DNA from: Alphaproteobacteria bacterium
GTDB taxonomy: Bacteria > Pseudomonadota > Alphaproteobacteria > CAAHEQ01 > UBA3637
DNA length: 64,000 nucleotides
Assembly: GCA_045605805.1 (NCBI GenBank)
Contig: JAZUQR010000008.1
Coordinates: 1-64,000, forward strand
Reading direction: 5' to 3'
Translations under genes and position numbers: made by a program
In this document: positions 1-64,000 of the stretch, piece after piece
Layout: every line of letters starts with the position of its first letter
How positions within the stretch are numbered: position 1 is the first letter of the stretch
Notes under the pieces: generated by a model
Told to the model about the DNA's origin: nothing
Seen by the model: the letters and a program-made list of their open reading frames with translations, nothing else
Databases searched by the model: none

Positions 1-632
1 TAATGATACAACGGTAATTTTAGATAAAAAATATCTTTTGCCACCATACAGTACATATAAACAAAAAGGTTATCTTCATATTCTCTTATTTTAGGAAAAC
101 TCATTTTATATTTTTTTACTAAATCATTCCGAATAATTTTATTCCACAACACAACATTTGTTGATAAAACAGTCTTTTTATCAAACAAACGATAGCCTGT
201 TATATTTTTATTGTAATAATTAAAATTAGACCTGAGTTTTTTTTCATTTTCATCAATATTGTTTTCAAAATCAAAAAAATTGTGACAAGATACAATATCC
301 ACATTTTTTTCTTGTATCGTTTCATACATTACCTGGGACATATTTGGTTCGTACCAATCATCCGAATCACACAACATTAAATATTTTCCAGTGGCTTTTT
401 TTAAACCTTGATTACGTGCAACAGCTTGTCCTGAATTTTCTTGTGTAATGACTTTAATCCGTTTATCTTGTTTGGCGTATTTGTTCAAAATATCCAAGGT
501 ATTATCCGTTGAACCATCATTAATACAGATAATTTCAATTTCTTTAAGCGTTTGATTTACCAGACTATCTAAACATCGTTTTAAGTATTTTTCTGCATTA
601 TAACATGGAACAATAATACTGACTTTAATCAT
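1..632 (-). CDS. GT2 family glycosyltransferase (partial, runs off left edge)
   Basis: Minus strand from ATG at 632 reads MIKVSIIVPCYNAEKYLKRCLDSLVNQTLKEIEIICINDGSTD; ATGA overlap with the stop of the upstream GT2. Confidence 0.88.
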   Translation of the reverse strand, partial: MIKVSIIVPCYNAEKYLKRCLDSLVNQTLKEIEIICINDGSTDNTLDILNKYAKQDKRIKVITQENSGQAVARNQGLKKATGKYLMLCDSDDWYEPNMSQVMYETIQEKNVDIVSCHNFFDFENNIDENEKKLRSNFNYYNKNITGYRLFDKKTVLSTNVVLWNKIIRNDLVKKYKMSFPKIREYEDNLFVYMYCMVAKDIFYLKLPLYH

Positions 633-1741
633 TTTTTCTTTCTCCTATAGATACACCATTTACCTAAATATATTTCTTTATAACCATTTTCTTTGTTTTT
701 TCGAAAAACAGGAATGCCTAATATATAGACCTTTTTATTCTTCCCATCACGCATACGCTTATAAATACAAAGCTTACCGACTTTAACTTCTCGTATATTA
801 AATAATTTTTTTAAAATTGCTTGATGCTTTTTATAAATCACTAAATATAGCCAATTATGCTTTAATGTAATATCTTTTTTATATGGGATAAAAATGTCGT
901 AAATAATATCTAGCGCTTTGATTTTTCCTTCATCTGACAATTTAATAAATAAATAATAAAATCTTTTATTAATCCAATCAAAAACGTTTTTTTTATAAGT
1001 ATCATATAAATTATTTTGAACCAAAAATTTTAATAAATACTCAAATCCATACCATACATCAAATTTGTTTTTAGATTTTCCAGTATTAAATGAATGTACA
1101 AGAGAATCTTCTCGTTGAAAATAGTTATACAATCTATCATGTATAAAATAAATTGATTTTGAATACATCAAGTATTGCATAATAAAAGAAGTATCATATC
1201 CTCGCTTTACATTTTTATCTCTTGGGAAAAACAATCCAGACGTATCAAGATGTTCTTTCCTAAAAATAAAACGCCACAACGCTAATCCACCCATATTATA
1301 GAATTGAGCTGGATTGTTATATTTCCCCTCATTCGGCATATGAGCAAAGTATTTTTGCATATCGTAATCTTCCATGCCAACAATGTTCGTTCCGCACATA
1401 ACGATATCTACATTTTCTCGTTCCAATGTTGTTATCATCTTTTCACACATTTCGGGTTCATACCAATCATCCGGATCACAAAACATAATATAAGGGCTGT
1501 CTATACGTTCCATGGCGGTGGCTCTGGCCCATTCTACACCATGGTTGTCTTGATGGATGGCGATGATGCGTTTATCTTTTTCGGCATATTTTTTCAAAAT
1601 ATCATAGGTATTATCCGTGGAACCGTCATCTACACAAACGGCTTTCCAATCTTGATATGTTTGTGCCAACAAAGCATCCAAACATCTGGGCAAATATTCG
1701 GCAACATTATAACACGGGACAATAATACTGATTTGACTCAT
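629..1741 (-). CDS. GT2 family glycosyltransferase
   Basis: ISIIVPCYN...VDDGSTD...FCDPDD motifs. Confidence 0.92.
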   Translation of the reverse strand: MSQISIIVPCYNVAEYLPRCLDALLAQTYQDWKAVCVDDGSTDNTYDILKKYAEKDKRIIAIHQDNHGVEWARATAMERIDSPYIMFCDPDDWYEPEMCEKMITTLERENVDIVMCGTNIVGMEDYDMQKYFAHMPNEGKYNNPAQFYNMGGLALWRFIFRKEHLDTSGLFFPRDKNVKRGYDTSFIMQYLMYSKSIYFIHDRLYNYFQREDSLVHSFNTGKSKNKFDVWYGFEYLLKFLVQNNLYDTYKKNVFDWINKRFYYLFIKLSDEGKIKALDIIYDIFIPYKKDITLKHNWLYLVIYKKHQAILKKLFNIREVKVGKLCIYKRMRDGKNKKVYILGIPVFRKNKENGYKEIYLGKWCIYRRKKK

Positions 1742-1742
1742 T

Positions 1743-2678
1743 TTACTTTCCTTTCAAAAAAAGATACGATTTAACTTGATTTTTAAGGCTCAGGTATTTT
1801 GGTTGGTAAATGCCTTGTCTTTTTAATTCAGCTAACAACGGTCTGGTCAACGCATACCACTTACCTAAATTTTCTTTATCTTTACGCTTGGGTTCCAATA
1901 CGGCAAACTTAAACATCCGCTTGGCAATTTTTTGATTTAATATCCTGCGTGTTTTGGGGGATAGGTCTTTATCCCGAAAGAAACTTTCAAATGCCACCGC
2001 CGCTTTTATATTTCCACGGATGAGTCTTTCTGATAATCCATGATTCATAGCTGAACCCAACCGTTTGCGATAAAAATATAATTCTTGCGGAATATGGGTG
2101 GCGGTTTTAAAACGATACATTGATTCATACAGAAAAACTAAATCTTCTGATACACGGATATCAACCGGTGATTTTAAATCTTGGATTTGTTCTCGCTTGT
2201 ATAATTTATTCCAAATAACCGCCCCCATATTGGGGTTTTCTTCTATAAACTTATCAAAGGCATTTGTGTAAAGTGTTATATCGCCGTTTTGTTCTTGCCA
2301 TGGCTTTTTTACTTCACCTTGTTGGAAATCACACCAAACCATATCTGAATTTGTATCCGTGATGGCCTGATACATCTTTTGTAAAAAAGTCGGGGCTAAT
2401 TCATCATCTGAATCCAAAAAGCAAATGTATTCCCCTTGGGCAATTTCCATAGCCTTGTTGCGTGCCACCGAAACGCCTTGATTTTCCTGAGTGATGACTT
2501 TGATACGGTTGTCTTTTTGGGCATATTCGGCCAAAATTTTACCGCAGTTATCGGGACTACCGTCATTGACACAAATCGCTTCCCAATCAGTAAAAGTTTG
2601 TGCCAACACCGAATCCAAACACGCCGGTAAATATGCTTCAACTTTATAAACAGGAATAACGATACTTATTTTTGGCAT
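1743..2678 (-). CDS. GT2 family glycosyltransferase
   Basis: ISIVIPVYK...VNDGSPD...FLDSDD motifs. Confidence 0.92.
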   Translation of the reverse strand: MPKISIVIPVYKVEAYLPACLDSVLAQTFTDWEAICVNDGSPDNCGKILAEYAQKDNRIKVITQENQGVSVARNKAMEIAQGEYICFLDSDDELAPTFLQKMYQAITDTNSDMVWCDFQQGEVKKPWQEQNGDITLYTNAFDKFIEENPNMGAVIWNKLYKREQIQDLKSPVDIRVSEDLVFLYESMYRFKTATHIPQELYFYRKRLGSAMNHGLSERLIRGNIKAAVAFESFFRDKDLSPKTRRILNQKIAKRMFKFAVLEPKRKDKENLGKWYALTRPLLAELKRQGIYQPKYLSLKNQVKSYLFLKGK

Positions 2679-3004
2679 TCTTTCTCCTGAGCATAAAGAG
2701 CAACAATATCCTTTTTGGTCAAAAAGATTTCATCTTTGTCCAATAATAACTGAGCCGGAGATACATCCAAAATTGATGCTATATTAAAAAGTGTTTTTAA
2801 TGTCGTTCCCTTTTGTCCCCGTTCAACAGACCCATAACTTACTTTTGCCATATTTAATGTTTGAGCCATTTGCAATTGTGTCATATTTCGGCCCACACGA
2901 ATCTCTCGCATATTTGAGCCGACTTTTTTCAAAAAACAAGATACTGTTTTTTTGTTTTCCAAGACATTTACTCCGTTCAATTTAATCCGAAGATATTTAA
3001 CCAC
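2666..3004 (-). CDS. XRE-family helix-turn-helix regulator
   Basis: IRVGRNMTQLQMAQTLNMAKVSYGSVERGQ HTH_3 pattern; overlaps the first GT gene; start uncertain. Confidence 0.8.
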   Translation of the reverse strand: MVKYLRIKLNGVNVLENKKTVSCFLKKVGSNMREIRVGRNMTQLQMAQTLNMAKVSYGSVERGQKGTTLKTLFNIASILDVSPAQLLLDKDEIFLTKKDIVALYAQEKECQK

Positions 3005-3287
3005 AATCCAACGATTTAATCAAGCACTTTTTTCCATGTTTTTATCTAAAATTATAAATGTATGGAAAATAAAATAAAATTTTAGGCTAGGCGCAGATAT
3101 TCAATTAAAAGTAATGGCGTTTGCTTTTTGTATATCGGCTGAAATTGAACGCAGTTTAATATCTCAACGGACAAAATCATCTTTGGCAAACATAAAAGTC
3201 AGCTTTTTTTGAAAAAGTTTGACAAAAATAAGAGTTTGTGGTAGAATAGTTTTTACTCGTTTGTTTTATAAGTTTTAGGAGGTTCAG

Positions 3288-4271
3288 ATGAAAAACGAAA
3301 ATAATAATGAAATGAGACAAAATCAAGAAGATTTGATGAAACGCTTGGTTGCTCTGCTTGGTAATAATGAGCGGGGGGCAGATGGTTCTATTTTGGATCA
3401 AAATAAAATAGGTTTTTATGAAAAATCTTTGTATGCTTTGTCTTTAAGAATGATGGCAAAGAGTCTTAAATGGTTTGTTCATGAAGCTGCCCTTATTAGA
3501 AATGAACTTCCGAATGAACAGTTTGAAAATGCTGTTCTTAATGAATTGAATCAGGTTTTGTCGCTTCCTGTGCATGGTTCGGTTATTTCGTATACAAAGG
3601 CGTTATTGGATTTTGATAGACCAGAACGTATAATCGATATGATTGAGTCTAAAGCATCTTCGGAGTTGATAGTTGACCAGCCACAATCAATGTATTCATG
3701 GGAGACATACGACAGCTTATTTTATTTTATGCCGTCAAAGGGTAGGGCGATTTATGCTGTTAATAGAAAGGCTTTGAAAAAATTGAAAAAGTCAAAACAG
3801 GGATATAAAAAAGCCGTGCAAGATATTGAAGACTATTTTCGTGGAAAGGCGAACTCTCGGGTGCGGGAAGAGGAAAATGGCCTTGTTGTATGCCAAGCGG
3901 ATACAAACCAAAATACTTGGGAATGCAAAGGCAGATATGTGTGGCGTGTTTTTGAAAAAGAGGGTAAACGGATTGCTGTTTTGTTGGGGCATGTGGACGA
4001 TCATTCCTCTGCAAAAGGCAAAAACGAATATGATGAATTAAAACAACAAGCCAAACAGATAAAAGCCGCAGATTTTTGTTCGGATGGTTTGGTTGCGGTG
4101 TTGGATTCATCCGAAATCAAGATACAGGAACGCGCCGCCCAATATGCTCAGTTGATTGTAAAGCCCAAAGAGTTGGATGTGCCGAATTTTATGACAGATC
4201 TTTTTATGTATGACCATTTTGAGAAGAAGCCACTGCCTGCACGACGCCGTGAATATGGTTCAGAAAGGTAA
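3288..4271 (+). CDS. hypothetical protein, basic C-terminal tail (RRREYGSER)
   Basis: 327-aa ORF preceded by AGGAGG RBS. Confidence 0.7.
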   Translation: MKNENNNEMRQNQEDLMKRLVALLGNNERGADGSILDQNKIGFYEKSLYALSLRMMAKSLKWFVHEAALIRNELPNEQFENAVLNELNQVLSLPVHGSVISYTKALLDFDRPERIIDMIESKASSELIVDQPQSMYSWETYDSLFYFMPSKGRAIYAVNRKALKKLKKSKQGYKKAVQDIEDYFRGKANSRVREEENGLVVCQADTNQNTWECKGRYVWRVFEKEGKRIAVLLGHVDDHSSAKGKNEYDELKQQAKQIKAADFCSDGLVAVLDSSEIKIQERAAQYAQLIVKPKELDVPNFMTDLFMYDHFEKKPLPARRREYGSER

Positions 4272-4350
4272 AAAATAAGGGTAAAAATTGACATAATCCT
4301 GTGTGTGTGGAATAATACTACTTATTCAGAATTTTAGAGGGGATATTGTT

Positions 4351-4533
4351 ATGAACAAAAAGAAAGATTATTTTGCTGAGCTGTTGTTGAAGCACAGAAA
4401 GCTGAATGTTCTTTTTGCGCCTTTATTACATAAGAGAGACTCGTTCAAGCAGCTTGATTCAAACCCAGATGAAGGCAAGAAAAAAAGTCCTGTCAACCCT
4501 GTTTTGGTTTCATCGGTGAATGGGGGCAGATAA
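4351..4533 (+). CDS. small hypothetical protein
   Basis: AGAGGGG RBS then ATG at 4351; ends 3 nt before the AbiEi-like gene. Confidence 0.5.
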   Translation: MNKKKDYFAELLLKHRKLNVLFAPLLHKRDSFKQLDSNPDEGKKKSPVNPVLVSSVNGGR

Positions 4534-4536
4534 CAG

Positions 4537-4986
4537 ATGGCTCAGTTCGTTTATGAAAATCCTTATGCTGTGATTGCTCGGACGTATCCCGATTGCTATG
4601 TGGCTTCGTGGAGTGCGGCCGGTTTTTGGGATTTAATAGACGAACTGCCACGCAAGGTTATTTTGTTTTCCAAAAACAAAACAGAAACAGCTTGTTTGGC
4701 GGATGTAGATGTGGATGTCTATCAGGTGCCCGAACAGTTCTTTTTTGATATTGAAAAGCAAGAAACTTTGGATGGAGATTTTATGATTTCTTCTCCCACA
4801 AAATCGATTGTGGATTGCTTTGCCTTCCCAGACTTGGCCGGTGGCAAAAGACAAGTTGATTATCTTTTCTCGCTGTATGCGGAAAGTGCTTTTTATCAAC
4901 CAGAATTGTTGTTAAAATATGCAAAAGTTTTGTTGAAGCCAGAGGATATTTCTCATTTAATGAAATTGGTGAAGGAGGTTTTATGA
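4537..4986 (+). CDS. AbiEi-like type IV TA antitoxin (C-terminal domain only)
   Basis: YVASWSAAGFWDLIDELP...ISSPTKSIVDCFAFPDLAGG pattern; ATGA-coupled to the AbiEii-like gene. Confidence 0.72.
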   Translation: MAQFVYENPYAVIARTYPDCYVASWSAAGFWDLIDELPRKVILFSKNKTETACLADVDVDVYQVPEQFFFDIEKQETLDGDFMISSPTKSIVDCFAFPDLAGGKRQVDYLFSLYAESAFYQPELLLKYAKVLLKPEDISHLMKLVKEVL

Positions 4987-5999
4987 TTGATGCGCACTCT
5001 TTAATTAAAATTGCCAAAAAAGCCCATATTTTGCCGGAACGATTGGAACGGGATTATGTGATGAGTTTGATTTTGGATGGGCTTTCTCGGTGTGAAAAAA
5101 CAAAAAAAGAGATTATTTTTAAGGGGGGAACCTGTGTTCATAAGTGTTTTACTTCTTTTGAAAAACCCGTAAATCCAAAACAATTAGATCCTTATTTTAC
5201 GCATGGACGATTTTCTTCGGATATTGATTTAACTGTTTATAAAAAGTTGATGTCCACGGATAAATTATTAGAGGCTTTTTCTGAGGTGGCCGATTATGTT
5301 TATCAAAAACACGGCCTGTATTTGGAGTCGTTAGATTTTCCAATGCACTTTAATGTTAAATCGTCAAAAACCAATTCTCGGGCCACATTAAAATATCATG
5401 GGCCGCTGTATTTACACAATTTACAGATGGCAAAGGAAAAAGAGGAACGTACAGGTCGCAAAGTGCCTGTGACTTCGGCTCCAACCTTGAAAATTGATAT
5501 TACGGCAGATGAAAAAGTGGTGTATAGGCCTGATGTCTTGCCCATTTATCATCCCTATCCGAATTTAGAAGGTAAAGAAAGTGATTTACAGACTCGCTGT
5601 TATTCTTTACAAGGAATGTTTGCCGAAAAGGTTCGTTCTTTGTTTGACAGATGCTCGCCTAGGGATTTATATGATTTGCATATTTTGTATGCTCATCCGG
5701 ATATCAAAAACCGTGAATTGGAAATTGGTGAAGCAATGTTGGCCAAGTTCCGTTTCAAAAAAATGCCTTTGGATTTGTCTGCTGAATTATTGACTCAGCC
5801 TAAACAAAATGGTCAATCTTTGAAGGATTTTTGTAAAGATGAATGGGAACATTCTTTGAAACAACAGGTGGGAGCGCTTGGGCCGTTTGAAAATTATTGG
5901 GATAATGAAAAGTTTCCAAAGATTTTGAATTTTGCCAGAGGTTGTATGCAGGCTGCTTTGAGTTTTGAAAAACACAAAACAAATAGTGCCGGCCGCTGA
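4983..5999 (+). CDS. AbiEii/AbiGii nucleotidyltransferase toxin
   Basis: LERDY, IFKGGT, RFSSDID, AEKVRSL, RDLYD motifs. Confidence 0.88.
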   Translation: MIDAHSLIKIAKKAHILPERLERDYVMSLILDGLSRCEKTKKEIIFKGGTCVHKCFTSFEKPVNPKQLDPYFTHGRFSSDIDLTVYKKLMSTDKLLEAFSEVADYVYQKHGLYLESLDFPMHFNVKSSKTNSRATLKYHGPLYLHNLQMAKEKEERTGRKVPVTSAPTLKIDITADEKVVYRPDVLPIYHPYPNLEGKESDLQTRCYSLQGMFAEKVRSLFDRCSPRDLYDLHILYAHPDIKNRELEIGEAMLAKFRFKKMPLDLSAELLTQPKQNGQSLKDFCKDEWEHSLKQQVGALGPFENYWDNEKFPKILNFARGCMQAALSFEKHKTNSAGR

Positions 6000-6145
6000 T
6001 TCTTGATGTTTTTCTTTTTCAATCGTGAAGAATATCTGTGCCATATGGTTGAAAAAGTGCTTTACAAAGGAGGGGTTCAATTGCCTTTGAATGGTGCGAA
6101 TACTTGTTTTCGCTAGATACCAGCCGATCGTTCCAAGTAAGTTTT

Positions 6146-6177
6146 ATCGCCTGAGAAAATCGGGCGATTTTTTTTGA
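6146..6177 (+). terminator. intrinsic terminator
   Basis: ATCGCCTGA-GAAAA-TCGGGCGAT hairpin followed by a T tract. Confidence 0.6.
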
Positions 6178-6312
6178 GATTATTTACGTGTTTTATACCA
6201 TATTGTTGCCAAGTTTTAGGCGATGATAAAAAAAACAAAAAAAATGCTTGTATTTTTTAATATAAGGTATATACTTTTGTTTTAGAAATGCTGTACTATT
6301 TTTAACAAGGAG

Positions 6313-8421
6313 GTGTGTATGCAGTATTCAAAAACAACTTTAATGGAATTATCACATAAATACAGAAGTATATTAAAAAAGTGTGCATTATTAAATGCCG
6401 CAGTTTTATTGACAACAGCGGTGGCCCTGCCGGCAATGGCAGATTCTGCTGCTACAATATATGGTGATGAAACTCTTCATTTTGATAGTTTTGGAGAGGC
6501 TCTGGCTTCGAGTTCAGATTGGTCCAAAGCTTCAGGTGTTGTTTCAGAAGAGAATCAAAATATCACGTATGATTTTGCAGGAAAAACTTATGCTGGTTAT
6601 AAAAATCCAGCAGGTTCTAGCGGTACAAGAAATCAAGTTTTTCAATTGTTAAAAGGAAGTGATATTACCTTTAAAAATGGCACAATTAAAGTTGCAGAAG
6701 ATGCTACTACTGGTTTTTGGATGGGTATTCAGAATTATTCTAATTTAACGTTGGAAAATATGGTCATTGATGGAAGTAATCTTTCTGTTCCCGGAAGTTA
6801 TGCTCTTTCTAATAATCAAGGAACGGTAAACATCAAAAATTCAACCATTTTGGCGAAGACAGGAGAAGTTGCATTTGACCTTTGGTATTGGGTGCCTTTC
6901 TATACAGAGGGTGTTTTTGTCAACCTTGAAAACTCAAAAATTACAGGGAAGATAGAAATTGGTACCCCAGGTCCAGCCACGGCTGCAGATATTTTAACAC
7001 ACGCGGTATTAAATATCAGTGGAGATAACACTATCGATGGAGATATTGAGAATAATGGAGGAACAATCAATGTTAAAGCTGGTACTTTAACATATAATGG
7101 TCAAATTAAGAATTCTGGCGTGATTAATTTTGAATCTGGTTCTTCTTTGAAAACAGCTTTGAACGGTTCTACAATTATTTCTGGAACAGGAGAAATTACA
7201 GGTAATACAGAATTGGTTCTCGGAAATGGTGCAGCTGGTCAAAGTTTTGCTTTGCAGGCCACCACGAATACTTTGAATTTTAAAGAAAACTCTTTATATG
7301 ATTTTGTGCCATCTGTTGAAGGGGATACAACAACCTACACTATTTCCAAAAAGTCCACGGATGAAATTGTTGATAATTTGGTGAACGAAGGGGCAACAGC
7401 GCAAGAAGCGGCTACAATTTCTGCCATTGCTGACACAACATTGGATCACCCCGTGTTAAACAAAATCACAGAAGCTGTCCAGACCGGTGATGTCAAAACC
7501 GCTGCCAAAGCTGCTGAAGATTTGGCTCCGACAACCTCTCAACAAGTGGTTGGTGTGACAAAGGATGTTGTATCTATGTTGTCAAATGTGGCCTCTGATC
7601 GTATCAATCCTGTTGGATTAGCCGGTGGTGATGTGTTTGAAGGGTTCGGTATGTGGGCTCAAGGTTTATATAACCGTTCTAAACAAGATGCCACTGCTTC
7701 TTCCGAAGGATTTAGAGCCAATACACGTGGTATTGCTGTGGGTTTAGATGGCAAACTTAGTAAAGTTATGACGGTTGGTATCGGATATGGTTATACGGAT
7801 ACTGATGCTGATGCTGGGGCTCGTGATGTGGATGTTGAAGGCCATCATGTGTTTTTATACGGCCAATATAAACCTTGCGCATGGTATGCTCATTGGTTGT
7901 TAGACTATGGCTATGCCAAGTATGATGAAACTAAAACGCCTGCCGGTTTAAGCATGAAGACCTCATATAATGTTCATTCTTATGCTGCCCATTATATGGC
8001 GGGATATGACTTTGAAAATGGTTTGATGACAGAAGCCGGTGCTCGTTATTTATTGGTAGATCAAGATGCTTATAATGATGGTTTGCAACGGATTAAATCC
8101 GATAAAAATGATACTTTAACGGCTGTGGCTGGTGTGAAATATCAAGCTGTTGTTAAAACGGATGATGTGGCATTTGTGCCTCGTTTGCGTTTAGCGGCTA
8201 CATATGATGTGAAAAGCGAGGATTCCGAAGCCAATGTGCAAGTGGTTGGCGGTGGAAACTATCAAATCACAGGTGAGCGTTTACACCGTTTTGGTGTTGA
8301 AGCTGGTGTAGGGGTGACAGCCACTGTGGGGGCTTGGGATGTGTCTTTGGATTATTTTGGGGGCTATCGTAAAGATTACCAAAGTCACACAGGTCTGTTG
8401 AAAGCACAATATAATTTCTAA
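6313..8421 (+). CDS. autotransporter (type Va) outer-membrane beta-barrel protein
   Basis: Signal peptide, beta-helix-like passenger, barrel starting near GMWAQGLYN, terminal AQYNF. Confidence 0.88.
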   Translation: MCMQYSKTTLMELSHKYRSILKKCALLNAAVLLTTAVALPAMADSAATIYGDETLHFDSFGEALASSSDWSKASGVVSEENQNITYDFAGKTYAGYKNPAGSSGTRNQVFQLLKGSDITFKNGTIKVAEDATTGFWMGIQNYSNLTLENMVIDGSNLSVPGSYALSNNQGTVNIKNSTILAKTGEVAFDLWYWVPFYTEGVFVNLENSKITGKIEIGTPGPATAADILTHAVLNISGDNTIDGDIENNGGTINVKAGTLTYNGQIKNSGVINFESGSSLKTALNGSTIISGTGEITGNTELVLGNGAAGQSFALQATTNTLNFKENSLYDFVPSVEGDTTTYTISKKSTDEIVDNLVNEGATAQEAATISAIADTTLDHPVLNKITEAVQTGDVKTAAKAAEDLAPTTSQQVVGVTKDVVSMLSNVASDRINPVGLAGGDVFEGFGMWAQGLYNRSKQDATASSEGFRANTRGIAVGLDGKLSKVMTVGIGYGYTDTDADAGARDVDVEGHHVFLYGQYKPCAWYAHWLLDYGYAKYDETKTPAGLSMKTSYNVHSYAAHYMAGYDFENGLMTEAGARYLLVDQDAYNDGLQRIKSDKNDTLTAVAGVKYQAVVKTDDVAFVPRLRLAATYDVKSEDSEANVQVVGGGNYQITGERLHRFGVEAGVGVTATVGAWDVSLDYFGGYRKDYQSHTGLLKAQYNF

Positions 8422-8440
8422 TTGACCTGACCTTATGTCG

Positions 8441-8470
8441 AAAAGCCCTGTTTTAGACAGGGCTTTTTTT
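8441..8470 (+). terminator. intrinsic terminator
   Basis: AAAAGCCCTGT-TTTAG-ACAGGGCTTTTTTT. Confidence 0.75.
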
Positions 8471-8505
8471 CTTGACAGATGGGTAAAAAATGATATAGTG
8501 AAAAT

Positions 8506-9243
8506 ATGAAGAAAATAATAATGATGTTTTTTTTGCTGTTTGGTTGTTCTGTTGTTTCGGATTTTGTTGAGGCCCCAGATGCATTTGAATATAAAGAGAT
8601 GATGTCGGGTCAATATCGTTTGGCTTCGTGGCACAAAAATACCAATCCCGCTGCCCCTGTGCGCATTTATATAGAAGGTGATGGACATTCTTTTAATCAC
8701 AGAGGGCAGGCAACTTCCAATCCAACACCAAAGAATCCTTTTATGCGTCAATTGGCTTTTAATGATCCCAATCCAAATGTGGTGTATTTGGCTCGCCCTT
8801 GTCAATATGTGACAGATGAACACTGTACGCCTTTGGATTGGACAACTGGGCGTTTTTCAAAAGCTGTGGTGGATTCTATGTCTTTGGCTGTTGAACGAAT
8901 CGCCAATGGACGGCCGGTTGTTTTAATTGGCTATTCCGGTGGGGCGATGATTTCTGGGTTGATTATTTCTCGCAACTTGAGTTTGTTTGTACAAAGGTGG
9001 GTGACTATTGCAGGGGTTTTGAATCATGATAAATGGACTGCTTATCACAAAGTGCCTCCGTTGATTGATTCTTTGAATCTAAGTCAAATGCCGATGGTTT
9101 CTCAGGTGCATTTTGTGGGTGAAAATGATTCAGTTGTGCCACCAGACTTTGCCCGTTTGATTGTTCCAACAGAAACGATTTTTGTTGTGCCGGAGGCGAC
9201 TCATGCTGTGGGGTTAGATGCTGTGCGGCCTTATATTTACTAG
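8506..9243 (+). CDS. alpha/beta hydrolase lipoprotein
   Basis: Lipobox LFGC, YIEGDG, YLARPCQY, GYSGG nucleophile elbow. Confidence 0.82.
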   Translation: MKKIIMMFFLLFGCSVVSDFVEAPDAFEYKEMMSGQYRLASWHKNTNPAAPVRIYIEGDGHSFNHRGQATSNPTPKNPFMRQLAFNDPNPNVVYLARPCQYVTDEHCTPLDWTTGRFSKAVVDSMSLAVERIANGRPVVLIGYSGGAMISGLIISRNLSLFVQRWVTIAGVLNHDKWTAYHKVPPLIDSLNLSQMPMVSQVHFVGENDSVVPPDFARLIVPTETIFVVPEATHAVGLDAVRPYIY

Positions 9244-9472
9244 ATTGTTTTTGCGAATCGGTATATTTTCCTTTATTTGTGTGAATTTTTGATGAGTGTG
9301 CTATCTTAAAAAACAGTAAAATCGGGCTATTTTATAAAAAAAATGAAAAAAAGTGTTGATTTTTGATGTAAAAATGCATTTTTTTTGTTGACAAGGCCTG
9401 TGAAATCTGCCTAGAATGATATTACAGGCACATAAGTGGCTGTTTGTTTAACAAGATATAAGGAGAATTAAA

Positions 9473-9742
9473 ATGAATAAAACAGAATTTATTGAAGCCG
9501 TTGCTAAAGAAGCTAAAGCCAGCAAAGCTGCTGCTGCTGCCGTTATCGCTGCTGCTCAAACAGTTGTGACAAAAGCTTTGAAAAAAGGTGACACAGTTCA
9601 ATTGACAGGCTTTGTGACATTTGGTGTTGCAAAACGTGCTGCCCGCAATGGTCGCAATCCTGCCACAGGCAAAACAATTAAAATTGCTGCCCGTAAGGTT
9701 GTAAAAGTTAAAGCTGGTAAAGCTTTGAAAGACGCTGTGTAA
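9473..9742 (+). CDS. hup: DNA-binding protein HU (host copy)
   Basis: MNKTEFIEAVA...GFVTF...RAARNGRNPATG. Confidence 0.95.
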   Translation: MNKTEFIEAVAKEAKASKAAAAAVIAAAQTVVTKALKKGDTVQLTGFVTFGVAKRAARNGRNPATGKTIKIAARKVVKVKAGKALKDAV

Positions 9743-9867
9743 TTCAAACAGTTGCATTTATGTCCTGTCGGGATGATGTTTCCGGCAGGATTTTTTTTGA
9801 CAACATTATTTTTTTATATATAATTTATGTATCTTAGATTTGGTGTTTTTAAGGGAAAGGCAAAAAA

Positions 9868-10944
9868 ATGAAACCAATTTTGGCGGGTATGCTTTCTGTT
9901 TCTGGGTATTCATTAAATAACTTTGAAAAAAGGTTGTTAGAGCAAGCCAATCCGATGGGGATTACTTTGTTCAAACGAAATGTAGAAAGTAAAAATCAGG
10001 TTCAACAACTTGTAGACTCGGTAAAAGAAGTGATTGGCCGTGATGATGTTTTGATAGCTGTGGATCAAGAAGGAGGCAGGGTATGCCGCTTTGCCGAACC
10101 TGAGTGGCATGCTTATCTGTCGCAATATGCTCTTGGTTCTTTGAATGGGGCCGAGCAGGAGGAGCTGATTCGTTTGCATGGAAGGTTGATTGCAAGGGAT
10201 TTGCATGAATTGGGGGTCAATTGGAATTATGCACCGGTGATGGATGTGCGTTATGAACAAACAGCAGATGTTTTGAAAAGTCGCACTTTTTCGGAAGATG
10301 CAAAAACTGTGGCCAAATGTGGTGAGATTTTGTTGGATGTTTATCGCCAAAATGGGATTTGTTCGTGCATCAAGCACTTGCCAGGGCATGGGCGGACAAA
10401 GATGGACCCTCATTTGAATTTGCCGATTATCAGCGATGGATTGGATAAGATTAAAAAAGATTTTTATCCGTTTATGGCTGTGGCTAACAAGGCTGTGGCG
10501 GGTATGACGGCTCATATTGTTTTGTCGGCACTGGACGACAAACCTGTGACTCAATCTAAAAAAGTTATTACGGATATTATTCGCCGAGAAATTGGCTTTG
10601 ATGGCTTTTTGATTTCTGATGCTATTGATATGAAAGCATTGGGTGGTTCTTTAACGCATCGTGTGAAAAATTGCTTGGATGCGGGCTGTGATGCGGTTTG
10701 CTATTGTTTGGGCAGGCCGGAGGAGTTGAGTGAAGTTGTGGGGGCTTTACCTCCTTTAACCGACTTGGCTTTGGGGCGATTGGAAAAAATTCGCCAGATT
10801 GTTTCTCAACCTTATGAAAATAATGTCTCAGAAACGGATTATGAACGGTATCAAGCACTTGGGCAAAAAACACATTCGCTGGCGTCTGATTATGATGCTG
10901 TTGAAGTGTTAAATCAAATGAAAGGGAAGGCAAATGAAAATTGA
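9868..10944 (+). CDS. nagZ: beta-N-acetylhexosaminidase (GH3)
   Basis: AVDQEGGRV, KHLPGHG...DPH, ISDAIDM. Confidence 0.92.
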   Translation: MKPILAGMLSVSGYSLNNFEKRLLEQANPMGITLFKRNVESKNQVQQLVDSVKEVIGRDDVLIAVDQEGGRVCRFAEPEWHAYLSQYALGSLNGAEQEELIRLHGRLIARDLHELGVNWNYAPVMDVRYEQTADVLKSRTFSEDAKTVAKCGEILLDVYRQNGICSCIKHLPGHGRTKMDPHLNLPIISDGLDKIKKDFYPFMAVANKAVAGMTAHIVLSALDDKPVTQSKKVITDIIRREIGFDGFLISDAIDMKALGGSLTHRVKNCLDAGCDAVCYCLGRPEELSEVVGALPPLTDLALGRLEKIRQIVSQPYENNVSETDYERYQALGQKTHSLASDYDAVEVLNQMKGKANEN

Positions 10945-11659
10945 ACAATGTAAAGATTGGAAACATTTTGCTGACAGAGATCCAAAACGAGGCATTAAAT
11001 ACTTGGTGGTGCATTGCTTTGCTTTGGAAGTGCCGGAAATGATTAAAGTGTGTCATGAGTTGGGAGTTGGGCCGCATTATATTATTGATACAAATGGAAA
11101 AATTATTCAATTGGTGCCAGAGGACAAGGTTGCTTGGCATGCCGGAAAAAGCCATTGGCGGGGCGAAGACAGTTTGAATGGTTCTTCTATAGGAATTGAA
11201 TTACAAAATATGTCGCTTGGGCAGACAGAATATCCCAAAGCTCAGATGGATGCTTTTGTGACTTTGGCAAAGGATATTATGAAACGTCATCACATTAAAC
11301 CCGACAATGTTGTGGGACACTCTGATGTGGCGGTGGTTCGCAAAGTTGACCCTAATACGGCTTTTCCATGGCAGGAGATGGCAGGCGAAAAAATTGGTTT
11401 ATGGCCAACACAAGAGGCGATTATTTCCCGTAAGCGCAGCAGAACTTTGTTGCGTGAAATCGGATATGATGTGCAAGATATAGATGCGGCTTTATATGCT
11501 TTTATGCGGCGTTTTATGCCCGAACGGGTGGCACCAGAAACAGATATTTCTCATGCAGAAGAAAACTTGCCCTCAGCCGTGCAAAAGAATGCGAAGATGG
11601 ATAAAAAAGTGCGTCAACGTTTGGTTCAGGTGGCGGCTTTATATGCCAAAAAACGATAA
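10934..11659 (+). CDS. N-acetylmuramoyl-L-alanine amidase (AmpD/AmiD-like)
   Basis: VVH, AWHAG.S.W, SIGIEL, GHSDVA..RK.DP. Confidence 0.9.
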   Translation: MKIEQCKDWKHFADRDPKRGIKYLVVHCFALEVPEMIKVCHELGVGPHYIIDTNGKIIQLVPEDKVAWHAGKSHWRGEDSLNGSSIGIELQNMSLGQTEYPKAQMDAFVTLAKDIMKRHHIKPDNVVGHSDVAVVRKVDPNTAFPWQEMAGEKIGLWPTQEAIISRKRSRTLLREIGYDVQDIDAALYAFMRRFMPERVAPETDISHAEENLPSAVQKNAKMDKKVRQRLVQVAALYAKKR

Positions 11660-11738
11660 ATGTTGCTTTTTTCTTGCATTTCATCTTTTTTGTTTTATCT
11701 TATATATTGTCTATGATTGTTCAAGCAAGGAGGTTTAT

Positions 11739-12098
11739 ATGATGAAAAAATTATTGTTATGTGGGGCTGTTATTTTTATGACAACTTGTGCTGTGGCTCA
11801 ATTTGTTTCAGATGGCGGTTTTAAGGATTTAAGTGGCAACATTCAGACGGTGGCCTCTTTGAAAGATTTGCCAGATGATTCCTATGTTGTTTTGAATGGA
11901 CATATTGAAAAACGCTTTTCAAAAGAGGATTATTTGTTTGTGGATGGTACAGGTTCTATTCGGGTAGAAATTGATGATGATGAATGGCGTGGTGTGACGG
12001 TGACGCCCAATGATGTGGTGGAAATTGCCGGTGAGTTAGATAAAGGTATTTTTGCAGATGAAATTGATGTTCATTCGGTGAAAAAAGTTGTGCCGTAA
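11739..12098 (+). CDS. YgiW/YdeI bacterial OB-fold (BOF) stress protein
   Basis: RBS AGGAGG, signal peptide, YLFVDGTGSIRVEIDDD. Confidence 0.88.
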   Translation: MMKKLLLCGAVIFMTTCAVAQFVSDGGFKDLSGNIQTVASLKDLPDDSYVVLNGHIEKRFSKEDYLFVDGTGSIRVEIDDDEWRGVTVTPNDVVEIAGELDKGIFADEIDVHSVKKVVP

Positions 12099-12255
12099 AC
12101 ATACTTTTTATGTTTTTAATATAAAAAAAAGCCCTGAAAAAAAACAGGGCTTTTTTGTTGCAAAATACGACCAGTATCATTTTTTGAAAAAAAGTCTTGA
12201 CATACAATTGTCTTTATGAATATCATGATATTATATGATGTAGTGAGGAGGCTTT

Positions 12256-12711
12256 ATGAAATCAAAAGTATTTTTGTTGGTATGCATTTTTGCTTTGGTT
12301 GGATGCTCGTCAATGCCTGAAAAAGCTCCTGGTTGTTCGGGCAGTTTGTTGCGCAGTTGTAATCCGGTTGTCTATTTTGATCGGCAGAGTGTGCGTTTGA
12401 CATGGGATACTGTAGCAGACTTGGATTGGGCTGCTGCAAAATTACGTCGTTGGCCGTCAAAATATATAAAATTGGTTGGACATACTGATTTTGGGGGTAG
12501 GCCAGATAAAAATTTGATTTTATCCAAAGCACGGGCATTGGTTGTGAAGAAATATCTTGCGCAAGCCGGTGTGAATCCGGATCATATCATTGTGGAGTTT
12601 AAGGGGGAAATGGAACCTGTTTGTCACAAGGCATCTTGTAGAAACTTAAATCGTCGGCTGGAAGGAAAGATTTATTCTTCCCATGGCGGTTGGTTTGGTG
12701 ATGAAAAATAA
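12256..12711 (+). CDS. OmpA-family lipoprotein
   Basis: Lipobox LVGC, GHTD..G....N..LS..RA, NRR. Confidence 0.88.
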   Translation: MKSKVFLLVCIFALVGCSSMPEKAPGCSGSLLRSCNPVVYFDRQSVRLTWDTVADLDWAAAKLRRWPSKYIKLVGHTDFGGRPDKNLILSKARALVVKKYLAQAGVNPDHIIVEFKGEMEPVCHKASCRNLNRRLEGKIYSSHGGWFGDEK

Positions 12712-12727
12712 ATAAAAGGAGGAAAAT

Positions 12728-14128
12728 ATGATTGTGAAATTATCAAAAACAGCTTTGCGTGAATTAAGTCGGTTATATCGGATGGTTCTGATTGCCGGTC
12801 TGTGTGTCACCACAATGGGGGCAACTTCGGCAATGGCAGCCATTACAGATACTGATTTAGCGACCTATACCATACAGCCTGCAACGAATGAAACAACAAA
12901 AACAATTGCAACGGTTGATGCTGTAACGGAAGAAATTGGCGAATTGATTGCAGAAAAAGAAGCAAATATTTCTGCTACTTTGGGGTTTAATATCGCAAAC
13001 AATCCTGCAAATACAGAGGCACCGAATTCTTTAATCAACAAATTAAACGGGGCCATAGTTGGTGAACAAACCACTGTGGTTGGTGCTATCAATGCTTTAG
13101 ATACTGCGATTACAGACGTGGATGCAGAGTTGGCCACAAAGGCAGACGCTAGTGCTGTTTATACTAAAACGCAAGTGGATACAGAGTTGAACAAAAAGGC
13201 AAACGCTGATGCTGTTTATACAAAAACGGAAGTGGATACAGAGTTGAACAAAAAGGCAGACGCTAGTGCTGTTTATACAAAAACGGAAGTGGATACAGAG
13301 TTGAACAAAAAGGCAAATGCTGATACTGTTTATACAAAAACGGAAGTGGATACAGAGTTGAACAAAAAAGCAAATGCTGATGATGTTTATACTAAAAGCG
13401 AAGTTTATAATCAAAATGAAGTGGATACAAAGTTGGACACAAAGGCAAATGCTGCTGATGTGGATGAAGCGAAACAAGACATTGTTAGCAATACGAATAA
13501 TATTCAGACTAATACAGAAGCGATTCAAGACTTAAATGAAGATGTTGGTGATGTTTCCACTATCAATGAAGGGAATGCATTAATGAACGGTACAAATACA
13601 AAACCCACAACCGTTGTGCAAGCCTTAAACAATATTGATGCAACATTGGGCACTATTCATGGTTTGCGGGATAAATTAGCGGACGAAGATGCGGGTACCA
13701 ATTTGGCCGAAGGAACTACGGTAGAGCAACATTTAACTTCTTTGGATGCGGCAATTGGTAATCGTTCCTATACAAGTATCAACTATATTGACTCGGGCAG
13801 TGATTTAGCCTCTGCGGTGAGTGCCTTAGACAGCAACTTGGGCCGTGTTGAAGGAAAACTGGATGCTTTGACAAATCGTACAAACAAGATGCACAAGGAA
13901 ATGAAATCTGGATTTGCAAGCTTGGCTGCTTTGTCGGCATTAGTGCCAAATGCCAGAGTAGCAGGGGATACTCAAATCTCTGTTGGTACAGGACATTATC
14001 GTGGTGAAACAGGCTTTGCTTTGGGTGCTTTCCATCATATCAACGATAGTGTGTTGTTGAATGCTGGCGCTGCTTATGGTGGCAATGGTTCTGCAACATT
14101 TAAGGGCGGTATCACCTTCGGGTGGTAA
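12728..14128 (+). CDS. YadA-like trimeric autotransporter adhesin
   Basis: Coiled stalk and C-terminal YadA anchor (GFASLAAL...SVGTGHYRG...GITFGW). Confidence 0.88.
   Translation: MIVKLSKTALRELSRLYRMVLIAGLCVTTMGATSAMAAITDTDLATYTIQPATNETTKTIATVDAVTEEIGELIAEKEANISATLGFNIANNPANTEAPNSLINKLNGAIVGEQTTVVGAINALDTAITDVDAELATKADASAVYTKTQVDTELNKKANADAVYTKTEVDTELNKKADASAVYTKTEVDTELNKKANADTVYTKTEVDTELNKKANADDVYTKSEVYNQNEVDTKLDTKANAADVDEAKQDIVSNTNNIQTNTEAIQDLNEDVGDVSTINEGNALMNGTNTKPTTVVQALNNIDATLGTIHGLRDKLADEDAGTNLAEGTTVEQHLTSLDAAIGNRSYTSINYIDSGSDLASAVSALDSNLGRVEGKLDALTNRTNKMHKEMKSGFASLAALSALVPNARVAGDTQISVGTGHYRGETGFALGAFHHINDSVLLNAGAAYGGNGSATFKGGITFGW
13118..13402 (+). repeat. five tandem 57-bp (19-aa) repeats VDTELNKKA(D/N)AxxVYTKTE in the adhesin stalk
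   Basis: Directly visible at DNA and protein level; a degenerate sixth unit follows. Confidence 0.92.
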
Positions 14129-14161
14129 AATCTGAATACAGCGGGTTTATGCACCTATTAG

Positions 14162-14189
14162 AAAAGACCGCCCAAATGGACGGTCTTTT
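14162..14189 (+). terminator. intrinsic terminator, probably bidirectional
   Basis: AAAAGACCG...CGGTCTTTT after the adhesin stop. Confidence 0.7.
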
Positions 14190-14204
14190 GTTATTGCTTG
14201 GGGC

Positions 14205-14354
14205 GGCGGGATTTATTCGGCTGATGCCTCACCCTTCGGACCGCCTGACGGCGTTGCCTTTGTTGAAACTTCGGCCGAACCCAGTGGCTTCATTCACCCA
14301 CACACTCTACCAACAAAAAAAGCCCCAATAAACGGGACTTTTTCGTTGGTCGGA
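14205..14354. repeat. 150-bp direct repeat, copy 1
   Basis: Matches 15250-15399 with 4 mismatches by manual alignment. Confidence 0.92.
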
Positions 14355-14381
14355 ATCAGCTTACAAATTGCGAGTCCAACT

Positions 14382-15062
14382 TTAACGTTCCGAACCTCGT
14401 TTTGTTTTTGGATGTGTTTGGCGATATTCCTTTGCCATTGCGCGCTTTAATCTTTGGCGCAATCCAGATGGCGCCATTTCATTCAATGCGTCTAAAGCAT
14501 CCGAAGTTGTACGACGTTCAGCATCCCCTTTTTTATTTATTCTCTTGATAAGATTGTCATCTTTATCATAAAAAGAAGTGGATTTTAATTTCCCACCTTC
14601 AAATTTTTGCACCTTGTAAGAATCATCAGGTTCATACACTGTTTGTTTAAGTAAATTTGAATTTTCATCATAATAAGAAAACTCATTCCCTACTACGCTA
14701 AAAAGAAGACCTCCTAATTCTTTTATTTTTCCCCTCAACACAGCAAATCCATCTTCTGTTTTTAAAACCCCAAGTCCAGTTCCGTCATTTAATTTTGTGG
14801 CCATCCATTTTATATTACCATTTTCATCGTTTTGTACAGTATATCCTCCTTCACGTGGAGCATATCTACTTCGATAATATCTCTTATTTGGTGTTTTAGA
14901 ACTTTCAATAGAAAGGGAATTAAACAATTTTTTTAATTGCTCAGGAGATGCGGTTTCAAGTTTTTTCTCTATCTGTTCTGCATCCTTCACTGTATCCGCA
15001 AGTTGTTTCATGCGCTCTTCATAATTTTCCACAAATGTATCTGTCATTTTGCCACCTTTCAC
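14382..15062 (-). CDS. hypothetical protein between the 150-bp repeats, basic tail ending KRGSER
   Basis: AT-rich 226-aa ORF with short MORN/RHS-like beta repeats (YYDENSNL, FYDKDDNL); real start may be the second Met. Confidence 0.65.
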   Translation of the reverse strand: MKGGKMTDTFVENYEERMKQLADTVKDAEQIEKKLETASPEQLKKLFNSLSIESSKTPNKRYYRSRYAPREGGYTVQNDENGNIKWMATKLNDGTGLGVLKTEDGFAVLRGKIKELGGLLFSVVGNEFSYYDENSNLLKQTVYEPDDSYKVQKFEGGKLKSTSFYDKDDNLIKRINKKGDAERRTTSDALDALNEMAPSGLRQRLKRAMAKEYRQTHPKTKRGSER

Positions 15063-15249
15063 TAAAGTTATTCACGATCTGATTTTATCAAACAATCATC
15101 CTAATGTCAACGCATTTTGCAAGGAACAAGAAATTAAATTTTTAGGCCTATTTTCTGGGATTGACTTTTTTGCTTCCCAGACTGCCTATATTGATTTTAA
15201 AGGATTTTTTGGCTCAAGAGTTCGTAAATGGCTGAAAATGGCTGTTTTG

Positions 15250-15399
15250 GGCGGGATTTATTCGGCTGATGCCTCACCCTTCGGGCTGCCTGACGGCGTT
15301 GCCTTCGTTGAAACTTCGGCCGAACCCAGTGGCTTCATTCACCCACACACTCTACCAACAAAAAAAGCCCCGATAAACGGGACTTTTTCGTTGGTCGGA
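15250..15399. repeat. 150-bp direct repeat, copy 2
   Basis: Matches 14205-14354. Confidence 0.92.
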
Positions 15400-15411
15400 G
15401 CGGCGGGATTT
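15392..15411 (-). other. tRNA(Pro-like) 3'-end fragment, candidate att core
   Basis: Minus strand AAATCCCGCCGCTCCGACCA resembles the T-arm/acceptor/CCA end of tRNA-Pro and is followed by a hairpin with a T tract; no 5' half of a tRNA is present. Confidence 0.55.
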
Positions 15412-15836
15412 TGCTTTGGCTTTCAGCCTTCGCAGACCTTGAAAAATTTTGTGATACAAAACCGGCGTCTTTCCATCCGCCTTTTTTCAGCGGTTGAACC
15501 CACTTTCTTCGTGCCTTCAAACCCGCTACACTTCGGCTAAATCAAAAAAAAAGGCCACATTTCAAAATGTGGCCTTTTCTGATTTGGTCGGGTTGACCCC
15601 CTCTAAATTAGAAAACGGATACCACCCGAAATACTTATAAAATACTTATAGCAGAAAAAGGCAGAAAACACAAGGCCTTTTTTGCGTTTTTTTACAAAAA
15701 ATTTATCAAAGCGGGCAGACCTTCTAATCCACACTGTAGGGGTTGAGTTTTTGATACTGCCCGCTTTGTTTGAAGTCAATTTTTTCATTTAATTACAATG
15801 AGATATACTGCCCGCTTCGTATGGGCAAAAAATTTT

Positions 15837-15883
15837 TTTATTTTGGGTGGGATTTTTTTTCGATGTCCGGGGTTTTTACCTTT
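15837..15883 (+). promoter_or_regulatory. 47-bp conserved upstream element, copy 1 (candidate phage-sigma promoter)
   Basis: Matches 18854-18900 with 2 mismatches; both copies directly precede an RBS and operon start. Confidence 0.65.
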
Positions 15884-15899
15884 CGAAAGGAGGTCAAAA

Positions 15900-16076
15900 A
15901 TGACCCAAGTAGAAAAATTAGTTAAAATAATCATGCCGGATTTGCTCCGGTACCTTGAAATGGTAGAAAGTGGCGAAATTATTCAGAAAAGACTGGATAA
16001 AAGAAAAAATCCAAGCATTCATTGTGACGATGAACAAGAATTGGAAATCGACGGAGGCTCACAATGCAATCAATAG
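15900..16076 (+). CDS. small hypothetical protein
   Basis: AGGAGG RBS then MTQVEK; overlaps the next gene. Confidence 0.55.
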   Translation: MTQVEKLVKIIMPDLLRYLEMVESGEIIQKRLDKRKNPSIHCDDEQELEIDGGSQCNQ

Positions 16077-16465
16077 CGGTTCAAATAGCATTACTTCAAC
16101 GTAAGTCTGTACTGGAACTACAAGAATTATGGAAAAAATACTTTAACGAACCAACAACCGTTCAAAGTAAAGAATATTTTATATCCCGAATAGCCTACCG
16201 CATTCAGGAACTAGCTTACGGAGGATTACCACGCGAGCAACAACAGCTAATTGCACAAATGTATGTGCCGCCTGAAATGCGCAAAAACCTTCCGCCGATA
16301 GGAACGCGGATCGTCCGTGAATATCATCAAGTCGAGCACTCAGTTACTATTTTGAATGACGGCTTTGAATACAATGGAATGAAGTTTCCAACTCTGTCAG
16401 CCATAGCAAAGAAAATTACCGGAAAGAAAATATCCGGGAGACATTTTTTTGGAATAGATAAATAA
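16064..16465 (+). CDS. DUF2924 domain protein (recombinase-associated)
   Basis: IAYRIQELAYGGL...GTRIVREY...LSAIAKKITG. Confidence 0.85.
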   Translation: MQSIAVQIALLQRKSVLELQELWKKYFNEPTTVQSKEYFISRIAYRIQELAYGGLPREQQQLIAQMYVPPEMRKNLPPIGTRIVREYHQVEHSVTILNDGFEYNGMKFPTLSAIAKKITGKKISGRHFFGIDK

Positions 16466-16476
16466 AAGGAGCAACC

Positions 16477-18186
16477 ATGGAACAAAAACAAATTAGATGC
16501 GCGATTTATACAAGAAAGTCAACAGATGAAGGGCTTGAAAAAGAATTTAATACCTTGGAAGCCCAACGCGAGGCTGGAGAAAATTACATCAGAAGCATGA
16601 AACATCAAGGTTGGATAGCTCTGCCGGATCATTATGATGATGGAGGTTTCAGCGGTGGTAATCTTAAAAGGCCTGCATTAAAGCAATTGCTTTCAGATGT
16701 GGAAAAAGGCAAAGTGGACATGATTGTCGTATATAAAATTGACCGATTAACGCGTTCACTTCTTGATTTTGCACAGCTCGTTCAGACGTTTGAAAAACAC
16801 CATTGTTCTTTTGTATCGGTGACACAGCACTTTAATACTTGTGATTCCATGGGCAAGTTAACATTAAACATCCTGTTGTCGTTTGCGCAATTTGAACGAG
16901 AACTTAGTGCTGAGCGTGTCCGAGATAAAATTGCGGCCAGTCGTAAAAAAGGTATGTGGACTGGCGGTTCCGTTCCGTTGGGATACGTTTTAAAGGATAA
17001 AAAATTAATTATAGATCCCGAAGAGGCAAAAATTATTCGGTTTGTTTTTGAAGATTATGTGCGCACTCGCTCCGAGCTTCACACAACACAAAACGTTATA
17101 GCTCGGGGATATAAACCTAAAGAAAGAAAATTAAAAGACGGAAGGTTTAGAAACAAAGAAGAATTTAATCATGCGATGGTAAATAAAATTCTTAACAACC
17201 CGCTCTATCTTGGAAAAATGCCTTATAAAGGTGAATTGTATGAAGGACAGCACGAAGCAATTATTTCACAAGAATTGTGGGATCGCACCAAAAACCTGAA
17301 AAATGAAAATACCGGAAATGCATTTCGTCCATCGCGCTCGGTTAAAAATAGTTTGTTAAAAGGATTGTTGGAGTGTGAATGTTGTGGCACGATGATACCA
17401 ACACGGTGTAAGCGAGGTAATAAATACTACGAGTATTATTCAACACTTAAGTCTGTAAAGGAAGGAGCAAAAAATCATCCGTGCAAAATAGGAAGCGTGC
17501 CGGCCGGTGAATTAGACACCTTTGTGTTAGAAAAAATACAACAGATATTTAAGTCTCCGGAAATAATGCGTGAGATGGCAAAACAACTTGAAGAGGCAAA
17601 TCCAAAATATTCTGCGAATGATGCATATAATCTGGCAAATAATATAGGTGAAGTATTCCAATATTTTGAACCTGCCACAGTCCATGACTTTATTGCCGAG
17701 GTTGTTGAAAAGGTAATTTTGCATCAAGATTTTATTGAAATAAAACTGAGACCTTACGGAGCAAACATATTTGAAAATCAGCTCACGGAAAATGATGAAT
17801 GTTATTGTAAAGAATGCATGATTCTAAAGTATCCTGTTAAATTTGGCAGGAAGCGCGGAAGCATGAAAATTGTTGAGCCTACAAATCCAACAAAAGATAC
17901 ACCGGCTCGTGATGAAAAACTCTATAATGCGATTACACAAGCATATTATCTAAAAAATGAAATGGAAACGAAAAAAATATCGTTGGCAGAACTATCACGC
18001 CGGGAGCATTGTGATCATACCTATATCGGCCAATTAATTAGGCTTACCACTTTGGCTCCGGATATCATCATGGCCATTATTGAAGGGCGACAACCAAAAC
18101 TTTTAACACTTCGCAGATTACTTCGTGAAAGGTTTCCATATTCATGGGATGAACAAAGACGAGAACTCGGTTTTGATCCCGCATAA
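16477..18186 (+). CDS. large serine recombinase (integrase) with C-terminal extension
   Basis: RCAIYTRKS catalytic Ser, YKIDRLTRS, zinc ribbon CECCG. Confidence 0.93.
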   Translation: MEQKQIRCAIYTRKSTDEGLEKEFNTLEAQREAGENYIRSMKHQGWIALPDHYDDGGFSGGNLKRPALKQLLSDVEKGKVDMIVVYKIDRLTRSLLDFAQLVQTFEKHHCSFVSVTQHFNTCDSMGKLTLNILLSFAQFERELSAERVRDKIAASRKKGMWTGGSVPLGYVLKDKKLIIDPEEAKIIRFVFEDYVRTRSELHTTQNVIARGYKPKERKLKDGRFRNKEEFNHAMVNKILNNPLYLGKMPYKGELYEGQHEAIISQELWDRTKNLKNENTGNAFRPSRSVKNSLLKGLLECECCGTMIPTRCKRGNKYYEYYSTLKSVKEGAKNHPCKIGSVPAGELDTFVLEKIQQIFKSPEIMREMAKQLEEANPKYSANDAYNLANNIGEVFQYFEPATVHDFIAEVVEKVILHQDFIEIKLRPYGANIFENQLTENDECYCKECMILKYPVKFGRKRGSMKIVEPTNPTKDTPARDEKLYNAITQAYYLKNEMETKKISLAELSRREHCDHTYIGQLIRLTTLAPDIIMAIIEGRQPKLLTLRRLLRERFPYSWDEQRRELGFDPA

Positions 18187-18338
18187 AATAATAAACAATT
18201 TACATTCTTTATATCTGTGTATGCGAAAAAAACATACACAGATATTATTTTTATTAAACTTTTCAAGGGTTTGTTGAAAGGAACTCAACTAATGTATATA
18301 TAGCCTTTTGTATAAATCATTAACAAAAGGTTAAAAAC

Positions 18339-18845
18339 ATGAACAAATATCTATTTGACGGTTTACCGCCTACGGTGGTAACCTACATAAAGGTACATCT
18401 ACGACATATGTATTCAACAGGGCTTTTTGATAGCCAAGAACGAGAGGACTTAATTCAAGATTTAGTCCTCTTTTATTTAGAGCGACATTATAACGAGAAA
18501 AATGTGCCGGACGGCCTGCTTTTTACAGCCTTCCGAACTAAGGCATCACACATCATTCGGACCCGACTGCGAGATATGCAATCGGGTCTTTTTACTACCG
18601 AATCATTAAATAGTATGTCAGAGGATGAAGGCTTTGAGCCTGAATCCTCTTTTTCTTTATCTGATCTAGAAAATTCTATTGCTCTTTCAGAACTAAAATC
18701 TTGCCTAAGTGAAAAACAGCAAGAATTTGTAGATATGATTTTTTCTGGAGTACCAGTTAATGAAGCAAAGACAAAACTAAAAGTTGGTCATGATGTGATG
18801 AGAAGAATTGAAAAACGCATTCAGAAAGAAAAATTAAAAAAATGA
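18339..18845 (+). CDS. phage-encoded sigma-70/ECF-like factor
   Basis: EREDLIQDL (region 2-like) and LSEKQQEFVDM...HTH (region 4-like). Confidence 0.62.
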   Translation: MNKYLFDGLPPTVVTYIKVHLRHMYSTGLFDSQEREDLIQDLVLFYLERHYNEKNVPDGLLFTAFRTKASHIIRTRLRDMQSGLFTTESLNSMSEDEGFEPESSFSLSDLENSIALSELKSCLSEKQQEFVDMIFSGVPVNEAKTKLKVGHDVMRRIEKRIQKEKLKK

Positions 18846-18853
18846 AAAAAAAA

Positions 18854-18900
18854 TTTATTTTAGGTGGGATTTTTTTTCGATGGCCGGGGTTTTTACCTTT
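18854..18900 (+). promoter_or_regulatory. 47-bp conserved upstream element, copy 2
   Basis: TTTATTTTrGGTGGGATTTTTTTTCGATGkCCGGGGTTTTTACCTTT shared with 15837-15883. Confidence 0.65.
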
Positions 18901-18929
18901 TGTATCAACCATAACAAAAGGAGAAAAAC

Positions 18930-19166
18930 ATGGTTAAAAAAACAAAAACTGTTTATGAAATCATTCAAACAATCCCGGTCGACAGCATGGTCGCTCTATC
19001 ATTTCCACAGCTACGTGACTTCGAAACGCGGCTGAAAGAGGAAGTTATTGGCCACACTCTGAAGCACAGAGAAAAGACGAAGGAATACCACCGCGCGGTT
19101 TTGGCTCTGCGCTGGGTACAAGGTGTTATCCGAATCAAGACGATGGATCAAGCAAAAGGAGTCTAA
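18930..19166 (+). CDS. hypothetical phage protein
   Basis: AGGAG RBS; in operon. Confidence 0.6.
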   Translation: MVKKTKTVYEIIQTIPVDSMVALSFPQLRDFETRLKEEVIGHTLKHREKTKEYHRAVLALRWVQGVIRIKTMDQAKGV

Positions 19167-19167
19167 C

Positions 19168-19869
19168 ATGGAAAAAAAGACGACTATTTTGCTAGATACC
19201 GCCGGCTTCTTGGCCGCTGTGCATAACTACAAGAAAAGTGAGATTGCAGATTTAATTGTTGCACTGTGTGAATTTAATTTATACGGATGCACTTCTGTAA
19301 AATTAACGGACATGAAAAAAATTCATTTCGATGCGATTCAAGAAATTATTGAATTGCGTAATTCGCGTTGGCTTAAAACCTGCGAAACTAATGCACAAAA
19401 TGCAAAAAAGCGAGGTGCAAGTCGCAAAGCGACCGCTGAGCGAAATGTCAGCGAACAACCTACACCAGCGCAAACCGACCGCACACAGGATAGAGATAAA
19501 GAGAACGATAGTGATCTAGATGAAGATAAAGAGTCCGATAATGATTTAAAAAATAAAAAAGATAGAAATAAAGAGCGGGAAAATGTGGATAAGTCACGAT
19601 ACGTTGGTGCTCCGACTGTAGAAGAAGTGGCGGTTTATTGTCAGGAAAGCGGATATACAATCGACCCGGTAGCGTTTGTGAATTGGAATACCGAGCGTGG
19701 CTGGATGAATGGCAAGAAATACATCGCGCTGGATTGGCGAAAAGCAGTTCGAAAATGGTTCTGCAAAGAAAACGGTTTGTCCTACTCCGAAATGGAGACC
19801 ATCTCGGACATCTGCCACGATGTACTTAGCAAAGTAAAGGGGGCGCAAGATGAAGCCAGTCACAATTGA
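19168..19869 (+). CDS. phage replication-organiser-like protein
   Basis: Charged linker and C-terminal PTVEEVAVYC...DPVAFVNW...GW...DWRKAVRKW. Confidence 0.65.
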   Translation: MEKKTTILLDTAGFLAAVHNYKKSEIADLIVALCEFNLYGCTSVKLTDMKKIHFDAIQEIIELRNSRWLKTCETNAQNAKKRGASRKATAERNVSEQPTPAQTDRTQDRDKENDSDLDEDKESDNDLKNKKDRNKERENVDKSRYVGAPTVEEVAVYCQESGYTIDPVAFVNWNTERGWMNGKKYIALDWRKAVRKWFCKENGLSYSEMETISDICHDVLSKVKGAQDEASHN

Positions 19870-20257
19870 ACAAATCAAGGCCGACTTGGAAACGGCCGCT
19901 TATGTGGAGCGGTTAATGCCGCCTGTGCAATTTCCTAAATATCGAGGATTTTGGCCAGAAGTGGTATATACTCCGCAAGAAATTGCGTTCATGGATCGCC
20001 GCCCGGTTCCACCGCACCCAACACAAGAGCAAATATCCATTTGGGAAAAGGTAGTTTTAGAATGGTTACCGGCACTTGAACCTGATGAAGTTCGGCTGGT
20101 TTGGAAACGAGCCAAACATATCCCATGGAAACTTTTATGTCGTGAGTTCGGCGCGGACCGCGTAACTATTTGGAGAAAATATGATCGAGCACTCTCAAAA
20201 ATACTCGTTTTATCCAAACAAAAAATGTTGCAACAAAAAAGTATGCAACATTTTTGA
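19850..20257 (+). CDS. DUF6362-like phage regulator (late activator/antiterminator position)
   Basis: LEWLPALEPDEVRLVWKRA..IPWK..C..FG..R.T.WR HTH pattern. Confidence 0.65.
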   Translation: MKPVTIEQIKADLETAAYVERLMPPVQFPKYRGFWPEVVYTPQEIAFMDRRPVPPHPTQEQISIWEKVVLEWLPALEPDEVRLVWKRAKHIPWKLLCREFGADRVTIWRKYDRALSKILVLSKQKMLQQKSMQHF

Positions 20258-20341
20258 AAAATTGTGCTATAAGAATTGGTATAATCGGGAGCGATTGTGT
20301 AAACAGGCACTTCCGGTTGTGTTTTTTGTTTCTGTGAACAT

Positions 20342-20371
20342 ACCCGCTGGCGGCAACCCAGCGGGTTTTTT
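20342..20371 (+). terminator. intrinsic terminator
   Basis: ACCCGCTGG...CCAGCGGGT-TTTTT. Confidence 0.75.
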
Positions 20372-20484
20372 GTTGAATTTTGTTTTTTAATCTGCCATAA
20401 TCAGAGCAACCTCTTCGGGTGATGAGGTGATGTGGATTTAGGCCAACTTGTCCTACTATAACGGACTAAACAGGAGAATAAATT

Positions 20485-21531
20485 ATGCTTAAAACAGCAG
20501 AAGCGGTGTCCATCGGCCACCCTGATAAAACAGCCGATTACATTTCAAGTTACATTTTAGACAGACTTATCGAACAGGATCCGGGCGTTCATTACGCGGT
20601 GGAGGTCTTAATCAAGGACAACACCGTTGTGTTGGGCGGCGAAGTCAAAGGCGCGGTGGATATGTCTGACATTGAAACATATGTTCGCAATGCTCTCCGA
20701 GAAATCGGTTATGATGAACATTACTCAGACATATGGAAAAATTATGCCATAGATGTTCGACATATAGAGGTCATAAACAAAATCGGGGTCCAATCGGCCG
20801 ACATCAATCAAGGTGTCGAGCGCGATGGATGGGGAGATCAAGGCGTGTTTGTGGGCTATGCCTGCAAAGGTCCGGGGCTCATCAACCGCGAGTTATGGCT
20901 GGCCCGCAAACTAAATGATGCTCTTTATGAACATGCGAAGACATCATCTAACCTCGGCCTCGACATAAAAACACAAATTACCATAGATGATGCAACCGGT
21001 GACATAGTGACAGCCATCGTTGCCATACCTATGCTTGAGCCGGAAGACATCAAACCATTTGTCGTTGATGCCCTCGGTCAAGAGCCAAAGTGCATCATCG
21101 TGAATGGCACAGGCATTTATCAGTTCCATTCGTCCATTGCCGACTGTGGTATTACCGGTCGGAAATTGGCGTGCGACTTCTATTCTACCGCCTGTCCGAT
21201 TGGCGGTGGTTCGCCATGGACCAAGGACCCGAGCAAGGCAGACTTAACCTTGAATGTCTACGCCCGTTACCTTGCAACCGAACATCTTGGTGACAATGAT
21301 GAGTGCTTCGTTTACCTTTCATCTTGCATTGGCAAATCAGAACTCCCCAGCGGTTTGATCCGGACGGTCAAGGACGGCATTGTCACGAACAGTCCGCTCA
21401 TTTGCAATGAAAAACCCAACACTTTAATCAAGTTCTTCGGCTTGGATCGACCGATTTACACCAAGCTCTGCCGTAAGACTTTGCAGGCGTTGGCAATCGT
21501 TCCGGTTCAGAAGGACAAACTTGTTGCCTAA
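20485..21531 (+). CDS. metK: S-adenosylmethionine synthetase (phage-encoded, divergent)
   Basis: EAVSIGHPDK, GDQG, GITGRK, GGGSPWTKDPSKAD motifs. Confidence 0.9.
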   Translation: MLKTAEAVSIGHPDKTADYISSYILDRLIEQDPGVHYAVEVLIKDNTVVLGGEVKGAVDMSDIETYVRNALREIGYDEHYSDIWKNYAIDVRHIEVINKIGVQSADINQGVERDGWGDQGVFVGYACKGPGLINRELWLARKLNDALYEHAKTSSNLGLDIKTQITIDDATGDIVTAIVAIPMLEPEDIKPFVVDALGQEPKCIIVNGTGIYQFHSSIADCGITGRKLACDFYSTACPIGGGSPWTKDPSKADLTLNVYARYLATEHLGDNDECFVYLSSCIGKSELPSGLIRTVKDGIVTNSPLICNEKPNTLIKFFGLDRPIYTKLCRKTLQALAIVPVQKDKLVA

Positions 21532-21592
21532 CCCCGAAGTTCCCAGGAAGTTCCGCCAGTTGGTCGCTCAACTTCGAGCGGCCGAGGCCGGC

Positions 21593-21761
21593 GGGTCCTT
21601 CCTCACTTCGGATCGTATGCGGGGCTCCAAGCCGCGGCATTTTTCTAGCAAAACACAAAAAATCCGGCTGGTCGGGCATACATTAAAAACCATGTAAAAT
21701 CAATAATTTATAGTATTACGAAAAAGTTCGGGCTGGTCACTTTCAAAATCCGGCTGGTCAC
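21593..21761 (+). other. lambda-like cos packaging site (cosQ, cosN, repeated R-like boxes)
   Basis: GGGTCCT (identical to lambda cosQ) at 21593, then GCG-GGGCTCCAAGC-CGCGG..TTTT, then three GGCTGGTC boxes. Confidence 0.62.
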
Positions 21762-21859
21762 CCCGAGCAATTTTCATCTTAAAACATAATTCAGGTATAT
21801 ATTTTGGGCATATTCACTGCCCCGAAATATATACTTTCACTCAAAAGATAGGAGGAAAA

Positions 21860-23083
21860 ATGGAGTATCAACAATACTTTCCAGTAGATAAACTTATACC
21901 TTACGAATACAACACACGCACGCACGATGAAGAGCAAATCGAACAGGTTATGGCCAGTATTGAGAAGTTCGGCTTTAGAAACCCAATTCTGATCGGCACA
22001 GATAACGTCATTATTGCCGGTCATGGCAGACTTATGGCGGCTAAACGCCTGGGATTGACCGAAGTTCCGGTCCTCATTTGCTCGGACTTAACTGAAACGG
22101 AACGCCGGGCATTGGCTATTGCCGATAACAAAATAGCCATGAACGCCGGTTGGGATGAAAAGATGTTGGCGTTAGAAATCGGAAGGCTCAGGGCGGAAGA
22201 TTTTGACGTATCCAAGCTCGGCTTTTCCGGTGAAGAGCTTTATGCTTTTGAAAATTTTGGGAACATTCAGGATACCAGTAATACCGGAGACGATGAGATA
22301 CCCGAGGCACCGGTTGAACCGATAACAAAACGTGGTGACGTTTGGCAGTTGGGAAACCACCGTCTGATGTGCGGAGACACGACTATGATAGATGATTTCA
22401 AAAAGCTGATGCAGAACGACGTGGCCGACATGATCTTTACCGACCCGCCATACAATGTTAACTACGGCGCAACGATGAAAGACAAGCTCCGCTATCACAC
22501 CAGTCCGAACCATGGCCGCACCATTATGAACGACAACCTTGGCGAGAATTTCGAACAGTTTCTTTACGATGCCTGCACCAATATGTTGATGTACTGCCGT
22601 GGGGCCGCCTACGTTTGTATGAGTTCTTCGGAGCTACATACCCTTTACAACGCGTTTATAGCGGCTGGGGGTAAATGGTCCACCTTTATCATTTGGGCCA
22701 AAAATACCTTCACCTTGGGTCGGTCTGATTACCAACGGCAATATGAGCCTATCCTTTACGGCTGGGTTAAGGATAAAGAACACCACTGGTGTGGGGACAG
22801 AAATCAGTCCGATGTTTGGGAATACAACAAGCCCATCCGGAACGATTTACACCCAACCATGAAACCGGTGGAGTTGGTTATGCGGGCCATCGAAAATAGC
22901 TCCAAAATCGGGGACATTGTCATGGATGGATTTGGGGGCTCCGGATCCACACTAATTGCCTGTCAAAAGCTGGGACGAGTCGCTCGAGTCGTCGAATTAG
23001 ACCCGAAATACTGCGATGTGATCATCAAACGCTGGGAAGAAATGACTGGGGAAAAGGCGGTTCTGTGGGAGCCAAACGTTTAG
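21860..23083 (+). CDS. ParB-N-terminal domain + N4C/N6A DNA methyltransferase
   Basis: IIAGHGRL (ParB), FTDPPYN, HPTMKPV, DGFGGSGST. Confidence 0.92.
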   Translation: MEYQQYFPVDKLIPYEYNTRTHDEEQIEQVMASIEKFGFRNPILIGTDNVIIAGHGRLMAAKRLGLTEVPVLICSDLTETERRALAIADNKIAMNAGWDEKMLALEIGRLRAEDFDVSKLGFSGEELYAFENFGNIQDTSNTGDDEIPEAPVEPITKRGDVWQLGNHRLMCGDTTMIDDFKKLMQNDVADMIFTDPPYNVNYGATMKDKLRYHTSPNHGRTIMNDNLGENFEQFLYDACTNMLMYCRGAAYVCMSSSELHTLYNAFIAAGGKWSTFIIWAKNTFTLGRSDYQRQYEPILYGWVKDKEHHWCGDRNQSDVWEYNKPIRNDLHPTMKPVELVMRAIENSSKIGDIVMDGFGGSGSTLIACQKLGRVARVVELDPKYCDVIIKRWEEMTGEKAVLWEPNV

Positions 23084-23293
23084 GCCGACAATATGCTGAA
23101 AAGAAAGTTGCAGGCGCACATTGGCGGTATTTTCCCGCATCATTTGGCTGATTTTTAATTATCATTATTTATCAAGTATTTATTGTTAAAAATAATGCAG
23201 AAATAACTGGATATAAATTCGAATAAGAGCGATTGTTGTGTTGTAAGCAAAGGCATGGTGGCCCGCGCAAAAACAAAAACAAAAGGATACGAA

Positions 23294-23605
23294 ATGAAGA
23301 CAGTTAAAACTTACATGGTCAGGAAGCCTTCAGACCTTGCAGAAGTAAAGAGCATAACCAGAGCCAACAGCGACAGACTTGAAACTGTGGCGGTGGTTGA
23401 AACCATTAACCTGACACCGGCCGAACATAAAAGAGTATGCCGCAACCCATTACACGATTACGGCTTCTTAAAAGGCAAAGGTGGTTACTGCGATGAGCAC
23501 GAATACCGCCAGGTGGTTGAAATAACAGCAGACGGCCAGCCGACACTTTATGCTGACCCGTCAGGATCAAGCTACTGCAGATACTTAGGCATAGAGGTTA
23601 AATAA
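23294..23605 (+). CDS. hypothetical phage protein
   Basis: RBS; ends YADPSGSSYCRYLGI. Confidence 0.6.
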   Translation: MKTVKTYMVRKPSDLAEVKSITRANSDRLETVAVVETINLTPAEHKRVCRNPLHDYGFLKGKGGYCDEHEYRQVVEITADGQPTLYADPSGSSYCRYLGIEVK

Positions 23606-23615
23606 GGAGGTCGCC

Positions 23616-23912
23616 ATGATGAACAAGAAAGCAAACTTAAACCAAGCCTTTAAAGAACTCCGCAAGCTCGGATACTTTGCAAGACAGAACTTTTGGTGCT
23701 GTCAATCCTGCGCTTGGGCCGCGGTACCGATGGATGCCAAAAAGGTGGTATTTTACCACAGGCAAGATACCGAAGAATTAAACAAAACCGGTGAATGCTA
23801 CCTTGCCTGGTCCGGTGACCGGGACGAAATCGCCGAGGTCCTGGAACGCAACGGGGTCTTAAAAACAAAGCCGGAAAACGAAAGCCAAAGATTTGAAATC
23901 AGCATTAACTAG
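23616..23912 (+). CDS. hypothetical phage protein (DUF6891-like)
   Basis: AFKELRKLGYFARQNFWCCQSCA motif. Confidence 0.6.
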   Translation: MMNKKANLNQAFKELRKLGYFARQNFWCCQSCAWAAVPMDAKKVVFYHRQDTEELNKTGECYLAWSGDRDEIAEVLERNGVLKTKPENESQRFEISIN

Positions 23913-23924
23913 AAAGGAAAAACA

Positions 23925-24416
23925 ATGACTGAGATTTTAAAGACACAAAACAAAACCTGGGGATTTTGGGGAACCGCCAGCAACCATATAGAACATAAAA
24001 AGGAAATGCAGGCATTTTGGGATAAGGCCGCCGAGATAATCCAATCCAAGGGCTTAACCCCGCAACAGACCCTGGGCCTGATGGACAGCCGCTGGGGCCG
24101 CCACATCGCTGACGAGTTCGCCGAAGAACTCAGCACTAACCTGGAAACATTCGCCTCGGTATTTAAAAGGCAAATGAGCACGATCCGGTTGATTAAGGAG
24201 TTCCGCTACTATGTGGACCCGAAAGCATTCCCGGACGTAAAGCCCCGCGCTTATGAGAACTTCGCCAAGGATTTAACCAAACTCTGCAAGACCTACGGTG
24301 TAACGATAAAGTGCATCGGCGGCGTAAGTCTGCACTCGCAAGACGAAATGAAAAAGCTCCTGGGTTACAGCTCAGACCTGGACAGCGGTGACATATTACC
24401 GATTTGGAGGGATTAA
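23925..24416 (+). CDS. hypothetical phage protein
   Basis: RBS; WGFWGT...DSRWGRHIAD. Confidence 0.6.
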   Translation: MTEILKTQNKTWGFWGTASNHIEHKKEMQAFWDKAAEIIQSKGLTPQQTLGLMDSRWGRHIADEFAEELSTNLETFASVFKRQMSTIRLIKEFRYYVDPKAFPDVKPRAYENFAKDLTKLCKTYGVTIKCIGGVSLHSQDEMKKLLGYSSDLDSGDILPIWRD

Positions 24417-24417
24417 A

Positions 24418-24789
24418 ATGTATCAAGAAGTACCTGAAGATTTAATGGCCAAAATTAAAAAGGCCGCCGGCACTATTAACGAACACAACTGTGCGGTTGA
24501 TACCATGCTTATCGCTGTTGGAGAAAAATATTATGGTTATCAACCCCAACCTCAGCCGAAGAAAAAGAAATACTGCCAGGTGGCAGATAAACGGCTCGAG
24601 GAACTGAGCCACACGTTCAACGAGGTCCATGACGGACTGGCAAAGGAAAACATTGACCTCTTGGTCTGCTTTGTGGCTCTAAAAGACGGCGGTGCAACGG
24701 TTTTCGTATCGCAGGAAGCCGTTAACCGCCGCCTAGATGTGTTTAACGAACTCAAAAAAATGGAGGAACAACATGCCAAAATATCCTGA
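24418..24789 (+). CDS. hypothetical phage protein
   Basis: GGAGG RBS; in operon. Confidence 0.55.
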   Translation: MYQEVPEDLMAKIKKAAGTINEHNCAVDTMLIAVGEKYYGYQPQPQPKKKKYCQVADKRLEELSHTFNEVHDGLAKENIDLLVCFVALKDGGATVFVSQEAVNRRLDVFNELKKMEEQHAKIS

Positions 24790-24970
24790 TATTACGGTCC
24801 AGCTGACCGGTAAAGACGGTAACGCATTTTATATATTAGGTATATGTTTACGGGCTATGCGCCGGGCCGGACTGAGCCAAGAAGAGCGCGATGCCTTTCA
24901 GGCGGAAGCGACCTCGGGCAATTACGACCATTTGCTTGCCACCTGCATGGAATGGTTTGAGGTAGAGTAA
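24773..24970 (+). CDS. conserved small phage protein
   Basis: VQLTGKDGNAFYILG...EATSGNYDHLL. Confidence 0.7.
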   Translation: MPKYPDITVQLTGKDGNAFYILGICLRAMRRAGLSQEERDAFQAEATSGNYDHLLATCMEWFEVE

Positions 24971-25038
24971 AATTTTTTCGTAGTATTGCTTTTTTAATTT
25001 TTTTGGGATAGACTCTCATAAATAATTAGGAGCGCACT

Positions 25039-25695
25039 ATGAAAAAAGGTCTTGTATACATACTCACAAATCCATCGATGCCGGATTGGGTCAAAATTGG
25101 TTTTACCGATAATGAGGATATTAATCAGAGATTAAAAGAGCTGAATAGTTCCACGGCAGTACCGTTGAGTTTTCGCGTATACGCGACATTGGCTGTAGAA
25201 AATCCAAGAGAAATTGAACAACATGTACACGCTCTGTTTGATTTGATTGACGATTCTTTACACTCAATTGAGGAAACAGGACATGGTAAAAAAAGAGTTC
25301 GTGAGTTTTTCCAGGTGTCACCCTCAAAGGCTTATTCGGTTTTGGAACGTGTAGCTAGTTTGAACAATAATTTACAAAACTTGAAGCGTGTAGTTCCATC
25401 TGAAGAAGAGCAAAAAGAAGATGATATTGCACAAACGTCGCGCCGATCTAAAATGACTTTCCGGAACCTTAAAATTCCGGTTGGTGCTGAATTGACCTAT
25501 ATATATGATGAAACGAAAAAATGTGTCGTAAAGGACAATAAGAGAACGGTTGAATACGAAGGTAAAGAGACATCATTGTCAGCATTAGCGCAAAAGCTGA
25601 GTAATTCTAAATATAAGCCACAAGGGACATCCTACTGGGAATACCAAGGCGAGACTTTGCTAGAGCGCAGGTTAAGAATGGAAAAAGAAGGATAA
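25039..25695 (+). CDS. GIY-YIG/T5orf172-family nuclease domain protein
   Basis: GLVYILTNPSMPDWVKIGFT...RLKEL...REFF. Confidence 0.82.
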   Translation: MKKGLVYILTNPSMPDWVKIGFTDNEDINQRLKELNSSTAVPLSFRVYATLAVENPREIEQHVHALFDLIDDSLHSIEETGHGKKRVREFFQVSPSKAYSVLERVASLNNNLQNLKRVVPSEEEQKEDDIAQTSRRSKMTFRNLKIPVGAELTYIYDETKKCVVKDNKRTVEYEGKETSLSALAQKLSNSKYKPQGTSYWEYQGETLLERRLRMEKEG

Positions 25696-25699
25696 AATT

Positions 25700-25729
25700 A
25701 AGGGGCCGATTTTAGTCGGTCCCTTTTTT
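25700..25729. terminator. terminator between convergent genes
   Basis: AAGGGGCCGA-TTTTAG-TCGGTCCCTTTTTT. Confidence 0.65.
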
Positions 25730-25742
25730 ACTGGATAATAAT

Positions 25743-26096
25743 CTAGGCGTTGGCCTTAAGGTAATAAGTCCGCACGCCGTCCTTCTTTTCGGAGGCGATG
25801 GTTTTCTTTTCGTTTTTAGCGTAAAGCGACATCGCACCGCGGATCGAGTTTTCTTTCCAGCCGAGCTGATCAGCCATCTCTTTTAAGGTAGCACCTTCCG
25901 GCCGGCTCAGCATCACAACCATCAAGGCTGTCTTGCCGCGTTTTGAAAGCTCTTTAACCGGCTCGGGTTTTGCTTCAGGTTCTGCCGCCACCTTGTTTAA
26001 GGTTTCGGTCAGGACGTTGTTCAACTCATTAATTGTAATACTGGAGGTTGATTTTTTAGTAGCCTTAGCCACTGGGTTTTTCTTTTGTGTTGTCAT
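25743..26096 (-). CDS. DUF3489 domain protein
   Basis: MLSRPEGATLKEMADQLGWKENSIRGAMS. Confidence 0.85.
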   Translation of the reverse strand: MTTQKKNPVAKATKKSTSSITINELNNVLTETLNKVAAEPEAKPEPVKELSKRGKTALMVVMLSRPEGATLKEMADQLGWKENSIRGAMSLYAKNEKKTIASEKKDGVRTYYLKANA

Positions 26097-26186
26097 GTTT
26101 TTATCCTTTCTATCTGGTTAACACAACACAATACATGCTTGGTTTTGAAAGAATATCCAGTAAATAATGCAAGAAAGTGAAGAAAT

Positions 26187-26696
26187 ATGGCAAATAAAGT
26201 GTCAATGCGGGAATATGCCCGACTGCGTGGGGTTAATCTTAACGCTGTTCAGACGGCTGTTAAGTCCGGTCGCATCCATACCGACCCTGACGGCAAGATT
26301 GACGTAGAGGAAGCCAATCGTGATTGGTTCATCAATACGGACCCTGCACAACAGCGAAAGCCCGATCCTTTGTTTGAAGCGCAAGTCGGAAGTCGACCGA
26401 ATAATATGGGAACATTCCAACAGGCTAAAACTGCCGATATTTATTACCGGGCCATGATAGCCAAGGCAAAACTGAGGGTTTTGAATGGCGAAGTCGTCGA
26501 TAAGAAAAAAGCCGCCAATTATGCATACATGCTCGGCCGCTCTATCAGAGACTTGATGTTGAGCTTCCCGGTACGTTATGGCGCAGTTATCGCATCGGAA
26601 TTAGGTGCGGATGAACATACAACAACGTTAATTTTGGAGAAATACATCAGTGAACTCCTTTCAAACAGCGCAGAACTCCTTGAGCGAAAACTTTGA
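26187..26696 (+). CDS. terminase small subunit (Nu1-like)
   Basis: N-terminal wHTH SMREYARLRGV...AVKSGRI; directly upstream of the large subunit. Confidence 0.75.
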   Translation: MANKVSMREYARLRGVNLNAVQTAVKSGRIHTDPDGKIDVEEANRDWFINTDPAQQRKPDPLFEAQVGSRPNNMGTFQQAKTADIYYRAMIAKAKLRVLNGEVVDKKKAANYAYMLGRSIRDLMLSFPVRYGAVIASELGADEHTTTLILEKYISELLSNSAELLERKL

Positions 26697-28590
26697 TGTA
26701 GAGAGCTTTATTGCCTACGAATTCTTCAGAGGTTTAGAACCGGATAGCTACATGTCGGTATCGGACTGGGCTGATGCGTACCGGACCTTATCATCAAAGT
26801 CAGCGGCTGAACCCGGGCGGTGGCGAACCAAACGCACGCCCTACTTAAGAGAGATTATGGACTGCCTGTCGCCAAGGTCGCCAATTCAAAAGGTCGTTTT
26901 TATGAAAGGCGCACAGATCGGCGGCACCGAATGCGGCAATAACTGGATCGGCTACATTATACATAAGGCACCCGGTCCGATTATGGCCATCTCGCCGACT
27001 GTGGAAATGGCCAAGCGTAACTCGCGCCAGCGTATTGATCCGCTGATCGAGGACTGTCCGGCACTTAAAAACCTGGTCAGTACCGCCCGGTCACGCGATA
27101 AAGGCAACACCATGTTGTCAAAGGACTTCCAAGGCGGAGTTTTGGTGATGACCGGTGCGAATTCGGCCGTTGGACTTCGCTCTATGCCGGCCCGATACCT
27201 GTTTATGGACGAGATTGACGGTTATCCGGCCGACATCGAGGGCGAAGGTGATCCGATCCTGCTGGCAGAGCGAAGAACAGCGACGTTCAGCACCAAGAAA
27301 AAGATATTCCTGGTTTCAACGCCGACAATAAAGGGAGTTTCGGCCATTGAGCGCGAGTTTTCGCACTCGGACCAAAGGTTCTATAAACTTCCTTGCCCGT
27401 TCTGTGGCGGCTTTCAAGCCCTTAAATGGGAGCAAATCCGGCCACAAGAAGATGGCATCGTCTTTTATGAATGCGAACATTGCCATAAGCTCATTGCCGA
27501 GCATTATAAAACGCAGATGTTGGAAGCCGGACATTGGGAAGCTACAGCGCAGTCAATTGACGGATTAACCGCCGGTTTTCATCTGTCCTCGCTTTACTCC
27601 CCGATCGGGTGGCTGTCTTGGGCCGAATGCGTGCAGATTTACGAAAAAGCCAAAAAAGATGCCACGCTGATGCAAGGCTTCCGGAATACGATTTTAGGCG
27701 AAACTTATGAGCAAGAGAGCGAGGCTCCGGAATGGCAAAGGCTCTATGAAACCCGGGAAAATTATCCGATGGGTGTCGTGCCGCGCGATGGTTTATTCCT
27801 GACCGCCGGCGTGGATATTCAAAAGAACCGTATTGAATGTGAGGTTGTGGCTTGGGGTCGGCAAAAACAAAGCTGGTCTGTTGACTATTATGTATTAGAC
27901 GGCGACACCGCTAAGCCTGAGGTTTGGAGTAAACTGGCCGATGTGGTCAACAAGGACTATCCTCACGAAAGCGGGATCACGATGCCGATCCGGGTGATGT
28001 GCGTTGACTCCGGTTATGCCACACAGGACGTTTACACCTTTGTCCGTCAGTTTAACCAGGCTGTTTGGGGTGGTAACGGTGCCAGGGCCAATGCGCCAAG
28101 GACTGTTGTTGCTATTAAAGGTCAAAGCCGCGATACAGCGATGATCCTCTCGACCTCTAAGGCTGACACGAAAAAGAAAGGCCTGAAGGTGTGGAACGTG
28201 TCCGGTCCGGTGATTAAAACCGAGCTTTACCGGTGGCTGAAGATGGAACGTGTCGGCGAAGATGCTTCGCAGTTCGGCCGCTGTCACTTCCCGGCTTATG
28301 CTGAAGAGTATTTCAAACAGCTGACCGCTGAACGTCAGGTGGTTAAGGTAAGCAACGGTTATCCGAAATCCGTATGGGAAAAAGACCCGACCCGGCGAAA
28401 CGAAGCCTTGGACTGCCGCGTTTATGCACGTGCCGGTGCGGCGATTTACGGTCTTGACCGGATATCCGAGCGCGGCTGGCAGGAACTGGAAGCGGCTATT
28501 CCAAAGGAACCGAACCAAAAGATAAAAGTTAAAAAGCAACCGAAATTTATTCAAATCCAACCAACAAAGGTGAATGACCCATGGCTATAA
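26650..28590 (+). CDS. terminase large subunit (lambda GpA family)
   Basis: RTPYLREIMD, KGAQIGGTE, LFMDEID, NEALDC; start uncertain. Confidence 0.95.
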   Translation: MNSFQTAQNSLSENFDVESFIAYEFFRGLEPDSYMSVSDWADAYRTLSSKSAAEPGRWRTKRTPYLREIMDCLSPRSPIQKVVFMKGAQIGGTECGNNWIGYIIHKAPGPIMAISPTVEMAKRNSRQRIDPLIEDCPALKNLVSTARSRDKGNTMLSKDFQGGVLVMTGANSAVGLRSMPARYLFMDEIDGYPADIEGEGDPILLAERRTATFSTKKKIFLVSTPTIKGVSAIEREFSHSDQRFYKLPCPFCGGFQALKWEQIRPQEDGIVFYECEHCHKLIAEHYKTQMLEAGHWEATAQSIDGLTAGFHLSSLYSPIGWLSWAECVQIYEKAKKDATLMQGFRNTILGETYEQESEAPEWQRLYETRENYPMGVVPRDGLFLTAGVDIQKNRIECEVVAWGRQKQSWSVDYYVLDGDTAKPEVWSKLADVVNKDYPHESGITMPIRVMCVDSGYATQDVYTFVRQFNQAVWGGNGARANAPRTVVAIKGQSRDTAMILSTSKADTKKKGLKVWNVSGPVIKTELYRWLKMERVGEDASQFGRCHFPAYAEEYFKQLTAERQVVKVSNGYPKSVWEKDPTRRNEALDCRVYARAGAAIYGLDRISERGWQELEAAIPKEPNQKIKVKKQPKFIQIQPTKVNDPWL

Positions 28591-28820
28591 CAAACGTAGA
28601 AATTTTGAAAACAAGACTGGTAGAGGCCGAAGAAGCCTATCACAAGCTGATGATCGGCGAAAAAGAAGTCTCGGTCAGCGTTGGCAACTTTGGCTCGACC
28701 ACCTATAACCAAGCGAGCCGGACAGCCCTTGAAAGTTATATCAGTTCTCTTAAATCGCAAATCGCGGCGGCTGAAGGAACATCAACCTGTCGCCGGCGGA
28801 TTTTGAAAGTGAGTTTTTAA
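28581..28820 (+). CDS. head-tail joining protein gpW
   Basis: Size, position and EAEEAYHKLMIG pattern. Confidence 0.8.
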   Translation: MAITNVEILKTRLVEAEEAYHKLMIGEKEVSVSVGNFGSTTYNQASRTALESYISSLKSQIAAAEGTSTCRRRILKVSF

Positions 28821-30292
28821 TGACAGACACATCACACAAAGCAGCTTCGCAAACTTTGCGAGAAATTGCCTCATGGCTCCCGGGCCGCGGTTCAGCCGAC
28901 AGCGACTTACTGCCGGAATTAGACACGATCGTTGCCCGGTCGCGCGATTTAACGCGTAATCATGGAATTGCCGCCGGTGCCATGCAGACCTTGTCCGATA
29001 ACATTGTCGGCACCGGGTTTCGCCTATCGGCCAAGCCGGATTACAAGGCACTCGGCAAAACCAAGGAATGGGAAGAAGAATGGCAAGCACACGTTGAGAG
29101 TCTATGGCGATCATGGTCCGAAACCTTTGAATGTGATGCGGCCAAGTCCTTAACTTTTCATGGCCTGACGACACAAGTTTTCAAGTCTTGCCTAATTAAT
29201 GGCGAGGCTTTAGCCATACCGCTTTGGCTTAAAGACCGTCCGTTTTCTACCGCAATTCAGTTGGTGGAACCGGATCGGCTCTCTAATCCAAACGGCCAAA
29301 CGGATAGCAAAACACTCCGCGGTGGTATTGAAATAGATAAGTATGGCGCACCCGTTGCTTATTATATTCAAAAGGACCACCCCGGCGACTATTGGACAGG
29401 AACTGCGTCTTGGGAGCGTATTCCGGCATTTACTCATTTTGGCCGGAGACGAGTTCTACACGTTCACGACATCAGCCGTATCGGTCAATCTCGTGGAAAG
29501 CCTGTCCTCAGCTCCATCATGCCGATGTTCAAAATGTTGGACCATTACGAGCGATCCGAGCTTCAAGCCGCAATCGTCAACGCAATGATTGCCGCATTTA
29601 TAGAAACACCGATGGATGGCGAAAGCCTGAACGAATTGTTCGGCGGGTCAAGTGATGATTACTTGAATGCCAAAAAGGATTGGCAGGTTAAACTTGAAGG
29701 TGGCTCTATCATCCCCGTTTTTCCTGGTGATAAAGTCGCGCCATTCACGCCCTCACGACCGAACTCGGCTTATGGAGCTTTCGTTGAAAACTTGCTCCGA
29801 CATATCGGAACCGGCCTTAACATTCCTTATGAATTGCTCTTGAAAGACTTTTCAAAGACCAATTATTCGTCCGCCCGGTCGGCATTGCTCGAGGCTTGGC
29901 GATACTTTAACGGTCGCCGGCAATGGCTTTCCACTTACTGGGCCACGCCGGTTTATGAGCTTTGGCTGGAAGAAGCCGTCAATAAAGGCTTGGTTGATGC
30001 ACCGGACTTTTACGAGAACCGCTATGCTTACACAAGATGTAAGTGGATCGGTCCGGGTCGCGGCTGGGTTGACCCGGTCAAAGAAGCTCAGGCCTGCCAA
30101 ATCCGAATGGACATCGGACTTTCTACATTAGAGGCCGAATGCGCCGGTCAAGGCTTGGACTGGGAAGAAGTTTTGGAACAACGGGCGAGAGAAAAAGCCA
30201 AACTCGCCGAATTAGGTTTAACAACTGAAAATTCAACACAAAAGGAGATTGAAACATCACAAGAAACAGATAAATCTGGTAATTTTTCTTAG
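28820..30292 (+). CDS. portal protein, lambda family
   Basis: RSRDLTRN, DFSKTNYSSAR, WVDPVKE. Confidence 0.95.
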   Translation: MTDTSHKAASQTLREIASWLPGRGSADSDLLPELDTIVARSRDLTRNHGIAAGAMQTLSDNIVGTGFRLSAKPDYKALGKTKEWEEEWQAHVESLWRSWSETFECDAAKSLTFHGLTTQVFKSCLINGEALAIPLWLKDRPFSTAIQLVEPDRLSNPNGQTDSKTLRGGIEIDKYGAPVAYYIQKDHPGDYWTGTASWERIPAFTHFGRRRVLHVHDISRIGQSRGKPVLSSIMPMFKMLDHYERSELQAAIVNAMIAAFIETPMDGESLNELFGGSSDDYLNAKKDWQVKLEGGSIIPVFPGDKVAPFTPSRPNSAYGAFVENLLRHIGTGLNIPYELLLKDFSKTNYSSARSALLEAWRYFNGRRQWLSTYWATPVYELWLEEAVNKGLVDAPDFYENRYAYTRCKWIGPGRGWVDPVKEAQACQIRMDIGLSTLEAECAGQGLDWEEVLEQRAREKAKLAELGLTTENSTQKEIETSQETDKSGNFS

Positions 30293-30306
30293 AATACTTG
30301 GTAATT

Positions 30307-31464
30307 TTACAATGGATCAACATCTGCCGATAAAAGGTCTGTATAACCTTTGTAAGTGTACATTTGACCCCATTTTTTCTCAGAATTATTCTCAATAATG
30401 CCCAAGTCCATGAGGTGCTTTAAAGATTTAATAACGGTTGGTTTTGTAGAACCAATCATTTTTACGATCTCTGCAACCGTCAACATAGGCTTCTTTTGAA
30501 AGGCTGTAAATACTTTCTGAGCTGATTGAGATGCACGGCCAAGTGTTTTAATTTTTTCACTATCTGCTGAAAAAATATTTTGAATCGCGATAAGTGTTGC
30601 TTTGGCATCATTGGCGGTTTCAATAACACCTTCTAAGAAAAACTTGATCCAATTTTCCCAATCGCCATCTTTACGAACACCGTTTAGGGCATCGTAATAA
30701 AGCGCGCGGTTCTTTTTGAAAAACAAACTCAGATATAAGAAAGGAGAATCTAAAACACCTTTTACACACAAGAAGAATGTTATTAAAAGTCTGCCAAGTC
30801 TTCCATTTCCATCTAAAAACGGGTGAATGGTTTCAAATTGTACATGTATAAGTGCCGCTTTTATCAGATCTGGAATAGTATCTTCATTATTCATGAAAAG
30901 TTCCAAGTCACCTAAAACTGCCATTAGTTTATCCGGAGGAACAGGAACAAATCGAGCATTGCCAGGACGTGTTCCACCAATCCAGTTTTGTGACGAACGA
31001 AATTCGCCCGGCAATTTTGTTTGACCGCGAGAATTTGTGAGAAGAATTTTATGAATTTCTCTGATCAAACGTAAAGACAAAGGAAAACCTTCTTTAATTC
31101 TCTGTAACCCATGGTTTAAGGCCGCAACATAAGATGATACTTCCGATGCATCAGCAACAGGAATACCATGTGTCTGCTCTGATTCATATTTCAAGAGGTC
31201 ATCCAATGTTGATTGAGTTCCCTCAATTTGCGAGGAAAGAACTGCTTCTTTACGGACGTACATATAATTAAGAATAGACGGATCTGCGGCAGTTTCAACG
31301 ACACCGTTTAATTGACCAATAGCTTGGTTAGCTTTTTCAAGCAATACCGAAACTTCTGATAAATCAATATCTGGCTTCGGAGGTAATGGGTTTGGAACAT
31401 AGGCTTGATATGTTTCAGATGTTATTGAACATTTGACTAAAGTGCCTTGAATATCACGTTTCAT
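30307..31464 (-). CDS. Fic family protein (moron inserted in the head operon)
   Basis: HPFLDGNGRLGR Fic motif and SSQIEGT inhibitory motif; opposite strand and AT-richer. Confidence 0.93.
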   Translation of the reverse strand: MKRDIQGTLVKCSITSETYQAYVPNPLPPKPDIDLSEVSVLLEKANQAIGQLNGVVETAADPSILNYMYVRKEAVLSSQIEGTQSTLDDLLKYESEQTHGIPVADASEVSSYVAALNHGLQRIKEGFPLSLRLIREIHKILLTNSRGQTKLPGEFRSSQNWIGGTRPGNARFVPVPPDKLMAVLGDLELFMNNEDTIPDLIKAALIHVQFETIHPFLDGNGRLGRLLITFFLCVKGVLDSPFLYLSLFFKKNRALYYDALNGVRKDGDWENWIKFFLEGVIETANDAKATLIAIQNIFSADSEKIKTLGRASQSAQKVFTAFQKKPMLTVAEIVKMIGSTKPTVIKSLKHLMDLGIIENNSEKKWGQMYTYKGYTDLLSADVDPL

Positions 31465-31602
31465 GGTATCTCCTTTGTTTTAACAAACCTAAATGTATCA
31501 AATTATCCTTTACAAGTCAAGCGGAAAAGTAAAGGTTATTTGATTATCCTTTACTTTTTCAAAAAGAAAGTAAAGGTTTTTAATTTTTTGAAAGGAAAAA
31601 AA

Positions 31603-32715
31603 ATGAAACTCATGCAAAAGACAGTGTGGGCAATAACGCCCGAGATGCTCTCGACAATGATTTCGATAGCGCACCAAACGAACAAGAGCCCTGAGGCCAT
31701 AGCCAAAGAAATGGGCCGCGATATGAAAAACACCTACGCCGTCTCCACTCGAGGCGGCGTTGCTGTTATTCCGGTAACTGGTCCGCTATTCAGACATGCC
31801 AACCTTTTGACGGCGGTCTGTGGCGCGACATCTTATGAACTCTTGGCGCAAGACTTTAACAAAGCCCTGAACGACCCGAACATATCAGCCATTTTATTTG
31901 ATGTGGACAGTCCGGGCGGCGAAGTTAACGGTTGCTCCGAGCTGGCGGATATGATCTACAACGCTCGCGGTAAAAAGCCGATACTTGCTTATGCATCAGG
32001 CTCTTGTTGCTCGGGTGCGTACTGGATCGCCTCGGCTTGCGACAAGATTATGGCGGCTGATACGGCTATCCTCGGTTCTATCGGGGTTGTGTCCATCTTT
32101 GAAAAAGAGGACGAGAAAAAGACCATTGAGATTGTTTCCTCGCAAAGCCCGAACAAGCGGCCGGACGTGGAAACAGAAGAAGGGAAAGCCAAAATCCAGG
32201 CTCATATTGATGCGCTGGCAGAGGTTTTCATCAATAAAGTTGCGATCCACAGGGATATATCGCCGAAAAGTGTCATCGAAAACTTCGGTGGCGGTGATGT
32301 TTTTGTGGGCCAAAATGCTGTTCGGATCGGTCTGGCGGACAGTTTAGCTTCGTTTGAAGCCATCATCTCAGACCTTAACACTCAATCAACGGAGAAATCA
32401 TTCATGAATGATACTTTAGAAAATCAAGCCGTTGACATCAAAGCACAGGAACGCGAGCGTATGTCTCAAGTTCTTTCTGCCGAAAATGTCAAAGGCAAGG
32501 AAGCAACTGCTCAGGCATTGCTTGCCAAGACCGATTTGTCAGCATCTGACATCTTGGCCATTTTAGACACGGTGCCGGTTGCCAAACAAACCAATGCGCT
32601 TGATGTGGCAATGGCACAAATCAAAAACCCGGCGATCACACCATCTGCCGAGGATAAAGAAGAAACACCCGAAGACGTTGCAAACCGCATCGCTTCTTAC
32701 ACAATTGGAGGTTAA
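31603..32715 (+). CDS. S49 family capsid maturation protease/scaffold
   Basis: DVDSPGG, CSGAYWIASA, GSIGV. Confidence 0.92.
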   Translation: MKLMQKTVWAITPEMLSTMISIAHQTNKSPEAIAKEMGRDMKNTYAVSTRGGVAVIPVTGPLFRHANLLTAVCGATSYELLAQDFNKALNDPNISAILFDVDSPGGEVNGCSELADMIYNARGKKPILAYASGSCCSGAYWIASACDKIMAADTAILGSIGVVSIFEKEDEKKTIEIVSSQSPNKRPDVETEEGKAKIQAHIDALAEVFINKVAIHRDISPKSVIENFGGGDVFVGQNAVRIGLADSLASFEAIISDLNTQSTEKSFMNDTLENQAVDIKAQERERMSQVLSAENVKGKEATAQALLAKTDLSASDILAILDTVPVAKQTNALDVAMAQIKNPAITPSAEDKEETPEDVANRIASYTIGG

Positions 32716-32718
32716 CAC

Positions 32719-33069
32719 ATGACTGTACAAGGATTTACGGATCAAGGGTCCACAACCGCCGACAACTTATTGGCCGGCGAATTCCCTCGCGTTTCTGAAC
32801 TTGCCACCATTACCGGCGGCAGTTACACACGAGGCACAGTATTAAAAGCATCAGGTGATGCTTTGACCATCTGTGGTGCATCTGACACTCCTGAAGCCAT
32901 TTTGGCTGAGGCTGTTGATGCAACAAGCGAAGATAAACAAGCCGTCGTCTATTTAACCGGTGAGTTTAACTCCGCGGCTCTGACTGTGGCAAGCGGTGCT
33001 TCCGCTGACGGCTTAAAGGCCAAACTCAGAGCGAAAAACATCTTTATTAAAACAAATCAAGCATACTGA
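32719..33069 (+). CDS. head decoration protein D
   Basis: Position and AILAEAVDAT...VYLTGEFN. Confidence 0.85.
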   Translation: MTVQGFTDQGSTTADNLLAGEFPRVSELATITGGSYTRGTVLKASGDALTICGASDTPEAILAEAVDATSEDKQAVVYLTGEFNSAALTVASGASADGLKAKLRAKNIFIKTNQAY

Positions 33070-33081
33070 AAGGAATAAATA

Positions 33082-34110
33082 ATGGATATTTTTTCTACAA
33101 ACGTGCTCGCAAAAGTCGTTGAACGTTTACACACGCCTTCGTCTTTCTTGCTCGACACCTTCTTCCCGAATGTGCAAACTTCGGATAAAGAAGAGATCTT
33201 TTTTGATGTAACGGACAGCAAGCCGCGCATCTCTCCGTTTGTTTCTCCACTTCTTCCCGGCAAGGTTGTTGATAGCGGTGGTTATCAGACCAAATCATTC
33301 AAGCCGGCTTATGTGAAAGACAAACGCCGCTTTGATGCAAACATTCCATACAAACGCGTTGCCGGTGAGATTATCGGCGGCTCGTTGGCTCCGGCTCAAC
33401 GCTATGAACGCGCTTTGGCCACAACTTTGACCGACCAGTTAGAAAACCTGACCCGTCGTGAAGAAGTCATGGCGGCCGAAATCTTAAGAACCGGACAAGT
33501 GATTGTTTCCGGCGATGGTTATCCGTCAACAACGGTTAACTTCGGTCGTGATGCGGCTCTGACCAAGGCCTTAACCGGTTCTGCCACATGGGAAACATCA
33601 TCGGTTAATCCAGTTGATGACCTGGAAGACTGGGCTGACTTAATCCAAAGCAAGTCCGGTGTGGTTGCTAAAACGGTCGTCATGGATCCTGAAGCTTGGA
33701 AAATCTTCCGCGCAAAGGACGATGTGAAGAAGTTCTTGGATTACCGCAGAGGCACTAATAACACTTTGCATATTGACCCGATCGTTCGTGGTGAGAACTC
33801 CAAAGTACGCTTTGTCGGCTCTATCGGTGACTTTGATATCTATGTTTATAATGACCTTTATATCAATGATGCCGGCGTTGAAAGCAAACTCTTGCCGGCC
33901 AAAACCGTCATCATGGGAGCCAAAGACGGACTTGAAGGAACCCGTTGCTATGGCGCGATCCACGATGAAAAAGCAAACTGGACAGCCCATCGCTACTTTA
34001 CGAAGTCATGGGTTGAGGAAGATCCATCGGTTCGTTGGCTGTTATTGCAGTCTGCGCCTTTGGTCGTTCCTTATCGTCCAAATGCTTCATTCTGTGCAAC
34101 CATTGGTTAG
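33082..34110 (+). CDS. major capsid protein E
   Basis: FLLDTFFP, ISPFVSP, FKPAYVKDK, LLLQSAPL. Confidence 0.95.
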   Translation: MDIFSTNVLAKVVERLHTPSSFLLDTFFPNVQTSDKEEIFFDVTDSKPRISPFVSPLLPGKVVDSGGYQTKSFKPAYVKDKRRFDANIPYKRVAGEIIGGSLAPAQRYERALATTLTDQLENLTRREEVMAAEILRTGQVIVSGDGYPSTTVNFGRDAALTKALTGSATWETSSVNPVDDLEDWADLIQSKSGVVAKTVVMDPEAWKIFRAKDDVKKFLDYRRGTNNTLHIDPIVRGENSKVRFVGSIGDFDIYVYNDLYINDAGVESKLLPAKTVIMGAKDGLEGTRCYGAIHDEKANWTAHRYFTKSWVEEDPSVRWLLLQSAPLVVPYRPNASFCATIG

Positions 34111-34119
34111 GAGGTATAA

Positions 34120-34353
34120 ATGCGTATTAAGGCCTTGATTACATTAGTTGTATCTGCCGGCAGAGAAATTGCTCCCGGTAAGGAGTATGACCTGAACGAA
34201 GCAGATGCAAAAAGTCTGATAGAACGCGGTTTTGCAGTGCCTGTTAAAGGTGGCCAAAAGCCGGCAACACAGCCACAGCAACCACAGAAACCTGATGAAA
34301 CAGGAGGTAAAGATGACCCTTCCTCTCAAAAAGGCGGTGGACAGCCTGTTTAA
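34120..34353 (+). CDS. hypothetical phage protein (gpFI position)
   Basis: AGGAGG RBS after the capsid gene. Confidence 0.6.
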   Translation: MRIKALITLVVSAGREIAPGKEYDLNEADAKSLIERGFAVPVKGGQKPATQPQQPQKPDETGGKDDPSSQKGGGQPV

Positions 34354-34606
34354 TCGGTGCGGAACGATCGGGAATTATCAAGGACGAGAAGTCCTTTTTT
34401 TATTGATTGAACCGGACGAAGTTGTCGGTGTGGGTTTTGTTAAGGCTCACACCGATACGCATTTTATGAAGATACGGATTTCTGATGCGCCTGATTTAGC
34501 TGTCGGGGACACGATAGAAACAGATGCGGCAACTTATCGGGTGCATACGGAACCGGTCAAAGATATTCATAATCTAGTATGGAGTGTTGATGTGCTATGC
34601 AATTAA
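34313..34606 (+). CDS. head-tail joining protein
   Basis: Position; RBS AGGAGG. Confidence 0.65.
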   Translation: MTLPLKKAVDSLFNRCGTIGNYQGREVLFLLIEPDEVVGVGFVKAHTDTHFMKIRISDAPDLAVGDTIETDAATYRVHTEPVKDIHNLVWSVDVLCN

Positions 34607-35172
34607 AACTTGCACTACAAGGGAAACTGTCTGATGTCATGGAAAAGCACTATTCAGAAGGTGCCAAGGCTGTGACGTTAGGAATATCGGCGGCAACGAA
34701 TGGACTTAAAACGTCTTTGCGTGAACAGGTCCGCTCGGCCGGTATGAGTTCCCGCATGGCCAACACTTGGCGCGGTGTCGTCTATCCGAAAGGAAAGCCG
34801 AGTATCAGCGCGGCCGGTCAGGTCTATTCTAATGCCGAAAAGATTATGCAGGGCTTTGAATACGCAAGCATTATCCGAGGCAAAAACGGTCTTTGGCTTG
34901 CCATTCCGACCGATGCAATCCCGAAAAAAGCACGCGGCAAACGCATGACACCGGGTCTTTATGAACAGATGAAAGGCGTGCGGCTACATTTTGTGTATCG
35001 CCGCAACGCCTGTTCTTTACTGGTGCATACCAAAAAGAAAAAGACGGTCATCGCCTTTATCTTGGTGCCGCAGGTCAAAATGCCGAAATTGATTAACTTT
35101 GCAACCGAAAGCGAGCGTTGGCAAGAAAAAGTGCCGAGCTTGATTTTAGAAAACTGGAGCGAAGATGAGTAA
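34597..35172 (+). CDS. DUF6441-like neck/tail protein
   Basis: GLWLAIPT...FILVPQVK. Confidence 0.68.
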   Translation: MQLKLALQGKLSDVMEKHYSEGAKAVTLGISAATNGLKTSLREQVRSAGMSSRMANTWRGVVYPKGKPSISAAGQVYSNAEKIMQGFEYASIIRGKNGLWLAIPTDAIPKKARGKRMTPGLYEQMKGVRLHFVYRRNACSLLVHTKKKKTVIAFILVPQVKMPKLINFATESERWQEKVPSLILENWSEDE

Positions 35173-35590
35173 AAGAGAAATCGTATTAAACGCTTTATTT
35201 GAAAGACTTTCTACACTTGATGTAACCGTTAAGCGAAACGACCTTCTGCCGCAGAAAATTCCTGATGGCGGTTTGGTTATTTTGCGCGATGGTAATGTCG
35301 GTGAGCCTGAGATTTTATTATCCCCGACTTGCTACATTTTCACACACCGGGCCGAATTGGAAGTCATTGTTCAAAAGGAAACACCGGCCGAGCGCGATCA
35401 GGCCTTGGACTGGCTGTTAGTGGAAATCGGTGAGCTTTTACAAGAGGATCCTCGCCTGGGCGGTGAAGTTGATTATATGCACGCGGATCCACCCGAGTTT
35501 GTGGAAGAACCGGTCGAAGGTGGCGTAACCATCAAAGGCGCAATCGTTCACATCGTTTTAGAATATACCTCAATTTCAAACTTAATTTAA
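35165..35590 (+). CDS. tail terminator-like protein
   Basis: GLVILRDG..GEPE..LSP; precedes the tail tube gene. Confidence 0.68.
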   Translation: MSKREIVLNALFERLSTLDVTVKRNDLLPQKIPDGGLVILRDGNVGEPEILLSPTCYIFTHRAELEVIVQKETPAERDQALDWLLVEIGELLQEDPRLGGEVDYMHADPPEFVEEPVEGGVTIKGAIVHIVLEYTSISNLI

Positions 35591-35604
35591 CAAAGGAGAC
35601 AATT

Positions 35605-36546
35605 ATGTCACGAGCATATGGCTGGAATGCCAAATTACTTATTGCTGAAGAAAGCACCTACGGCACTCTTTCTTCGGGACCTTATACCCAAGTGCCGTTT
35701 GCATCAAGCGCAATTGACAGCGAACAAGGGTTGATTTCTTCAAACGTTTTGGGACTTGGCCGCGACCCGACCACTCCGTTCCAAGATGTGATCAATGTTG
35801 AAGGTGACCTGGCTGTTCCGGTTGACCTCAGAAACATCGGAATTTGGCTGAAAGCTGTCTTCGGTACACCCACAACGACGGCAGGAACAGGCTTTGTCAT
35901 GCATACATTTGAAAGCGGAAAGACCTCTTTGCCGAGTTATTCCCTGGAATTAGGCCTAGCCGAAGTTCCGGAATTCATCCGGTTCCTTGGCGCACGTGCC
36001 AATTCTATCGCCTTTAACTTCGCCCGATCCGGTGAAGCACAGGCCACAGTTTCATTAATGGCACAAAGTGAAACCGCCGCTGGAACCTCTATCTCAGAGG
36101 AACCTGTGGTTAAAGATTACACCCGGTTTTCACAGTTCCAAGGCTACATCAAGTCCTTTGGCCAAACGTTGGCTAATGTGACTAGTGCCTCGGTTACCTA
36201 TTCAAATAACCTTGAAAAAATTGAAACGATCCGAAGCGATGGTAAAGTTGAAGCCATTGACCTCGGAGTTGCTTCCTTGTCCGGTTCGATTGCGGTCCGT
36301 TACGGCGATAATGCTCTGATGGATAAAGCGCGCGCCGGAATTCCTATTGATTTGGAACTGGGATATCAACTGTCCAACACACAAAGATTGCTTATCACTT
36401 GCCACGAAGTCTATTTGCCAAAGCCGAAACGTTCTATTTCAGGCCCTGGTGGCATTGAGTGCACTTATGATTTCCAAGGTGCAAAGAATGCGGAACTCGG
36501 CAAAATGGTAACCGTTCAATTGATTAACGATGTGGAGGAATACTAA
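35605..36546 (+). CDS. tail tube protein
   Basis: MSRAYG, LGLGRDP, HTFESG, I.GPGGI motifs. Confidence 0.85.
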   Translation: MSRAYGWNAKLLIAEESTYGTLSSGPYTQVPFASSAIDSEQGLISSNVLGLGRDPTTPFQDVINVEGDLAVPVDLRNIGIWLKAVFGTPTTTAGTGFVMHTFESGKTSLPSYSLELGLAEVPEFIRFLGARANSIAFNFARSGEAQATVSLMAQSETAAGTSISEEPVVKDYTRFSQFQGYIKSFGQTLANVTSASVTYSNNLEKIETIRSDGKVEAIDLGVASLSGSIAVRYGDNALMDKARAGIPIDLELGYQLSNTQRLLITCHEVYLPKPKRSISGPGGIECTYDFQGAKNAELGKMVTVQLINDVEEY

Positions 36547-37082
36547 TGTTAAAGTTGAAGTTTAAGAATGAGCCTTATTGGTTGGATTTGGGAATGGGTG
36601 TCCGGGTTAAAGTCAAACCCTGTACATCTTCGGTCTTTTATGAGGCAAAAGCCTTTATGAATTCTAAGGTAGCCGAGGTAGCAAAACGCTTAAAAGACGT
36701 GCGCGAAAACGGTGCCAAAGATAAAGATTTGCCTGATTTAGAGGACATCACAAAGCGCGAAGCCTATGCAGATCACCAACTGATTTTAGGCCTTGCGCTG
36801 GCGGGCATTATTGAATGGGACGGCATTTTAGAGGCCGACACCGATGAAAAAGCACCGCTGACACCGGCCAAAATTGAGGAACTCTTCACGAACTTTTGGA
36901 GTATCGCCGAAACATTCAGGCAACAGTATTGCGGCATTCAAGAAATACTCGAGGCCGAAAAAAACGCATATACGCCCGAGCAAAGTGGCACTTCGGCTCC
37001 GGGCGAAACTACTGCCAAGGATGCGGTGAAGACGAAATCAACTGTCCCTTCTACAGATGCCGATACGTCGAAACAGCCTTAA
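36546..37082 (+). CDS. tail assembly chaperone (gpG-like)
   Basis: Between tube and tape measure; contains slippery A AAA AAC (EKN). Confidence 0.75.
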   Translation: MLKLKFKNEPYWLDLGMGVRVKVKPCTSSVFYEAKAFMNSKVAEVAKRLKDVRENGAKDKDLPDLEDITKREAYADHQLILGLALAGIIEWDGILEADTDEKAPLTPAKIEELFTNFWSIAETFRQQYCGIQEILEAEKNAYTPEQSGTSAPGETTAKDAVKTKSTVPSTDADTSKQP

Positions 37083-37273
37083 ACACCGTAGAAGGACATC
37101 AGGCTTGGGAGGTTTTGCTTAAACTTTCTGAGCCTGACCTTGGTGTCGCGCTGACGGTGGCAGATAATTTGGGATTAAAAAGTGAAATCATGACGGAGTT
37201 ATTGTCCGTTGGCATACAAGGTATAAAGGCAGGATTAAATGAACACAGCGAAAAAACTTTCAATCAGACTTGA
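36959..37273 (+). CDS. -1 frameshift extension of the tail chaperone (gpGT-like)
   Basis: The -1 frame is open from the slippery site to 37273 and overlaps the tape measure start. Confidence 0.7.
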   Translation, partial: KKRIYARAKWHFGSGRNYCQGCGEDEINCPFYRCRYVETALNTVEGHQAWEVLLKLSEPDLGVALTVADNLGLKSEIMTELLSVGIQGIKAGLNEHSEKTFNQT

Positions 37274-39884
37274 AGCGGTGGGCGGCGACAAGGTCCGGCA
37301 AGAGTTCAAGAACATTGGCTCGGACGGACAAAAAGCCTTTCAGCGGATAACTCAGGTCATCACACCGGCAAACGATAACTTAAAGGTCTTGGACAACACA
37401 GCCAAGGCCTTTAATAATACCCTCAAACAGGCGGCATCGTTGGCCGGAGCATACTTCGGGTTACGCGGACTGACATCAGCATTCAAAGGTATTGTGCAGA
37501 CAAACAAAGAGTTTGAAAGCCTGATTGGGTCCTTAAAAACGGTGACCGGTTCGGCCAAAGGTGCTCAAGAAGCCTTTTCAATGATCGAAAAGTTTGCGCT
37601 GGACACGCCGTATCAGCTGGAAGAGATTATTGAGGCTTTTACCCGGTTAAAGGCACTGGGCCTTGATGCCACATCTGAAGCCTTAACATCATACGGAAAT
37701 ACCGCTTCGGCGTTTGGTAAAAACATCTTGGACTTTACGAATGCTGTCTCTTCGGCGGTGATGCTGAACTTCAAATCGCTCCGTACCTTTGGTATTCAAA
37801 CCCAGGTCGAGGGCGATAAAGTCCGGTTTACATTCCAAGGGATAACGACTACTGTTGGCAAAAGTGCACAAGAAATTGAAGCCTACCTCAAATCCATCGG
37901 CCTTGTGAACTTCGGCGGTGCGATGAAAGAACAAATGGACACGATGGGCGGTGCCATGTCCAACATTCAGGATGCTATCAGCAAACTCATTCGGTCCATT
38001 GGCGAAAACGGTCTGAACAAAGCCTTAAAAGAGACATTTTTGCAGTTTAACGAGTTGTTAGACGGCTCTGGTGAAGCGGCACAAGCCATTGGCCAAACCT
38101 TGGCGGCGGCTGTTAATGTTGCCAGCAAGGCCTTTTTTACAATGGCCAAATACATTGAGCCGATCATCACACTCTTAACCGTCCGGTTGGGCGCGAGCCT
38201 GATTACCAAGGGAATAGACCTGTTAAAAGCAAGTGTTTATGCCTTAAATGTTGCGCTCATGGGAACCGGAACCGCCGGAGCCTCAGCCACGCTTGGCCTT
38301 AAAATGATGTGGCAAGTTTCCAAAGTGGCCGCAGTTCAAATGTATGCAACAGCGGTGGCGGCTAAAGTTTTGGCCGGTGCCGTTGGCCTTTTGAAAGGAA
38401 TAATGGCACTTCTTGGTGGTCCGGCCGGTTTAATTTTGCTTGTCGTTTATGGTCTTTATAAGCTCATTGACAGTCATAATGTGGCCAAACGCGCGGCAAA
38501 GGATCACGCGGACACCCTGGCAAAGCTCAAGGAACAGATGGCCGAAACGGTCAAAGAAACAACCAACCTTGTGAACGCTCAGACCAAAAATCAAGCTATT
38601 GCCGAATGGTCCTATAAGTTAAAGGTGGCCGAAAAGAATATCCGCGATCTGAAGGAAGAATTGAAAGCAACGGGCGGACTTTCCATGTGGGACCGCTACC
38701 GACCGGATTTCTTAATGAAGGAACACGAGATTTTTGCTAAGGAGTTGGCAGAAATTCTAAGCGAGTCAAAGTATAACCTTCAGGAATATGAACGAGAGAT
38801 TTGGAACTTAGCCTCTGAATATCCGGACTTTAAACCACAGGCGGACAAGATCCAAGAAAAACTTTTGCTCTTAAAGGCCGCCGAGATAGATGCACAAAAG
38901 GCTCGTGACGAGTTAAAGTATATTCAAAATCCGGAACTAAGACCTAAAACCGAAACGCCGGAAGCTCTAAAACCACCAGTTCTGCCAAAAACTGACACAT
39001 CAGCTTACGAAAAGACCATTGAGGACATCAAGCAAAAGGTCTTTGAATTGCAGGATCCTTATGATCAGGCCATGCAAAAAGCGGCCAAATGGCGTGATGA
39101 TGCACTTAAAAACTTGGATAAAACCAAAGCCGGCTACGAGGATTTCAAAAACGATGTGAACCGAGTTTATGACGACATGGTCAAAAAAGCCGGTGAAGCC
39201 GCTCTTCAAAGTTCAAAGGACTGGAAGGACGGCGTAACCCGAGGAATGAAGAGTGTTTATGATGATGCCTCGGATATGGCTTCAATGACCGAAAGCCTGG
39301 TTAAAAGTTCGTTCAAGTCAATGGAAGATACACTGACAAACTTTGTTATGACCGGGAAAGCGAACTTTGGAGACTTTGTTAACTCAGTTGTCGAGGGAAT
39401 GGTCCGAATGGCCATGCAATACGCTGTGATCAAACCGATCATGGGTGGCGTGATGGCTTACTTCGGTGTCCCGACAGCACATACAGGAGGTGTCATTGGT
39501 ACGGATACTTTATCTACTAAGGTTATTAGTCCAAGTGTTTTTGAAAATGCTCCCCGTTTTCATACCGGGGGCTTGGTCGGCGGCGAAGTCCCGATTATCG
39601 CGCAAAAAGGTGAAACGGTATTCACGCCGGGACAGATGAAAGCACTCGGAGCTGAACTCAATTCTAAACCGCCGGTTTACGTCAATGTGAATGTTGTCAA
39701 TAAGGCATCAGGCGCAAAAGCAACCGCAAATCCGACACGCGACCTGAACGGAAATGTCAACCTGGACATCATCGTTGAGCAGATCGAAGGTGCCATTGGT
39801 AAAAACATCAGTAAAGGTGAAGGTTTATCGCCTATCTTGGAACAAAGATATGCCTTAAACCCCGCCTATGGGAGTTATAGATGA
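37239..39884 (+). CDS. tail tape measure protein
   Basis: 881 aa, Ala/Gly-rich helical, FALDTPYQL and C-terminal PRFHTGG. Confidence 0.92.
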   Translation: MNTAKKLSIRLEAVGGDKVRQEFKNIGSDGQKAFQRITQVITPANDNLKVLDNTAKAFNNTLKQAASLAGAYFGLRGLTSAFKGIVQTNKEFESLIGSLKTVTGSAKGAQEAFSMIEKFALDTPYQLEEIIEAFTRLKALGLDATSEALTSYGNTASAFGKNILDFTNAVSSAVMLNFKSLRTFGIQTQVEGDKVRFTFQGITTTVGKSAQEIEAYLKSIGLVNFGGAMKEQMDTMGGAMSNIQDAISKLIRSIGENGLNKALKETFLQFNELLDGSGEAAQAIGQTLAAAVNVASKAFFTMAKYIEPIITLLTVRLGASLITKGIDLLKASVYALNVALMGTGTAGASATLGLKMMWQVSKVAAVQMYATAVAAKVLAGAVGLLKGIMALLGGPAGLILLVVYGLYKLIDSHNVAKRAAKDHADTLAKLKEQMAETVKETTNLVNAQTKNQAIAEWSYKLKVAEKNIRDLKEELKATGGLSMWDRYRPDFLMKEHEIFAKELAEILSESKYNLQEYEREIWNLASEYPDFKPQADKIQEKLLLLKAAEIDAQKARDELKYIQNPELRPKTETPEALKPPVLPKTDTSAYEKTIEDIKQKVFELQDPYDQAMQKAAKWRDDALKNLDKTKAGYEDFKNDVNRVYDDMVKKAGEAALQSSKDWKDGVTRGMKSVYDDASDMASMTESLVKSSFKSMEDTLTNFVMTGKANFGDFVNSVVEGMVRMAMQYAVIKPIMGGVMAYFGVPTAHTGGVIGTDTLSTKVISPSVFENAPRFHTGGLVGGEVPIIAQKGETVFTPGQMKALGAELNSKPPVYVNVNVVNKASGAKATANPTRDLNGNVNLDIIVEQIEGAIGKNISKGEGLSPILEQRYALNPAYGSYR

Positions 39885-40357
39885 GCGTTTATTTTCCACC
39901 ACATTTACCTTACCCGACCGTTGAAAACTACTCAATTAAACCGGGTGAAGCAATTATCCGGACAGATATGGAAGCTGGTCCGGCACGTCAAAGGCGGCGT
40001 TACACTCAAACGCCGTCTAAAATTTCTGTGCGTTGGCTGATGAACCCGGACCAATTCTGCATCTTTGAAGCCTGGTATAAATACCATGCCAAAGAAGGTG
40101 GCGAATGGTTCTACATCACACTTTTAGGCGGTATGGGCCTGAGTAACCAAGAGGCCCGCTTTACACAACAATTTGAAGCCAAACTCTTAAACGGCTATTT
40201 GTGGGAAATTACGACCGAGCTTGAAATTCGTGACCGTCCGACTTTGACCGAGGATGCGATGGCGATCGTTATGGATAACGATTACAACAAACTGCTTAAA
40301 ACGTGCGACCGGCTCCATATTTTGGTTCATCGGACGCTTCCAATCAATTTAAATTAA
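39881..40357 (+). CDS. distal tail protein (gpM-like)
   Basis: IRTDMEAGPARQRRRYT...FEAWY. Confidence 0.75.
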   Translation: MSVYFPPHLPYPTVENYSIKPGEAIIRTDMEAGPARQRRRYTQTPSKISVRWLMNPDQFCIFEAWYKYHAKEGGEWFYITLLGGMGLSNQEARFTQQFEAKLLNGYLWEITTELEIRDRPTLTEDAMAIVMDNDYNKLLKTCDRLHILVHRTLPINLN

Positions 40358-40370
40358 GAAAGGACACAAA

Positions 40371-41477
40371 ATGCCAAATATGCAAGAGCGGCTGGAAACA
40401 GCCATTGAGAGGACTGAAACAGATTCCTCGCTATTTCATGACATGGTGCATGGGACCGATACAGAAACGGTAACAACCGAAAACGGCGAAGTTCCGACAG
40501 TTGCAAAGGCTCTTAAAGATGTGCGAGACGAGCTGTACGGACAGACTTCAAGCCTGGTCAATATGGCACAAGCGGCGGCAAGCGATGCGGCGAACTCCGT
40601 TTTGCTTGCTCAGGCTGAAGTCCAAAATGCCAAGGCCGAAGTCGTCAACACACGTCAGGAAGGTCAAAGAGCAAAGGAAGAACTCGAAGCCGCCGGTGCC
40701 AATTTCATTTCGCTTGCGCAGGCTGAAGTGGCAAATGCTCAGGCTGAGGTTGTGAACGCACAATTAGAGGTTCAAAAAGCTAAAGATGAAGTCGAAAACG
40801 CAAAGGCTGAAGTGCAAAACGCCAAAAATGAGGTGCTGAACGCTAAAGCAGAAGTGGTCAACGCTCAAACAGAGGTCGCCAATGCTCACACCGAATTTTT
40901 GAATGCACAAGGTGAAGTGGCCAAAGCGGCTCAGGAAGTCGTCAAAGCCAAGGCCGAAGTGGCAAATGCGCAAGCCGAGGTTATCAATGCACAAACGGAA
41001 GTTCAAAACGCAAAAGATGAAGTCGATAATGCAAAAGCCGAGGTACAGAACGCAAAGGCAGAGGTTCAAAACGCTAAAGCCGAAGTAGAAAAAGCGCGGA
41101 TTTGGTCTGAAGGAACAGATACGGAAGTTTCGGGCCAAGGCGGAACGCACTCTTGCCGAGAATGGGTGAATTTGGCCCGTCAGGCAACCGTTGGTAGTTT
41201 TCCAATGTCAAAAACAGGTATCGCTACGGCAAACCAAACAAACTTGCCGCTTAACCTCAGCACACCGCTAAACAGTGATGAACAAATTCTGTGCGTTATC
41301 GTAGAAAACACAGCACTTCTTCCGGAAAACTATACGTTGGCGGCTGGCGGACAAGCAGTTGTTCTTGCCAATCCGTTATCAGCCGGCGAGCGATGGTGCG
41401 TGAAATGCTTGTACGACCTGCAATCCATGGGCGGCGTTATCGACTGTGTAGTTTATGAAGTAGAAGGAGATGCTTAA
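40371..41477 (+). CDS. coiled-coil tail fibre/structural protein with heptad repeats
   Basis: N-terminal VHG...TENGEVPTVAK followed by >20 A(K/Q)AEV(Q/V/A)N heptads. Confidence 0.7.
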   Translation: MPNMQERLETAIERTETDSSLFHDMVHGTDTETVTTENGEVPTVAKALKDVRDELYGQTSSLVNMAQAAASDAANSVLLAQAEVQNAKAEVVNTRQEGQRAKEELEAAGANFISLAQAEVANAQAEVVNAQLEVQKAKDEVENAKAEVQNAKNEVLNAKAEVVNAQTEVANAHTEFLNAQGEVAKAAQEVVKAKAEVANAQAEVINAQTEVQNAKDEVDNAKAEVQNAKAEVQNAKAEVEKARIWSEGTDTEVSGQGGTHSCREWVNLARQATVGSFPMSKTGIATANQTNLPLNLSTPLNSDEQILCVIVENTALLPENYTLAAGGQAVVLANPLSAGERWCVKCLYDLQSMGGVIDCVVYEVEGDA

Positions 41478-41710
41478 TGACCGATACCAGTAAAATTCCG
41501 GCATCAAGATTTTCTAACGAAAGTTTTGATGTCACACCGCAATCAGGCAGTTCCAATGTTATTTCTTCGGGGGCCGTTTTTGATGCCCTTAAGGATAAGT
41601 TGGGAAAGACTGATACAGCTGCCAAGGCAACTGCCGATGCCGATGGCAATATTATCAACCAAACGTATGCAAAATTGAGCGACATAATCACTTTTGAATA
41701 CGAAGATTAA
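41477..41710 (+). CDS. small tail-associated protein
   Basis: Contains AAKATADADGNIINQTY. Confidence 0.6.
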   Translation: MTDTSKIPASRFSNESFDVTPQSGSSNVISSGAVFDALKDKLGKTDTAAKATADADGNIINQTYAKLSDIITFEYED

Positions 41711-41732
41711 CTTTAAGAAAGGAAAATTTAAC

Positions 41733-42506
41733 ATGGCAACAAAAAGAATAAAACTTAAAAACGCAACCGGTGACTATTTGGAACCGTATACAACCAATGT
41801 TCCGGACGCAACAACTTCCGCTAAAGGTGTCGTTCAACTTGAAACAACGCCCACAGCGAACTCCTCAAAAGTCCTGACATCCGGAGCAGTCAAAACTGCC
41901 TTGGATGGTAAATTAGGCACATCTGCAACAGCCGCCAAGGCTACAGCCGATGCCAGTGGCAATACGATTACATCAACGTATGCCACAAAAACAGAAGTTC
42001 AAACGGCTCAAACAACAGCCAATGAAGCAAAAAGCATTGCTGAAGGTCGTGTACGTGCGACTGCCTATGCTGATTATCAGGCTATGATTACAGCTTTGAA
42101 TGCGGCATCCGCCACAGACTTCAAAGTTGGTGACAACATCTTTATTCAGGCAAAAAATGTTCCTGATTTGTGGATTTACTCGGTTGAAAGTTCAAGCTCA
42201 ACCTATACTTACACAACAGATGATGCGCTGGTTGCGGCCATTCAATCTGCCGGCTTTGTTCAGATCGGCTACTATAAAGTGGCTGTTCTTGAAACCGAAA
42301 AGGTTGATCTGACGAACTATGTGCCAGCCACAAGAACGGTAAATGGTAAAGCATTGTCAACTAACATCACGCTTTCAGCCGCTGACGTTGGTGCATTAGC
42401 CTCAACCGGAACCGCTGCAAAAGCAACCGCTGATGCAGACGGGAATACAATTTCAACAACATACTTAAAAATATCTAACGCGATTTCTTATGAAGAAATG
42501 GCTTAA
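41733..42506 (+). CDS. tail fibre-like protein
   Basis: ATTSAKGVVQL and VPATRTVNGKALS fibre motifs. Confidence 0.7.
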   Translation: MATKRIKLKNATGDYLEPYTTNVPDATTSAKGVVQLETTPTANSSKVLTSGAVKTALDGKLGTSATAAKATADASGNTITSTYATKTEVQTAQTTANEAKSIAEGRVRATAYADYQAMITALNAASATDFKVGDNIFIQAKNVPDLWIYSVESSSSTYTYTTDDALVAAIQSAGFVQIGYYKVAVLETEKVDLTNYVPATRTVNGKALSTNITLSAADVGALASTGTAAKATADADGNTISTTYLKISNAISYEEMA

Positions 42507-42519
42507 AAAGGAGTAATAC

Positions 42520-44028
42520 ATGGCAAACAAAAACGTGAAGCTTAAAAACCTGAACGGGGATTATCTGTACCCATATACGGATAATCTACCGACAGGATCT
42601 GCATCGGTCGCTGGCAAAGTAAGAGTGGATTCAAGTCCAACTTCAGGTTCTAGTAATGCCATTTCCTCAGGGGCGGTTTATACCGCCCTTGCAGGTAAAT
42701 TAGGCACAACAGAGACAGCGGCCAAAGCAACTGCTGATGCAAGCGGAAATAATATCGCGAACACTTATCTTAAGAAAACAGAGACAGCGGCCAAAGCAAC
42801 TGCTGATGCTGATGGTAACAATATCGCCAGCACATATTTGAAGAAATCTGAAGAAGGTCGAGGCGGTCTTGGTCTTCTGTCTGCACAACTCCGGAAAGCA
42901 TATGCGTGGACATGGTCACAAACTTTAACAAGTGGTCAGGTGCAGATAATTTATTACAATAGCGGGTATAAGTTAATAGCTCCCATTGCGTGTAACAGCT
43001 TCTACAAATACGGCGGAAACTACATTGTAATAGATGGAAAGCTCTATTATTTGAATAGTTATGGCGGTACATTAACTCAATTTGGAACTGATACCAATTA
43101 TAAAGCCGCTATGCAAAACGTTGCAATTAAGGGAACTGGTATTTACTTTGTTGGTAGCACAACCTATGCAAAATGGATAGATCAAGGTGGCACATGGACA
43201 GACATAGGATATGGCTTTGGTATTAAAAATGGTACCCTAGGTGCTTTTGGAACCCAATCCAATACAGGTGCCGCGATCGCATGGGGAATAATTGACAGTG
43301 GTGGTGTTTGGACTCAAATTATAACATCCGGCAATGGTTATTGTGTCGGTCTAAGGGACGGGTATGCCTATTATGCAACCAGCCAGGGTTCAAATGGGAC
43401 AATGATTATCGGGCATCTTGTGCAGTTGGCATCAAAAACCGATTATACCCTTTACGGCGGAAACTCAAACTATATTTATGCTTGCAATGGCAATACCTGT
43501 GACGTGTATCCGATTAATTCAATTGTCAATGGTTATACAACGGGGCCATCTACTACATATACATTCCCCGCCAATATTGTGCAAATTTCTGATAGTTATT
43601 TTCTGCTTGAAGACGGTAGGATGTACAGTAATCAAAGCCTTATCACTTCAGATGTAATTGCACTAGGATCAGGATTCTTCTTGAAGGAAGATGGTGTTTA
43701 TGTTTTATCAACAAGAGTATTTGCAATTGATGGTTCTTTTCAGACCATGTCCGGAAATATATTGTTTTCCGGGGCCGGTTCAATCCAAAGGTCAACAGTT
43801 TACACTGTTGAAAATCCGGCGACAAATTACATTGCCTACAAGAAAGTGAGCCTCCAGGATGCTTCAACAATTACAGCCACAACATCGACAACCGTTACGG
43901 CTGGCGGAACAACGTATACAAGGGATCTAAGTAAGGATTCCACATTTACACAGCCACCGGACGATTTGAAAAAACAAACCCCAACCAAGTGGCAATTTTT
44001 GGAAATGATCAGCAATATAGGAGATTAA
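42520..44028 (+). CDS. tail fibre / receptor-binding protein candidate
   Basis: Shared fibre motifs at the N-terminus, then a G/Y/T-rich beta domain. Confidence 0.65.
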   Translation: MANKNVKLKNLNGDYLYPYTDNLPTGSASVAGKVRVDSSPTSGSSNAISSGAVYTALAGKLGTTETAAKATADASGNNIANTYLKKTETAAKATADADGNNIASTYLKKSEEGRGGLGLLSAQLRKAYAWTWSQTLTSGQVQIIYYNSGYKLIAPIACNSFYKYGGNYIVIDGKLYYLNSYGGTLTQFGTDTNYKAAMQNVAIKGTGIYFVGSTTYAKWIDQGGTWTDIGYGFGIKNGTLGAFGTQSNTGAAIAWGIIDSGGVWTQIITSGNGYCVGLRDGYAYYATSQGSNGTMIIGHLVQLASKTDYTLYGGNSNYIYACNGNTCDVYPINSIVNGYTTGPSTTYTFPANIVQISDSYFLLEDGRMYSNQSLITSDVIALGSGFFLKEDGVYVLSTRVFAIDGSFQTMSGNILFSGAGSIQRSTVYTVENPATNYIAYKKVSLQDASTITATTSTTVTAGGTTYTRDLSKDSTFTQPPDDLKKQTPTKWQFLEMISNIGD

Positions 44029-44029
44029 A

Positions 44030-44239
44030 ATGACTGTTTATCACAAACTAATCAATGGCTTTATACTTAACAATTATGAATTAGGCGATATTACCGAAGA
44101 GGAAGCATTCGCACAAGGCTATAAAACGATCAATGAGCCACCACAAGACGGCGAGGCTTATTGTGCCGAAAGCTTCAATGAGGGAGAACATCACATTGAG
44201 GTAAAATGGGTCGAATTCAAGGTTCCGGAGGAACAATGA
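44030..44239 (+). CDS. small phage protein (possible fibre chaperone)
   Basis: RBS; follows the fibre gene. Confidence 0.5.
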   Translation: MTVYHKLINGFILNNYELGDITEEEAFAQGYKTINEPPQDGEAYCAESFNEGEHHIEVKWVEFKVPEEQ

Positions 44240-44778
44240 CCGACAACACACTTTCGGAAGCATTAAAGGAAGCGTACGCCTCGGCCCCGAGTGATGTGAT
44301 TTTGTTGCACACCTTGGAACTGAGGCACCCGACCTTTATTGATGACAACGGTAATCCGACAGCTATCCGGGTTGTGCGGGACCATATAAACCACACCTGT
44401 ACGCTTGAAAACTCGGCTCCGCTTAACCCGGGCCAACCCGTTGAGTTCATCGCCATGGCCTTTGATTTGGAATTACCACCGGTCAATAACACGCCGACAC
44501 CTGAAATTTCGGTCACGATTGATAACGTTTCAACAGAGATGATCTCTTATCTTGACCGGGCCGTAGAAACTCAGGACATGATTGAGCTGACATATCGGCC
44601 ATATCTGTCTGATGACCTGACAACCCCGCAAATGGACCCGCCGATAACCTTGGTTATTACCGATATTCACGTGGACTGCTATAAAATTACAGCAACAGCC
44701 CGCATGATGGACATCGGCAACCGGTCCTTTCCGGGCGAGAATTACACCGTTAAAAAATATCCGGGATTAACACGATGA
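44236..44778 (+). CDS. DUF1833 tail tip protein
   Basis: ALKEAYASAP...LHTLELRHP...YRPYLS..L. Confidence 0.8.
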   Translation: MTDNTLSEALKEAYASAPSDVILLHTLELRHPTFIDDNGNPTAIRVVRDHINHTCTLENSAPLNPGQPVEFIAMAFDLELPPVNNTPTPEISVTIDNVSTEMISYLDRAVETQDMIELTYRPYLSDDLTTPQMDPPITLVITDIHVDCYKITATARMMDIGNRSFPGENYTVKKYPGLTR

Positions 44779-45179
44779 CACATTTTGCTTGCAAATATAT
44801 TGGTAAACCATGGGTGGCCGGCGCACAAGGCCCTGACCAGTTTGACTGTTGGGGAATGGTGCGCTGGATCCTTAAATATGAGTACGGCGTAGATGTGCCG
44901 GCGGTCAATGTCAATCCGGACAACTTAAGGAGTGTTTTGATCGCCTTTCGAGAGGATCCTGCTTTTCGGGCCTTTAAGGAAGTTCAAACACCGCAAGACG
45001 GCGATGTCGTTCTGCTTCGTCAATCAAAACATCCGGTTCATGCCGGCTTATGGCTTGATGCAGACGGCGGTGGAATTTTACATTGTTGCCGCGATGGCGG
45101 TGTTGTTTTTCAGGATTTGCCATCTATGCGCCTGTGCGGGTGGCAAATTGACAGCTATTACCGAGTAAAAGGAAAATAA
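44775..45179 (+). CDS. NlpC/P60 tail peptidase
   Basis: YIGKPW...FDCWG...HAG. Confidence 0.88.
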   Translation: MTHFACKYIGKPWVAGAQGPDQFDCWGMVRWILKYEYGVDVPAVNVNPDNLRSVLIAFREDPAFRAFKEVQTPQDGDVVLLRQSKHPVHAGLWLDADGGGILHCCRDGGVVFQDLPSMRLCGWQIDSYYRVKGK

Positions 45180-47414
45180 ATGATTTACTTTTCACATATT
45201 ACAAACCCTTTTCAGCCGAATAAGGGTCGGATAGATCGTGTCCTTGACGAAGGGAAAACGGTCTGGCAACTGGTCGAAGAACAGAAAGTTGACTTGAAAC
45301 GCCCGACAATTTGTATGATCAACGGTGGTGCAGTCCTCAGAAAGTTTTGGAACGACCTTGTTCAGCCAGATTCGCTTGTTTGCTTTATCACGCTTCCGGA
45401 AGGCGGTGGCGGCGGTAAATCCTCAAATCCAGTTCAGGTTGTTTTAATGGTCGCGGTTGTTGTTGCTTCCGTTTATACCGGTGGTGCTGTGGCGGCGGCC
45501 TATGGTGCTGTTTGGGGTGGTGTTGCGGCGGCGGCAGTTTCCATTGGCGGAAGCTTTCTTGTCAACACATTCGTTCCACCACCTAAGGCCTCTCTTAACG
45601 GGTCCGGCTCGGCCAACTCAATAGCGGCACAAAGTCCGACTTATTCCTTGCAAGCACAAGGTAATCAGGCCCGGCTTGGCAGTCCGATACCGGTTATTTA
45701 TGGCCGACACCTGATTTATCCGGATTTTGCCAGTCAGCCTTATTACGGCTATGCAAACGATGAACAATACACTTATCAAGTGCACTGCATCGGCCAAGGC
45801 TACTATGACATCGAGAAAATCCGGATTGAGGACACGCCAATCAGCTCGTTTGAAGAGATAACATATCAGATTATCAATCCGGGCGAGAAGAACACGCTCT
45901 TTCGTGATGATGTGGTAACTTCGCCGGAGGTTGCCGGACAAGAGCTTTTGAAAGGAAACACGATCGGGCCGTTTGTCTTAAACCCGACCGAAAGTGAAAT
46001 TGACCGGGTGGAAATTGATGTTGCTTGTCAGCGCGGCCTTTATTACGCAAATGACAGCGGCGGCCTGAACACAAAATCGGTTCAATGGCGCGTTGATGCC
46101 CGAAAAATTGATGATGAGGATAATCCCTTGGGTGACTGGTTCACTCTCGGGACCGAAACATTGTCAGCCAATACGGTCAACGGTCTTTACCGGACATATG
46201 GTTATTCGGTGGCAAAAGGCAGATACGAAGTCCGGGCCACACGTTTAGATGATAAAGATACATCTTCACGCGCTGGACATGAACTCCGTTGGGCCTCGGC
46301 AAAAGGCTTTATTGTATCAAATCCGAGTTACGGCGACGTAACCTTGCTCGCCATTAAGATGAAAGCCACAAATAACCTGTCGCAACGTTCAAGCCGTATG
46401 GTTAACTGTATTGTGACAAGGAAGTTGCCGACCTGGTCACCGTCTGGTGGCTGGACCGGCAGAGTGCCGACACGCTCTATCGCCTGGGCAATAGCCGACA
46501 TCTTAAAAGCTAACTATGGTGCAAGACTGACTGACAAGTCCATAGATCTTGAAGGTTTATACCGGCTGGATCAGATTTGGGCCGCACGGGGTGATACGTT
46601 TAATGCCGTCTTTGATTCCAAATTGACGGTTTATGATGCCTTGTCGCGAACCTGCAAAGTCGGACGTTCCGTTCCCTACATTCAAGGCGGCATTGTTCGC
46701 TTTGTCCGGGATGAGCCAAAATCAATACCGGTTGCATTGTTCGGGCCAAGAAACATCGTCAAAAACAGCCTGACAATTCAATACATCATGCCCTCTGAAG
46801 ATACAGCGGACAGCGTTTGTGTTCAGTATTTTTCGGACCGAACTTGGAAGAACTCAGAGATAACCGGCAGTTTTGAAGGCTCCACCTCAGATAAGACGGC
46901 AACGGTTGAGCTTTTCGGTTGTACCGATAAAAACCAAGCTCTCCGGGAGGCCATCTATATGGCGTTGGCTAACCGATATCGCCGGCGAATTGTGACATTT
47001 TCAACCGAATTGGAAGGTCTGATCCCGAGCTATGGGGATTTGATTTCCATTACGCATGATATGCCGCATTGGGGTTCAGGTGGTGAAATCCTGTCAAAAA
47101 ATGACATGACTTTAACGCTATCCGAGCCGGTTGAGTTTACCGAGGGCCAAACTCACTATTTGGCTTTAAGAACTCGAACCGGGGAACTATCAGGACCGTA
47201 CCGGGTAAAAGCCGGTTCGCTTCCGACTGAGGTTATTTTGCTAGATACTCCCGATATTCCTATCGATACCGGGACCGATGCAGAACGAACTCATTTTGCC
47301 TTTGGAACTCAAGACAAATGGGGAACATTAGCTCGTGTGACAGGGATTAAACCACGCTCCGGCAAGGTTGAAATTACCGCCGTCATTGAGGACAACAGAG
47401 TTCACGCCAATTAA
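45180..47414 (+). CDS. host specificity / tail tip protein J (TipJ)
   Basis: NQARLGSPIPVIYG, TRSIAWA, FVRDEP motifs. Confidence 0.88.
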   Translation: MIYFSHITNPFQPNKGRIDRVLDEGKTVWQLVEEQKVDLKRPTICMINGGAVLRKFWNDLVQPDSLVCFITLPEGGGGGKSSNPVQVVLMVAVVVASVYTGGAVAAAYGAVWGGVAAAAVSIGGSFLVNTFVPPPKASLNGSGSANSIAAQSPTYSLQAQGNQARLGSPIPVIYGRHLIYPDFASQPYYGYANDEQYTYQVHCIGQGYYDIEKIRIEDTPISSFEEITYQIINPGEKNTLFRDDVVTSPEVAGQELLKGNTIGPFVLNPTESEIDRVEIDVACQRGLYYANDSGGLNTKSVQWRVDARKIDDEDNPLGDWFTLGTETLSANTVNGLYRTYGYSVAKGRYEVRATRLDDKDTSSRAGHELRWASAKGFIVSNPSYGDVTLLAIKMKATNNLSQRSSRMVNCIVTRKLPTWSPSGGWTGRVPTRSIAWAIADILKANYGARLTDKSIDLEGLYRLDQIWAARGDTFNAVFDSKLTVYDALSRTCKVGRSVPYIQGGIVRFVRDEPKSIPVALFGPRNIVKNSLTIQYIMPSEDTADSVCVQYFSDRTWKNSEITGSFEGSTSDKTATVELFGCTDKNQALREAIYMALANRYRRRIVTFSTELEGLIPSYGDLISITHDMPHWGSGGEILSKNDMTLTLSEPVEFTEGQTHYLALRTRTGELSGPYRVKAGSLPTEVILLDTPDIPIDTGTDAERTHFAFGTQDKWGTLARVTGIKPRSGKVEITAVIEDNRVHAN

Positions 47415-47427
47415 GAAAGGACACATC

Positions 47428-47670
47428 ATGGATTGGATTCAATTTTTACAGATCATCTGCGTACCGGCCTTTGGCTGGTTTTTTTATAAGCTCGGCGAAC
47501 AGCGCAAAGAATTAAAAACTCTTGAGCGCGACCTCAACGAGTTCAAAGTTGCGGTGGCCAAAGAGTATGCCACTCAGGTTAACATCAATCGCCTGGAGAC
47601 AAAGATTGATGAATTACATCAGCTTTTATGGGAGATGCACAATGAACACACCTCGCGGCATAAGAAATAA
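47428..47670 (+). CDS. membrane-anchored coiled-coil protein of the lysis module
   Basis: N-terminal TM segment then coiled coil. Confidence 0.6.
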   Translation: MDWIQFLQIICVPAFGWFFYKLGEQRKELKTLERDLNEFKVAVAKEYATQVNINRLETKIDELHQLLWEMHNEHTSRHKK

Positions 47671-48049
47671 TAACCCCGGAAATATCCGGTGGGGATCGGA
47701 CTGGAAAGGATTAAAAAAGGACGGAAAGCAACAGGATCCGTCCTTTTGTGTATTTGAAACGCCTGAATATGGTATCCGGGCGTTGGCCAAATTACTCCGG
47801 AACTATCAGCGGCTTTATGGCCTGAACACGCCTTATCGGATAATCAGCCGGTACGCGCCACCGACCGAAAACGAAACAGTTTCATATATTGACAGCGTTT
47901 CGTGGCAACTGAACATCACGCCGGACACGCCGGTCGACCTTTCGGAAGATGGTGTTTTGATGGTGTTTATAAAAGCAATCATTAGACATGAGAACGGCAT
48001 ACAACCATACTCTAATGAAACTCTATTGAAAGGAATTCAAATGGCATGA
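47642..48049 (+). CDS. lysozyme-like endolysin/virion protein
   Basis: RGIRNNNPGNIR...YGIRA...RYAPP.EN...HENG. Confidence 0.8.
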   Translation: MNTPRGIRNNNPGNIRWGSDWKGLKKDGKQQDPSFCVFETPEYGIRALAKLLRNYQRLYGLNTPYRIISRYAPPTENETVSYIDSVSWQLNITPDTPVDLSEDGVLMVFIKAIIRHENGIQPYSNETLLKGIQMA

Positions 48050-48264
48050 AAAAGCGGCTTTGGATCCCGGTCCTCGGGTGGATCCTGTGCTACGGGTTTC
48101 TGCACAACTGCCTGATTTCGCCTATAACAGGCCTGCCGGTAGTGGACTGGGAGTATTTATTAACGGCCATGGGCATTTTACTCGGTGTCAGTGGCGTACG
48201 AGATATTGGGTTAAAGGAAAGGAAAAAACAAGATGTGGTATCAGATAACAAACCTTTGGAATAA
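48046..48264 (+). CDS. holin-like membrane protein
   Basis: Two TM helices and a basic tail. Confidence 0.6.
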   Translation: MKKRLWIPVLGWILCYGFLHNCLISPITGLPVVDWEYLLTAMGILLGVSGVRDIGLKERKKQDVVSDNKPLE

Positions 48265-48454
48265 AGGTAAATACTGGATAATTGCCGGAGCGGTGGCCGT
48301 TTTATACATACTCGGCTATCGGCGCGGCAAGGAAAAAGAACAAGTCAAAGTAATGAAAGGAACGGTGGACAATGTTAAAACAGCTAAGAATAGTCGGGAC
48401 AGCCTGGCTGATCCTGAGCGCGTTAAGCGGTTGCACAACAAATATAAACGGTGA
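48233..48454 (+). CDS. i-spanin-like (Rz-like) protein
   Basis: Single TM then a charged helix. Confidence 0.5.
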   Translation: MWYQITNLWNKGKYWIIAGAVAVLYILGYRRGKEKEQVKVMKGTVDNVKTAKNSRDSLADPERVKRLHNKYKR

Positions 48455-48566
48455 TTTTTGCCTTTTATATGAACCGGTGTATGCCGATTATGAGCATGAT
48501 ACCCCGGAAACGGTCCGTCAAATTGATAGAAACAATGTGATTTACGATGATTTATGTACAAATTAA
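48372..48566 (+). CDS. o-spanin-like lipoprotein (Rz1-like), overlapping the previous gene
   Basis: Lipobox LSGC, overlapping frame. Confidence 0.55.
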   Translation: MLKQLRIVGTAWLILSALSGCTTNINGDFCLLYEPVYADYEHDTPETVRQIDRNNVIYDDLCTN

Positions 48567-48663
48567 AAGATTTTGTTTGACTTTTCTTGCAAAAATGGCT
48601 CGAATCATAAGCGGAGGTGTCATGAACCTCTGTAATCTTAATATTAAGAAAGGAAAATTAAAC

Positions 48664-48936
48664 ATGAATAAAACTGAATTTGTTGAAGCAGTTGCTAAAG
48701 AAGCTAAAGCCTCTAAAGCCGCCGCAAATGAATTGGTAAACGCTGTTGTAGCTGTTGTTACAAAAGCATTGAAAAAAGGTGAATCAGTTCAAATCACTGG
48801 TTTCGGTACATTTGAAGTAGCAAAACGCGCCGCTCGTAAAGGTCGCAATCCTGCTACCGGTAAAGAAATCAAAATCCCGGCATCAAAAGCTCCTAAGTTC
48901 AAAGCCGGCGCAGTCTTGAAAAAAGCTGTAAAATAA
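48664..48936 (+). CDS. hup: DNA-binding protein HU (prophage-borne copy)
   Basis: MNKTEFVEAVA...GFGTF...RKGRNPATG...PKFKAG. Confidence 0.95.
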   Translation: MNKTEFVEAVAKEAKASKAAANELVNAVVAVVTKALKKGESVQITGFGTFEVAKRAARKGRNPATGKEIKIPASKAPKFKAGAVLKKAVK

Positions 48937-48955
48937 GCCAAATTTGTCTTAATAT

Positions 48956-48986
48956 ACCTCACAGGTTCTATCCCGTGAGGTTTTTT
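48956..48986 (+). terminator. intrinsic terminator
   Basis: ACCTCACAGG...CCCGTGAGGT-TTTTT. Confidence 0.7.
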
Positions 48987-48987
48987 G

Positions 48988-49016
48988 TTGCATTTTAATC
49001 TGCCATGGGTTATAAT
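48988..49016 (+). promoter_or_regulatory. sigma70-like promoter
   Basis: TTGCAT-17 nt-TATAAT. Confidence 0.65.
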
Positions 49017-49022
49017 GACCGA

Positions 49023-49262
49023 GCTTGGTTAGTTATGCCCAATCAGGCTAGGATTCGATAAATCCGATTATCAGTATGGGCAGAAGGTATTTCTGTCGGC
49101 ATCCGCCATGGATACGCCGAAAGATTGTGTTAGTTCATGGGTGGATGCCTGCCGAATAAGGTATCCACCCCAATAAGGCAGGACTATTTCTCATACTGAT
49201 AATAGTTTATCGACATCCACCCGCCTCATCACAGGTGGGTAAATTGTTGATATGGGGCGTAT
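49023..49262 (+). ncRNA. putative structured RNA / leader of unknown family
   Basis: Nested stems: TCGATAAA/TTTATCGA, ATTATCAGTATG/CATACTGATAAT, GGGTGGATGCCT/AGGTATCCACCC, ACCCGCCT/AGGTGGGT. Confidence 0.55.
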
Positions 49263-49274
49263 GAAGGGTGGATC

Positions 49275-49715
49275 ATGGGCAAGATATGCTCGTTTTTTGG
49301 ACACAGTCATTTATATGGACAATCGGACCGTATTGCCCAACAATTAAGGCAAGTCATTATCAATTTAATCGGACAAGGTGTTGATACCTTTTACGTTGGC
49401 AATCATGGTGAGTTTGATATTTTTGCCAGCCGGGTAGCCTATGATCTGAAAAGTTTATATCCTAACATCCAAATCATTGTTGTTTTATGTTATCCAAATG
49501 AGTTGCAATACTTAAAATGTGCCTTCACGGATTTTTTGATGCCTCCGGAAATAGAAGCGGCCCCCAAACGGGCTTGCATTGTAACTCGCAATCATTGGGT
49601 TGCTGATAATTCTGACTACATCGTCTGCTTTATCAAATACAAAATGGGTGGAGCCTATGCGGCTATCGAATACGCCCAAAAGCACCATAAACAGATTATA
49701 GAGGTGAGAGCATGA
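49275..49715 (+). CDS. SLOG-superfamily (YspA/DUF1273-like) protein
   Basis: CSFFGHS, FYVGNHGEFD, RNHWVADNSD, GGAYAAIEYA. Confidence 0.8.
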   Translation: MGKICSFFGHSHLYGQSDRIAQQLRQVIINLIGQGVDTFYVGNHGEFDIFASRVAYDLKSLYPNIQIIVVLCYPNELQYLKCAFTDFLMPPEIEAAPKRACIVTRNHWVADNSDYIVCFIKYKMGGAYAAIEYAQKHHKQIIEVRA

Positions 49716-49814
49716 ACCAAGCAGGCATACGTCACATTTGGGCTGAACGGTTGACTTCGCAAGGGAAGACGGATAAAATTGGCCCGGTAAAAACTCATAA
49801 AGAATGGTGTAAAA

Positions 49815-50408
49815 ATGCGTAAAGATCAAGTCAGTCGTAATCAAAGAATTCATATGCCCAGGAAGGTAGAAAACGTTTCGGGGCAATTAATGCTACCTGT
49901 GGATGTTGCTTCTGTAAAGCAAGCATTTGCAACAGCTAATGACAAACGATTTAAATATGCTGATGCGCTGGATCAAGCAACCAAAGAAGATCCGGAATTG
50001 CATCAAATTTCAACAATTCCAAGCGATTCAAGCGAATTAATTGTTATAACGAAACTTAAAAAACTGGGGGCTTATATTCTAGCCGTGACGGTTAAATCGC
50101 CGGCCAAATTTAGACCTGTTTTTATCAATCGGATGCAAAATTACAGCTTGTCGGCTTTGGAAAATTTATTGAATGCTAATTTTATTCGGATGGATAGCCC
50201 CGAACATAAAGCCCAGCGAGAAAAGCATCAAACGGATGCACTCATTCAGTTAAAAATGGTGGCATATGTTGCAATGCTGTCGGAAAATGCAAAGTGTATT
50301 TTGATGAGGCAGTATAAACAAATATCAATTCAGGTTGGTGAAATTATTAACCTGATTATGGCATGGAAAAAAAGTGATGATAAACAATGGCAAACAAAAA
50401 AGTTTTGA
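49815..50408 (+). CDS. avd: DGR accessory variability determinant (four-helix bundle)
   Basis: SPAKFR...NRMQ...LENLLNAN...R...Q..A...L...QY..IS....EI...I.AW; lies immediately 5' of TR and RT; start uncertain. Confidence 0.82.
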   Translation: MRKDQVSRNQRIHMPRKVENVSGQLMLPVDVASVKQAFATANDKRFKYADALDQATKEDPELHQISTIPSDSSELIVITKLKKLGAYILAVTVKSPAKFRPVFINRMQNYSLSALENLLNANFIRMDSPEHKAQREKHQTDALIQLKMVAYVAMLSENAKCILMRQYKQISIQVGEIINLIMAWKKSDDKQWQTKKF

Positions 50409-50447
50409 ATCCGAAAGGGTCAAAAGAGGGAAAGTTGATAATGCGTA

Positions 50448-50566
50448 TTGTGCCTCTTGGTCCGCGTCTTCAAATGAAAATGAAAACGTGCGTTGCGTCA
50501 ACTATAAGGGCGATAAGAACTGGAATAACACGAATAAACGTAAAATCTCGGCGCGCCCCGATTTGC
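50448..50566 (+). repeat. DGR template repeat (TR)
   Basis: 119 bp ungapped match to 52074-52192; all 23 mismatches are at A in this copy; rich in AAY codons. Confidence 0.97.
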
Positions 50567-50821
50567 TTTTAAGGAGAACAACAAAATGTGGTCGGCAAAG
50601 ACACAGATCTCTGAAACAAGCCAGATATGTGGATTTTAGAAAAAATCCGCCCGTGCTTAAAGCAAAGGAAACTTTCTCTTTTCTAACCGCTGTCAGCTTA
50701 ATGCTCAGTGCGGTGGAAGAAGTAAAAATGCAAAGTTTGCGTTTTATGGGGTATCACATATATTGACACGTCTTGTTTTAATATATTATCGGGTACCCCT
50801 TTTTTACAACAAAAGAGAACG

Positions 50822-51871
50822 ATGAAGATAGAAGAGATATTTACATTTGAAAACTTGGTTGCGGCCCACAAAGCATGTCGGCTGAGTAAGCAACATAAAC
50901 GAGGAACAATCATGTTTGAAATTGAATTGGGGCGTAATGTCACCAATCTGGTCAAACAATTGACGGCTAGAACATATCGTTTAAGTCCTTACAGATCCTT
51001 TACCATTTATGATCCGAAGAAAAGATTAATTGAAGCGTTACCCTACAAAGACAGAGTGGTTTTAATGTGCTTTTGTCAGCATTCGGTAGCTCCCCGGCTA
51101 GAGAGACACCTGATTTATGACAATGCCGCTTCACGCAAAGAAAAAGGAACGCATTTTGCGGTAGAGAGATTGCATTCATTTATGCGAAAGCTGTACATCA
51201 AAAACAAAACAAATCGGATTTATTTTTTGAAATGCGATATCAGGAAATATTTTCAAAGCATCAATCATGAGATTTTATTGGAACTGTTGGCCAAGACCGG
51301 TTTTTCGGCTGATGAGATGTGGTTTTTAAGGATGATCATTGAATCACACGGTTCCATCGGGTTGCCTTTGGGTAATCAGACCAGCCAATGGTTTGCCTTG
51401 CTTTATTTGAACGGAATGGACAGGCTGATTAAAGAACGTCTGCGTATGTCCTGTTATGTGCGCTATATGGATGATTTTGTTATCCTAAGCGAAGATAAAG
51501 CCAAATTACAGCTGTGTAGAAAGCAAATTGATGAATATGTCAAAGGATTAAAGCTGTCCTTAAATCAAAAGACACAAATCGGGCTGTTATCGGATGGTAT
51601 TGATTTTTTGGGATTTAACCACAAATTATCGGCCACAGGTAAGATTATCAAATCTTTGCGTGGATCGGCCAAAAGCCGCCAAAGAAAATACCTGAAAACC
51701 ATCCGTCATTACTATTTGAATGATGTCCTGGATGATGAGTACCTAGACGTCCGTTTAGCCTCGTTTCGCGGGCATTTAAAGGGGACTAAGAACTGGATCC
51801 ATATCAGCAACCGCTTGGCTTCCTTAAAACACGAGAAACGCCGTACAAAAAAAATTGTTGCAGAACAATAA
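50822..51871 (+). CDS. DGR reverse transcriptase
   Basis: KCDIRKYF, GLPLGNQTSQ, YVRYMDDF, GIDFLG; no maturase or endonuclease domain. Confidence 0.96.
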   Translation: MKIEEIFTFENLVAAHKACRLSKQHKRGTIMFEIELGRNVTNLVKQLTARTYRLSPYRSFTIYDPKKRLIEALPYKDRVVLMCFCQHSVAPRLERHLIYDNAASRKEKGTHFAVERLHSFMRKLYIKNKTNRIYFLKCDIRKYFQSINHEILLELLAKTGFSADEMWFLRMIIESHGSIGLPLGNQTSQWFALLYLNGMDRLIKERLRMSCYVRYMDDFVILSEDKAKLQLCRKQIDEYVKGLKLSLNQKTQIGLLSDGIDFLGFNHKLSATGKIIKSLRGSAKSRQRKYLKTIRHYYLNDVLDDEYLDVRLASFRGHLKGTKNWIHISNRLASLKHEKRRTKKIVAEQ

Positions 51872-51886
51872 ATTGTATGATATACT
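51858..51886 (+). promoter_or_regulatory. sigma70-like promoter for the DGR target operon
   Basis: TTGCAG-17 nt-TATACT with TG extension, overlapping the RT stop. Confidence 0.55.
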
Positions 51887-51915
51887 GGGAGTATAAGCTA
51901 AATTAGGAGGCTCAT

Positions 51916-53865
51916 ATGGACTTTACGTTTTTGAAGGAAGATCAGATATGGGGCGATGGTGCCCTAGATGTAATGAAGCGTTATGGCACGAAGGTTGCGC
52001 CAACGGATCTGACAGTCATATTGGGTGGTTATATGACTGGTGGAGGTGATCGTACTTCTGAAGATGATCTAACTTGTGCCTCTTGGTCCGCGTCTTCAGA
52101 TGGACATGGAGGCGTGCGTTGCGTCCGCTGTGAGGGCGATGAGCACTGGGGTGGCACGCATGGACGTGTGATCTCGGCGCGCCCCGCTTTGCCTCCATCG
52201 GAGGCATCTAAAATCAGCCCGAGCGAAGCGAGAGCTATCGCTGGAATCCGCGTAGCGGAATATGGGGAATACCCGCAAACGGTCGCCGATGAACGCACCA
52301 GCGAGAAATTAGAAAGATTACATGATTCAAGATCTCTCCGTCCGACCGGAAAAAATTACACATTTGATTCAGTTGGTTTAACCGATTATGACACGTCTTT
52401 TAAGGCCACATCCTATCAGGAATATGAAATGGATGGCAAAAGGTATATCCGCGTTCCTGGACGGCCTGCTGACGACGATAGCAAACTATCTACTGGGGAA
52501 CAGGTAGAGTCCGGAAAACCCTACTGGGTTGAGGTCCAACCGATAGAATGGCTGATGGATAGAAGCGGCACAATGGTCGCCAAAAAATGCTTATTCGCCG
52601 GTATTCAATTTGATACAAAGAGCTCATATGACGGTGACTTCTCTAAAACGTCCATGAAACACTATTTGGACACTTATTTTGCCAAAGAAATGGAGCCAAC
52701 CGGACGTGTGGCCGCAAGAACGGTATCAAGAGACTATGAAGAAGAGCCGGAAAGAAAAGAACCCGTTAAAAAGAAAGAACCGACAGCCAGACAGAAGAAA
52801 TACGGGATCGAGGTATCTGATGAGCCTATGCCCGTCAAGGACCAAATAAACTTCTATATTCAAAACGGAATGAGCTTCATGCTCCATGGCCCGTCCGGTG
52901 TCGGTAAATCACAACGTGTGAAAGAAATTGATCCGGATTTGACCTCAATTACGCTGTGTAACGGAATTTTGCCTGAAGATGTTATCGGTAAAACAATCTA
53001 TCCAAACGGCGTGGGAGCCGATGGGGCCTCCGGTGGTGTTTGGGTGCCGCCTAAGTGGTACACGGATTTGTGCAGAAAATGCGAAACAGAACCGGACAAA
53101 CAGCACGTCTTATTTATCGATGAAGTGACCAATGCGCGTGAAACAACACAAAGTTTGATCTATCACGTAGCGTTGGAAAAATCAATTGCCCAGGGCGTTG
53201 GCAAACTGCCTAATAATGCTGTGGTCGTATTGGCCGGTAACAGCAAGGAAGAATCAGGAGCCGCTTATAACATGCCGGCCCCGTTGTTCAGACGTTTAAG
53301 CCATATTTACTTGGACTTGAATATTCAGGATTGGTTGGAATGGGGCTCGGAACACAGCAAGAGCCATCCGGAAGATCCGGATCGCTTAAACATCCATCCA
53401 TTAGTCGCCAGTTTTGTGGCAACCTACGGACGGCAAGTGTTCTATTCCGAGTATGATGAAGAAAACCCCGGCAAGTTTGCACTTGACCCACGAAAATGGG
53501 AAAAAGTATCAGATAAAATCTACGCTAATAAGGGTATGATGCGCCGTGAGATTTTGGAAGCTGATATCGGGCCTGAGTTGGCGGCCAGTTTGTTGTCTTA
53601 TGCTAAAAATCCGCCGCTATCCCTGGAAGAAGTGATTGAGGGCGAATATACCCGCGAGGATATTCCTACGGGACAGGATGCCCGTTTGGCGTTGGCGTTG
53701 AGTTTGCGTCATGCAACACCGAAACAAGTCGGGAAAGTACGTCAATTTGTTGAAACACAGTTAGGCGCAGAAAATCGTGCGATTTTTGACTCTGTTTGGG
53801 TGGGCAAGGATGATACACGCGCCATGCAGATTGCCACTTTACATAACTTAAAGGGAGGAAGATAA
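51916..53865 (+). CDS. DGR target: N-terminal CLec/DUF6273-like variable domain fused to a MoxR-type AAA+ ATPase
   Basis: VR at codons 54-92; Walker A GPSGVGKS, Walker B VLFIDE, LAGN, PLFRR, PRKWE. Confidence 0.9.
   Translation: MDFTFLKEDQIWGDGALDVMKRYGTKVAPTDLTVILGGYMTGGGDRTSEDDLTCASWSASSDGHGGVRCVRCEGDEHWGGTHGRVISARPALPPSEASKISPSEARAIAGIRVAEYGEYPQTVADERTSEKLERLHDSRSLRPTGKNYTFDSVGLTDYDTSFKATSYQEYEMDGKRYIRVPGRPADDDSKLSTGEQVESGKPYWVEVQPIEWLMDRSGTMVAKKCLFAGIQFDTKSSYDGDFSKTSMKHYLDTYFAKEMEPTGRVAARTVSRDYEEEPERKEPVKKKEPTARQKKYGIEVSDEPMPVKDQINFYIQNGMSFMLHGPSGVGKSQRVKEIDPDLTSITLCNGILPEDVIGKTIYPNGVGADGASGGVWVPPKWYTDLCRKCETEPDKQHVLFIDEVTNARETTQSLIYHVALEKSIAQGVGKLPNNAVVVLAGNSKEESGAAYNMPAPLFRRLSHIYLDLNIQDWLEWGSEHSKSHPEDPDRLNIHPLVASFVATYGRQVFYSEYDEENPGKFALDPRKWEKVSDKIYANKGMMRREILEADIGPELAASLLSYAKNPPLSLEEVIEGEYTREDIPTGQDARLALALSLRHATPKQVGKVRQFVETQLGAENRAIFDSVWVGKDDTRAMQIATLHNLKGGR
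52074..52192 (+). repeat. DGR variable repeat (VR)
   Basis: TR copy with 17 A>G, 5 A>C and 1 A>T changes and no other differences. Confidence 0.97.
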
Positions 53866-53866
53866 A

Positions 53867-54331
53867 ATGTCATTAAAAGAAATACTCGAAAAAAGTCGGA
53901 AAAAACGCAAGAATGGCTTAGTCATTGGGCCTGATATAGGATGGCTTGGTCCGAAACCCGCCCGAACAAAAGCCGAAAAGATTAATCAAATCAAAACGGA
54001 ATTTATTGATGATAGAGCTTTGTTGATTGTCGGAGCTAAAGCATCCGATTTTGCAGAATATCCGAAGATAGAGGCTGATATCTCAGTTCAACGTTTGATT
54101 CAATATATGGATACGTTTGAAAAAACGGAAGATCATAAAGGTTTCTTGGTCATTGATGGGTTAGACAATATACCTGAATCTGAACAGGAAAAGTTTGTCC
54201 CCTTGTTAAAAGATCGGCAGATTTTATCCAGTAAGCTGCCAAATGAAGTTCAAATTTTGGTTCCTGTGAAAAAAATTGAAGACATTTCAAAAAGGATAAA
54301 ATCTCTGATATTTCCTCTGAAGGTGGTATAA
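53867..54331 (+). CDS. degenerate AAA-like protein (Walker B-like region, no Walker A)
   Basis: KGFLVIDGLDNIPESEQEKFVPLLKDR resembles a Walker B and following helix. Confidence 0.5.
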   Translation: MSLKEILEKSRKKRKNGLVIGPDIGWLGPKPARTKAEKINQIKTEFIDDRALLIVGAKASDFAEYPKIEADISVQRLIQYMDTFEKTEDHKGFLVIDGLDNIPESEQEKFVPLLKDRQILSSKLPNEVQILVPVKKIEDISKRIKSLIFPLKVV

Positions 54332-56178
54332 TGATCAAAGATGTTTTAAAACAACAAGAAGAAATTCAATATATCAAGGAACAGGTTTTAGCCAAGTTTC
54401 CCTTACTTGGTGTGACGATGATGCCTTTGTCGGTTGTTCCTGATGATAGAATTGGGACAGCGGCCACGGATGGACATAAAATTATCTATTCTCCAAAGTT
54501 TTTTAACACCTTATCGGACGAACAAAAACAATTTGTCTTTGCGCATGAAGTGATGCATGTCGCTTTTAACCATATTTTGCGCAGTAAGGGTCGTAATCAA
54601 AGATTGTGGAATATCGCAACCGATTCTGTTATCAACCAAATCTTGAAAAATGAAAAATTGCCATTAGCGGAAGGTGGCGTTGATATTGCAGAAGCTGTCA
54701 ATCATTCGGCCGAGGAAATGTACGAAAAACTTTTGAAAAAGAAAGAACAGCGCGATCAGGAAAAACAGCAAAATCAAGAGCAAGATCAACAGCAACAACA
54801 ATCACAATCCGGTGGGACGGACCAGCCTCAGGATCAGGATGCACAAAATCAGCCTGAACAGGAACAACCTCAGGATCAAGACGGACAAAATCAATCCGGA
54901 CAAGACCAGCCTCAGGATCAAGACGGGCAAAAGGGACAAGAACAATCCGATCAACAATCAGACGGTTCAGAAAATCAAGATGAACAAAACAAAAATTCAT
55001 CAGAAGGCTCGGAAGGATCCGAACAACAGAAAGATCAATCTCAAGATGGTGATTCAAACTCTGAACAAAACAGTTCTTCCGGTCAGGGAGACGAAAATCA
55101 ATCTGATTCAAATTCCGAACAATCAAGCGACAATCAACAAGGATCCTCTAAACCTCAAAAAGGTGGTCAACGTTCGCAATCCGGTTCTTCCTCTCAATCA
55201 GAAGACACCGACTGGGATGACAGCAATATCGATTGGGACAATGAAGATGAACAAGTAGGCCACGATACACATGATATTTGGAAAGAAGCAGTTGAGCAAG
55301 CAGAACGTGAAGAACAACGAAAACAGGAAGCATCCAAAAAGAAAAGTTTATGGGATAAACTAAAAGAGAACATGGGGCAAAAAGAAGTTAAAGAGGATCA
55401 GCAAGGCGAACCTCAAGAAAAAGAAGCTCCTGTACCGCAAGATGAAAACATGGATGCGTATGAAAAAGGCTTCTTGGCAGAAAATCAAGAAAAACGTCAT
55501 GAGATGGCCGAACAGGTGCGCGAACAATTAAACAGGATAAAAGGAAGCCTCCGTCAATCAAATGATCATACCACAGTCGGGGATGTTGGGGAAACTCAAA
55601 CGCCGGTGGTTGATTGGAAAAAAATGCTTAAAAAATCTTTTGATGAAGAGCGTGATCGTTGGTCCTATCGTCGTTCCGGTTCTGAAAACGACTATATGGC
55701 TCGGGTAGAAGAATTGGAAGATGAAGGCCGTCCGGATACTGAGGTTATGTTGGATGTCAGCGGTTCTGTAAATATCCGCTTGTTACGTGAATTTTTAAGA
55801 CAACTTAAACCGTTACTTAAATCCTCTAAATTAAAGGTCGGTTGCTTTGATGAGTTTGTTTATGATTTTAAAGAAATAAAGACAAAAGAAGATATTGATC
55901 ATTTTCAAATTACGGCAACATCTCAATGGACTGAAAACTGGGATGCGGCTGTCCGGGCATTTTCTAAGAAAAAAGAAGTGAATAAAATTATTTTTACAGA
56001 CGGATATCCATGCCCAGGAACAATGCCTAAAGAAGATTTAAAGGGTAAGAATGTTATTTGGATAGTTTATGGAAATAAAGATTTTAATCCATGCTGTGGT
56101 AAAGTCATCCAGGTTTCTGAACGACAACTTCAGTCGTATATTCAGACGGCCGCTCCACTTTCTAGAGGTGGAAGATAA
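54331..56178 (+). CDS. DUF2201-type HExxH metallopeptidase-like + vWA domain protein (MoxR partner)
   Basis: TAATDG...AHEVMH...RLWNIATD..IN; Q/D/S-rich linker; MIDAS DVSGS and FTDG. Confidence 0.88.
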   Translation: MIKDVLKQQEEIQYIKEQVLAKFPLLGVTMMPLSVVPDDRIGTAATDGHKIIYSPKFFNTLSDEQKQFVFAHEVMHVAFNHILRSKGRNQRLWNIATDSVINQILKNEKLPLAEGGVDIAEAVNHSAEEMYEKLLKKKEQRDQEKQQNQEQDQQQQQSQSGGTDQPQDQDAQNQPEQEQPQDQDGQNQSGQDQPQDQDGQKGQEQSDQQSDGSENQDEQNKNSSEGSEGSEQQKDQSQDGDSNSEQNSSSGQGDENQSDSNSEQSSDNQQGSSKPQKGGQRSQSGSSSQSEDTDWDDSNIDWDNEDEQVGHDTHDIWKEAVEQAEREEQRKQEASKKKSLWDKLKENMGQKEVKEDQQGEPQEKEAPVPQDENMDAYEKGFLAENQEKRHEMAEQVREQLNRIKGSLRQSNDHTTVGDVGETQTPVVDWKKMLKKSFDEERDRWSYRRSGSENDYMARVEELEDEGRPDTEVMLDVSGSVNIRLLREFLRQLKPLLKSSKLKVGCFDEFVYDFKEIKTKEDIDHFQITATSQWTENWDAAVRAFSKKKEVNKIIFTDGYPCPGTMPKEDLKGKNVIWIVYGNKDFNPCCGKVIQVSERQLQSYIQTAAPLSRGGR

Positions 56179-56220
56179 GGTACAACGCCATTCTTAGGCG
56201 ATGAATGGGAAAGTGTTAAA

Positions 56221-58803
56221 TTAATATAAATTAGCCTCAAAAATTTGATAAAGGTCAAATTCTATACCGTCAACGCCTCTGATGAGGTCTATTTCATCTT
56301 CGGCGGCGACATCAATTCGGGCCTGATCTAAAAACAAGCCTTCTTCTTTTCGTTTAAGCTCTTTTTCAGCGACATTCAGCTGTTTTTGAATTCTTAATTC
56401 CGTGAGCCGGTCTGAAGCGGAGGATATTGTCTCACGAATTTTTTTAACCTCTTGCCTTGCTTCTGAAATGTTTTGCTCTAGGACAGATTTTTGGCGGCTG
56501 GCTTTTATTTTAATTAAATCAACATCCGTATCAAACTTTTTGGTATAATCATTTACATAACGTTCCTTAAGGTCGCGCTGGATGCGTGTATCTAACAAAT
56601 CTCGCGATGAACCGCCAGTCGTTTTTAGCCAATACGGATTCCTCTTTTCTTCAGCTATAAATTCACTAACCGGTTGATTGATAATTTTTTGGCATTCCTC
56701 ATCAGTCATGAGCCGTCCATCAGGTGTCGTACCAACCAAAATGTCATACTCTGATAAATACTGCCGGCGGCGATTACGTAAGACGATGTTATAGAACTTT
56801 ATATTGCATTTTTCTGTTGGCTCAACGGTTTTAATGTCCGCTTTGTCAGAGCATGATATTTCTTGTAAAATACCACGAACAAGCACGGATGTTAAAGTGA
56901 TGCGCCCTGCGACCGGCTTAAAATCTTTACTCATTCCATAAGTCCTGCGACCGGTGTATGGCACATTTCTTGTGCCGGTGTAATAGTAAAACATGTGCGG
57001 CAATTCTTCATCGTCCGGTAAAGTCAGCGTTTGATTGAAGTCATCGATCACATATTCCGGATGCTTTGTCGCAAAATAAAACTTCACAACTTCCCATAAA
57101 TCTTTATTCAAGAACTCCGCTTGTTCCTCTATGTATTTCGGCGAAACGGACACTTTCTCGGCAATATCTTTGGTAAAAGTGGTAAAGAGAGAACTTTCAG
57201 CCGCTGAAACAATGCGCTCATTCGGTTCGCGGTTTACTTCCAAGTTTGTTTCCATATCTGCGCGTATATCACTAAGCGTGCGGCGTTTTTGCAAAACATC
57301 TTCCAGTTTAACATCAAAATTACCGACAATATCGTCCGACATACCAAAAATGCCTTCAAATTGCAGGGTACGCTTGTTTATCAGCTCCAAAATACGGACA
57401 TCCGAGATATTTTCTTTGCTTAAAAGATTGATAACTAAAACATCGGATTGCTGGCCTTGTCGGTGGCAACGACAGATACGCTGTTCCATTTCCACGGCGT
57501 TATAAAGTAAATCATAGTTAACCACAACTGGACAATATTCAATATCCAAGCCTTTGGCCATAGCATCACTACAAATTAAAATTTGCAAATCTTTTTCTGC
57601 CCGAAAACGTGGCAGAGCATCATTTTCTGTATGCTTGATGACATTATATCCGGCGGTTTTAAGCAAATTTGCCAAAACTGGCACGGTGGCAAGATTATCC
57701 ACGAACACAATCGCTTTTTGTGTTTCTTTACGCAATTTTAAGTGTGCAAATGTCGTTTTAATAGCTTTTAGAAATTCTTCCATTTTGGCGGTTTGCGTAA
57801 TTTTTGCCGCCATATCGCGCATTGATTCCAAAATAACACGTTCATCGCCTTGTGTTCGCTCAATAGGTGCTTCCAACATTGTGGCAAATGCTTGTGGTGA
57901 TGAGGCCAAAATGTGGTAAAACATCAAAGTCAGTTGATAATTATCCATTTGCGGATAAGCCTGCTTTTCAGCTAAATTTAAGTATTTTTCGGTTAAATCA
58001 TAAATTTTCTTTTCATCATCTTTTGGTACGTAGTTCAAAACAATCGGTAAGCGACGTGTAAAGTTTACATACTGGCTCGCTTGGCTTTTAAGGGTACGAA
58101 AAGCGAATTGTGATACCCAATTTGATAGTTCTGGATAGTTTTCGGGCTTTCTGAAATACCGGCGATAAAAACTGTCAGGATCCGGCAGAACGCTTTCATC
58201 AATAAAATGTATCAATCCGTAAATATCCATGATACTCATTGTGATCGGCGTTGGCGTTAAAAGCAGTTTGAAAGCATCGCCGACAGCACCCTTAATGGTT
58301 GCAACTGATTTATTGTCCGGCTTAAAAAGAAAATCAGCCTCATCAAACACGGCCAAATCCCAACGAATGCTTTTGACTTTTTCTGCCTCACGGATAACAT
58401 CATCGTATGTGACAAGGCAAATACCTTTACTATCGGCAGTATATTCGGCCCATTTGATAACCGGCAAGGTGAACTCTTCATCAAGTTTTTGTTGCCATTG
58501 TGCCATAAGGTTTTGGGGTAAAACAACCAATATATGTTCTTTTCCCTCGTACCAACGTTGAACTACTACAAGCAAAGCCTCATAAGTTTTACCGAGTGAG
58601 CCTTCATCACATAAAATGCAACCTTTAATCAACCTAGATCGCAGGGCAAAACGGGCCGCGGCTATTTGATAAGGTAATACTTTAATTTTTGAAGAAGCAT
58701 AAACCGCCAGTAAATTATCGTCATCGCGAAAACTGGCCAATCGTCTGGCTTCCACCATAGCGGCAAATTCGGATACAAAACGATACGGCTTAGTCTCTTC
58801 CAT
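56221..58803 (-). CDS. SNF2-family helicase-like protein, RM-associated
   Basis: PYQ, DEGSLGKT, FDEAD, EQRICRCHRQGQ; C-terminal coiled coil. Confidence 0.85.
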   Translation of the reverse strand: MEETKPYRFVSEFAAMVEARRLASFRDDDNLLAVYASSKIKVLPYQIAAARFALRSRLIKGCILCDEGSLGKTYEALLVVVQRWYEGKEHILVVLPQNLMAQWQQKLDEEFTLPVIKWAEYTADSKGICLVTYDDVIREAEKVKSIRWDLAVFDEADFLFKPDNKSVATIKGAVGDAFKLLLTPTPITMSIMDIYGLIHFIDESVLPDPDSFYRRYFRKPENYPELSNWVSQFAFRTLKSQASQYVNFTRRLPIVLNYVPKDDEKKIYDLTEKYLNLAEKQAYPQMDNYQLTLMFYHILASSPQAFATMLEAPIERTQGDERVILESMRDMAAKITQTAKMEEFLKAIKTTFAHLKLRKETQKAIVFVDNLATVPVLANLLKTAGYNVIKHTENDALPRFRAEKDLQILICSDAMAKGLDIEYCPVVVNYDLLYNAVEMEQRICRCHRQGQQSDVLVINLLSKENISDVRILELINKRTLQFEGIFGMSDDIVGNFDVKLEDVLQKRRTLSDIRADMETNLEVNREPNERIVSAAESSLFTTFTKDIAEKVSVSPKYIEEQAEFLNKDLWEVVKFYFATKHPEYVIDDFNQTLTLPDDEELPHMFYYYTGTRNVPYTGRRTYGMSKDFKPVAGRITLTSVLVRGILQEISCSDKADIKTVEPTEKCNIKFYNIVLRNRRRQYLSEYDILVGTTPDGRLMTDEECQKIINQPVSEFIAEEKRNPYWLKTTGGSSRDLLDTRIQRDLKERYVNDYTKKFDTDVDLIKIKASRQKSVLEQNISEARQEVKKIRETISSASDRLTELRIQKQLNVAEKELKRKEEGLFLDQARIDVAAEDEIDLIRGVDGIEFDLYQIFEANLY

Positions 58804-58806
58804 AAT

Positions 58807-61800
58807 TTACACCGTTTTCTTAAATTCCTGCCAATTTCTGACCGGCTGTTCGGAGTAGATAACATTATCAAGAGCTTTGAAGTGCTGTGCGCCGCAATGA
58901 ATCTTTTGTTGTTCTTCCGGTCGCAGGCCATAGAACGAATCAGTTCCTTTGGTTTCAAGCACGAAATAAAGTTTCTGTTCGCCATTTTTCTCTAAATATA
59001 CGGCCCAGTCCGGATTATAGGTTCCAATAGGTGTATCAATCTTAAACCGGCTTGGAATTTTAAAGAACATTTTAACGTCAGGATCCTCATCCAAAGCCAC
59101 GGCAAACGGCTTTTCAACCGTGCTACTGTCATAAATAACATAGTCATAAACGCTGTTTTTAACCGCGACAGCATTACGATCGAGGTTAGCAATCAATTCT
59201 TCACTCGAGAAAATCTCTTGCACGGCATATTCTTCGCCGGCCAATTTAATATACTTAATTCCATCAATGGCCAATGCATGGCGATTGCGCTGGATGATCT
59301 CCAAAACCTTTTCGTAAAAGTCTTGTGGGTTCTTCAAAAAGTCTCCGGCCCGGCTGCTTTCTTGAATGATTTTATTCACGGTCGAACGTTTCAGCAATGT
59401 TTTGGTAGAGATTAAACGCAAAATATCCGGCAGAACATCATAGCTCTTTTCCAGGTTTTGGGTAAACATCGCACCGGCTTGGGCGGTTACGCCTGACTTT
59501 TGAATATCAACCGAGGCTGTCTGACTGAGTAAACGGGCCGAAGCAATCTCCGGCATCTTACGAATATCCTTGATACTGTCGGCGATCAGTTTATCTAAAT
59601 CAAACTGGACCCGATAAGTGGTCTTTTGCTTAATTTTATTCCACAACTCCATAAATTCCGGTGATAATAGCGCACGTTTATTGAGTTTTACCGTTACATC
59701 CTTGGAAGCATCGCGGATGTTGAGCTTATTATCAGCCTTGTTCATGGACTGCAAAATTGCACGTTGCGCGGCTTTTGACCAACGCTCACTTAAATTGAGT
59801 GTACCGGCCGCAAGCTGTGCCTTCATGGTGTCTTTAATCTTGTTCTTGCTGTCAATAACCTTTTTATCTTTCAGCTCATCCATAATCGCGGCCGCTTCCT
59901 CATACGAGAAGGTCTTTTTCTCAACAACAGTTTCTTTATATGTTGTATTAGCAAGCGCGGCAACCGACACCGGCTTTGAAGTTTTGATCATATCTTGAAC
60001 ATGTGTTTTTACAGGTTCAGGCATGGGGATATTTTCGATTTTAATTTCTTCCGGCTTAACTTCCGGTTTAATGTAGCCACCATCATCAATTAAGCCATAT
60101 TTTTGTAAATCTTCAACAATAGCGGTGGCCTCGCTTTCGCTGACTCTACGTTCAACTTCTACTTCTTCATCGTAAGAATAGCCGACAAGCATATCCAACT
60201 CGAAAACGCCAAATTTAACACCGGTTTCATCTTCAATTTCTTTCTGTAATTTATCGGCAAACTCGGCAAAACTTTCGTTGGCGATAACGTGCAAAACATT
60301 GATGTTCTTATCCTCAATCCGTTCTCCGTCCTGATTAACGCAAAGTCTTAAGCCACGACCGATTTTTTGACGGCAGGTAAACAGCGATTTTTGCTCGATC
60401 AGCGTGCAAACTTGGAAGACATTCGGATTATCCCAACCTTCTTTTAAGGCAGAGTGCGAGAAAATAAAGCGGAGCGGACATTCAAACGACAACAGCCACT
60501 CTTTATCTTTCATGATGGTATTGTAGGTGTCGTCATCAGCCTGCGTATCGCCTTTGGTATCCTTATATTTACCTTTTTTATCTTGGGAGAAGTAACCGTT
60601 GTGTGCTTTGTTTACGTCTGTATCGAACTTGGTTTTTAGCTCAGCGTAACGTGGTTTATTGATCAGTTCGTTATAGCATTCTTCGAACATTTTGGCATAA
60701 ATACCTTTGCCGCCATCCTCAGTGCGGTATTTTTTAACCTCATCAATAAAGAACAGGGACAACACCTTAATTCCCATATCAAAATAGCGTAATTCCTTAT
60801 CTAAATGGGTTTTAATGGTCTGATAAATTTGCGCACGTTTCAAAACTTTTTCATCAACGCTACCGATGGCTTTACCCAGGGCAACATATTCCGAGTTTGC
60901 AAATTCCACACCCTCAAGGCCTGATGTACAATCAATCCCTGAAACAACATAGCCTTCATAAATTTTGCGATGGCCGGATTTGATAAACAGATCATCGTCC
61001 GGTTTAACCGTTATAACTTTACGCGTAATATGAGCGTTGTCGTCTTCCACATCAATTTCCAGTTTGGCCGAAAAGCCGTTGGCGTTTGAAACGTTCTTTA
61101 AGGCGATATAGGGTTTGTTTGAATCATTGATAACTGAATTTGAAATAACGCAAATCTGTTTTACTAATCCCAGTTGATACGCATCAACTGGTGTTAAACG
61201 ATAGACAAGATTCTGCTTTTCGCGGTGGGTAGCGGAATAACGCAACACGCACAGCGGATTAAGCATCGCGATGGCTTCCTTTGCCTTTGGCGTATTATCA
61301 ACACTTTGCGGTTCGTCAATAATCACAACCGGATTTGTGTCCTGAATATAGCGCATAGCGGTTTCGCCGTTCAGTTTATCTTGCTCTTGATTGATAATGT
61401 TTTCGGCCTTTTTGAAAGCATCGATGTTGATGATCATGATTTCAATGTTGCTGGAAGTTGCAAAGGCTCGCACATCAGAGAGCTTGGCCGAATTATAAAT
61501 AAAGTAGCGGTACGGCACACCGTCATATTGATTTTTGAAATACTCTTCCGTAACCTGAAACGACTTGTTTACACCTTCGCGAATTGCTACACTCGGTACA
61601 ACAATGATGAACTTTGTAAAACCGTAGCGGTGGTTAAGCTCCAAAATTGTTTTTGTATAAACGAAAGTTTTGCCGGTTCCGGTTTCCATTTCAATTGAAA
61701 GCGGCACCGCCTTTATGCCGTCAATGTTGGTTTGCGGCAGAGAATGAGCCTTTTGGATTGCATGAAGATTGTTGTTTATTGTCTCTTCATCCAACAGCAA

Positions 61801-61965
61801 CTTGTTACCGAACCCAAATTCATTTTGCAGGAAAGAAGCCTGCGCGGAGTTATCGGCGATTGAAAAAGTCATGTTGGCTTTTTCTTGGCCCTTGAATAAC
61901 TCAACCGCCGCATTCGTGGCATCAGTTTGAAATTCTTGATTCTTAAACTTTAGTTTCATGCTCAT
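58807..61965 (-). CDS. res: type III restriction endonuclease subunit
   Basis: EMETGTGKT, IIDEPQ, SHSALKEGWDNPNVFQ, YNPDW...ETKG. Confidence 0.95.
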   Translation of the reverse strand: MSMKLKFKNQEFQTDATNAAVELFKGQEKANMTFSIADNSAQASFLQNEFGFGNKLLLDEETINNNLHAIQKAHSLPQTNIDGIKAVPLSIEMETGTGKTFVYTKTILELNHRYGFTKFIIVVPSVAIREGVNKSFQVTEEYFKNQYDGVPYRYFIYNSAKLSDVRAFATSSNIEIMIINIDAFKKAENIINQEQDKLNGETAMRYIQDTNPVVIIDEPQSVDNTPKAKEAIAMLNPLCVLRYSATHREKQNLVYRLTPVDAYQLGLVKQICVISNSVINDSNKPYIALKNVSNANGFSAKLEIDVEDDNAHITRKVITVKPDDDLFIKSGHRKIYEGYVVSGIDCTSGLEGVEFANSEYVALGKAIGSVDEKVLKRAQIYQTIKTHLDKELRYFDMGIKVLSLFFIDEVKKYRTEDGGKGIYAKMFEECYNELINKPRYAELKTKFDTDVNKAHNGYFSQDKKGKYKDTKGDTQADDDTYNTIMKDKEWLLSFECPLRFIFSHSALKEGWDNPNVFQVCTLIEQKSLFTCRQKIGRGLRLCVNQDGERIEDKNINVLHVIANESFAEFADKLQKEIEDETGVKFGVFELDMLVGYSYDEEVEVERRVSESEATAIVEDLQKYGLIDDGGYIKPEVKPEEIKIENIPMPEPVKTHVQDMIKTSKPVSVAALANTTYKETVVEKKTFSYEEAAAIMDELKDKKVIDSKNKIKDTMKAQLAAGTLNLSERWSKAAQRAILQSMNKADNKLNIRDASKDVTVKLNKRALLSPEFMELWNKIKQKTTYRVQFDLDKLIADSIKDIRKMPEIASARLLSQTASVDIQKSGVTAQAGAMFTQNLEKSYDVLPDILRLISTKTLLKRSTVNKIIQESSRAGDFLKNPQDFYEKVLEIIQRNRHALAIDGIKYIKLAGEEYAVQEIFSSEELIANLDRNAVAVKNSVYDYVIYDSSTVEKPFAVALDEDPDVKMFFKIPSRFKIDTPIGTYNPDWAVYLEKNGEQKLYFVLETKGTDSFYGLRPEEQQKIHCGAQHFKALDNVIYSEQPVRNWQEFKKTV

Positions 61966-62657
61966 TTACCTATTTTATAAATTACATATTTAATTTCAGG
62001 ATTCGAAAACTGCTCCTTAAAGAAAGATTCCATTTTCTTGTCATTATTCACAACTTCTTTAGGCAATTGATTAAAATTTAATATTGTTTTATCCATCATG
62101 CCTACATCATTTATCAGAATACGATGACGCTTGTCTTCGTTCTTATTCCAGTAGAGGATCGCATACCTTATGGAGCCGGAAATAACCTCATTATCAAACG
62201 TAACGCTGTGCGTTGTAATGGTTTCCAACTTTTTCTTTTTTTTGATTTTACCAGTAAACGGGATAAAAATCGTCTTTTCGGGAGTTTGAACTCTAAAATA
62301 TATGTCTTTATGCATAGGGATTTCAGGCTCATAGGAGTATCTTTTCCCCATAATGTTATATGCATGAAAAGGTTCCAACAAAAATGGCTCATCAAAAGTT
62401 TTTAGTGTCATTAGGTATTTATTGTTGAATACGACAGAGATGGCCGTAATCGTTTTCGGAGAGAGCGTTTTATTGAATATCGTGCAATGTAAACCACTCC
62501 CTTCAAAAGAATTATGATTTTCTCCGAAAGATGTGATTTTAAGATTTTTTGAAAAGTGGTAAAGCCAAAAGCCATAAGCAGTTAAAACAAATATCCCCAA
62601 ATTACCAAGGATGGATGCTACTTTCTCAACAGTTTCCAAATTCAAAAAATCACACAT
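61962..62657 (-). CDS. hypothetical membrane-anchored protein between mod and res
   Basis: N-terminal TM segment; AT-rich; ATGA-coupled to res. Confidence 0.65.
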   Translation of the reverse strand: MCDFLNLETVEKVASILGNLGIFVLTAYGFWLYHFSKNLKITSFGENHNSFEGSGLHCTIFNKTLSPKTITAISVVFNNKYLMTLKTFDEPFLLEPFHAYNIMGKRYSYEPEIPMHKDIYFRVQTPEKTIFIPFTGKIKKKKKLETITTHSVTFDNEVISGSIRYAILYWNKNEDKRHRILINDVGMMDKTILNFNQLPKEVVNNDKKMESFFKEQFSNPEIKYVIYKIGK

Positions 62658-62666
62658 CGTCCACCT

Positions 62667-64000
62667 CTACAGCAACATAATTTCCACGCCACTGTCTTTG
62701 CTTATGTAATAAGCGTTGGATAGGGCCACATCATCTTTGAACGCTTCTTCAGCCGCGACAATTTTAGCCGGCGATAATTCGCACATCGCGGTTACGTCTT
62801 CCGGTGTGATACCGCCATTTGAACCGTCCAGGCAAACAAGAACCAAGCCTTCTTCGCCAATGGAATAAACTTTGCGGCCGTTCAAATTATTTTCTGTAAC
62901 CTTATAAGTCTCCGGAATACCAAGCTTCAGCATAACTTCATAAACCACATCTAATTCGGAGCGGTCAATTTTAAGACTCTTTATCATTGTATCGAAGCGT
63001 TCTTTCAAAATCTCTGTCTCGGAGCTTTCCAGCGGTGTATCATCCCACTTAACCAAATTTGATGTATCCAGTTTCAAAACCTTAAAGCCAACATCCACAT
63101 CGGCGTTTTGCTCTTTGATTTTTGCACCGGCGCGGCGGATACGCTCTTTACCGATTTCACAAATGTTTTTATATCCGGCTTTGAAAGCTTCTGACTTTTC
63201 GTCCGTCAGTTCAGGTAACTGCACCATAATAAATTGACGTTTGCCTCCATCTTCTGCGTTGAGTTGCATAACCGCATGGGCGGTGGTGGCCGAACCCGAG
63301 AAGAAGTCAAGAACAATGTCGCCATCAGACACTTTTGACATTAAAATTAGGTCATTTACGAGATTGACTGGTTTTGCATAATCAAAATATGATTTTTCAA
63401 TTTGAAATAATTTTTTAATTTCTTCAGTACCCTTTGCATTTATGTATTCGTCTTTGAATATTGATATAAATTGTTTTTCTCGATTTGAATCATCGCGGAT
63501 TTTTTCGTAAACAATGTAAGTACCATCGGAGCGTTTTTCAAAGATTACATCTCCCTCGCTGACTTTCTTATGCATCTTTTCTTTACCTAAACGCCAACGA
63601 CCCTCTGTCCCATCATTTCGAATAGGATATACATCTTCGCCATTCGGACCTTTTATAGGAAAATACATAGATGGAGAATCTTCTCGTCTTGAACCTGCGC
63701 CCCATTTGTTTAATTCGCGACCTTTCGCATATGCACCTTTTTCATCTTGAAGATTTAGCGTCCTACCTTCTACCTCTACACCACCAAATTCAACATCATT
63801 TATATTCTTAGAGTAGATGAGAACATAATCGTGCGTAACTCTGATGTATTTAGATTGACTGCCACCTTTAATGGCTTCTCGTGTAATTTGCGCAATAAAG
63901 TTTTCTTCTCCGAATACCTCATTACAAATTTTCTTTAGGTTATCCACCTCGTTATCATCAATGCTGATGAAAATAACGCCATCGTCACGGAGCAAGTTGG
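62667..64000 (-). CDS. mod: type III DNA methyltransferase (partial, 5' end beyond the window)
   Basis: IFISIDDNE, FDYAKP, LDFFSGSATTAHAV, IGKERIRRAG. Confidence 0.95.
   Translation of the reverse strand, partial: NLLRDDGVIFISIDDNEVDNLKKICNEVFGEENFIAQITREAIKGGSQSKYIRVTHDYVLIYSKNINDVEFGGVEVEGRTLNLQDEKGAYAKGRELNKWGAGSRREDSPSMYFPIKGPNGEDVYPIRNDGTEGRWRLGKEKMHKKVSEGDVIFEKRSDGTYIVYEKIRDDSNREKQFISIFKDEYINAKGTEEIKKLFQIEKSYFDYAKPVNLVNDLILMSKVSDGDIVLDFFSGSATTAHAVMQLNAEDGGKRQFIMVQLPELTDEKSEAFKAGYKNICEIGKERIRRAGAKIKEQNADVDVGFKVLKLDTSNLVKWDDTPLESSETEILKERFDTMIKSLKIDRSELDVVYEVMLKLGIPETYKVTENNLNGRKVYSIGEEGLVLVCLDGSNGGITPEDVTAMCELSPAKIVAAEEAFKDDVALSNAYYISKDSGVEIMLL

What the first reader, a model, noticed from the sequence alone, without database searches (positions are those of the whole stretch)
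50448..52192. TR/VR pair with strictly adenine-specific divergence and strong A>G bias
Manual alignment gives 119 bp with no gaps and 36 adenines in the TR. Of these, 23 are substituted in the VR (17 to G, 5 to C, 1 to T), and no non-A position differs. Sixteen codons change, e.g. NENEN>DGHGG and NYKGDKNWNNTNKRK>RCEGDEHWGGTHGRV. The absence of non-A drift, together with intact RT and Avd genes, suggests recent or ongoing mutagenic retrohoming.
Basis: seen in the sequence. Interest (0 to 1): 0.8.

Follow-up and report, generated by a model that had tools for sequence, protein, structure and literature searches.

The report
Prophage DGR rewriting an ATPase's N-terminus
This is a genuine, recently active diversity-generating retroelement on a prophage of an uncultured gut alphaproteobacterium; the mechanism is textbook, but it rewrites a small lectin-like domain at the front of a motor ATPase instead of the tail end of a phage fibre.

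Summary
TR 50448-50566 and VR 52074-52192 align over 119 nt without gaps. The TR has 36 A, and there are 23 mismatches, all at TR adenines (17 G, 5 C, 1 T), changing 16 codons.

The reading as a DGR is supported. avd, TR and an RT with LGNQTSQ and YMDD motifs lie upstream. In near-identical phages the TR is unchanged but the VR differs about tenfold more than its flanks.

Two corrections:
- The last "substitution" (50561 A, VR C) is a fixed TR/VR marker. It occurs in 11 of 11 pairs across the clade and is not mutagenesis.
- The A>G excess is a general DGR-RT habit.

What is unusual is the target. The VR codes residues 53-93 of a 649-aa protein. It lies in an N-terminal C-type-lectin-like domain fused to a MoxR-like AAA+ ATPase, and a metallopeptidase-vWA gene follows. 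This cassette is conserved in Alphaproteobacteria and Bacillota MAGs.

The genome holds two more cognate VRs at contig ends.

The scan has met this design before on other DNA. Target function is inferred only.

The parts
49815..50408 (+). avd-like accessory gene (197 aa; the Avd-like part is residues 72-190, after an N-terminal extension of about 70 residues)
   Evidence: phrog_3206 'Avd protein of DGR' 6.7e-11. Pfam bAvd 26.3 bits, below the cut-off of 40. NCBIfam DivGenRetAVD 23.4 bits, below the cut-off of 80. Conserved upstream of the RT in relatives.
50448..50566 (+). Template repeat (TR), 119 nt with 36 A. All 35 A at repeat indices 24-97 (50472-50545) are mutable.
   Evidence: Identical in L009 and L010, 1 nt different in L011 and L012. 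Each of the 35 A sites is changed in at least 1 of 6 VRs.
50546..50566 (+). Invariant 3' end of the TR (IMH*-like): TCTCGGCGCGCCCCG-A-TTTGC, with the marker A at 50561
   Evidence: TR has A and VR has C at this place in 11 of 11 TR/VR pairs of the clade and in the 2 extra VRs of this genome.
50567..50821 (+). Spacer between TR and RT (255 nt); presumed 3' part of the DGR RNA
   Evidence: Position only. 0 differences of 255 to L009. No RNA analysis was done.
50822..51871 (+). DGR reverse transcriptase (349 aa)
   Evidence: RVT_1 9.6e-20, 71.6 bits. phrog_1423 2.5e-93. LGNQTSQ at 183 and YMDD at 215. The only RT of this kind in the genome.
51916..53865 (+). Target gene T1 (649 aa): N-terminal lectin-like VR domain (residues 1-95), middle beta-rich domain (about 103-263), linker, and MoxR-like AAA+ ATPase (about 307-601)
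   Evidence: Single open frame. phrog_1297 ATPase 1.8e-37 on residues 307-601. Walker A GPSGVGKS at 325, Walker B VLFIDE at 398. AlphaFold2 of residues 1-275: pLDDT 93.7, pTM 0.91.
52074..52192 (+). Variable repeat VR1 (residues 53-93 of T1). Mutable part 52098-52171. IMH-like invariant end 52172-52192 with marker C at 52187.
   Evidence: Residue entropy among 120 homologues peaks at residues 61-66, 70-73 and 76-85.
52190..52206 (+). Possible hairpin at the VR 3' edge, inside the coding sequence: TGCCTCC-ATC-GGAGGCA (7-bp stem)
   Evidence: Predicted in the DNA fold, but the 66-nt stretch folds no better than shuffles (z -0.37). Present after the VR in the window and in L009, L011 and L012. 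Absent after the TR and absent in the 7 Bacillota-type loci. Unproven.
53867..54331 (+). Small gene (154 aa) between the ATPase and the peptidase-vWA gene; no family assigned
   Evidence: Only weak sub-threshold hits: NPHP3_N 0.003 and PADLOC Avs1b 5.5e-4. 69-72% identical copies in L009, L010 and L012.
54331..56178 (+). Metallopeptidase + vWA-like protein (615 aa) with an acidic, Q-rich low-complexity middle
   Evidence: DUF2201_N 2.6e-29 and DUF2201 5.3e-07, both above cut-off. phrog_1314 1e-49. HEVMH at 72 and MIDAS-like DVSGS at 475. Follows the ATPase in 12 related loci.

Best explanation
A prophage (about 16.4-56.2 kb of the window) of an uncultured gut alphaproteobacterium carries a complete diversity-generating retroelement.

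Inferred from the family's known mechanism: TR RNA is reverse-transcribed by the RT with Avd. Bases opposite template adenines are misincorporated, mostly C, which gives A>G. The cDNA then replaces the VR, guided by the invariant GC-rich 3' end. That end carries one fixed TR/VR marker (A in the TR, C in the VR).

Shown here: the adenine-only pattern, the intact genes, the unchanged TR with differing VRs in sister phages, and three cognate VRs in this genome.

The VR is not at a C-terminus. It codes residues 53-93 of an N-terminal C-type-lectin-like domain. In T1 this domain is fused through a beta-rich middle domain to a MoxR-like AAA+ ATPase. A small gene and a metallopeptidase-vWA gene follow.

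Inferred, at roughly even odds: the variable domain is a cytoplasmic recognition head. It brings changing ligands or substrates to an ATPase/vWA-peptidase machine. Whether that serves defence, counter-defence or virion assembly is open. The short paralogues would be free-standing binders built on the same scaffold.
For: DGR identity:
- The repeat and its A-only differences, with chance 1.1e-15.
- RT and Avd matches and RT motifs.
- Only one RT, one avd and one TR in the genome.

Recent action:
- TR identical or 1 nt different in L009-L012, while the VRs differ, almost only at TR adenines: L009 15 of 18, L011 24 of 24, L012 19 of 20.
- Differences to L009 are 26% in the mutable VR, against 0-2.4% in the TR, RT, the rest of the module and the ATPase.
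- Extra VRs: C7:99-217 (14 of 14 at A) and C1:8-126 (17 of 18 at A), each with its own flanks.
- In the contigs of 4 runs from 4 studies, the shown VR differences of X8 all lie at TR-adenine positions. Contigs of X2 and X11 end inside or just before the VR.

Fixed marker: A in the TR and C in the VR in 11 of 11 pairs.

Target:
- One 649-aa frame; ATPase motifs; phrog_1297.
- tblastn to phage genes that depositors call MoxR ATPase: 29.5% identity, 4e-17.
- Confident models: pLDDT 93.7 and 84.8.
- With the N-domain alone, nearly all of the 50 best VIA-align rows are C-type-lectin-like domains, though Z is 5.0 or less.
- hhalign puts residues 22-96 on the C-terminal VR part of DUF6273 DGR targets (E 8.5e-5, probability 60%).

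Linkage: avd-TR-RT-[module-ATPase] occurs in 15 of 21 loci whose RT is at least 50% identical. DUF2201 lies downstream in 12 of them. The loci come from Alphaproteobacteria and from Bacilli/Clostridia-type MAGs.

Cytoplasmic location: none of the 120 best homologues has a hydrophobic N-terminus by a crude count.
Against: - No raw reads were available, so diversification inside one population is not shown. Contig breaks at the VR can have other causes.
- In X8 the contig that carries a different VR is 11 times deeper than the RT contig and has another upstream sequence. It is probably a paralogue, not the same locus.
- Some relatives' VRs carry non-A changes: 3 in L009 and 1 in L012. The VR of L010 has non-A changes and its target's N-terminal module is matched in two overlapping pieces, pointing to a frame break near the VR. 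So decay also occurs.
- The lectin-fold assignment rests on low Z scores. Foldseek found nothing at E <= 0.001, and Pfam finds no family on residues 1-305.
- The ATPase is below every Pfam AAA cut-off.
- Nothing tested here shows what the target binds, or that it works with the peptidase-vWA protein. PADLOC has no model for either.
- Whether the extra VRs at contig ends are two loci or three, or partly assembly products, is unresolved.
Confidence: 0.85

Rival explanations
1. A relic: the DGR acted in the past but is now silent. The TR/VR differences are frozen history, kept by selection on the target.
For: No within-population data were available. The L010 VR has non-A changes and its target module is matched in two overlapping pieces, pointing to a frame break. 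L009 has 3 non-A differences in its VR. G018, of the same genus, keeps VR-like sequences (20 of 22 and 22 of 29 differences at A) with no TR or RT found in a MAG about 91% complete.
Against: VR1 and the C7 VR have no non-A difference at all. Yet the C7 paralogue is 8% diverged from T1 over 722 nt overall. Phages with RT proteins 100% identical carry different VRs. RT, avd and target are all open, with catalytic motifs.
Confidence: 0.1
2. The target is a virion or assembly protein. On this view the MoxR/peptidase-vWA pair is a phage assembly chaperone, as proposed for jumbo phages and for an archaeal virus. The variable head would either be displayed on the particle or would adapt the chaperone to structural proteins.
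For: Phage MoxR plus metallopeptidase-vWA pairs were proposed to act in virion assembly (PMC7824862, passages read). The ATPase part matches phage genes in 406 records. The RT's nearest outgroups (L026, L028) have DUF6273 targets, a domain seen in prophage DGR targets thought to be structural.
Against: T1 lies after the tail and lysis genes, at the accessory end of the prophage next to HU and SLOG genes. Module-only paralogues lie in chromosomal contexts, next to tRNA-Ser and cell-wall genes or LRR and autotransporter genes. A hypervariable head on an assembly chaperone has no obvious use.
Confidence: 0.2
3. A member of the DGR-linked vWA-MoxR (VMAP) ternary conflict systems described in multicellular bacteria, carried here by a phage as an anti-phage sensor.
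For: DGR-diversified lectin-fold domains attached to vWA or next to MoxR ATPases are described (PMC7159879 and PMC10907252, passages read). Three genes occur here (ATPase, small gene, vWA protein), and a Type III R-M system and a DrmD-like helicase lie next door.
Against: No VMAP-type protein or effector domain (trypsin, caspase, TIR) was found: Pfam and PADLOC give nothing on the small gene beyond weak hits. Here the variable domain is on the ATPase, not on the vWA protein, and at the N-terminus. The vWA partner carries a zincin peptidase, as in the phage pairs.
Confidence: 0.15

Closest known systems
Bordetella phage BPP-1 DGR (avd-TR-brt acting on mtd), the prototype
   Same: A phage-borne avd-TR-RT order, adenine-only TR-to-VR differences, a GC-rich invariant 3' end with TR/VR marker differences, and a lectin-like variable domain.
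   Different: The target lies downstream of the RT. The VR is near the N-terminus, so the IMH-like element lies inside coding sequence. The target is an ATPase fusion outside the tail module. The TR uses GAA, AAG and AAA codons as well as AAY, and 4 codons can mutate to stops.
CPR/Patescibacteria DGR targets: AAA ATPase fused to a C-terminal lectin-fold VR (Paul et al. 2017 as summarised in PMC10907252; UVR4 'Midasin/AAA-ATPase' targets in Wu et al. 2018, PMC5758913)
   Same: A DGR-diversified binding domain on a MoxR/midasin-like ATPase (passages and the supplementary table read).
   Different: There the VR is C-terminal; here it is N-terminal, on a prophage of gut Alphaproteobacteria, with relatives in Bacillota-type MAGs. 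Paul et al. 2017 itself was not read.
DUF6273 DGR targets of gut prophages (e.g. Faecalibacterium prophages, PMC11792537)
   Same: Residues 22-96 align to the C-terminal VR part of DUF6273 targets from L026, L028, L037 and L069 (hhalign E 8.5e-5). DUF6273 clusters are among the nearest in the ESM Atlas (score 0.90). The nearest outgroup RTs (42-45% identity) have DUF6273 targets.
   Different: Pfam's DUF6273 model matches none of the 65 family members scanned. The domain order is reversed: the variable part comes first and the 'GEYPQ...YLDTYF' part after it. A circular permutation is possible but was not tested.
Phage MoxR AAA+ / metallopeptidase-vWA pairs (Iyer et al. 2021, PMC7824862) and DGR-linked vWA-MoxR ternary systems (Kaur et al. 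2020, PMC7159879; Dore et al. 2024, PMC10907252)
   Same: An ATPase next to a zincin-vWA protein, and a known association of DGRs with MoxR/vWA systems.
   Different: In the phage pairs no DGR or variable head is described. In the ternary systems the variable lectin domain sits C-terminally on the vWA or STAND protein, and a VMAP/effector protein is present. None was found here.

Membership tests
Diversity-generating retroelement (DGR) | TR/VR near-repeat whose differences fall at TR adenines | tested here: met
   23 of 23 differences at TR adenines over 119 nt; chance 1.1e-15. The same holds for 2 more VRs in the genome.
Diversity-generating retroelement (DGR) | Reverse transcriptase of the DGR type next to the TR | tested here: met
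   RVT_1 above cut-off. phrog_1423 2.5e-93. LGNQTSQ and YMDD present (that [ILV]GxxxSQ marks DGR RTs is recalled, not from a call). 115 relatives were found, of which 80 were kept. Among those checked, many have A-biased repeat pairs.
Diversity-generating retroelement (DGR) | Accessory protein Avd | tested here: inconclusive
   PHROG Avd 6.7e-11, but Pfam bAvd 26.3 against cut-off 40 and NCBIfam 23.4 against cut-off 80. Position and conservation fit.
Diversity-generating retroelement (DGR) | Invariant GC-rich 3' element with TR/VR-specific differences (IMH/IMH*) | tested here: met
   The 21-nt invariant end contains GGCGCGCCCCG. There is one fixed difference, A in the TR and C in the VR, in 11 of 11 pairs. 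Its function in homing was not tested.
Diversity-generating retroelement (DGR) | VR diversity among close relatives with a conserved TR | tested here: met
   TR differences 0-1 of 119 against VR differences 19-27 of 74 in four relatives.
Diversity-generating retroelement (DGR) | Mutagenic retrohoming observed directly | not testable with these tools
   Only Logan contigs could be laid, not raw reads.
C-type-lectin-fold variable proteins (CLec; DUF1566/Fib_succ_major/DUF6273 type) | VR lies in a C-type-lectin-like fold | tested here: inconclusive
   With the N-domain model, the VIA-align list is dominated by C-type-lectin-like domains, but Z is only 2.7-5.0: intimin 4.1, TC14 4.0, Lcl C-terminal domain 3.2, Mtd 2.9. 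Foldseek found nothing. Weak Fib_succ_major hits occur in two tandem homologues, 1.2e-5 and 1.4e-3, below cut-off. hhalign to DUF6273 targets gives E 8.5e-5.
Pfam DUF6273 (PF19789) | Match to the family model above its gathering score | tested here: not met
   No hit in the window protein at E <= 10, and none in the 65 members of A1 at E <= 0.1. A profile-profile match covers the VR part only.
MoxR-class AAA+ ATPase | AAA+ core with Walker A and B and a match to MoxR-type models (AAA_3/AAA_5) | tested here: inconclusive
   Walker A and B are present. AAA_3 19.7 and AAA_5 18.5 bits are below their cut-offs. phrog_1297 'ATPase' 1.8e-37. Best phage matches are annotated MoxR ATPase by depositors, 29.5% identity.
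vWA-MoxR (VMAP) ternary conflict system | A VMAP protein with an effector domain beside MoxR and vWA | tested here: not met
   Neither the small gene nor the neighbours match any VMAP, trypsin, caspase or TIR model in Pfam or PADLOC.

The most novel reading that the evidence does not exclude
The cassette is a phage-borne, self-reprogramming AAA+ machine. A DGR keeps rewriting the substrate-recognition head of a MoxR-type ATPase that works with a zincin-vWA partner, so the phage can retarget remodelling or proteolysis to fast-evolving host or rival-phage proteins. The same phage TR also rewrites module-only paralogues in the host chromosome in trans, giving phage and host a shared repertoire of intracellular binders.
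Probability: 0.2. Interest if true: 0.8.

Novelty: new variant of a known kind. Interest (0 to 1): 0.45.

Why it matters
DGR surveys state that VRs sit at C-termini because only there can the cis elements for homing lie outside coding sequence (PMC8144416, passages read). Wu et al. found only 3 of 372 DGRs diversified at an N-terminus (PMC5758913).

Here a whole clade, in two phyla of gut bacteria, keeps the VR near the N-terminus with the IMH-like element inside the reading frame. The variable head sits on an ATPase paired with a peptidase-vWA protein. If the head selects substrates, this would be a natural, continuously re-aimed intracellular recognition device. That bears on phage-host conflict and on engineered DGR mutagenesis.

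As a TR/VR pair alone, the finding is ordinary.

Tried and rejected
- megablast of the 4.6-kb cassette against deposited phages found no match.
- phmmer of T1 against PDB sequences found nothing below E 0.07.
- Foldseek of the 275-residue module against PDB and BFVD, and of the 102-residue domain against PDB, found no match at E <= 0.001. VIA-align of the whole module gave a best Z of 4.5, on the middle domain only, so that domain has no assigned fold.
- Pfam found no family on residues 1-305. NCBIfam and PADLOC found nothing for T1 or the peptidase-vWA protein.
- Hairpin after the VR: the stem is predicted, but the stretch folds no better than shuffles, and the stem is missing in the 7 Bacillota-type loci. 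It is listed only as a possibility.
- A>G bias as a special property of VR1 was rejected (p = 0.053 against sister VRs, and the published RT bias).
- Read laying: parts of the VR without contig cover in X2 and X11 prove nothing by themselves. The 'goes back' joint in X2 is a VR variant closer to the TR than to VR1, not a rearrangement. Table 3 of that call shows 40 rows and leaves out 100 more, so 'no TR difference' holds only for the rows shown.
- I considered that the C1 and C7 contig ends are one gene. I rejected this as it stands, because the 98 nt before the VR in C7 are identical to the window copy, while the C1 copy differs at several positions in the same stretch. Gene conversion or population mixture could still reconcile them.
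- Four relatives (G001-G004) hold one TR and one VR each, so multi-target use is not general.
- Searches for earlier descriptions (passages) found no N-terminal VR on a MoxR ATPase in gut bacteria. The supplementary table of Wu et al. was only searched by words, and its three N-terminal cases were not identified. bioRxiv supplements and Paul et al. 2017 were not seen.


Full report
**1. The observation**

The repeat finder returns one 119-nt ungapped direct repeat, 50448-50566 and 52074-52192, 81% identical. A base-by-base count gives 36 A in the upstream copy. If 23 differences were placed at random on 119 positions, the chance that all hit the 36 A is 1.1e-15.

**2. The cassette** (all on the + strand)

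| Feature | Coordinates | Evidence |
|---|---|---|
| avd-like gene | 49815-50408 | PHROG 'Avd protein of DGR' 6.7e-11; Pfam and NCBIfam Avd models below cut-off |
| TR | 50448-50566 | |
| spacer (255 nt) | 50567-50821 | position only |
| reverse transcriptase | 50822-51871 | RVT_1 71.6 bits; phrog_1423 2.5e-93; LGNQTSQ and YMDD |
| target T1 (649 aa, holds the VR) | 51916-53865 | |

The genome (1.21 Mb, 31 contigs) has only this one RT, avd and TR.

The setting is a prophage. It has a serine recombinase, terminase, portal, major head protein, tape measure, a gpJ-like tail protein and an endolysin-like gene. HU and SLOG-like genes come next, then the DGR. Beyond 56.2 kb, on the other strand, lie a DrmD-like helicase and a Type III restriction-modification system.

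**3. Has it acted recently?**

A scan of one genome per species with the RT protein gave 115 relatives.

- Four are close, all Alphaproteobacteria MAGs from animal guts: L009 and L010 (RT protein 100% identical) and L011 and L012 (95%).
- Their TR is identical (L009, L010) or differs by 1 nt (L011, L012).
- Their VRs all differ from each other and from the window.
- Excluding the marker described in section 4, differences to the cognate TR fall at adenines in 15 of 18 (L009), 24 of 24 (L011) and 19 of 20 (L012).

Window against L009, mismatches per segment:

| Segment | Mismatches |
|---|---|
| TR | 0/119 |
| spacer | 0/255 |
| RT | 5/1050 |
| mutable VR | 19/74 |
| rest of the module | 13/539 |
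| ATPase | 21/1155 |

Every one of the 35 mutable adenines is changed in at least one of six VRs.

Decay also occurs. The VR of L010 has non-A changes, and its target's N-terminal module is matched in two overlapping pieces, which points to a frame break near the VR.

Direct evidence from one population could not be had, because all 24 runs found are kept as contigs. I laid four runs from four studies.

- No difference in the TR is among the rows shown (40 shown, 100 not shown).
- The X8 differences shown in the VR lie at positions that are A in the TR.
- X2 and X11 contigs stop in or before the VR, and X2 depth falls from about 21 to 1.7 there.
- The X8 contig is 11 times deeper than the RT contig and has a different upstream sequence, so it is probably a paralogue.

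This is suggestive only.

**4.

(a) The last difference (TR 50561 A, VR 52187 C) lies 3' of the GC-rich block. It is A in the TR and C in the VR in all 11 TR/VR pairs compared, including seven from Bacillota-type MAGs whose RT is only about 55% identical. It is also C in both extra VRs of this genome. So it is a fixed IMH*/IMH-type marker. The mutagenised count is 22 of 35 adenines.

(b) The A>G excess is not peculiar.

- VR1 has 17 G, 4 C and 1 T. The other five VRs pooled have 47 G, 26 T and 16 C (Fisher p = 0.053).
- In a reconstituted Bordetella DGR in E. coli, the RT misincorporated C (59.3%), then G (26.4%), then A (14.3%) opposite template adenines. The bias towards C was stronger outside AAC contexts, favouring Gly and Asp (PMC12875486, passages read).
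- C in the cDNA reads as A>G on the sense strand.
- The TR here has 19 variable codons: AAT, AAC, GAA, AAG, AAA, TAT and others. In theory they allow about 1.1e18 proteins. Four of them (AAG twice, AAA twice) can become stops.

**5. More than one target**

The TR also matches C7:99-217 (87%) and C1:8-126 (84%, minus strand), both at contig ends.

- Their differences to the TR are 15 (all at A) and 19 (18 at A, one T>G), marker included.
- The C7 copy:
  - It is 92% identical to the window over 722 nt and then diverges.
  - It ends as a protein of about 337 aa without an ATPase.
  - A tRNA-Ser gene and cell-wall genes follow it.
- The C1 copy has its own start and upstream region, next to LRR and autotransporter genes. 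The contig end cuts it 7 nt after the VR.
- The 98 nt before the VR in C7 equal the window copy and not the C1 copy. So I count them as separate loci, but assembly effects or gene conversion cannot be excluded.
- Four close relatives have one VR each.
- Another species of the genus (G018):
  - It has three module-only paralogues.
  - Two of them carry VR-like stretches that differ from this TR mostly at adenines (20 of 22 and 22 of 29).
  - No TR or RT was found in that roughly 91% complete MAG.

**6. The target**

The VR codes residues 53-93.

- A search with residues 1-300 found 490 proteins at E <= 1e-3. Of the 120 best, 55 carry the Walker A motif (median 652 aa) and 65 do not (median 388 aa). 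Some end in ankyrin repeats, and a few have two modules in tandem.
- Residue entropy among the 120 peaks at residues 61-66, 70-73 and 76-85, the TR-adenine codons.
- AlphaFold2 gives a confident model of residues 1-263 (pLDDT 93.7, pTM 0.91).
- Foldseek finds nothing for the module.
- With the N-domain alone (pLDDT 84.8), Foldseek again finds nothing. VIA-align lists almost only C-type-lectin-like domains, at low Z: 5.0 to 2.7, with intimin 4.1, TC14 4.0, Legionella Lcl C-terminal domain 3.2 and Mtd 2.9.
- hhalign places residues 22-96 on the C-terminal variable part of DUF6273 targets taken from more distant DGR loci (E 8.5e-5, probability 60%).
- The ESM Atlas lists DUF6273 clusters at score 0.90.
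- Pfam's own DUF6273 model matches none of the 65 members.

So the variable domain is most likely a small lectin-like domain related to the DUF6273 type, placed first instead of last. The middle domain (about 103-263) has no assigned fold.

Residues 307-601 are an AAA+ ATPase with intact Walker motifs.

- They match phrog_1297 at 1.8e-37.
- All Pfam AAA models are below cut-off.
- In 406 deposited phage records tblastn matched the protein, and none covers 80% of it. All 25 listed rows match only the ATPase part, and some depositors call that gene MoxR ATPase.

Next come a 154-aa gene without a family, and then a zincin-peptidase plus vWA-like protein. The latter matches DUF2201_N and DUF2201 above cut-off and carries HEVMH and DVSGS.

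**7. Conservation of the cassette**

- Of 21 loci whose RT is at least 50% identical, 15 show the module-ATPase gene right after the RT. Of those, 12 also show the DUF2201 gene.
- Of the remaining six, five stop at or near the RT, and one (L017) has about 1.5 kb downstream without the module.
- The 15 come from Alphaproteobacteria MAGs and from Bacilli/Clostridia-type MAGs.
- In an uncurated automatic call on more distant loci, 30 of 36 candidate target frames had the VR in the last quarter, the usual place.

**8. Comparison with what is known**

- The mechanism is the textbook DGR.
- VRs at C-termini are the rule, and the rule is explained by the need for non-coding cis elements (PMC8144416). 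Wu et al. found N-terminal diversification in 3 of 372 DGRs (PMC5758913).
- AAA-ATPase targets with C-terminal VRs are the commonest architecture in CPR bacteria (as stated in PMC10907252; UVR4 rows in Wu's table).
- DGRs tied to vWA-MoxR ternary systems are described in multicellular bacteria.
- Phage MoxR plus metallopeptidase-vWA pairs are described without a DGR.
- DUF6273 targets are described in gut prophages.
- The combination here was not found in the papers searched. That combination is:
  - an N-terminal VR, with the homing element inside the frame;
  - on a MoxR-like ATPase;
  - with a zincin-vWA partner;
  - on prophages of gut bacteria.
- This scan has reported the same design on other DNA (e1-3747136, e1-1147533, e1-3786611). 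My reading was formed before I saw these notes, and it agrees with them.

**9. Verdict**

- The TR/VR observation is correct, and the DGR interpretation is supported. Recent activity is well supported by comparison of strains, but ongoing activity is not shown.
- As a DGR it is ordinary. The N-terminal, ATPase-borne target and the multi-locus use of one TR make it a new variant of a known kind.
- The function of the target (a cytoplasmic recognition head for an ATPase/vWA-peptidase machine) is an inference from architecture and synteny. It has about even odds against a structural or assembly role or a classical conflict-system role.

Noticed in passing
window 56221-63998 (- strand): A DrmD-like SNF2 helicase (PADLOC DrmD 1.3e-76), a Type III restriction endonuclease (9.8e-297), an unassigned 231-aa gene and a Type III methyltransferase (1.3e-111) lie directly beyond the prophage's DGR end. 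This looks like a defence island abutting the prophage.
   Followed up: partly
window 48547-49715: An HU-type DNA-binding protein and a YpsA/SLOG-like gene sit just upstream of avd. They are kept in the same order in L009-L012. Whether they belong to the DGR is unknown.
   Followed up: partly
window 54750-55000: The peptidase-vWA gene contains imperfect 42-nt tandem repeats that code a long acidic, Q-rich low-complexity stretch between the peptidase and vWA parts.
   Followed up: no
L010:7117-7913: In a relative whose RT protein is 100% identical, the VR carries non-A changes and a register shift, and the target's N-terminal module is matched in two overlapping pieces. This points to a frame break near the VR or an assembly error in a heterogeneous VR.
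   Followed up: partly
G000 C7:1008-1285 (L097): After the short target paralogue comes a stretch of about 210 nt that recurs several times in this genome (three places on contig C27) and in other genomes of the genus. A tRNA-Ser(tga) gene follows it. It may be a repeat element or an integration hot spot.
   Followed up: no
L111, L112, L113 (G018): Another species of the genus has three module-only paralogues, two of them with VR-like stretches. No TR or RT was detected in that genome, so the targets may outlive the phage-borne DGR or be served from unassembled DNA.
   Followed up: partly
window 21860-23083: A ParB-like nuclease domain fused to a DNA methyltransferase lies in the early region of the prophage (phrog_498 6.9e-159).
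   Followed up: no
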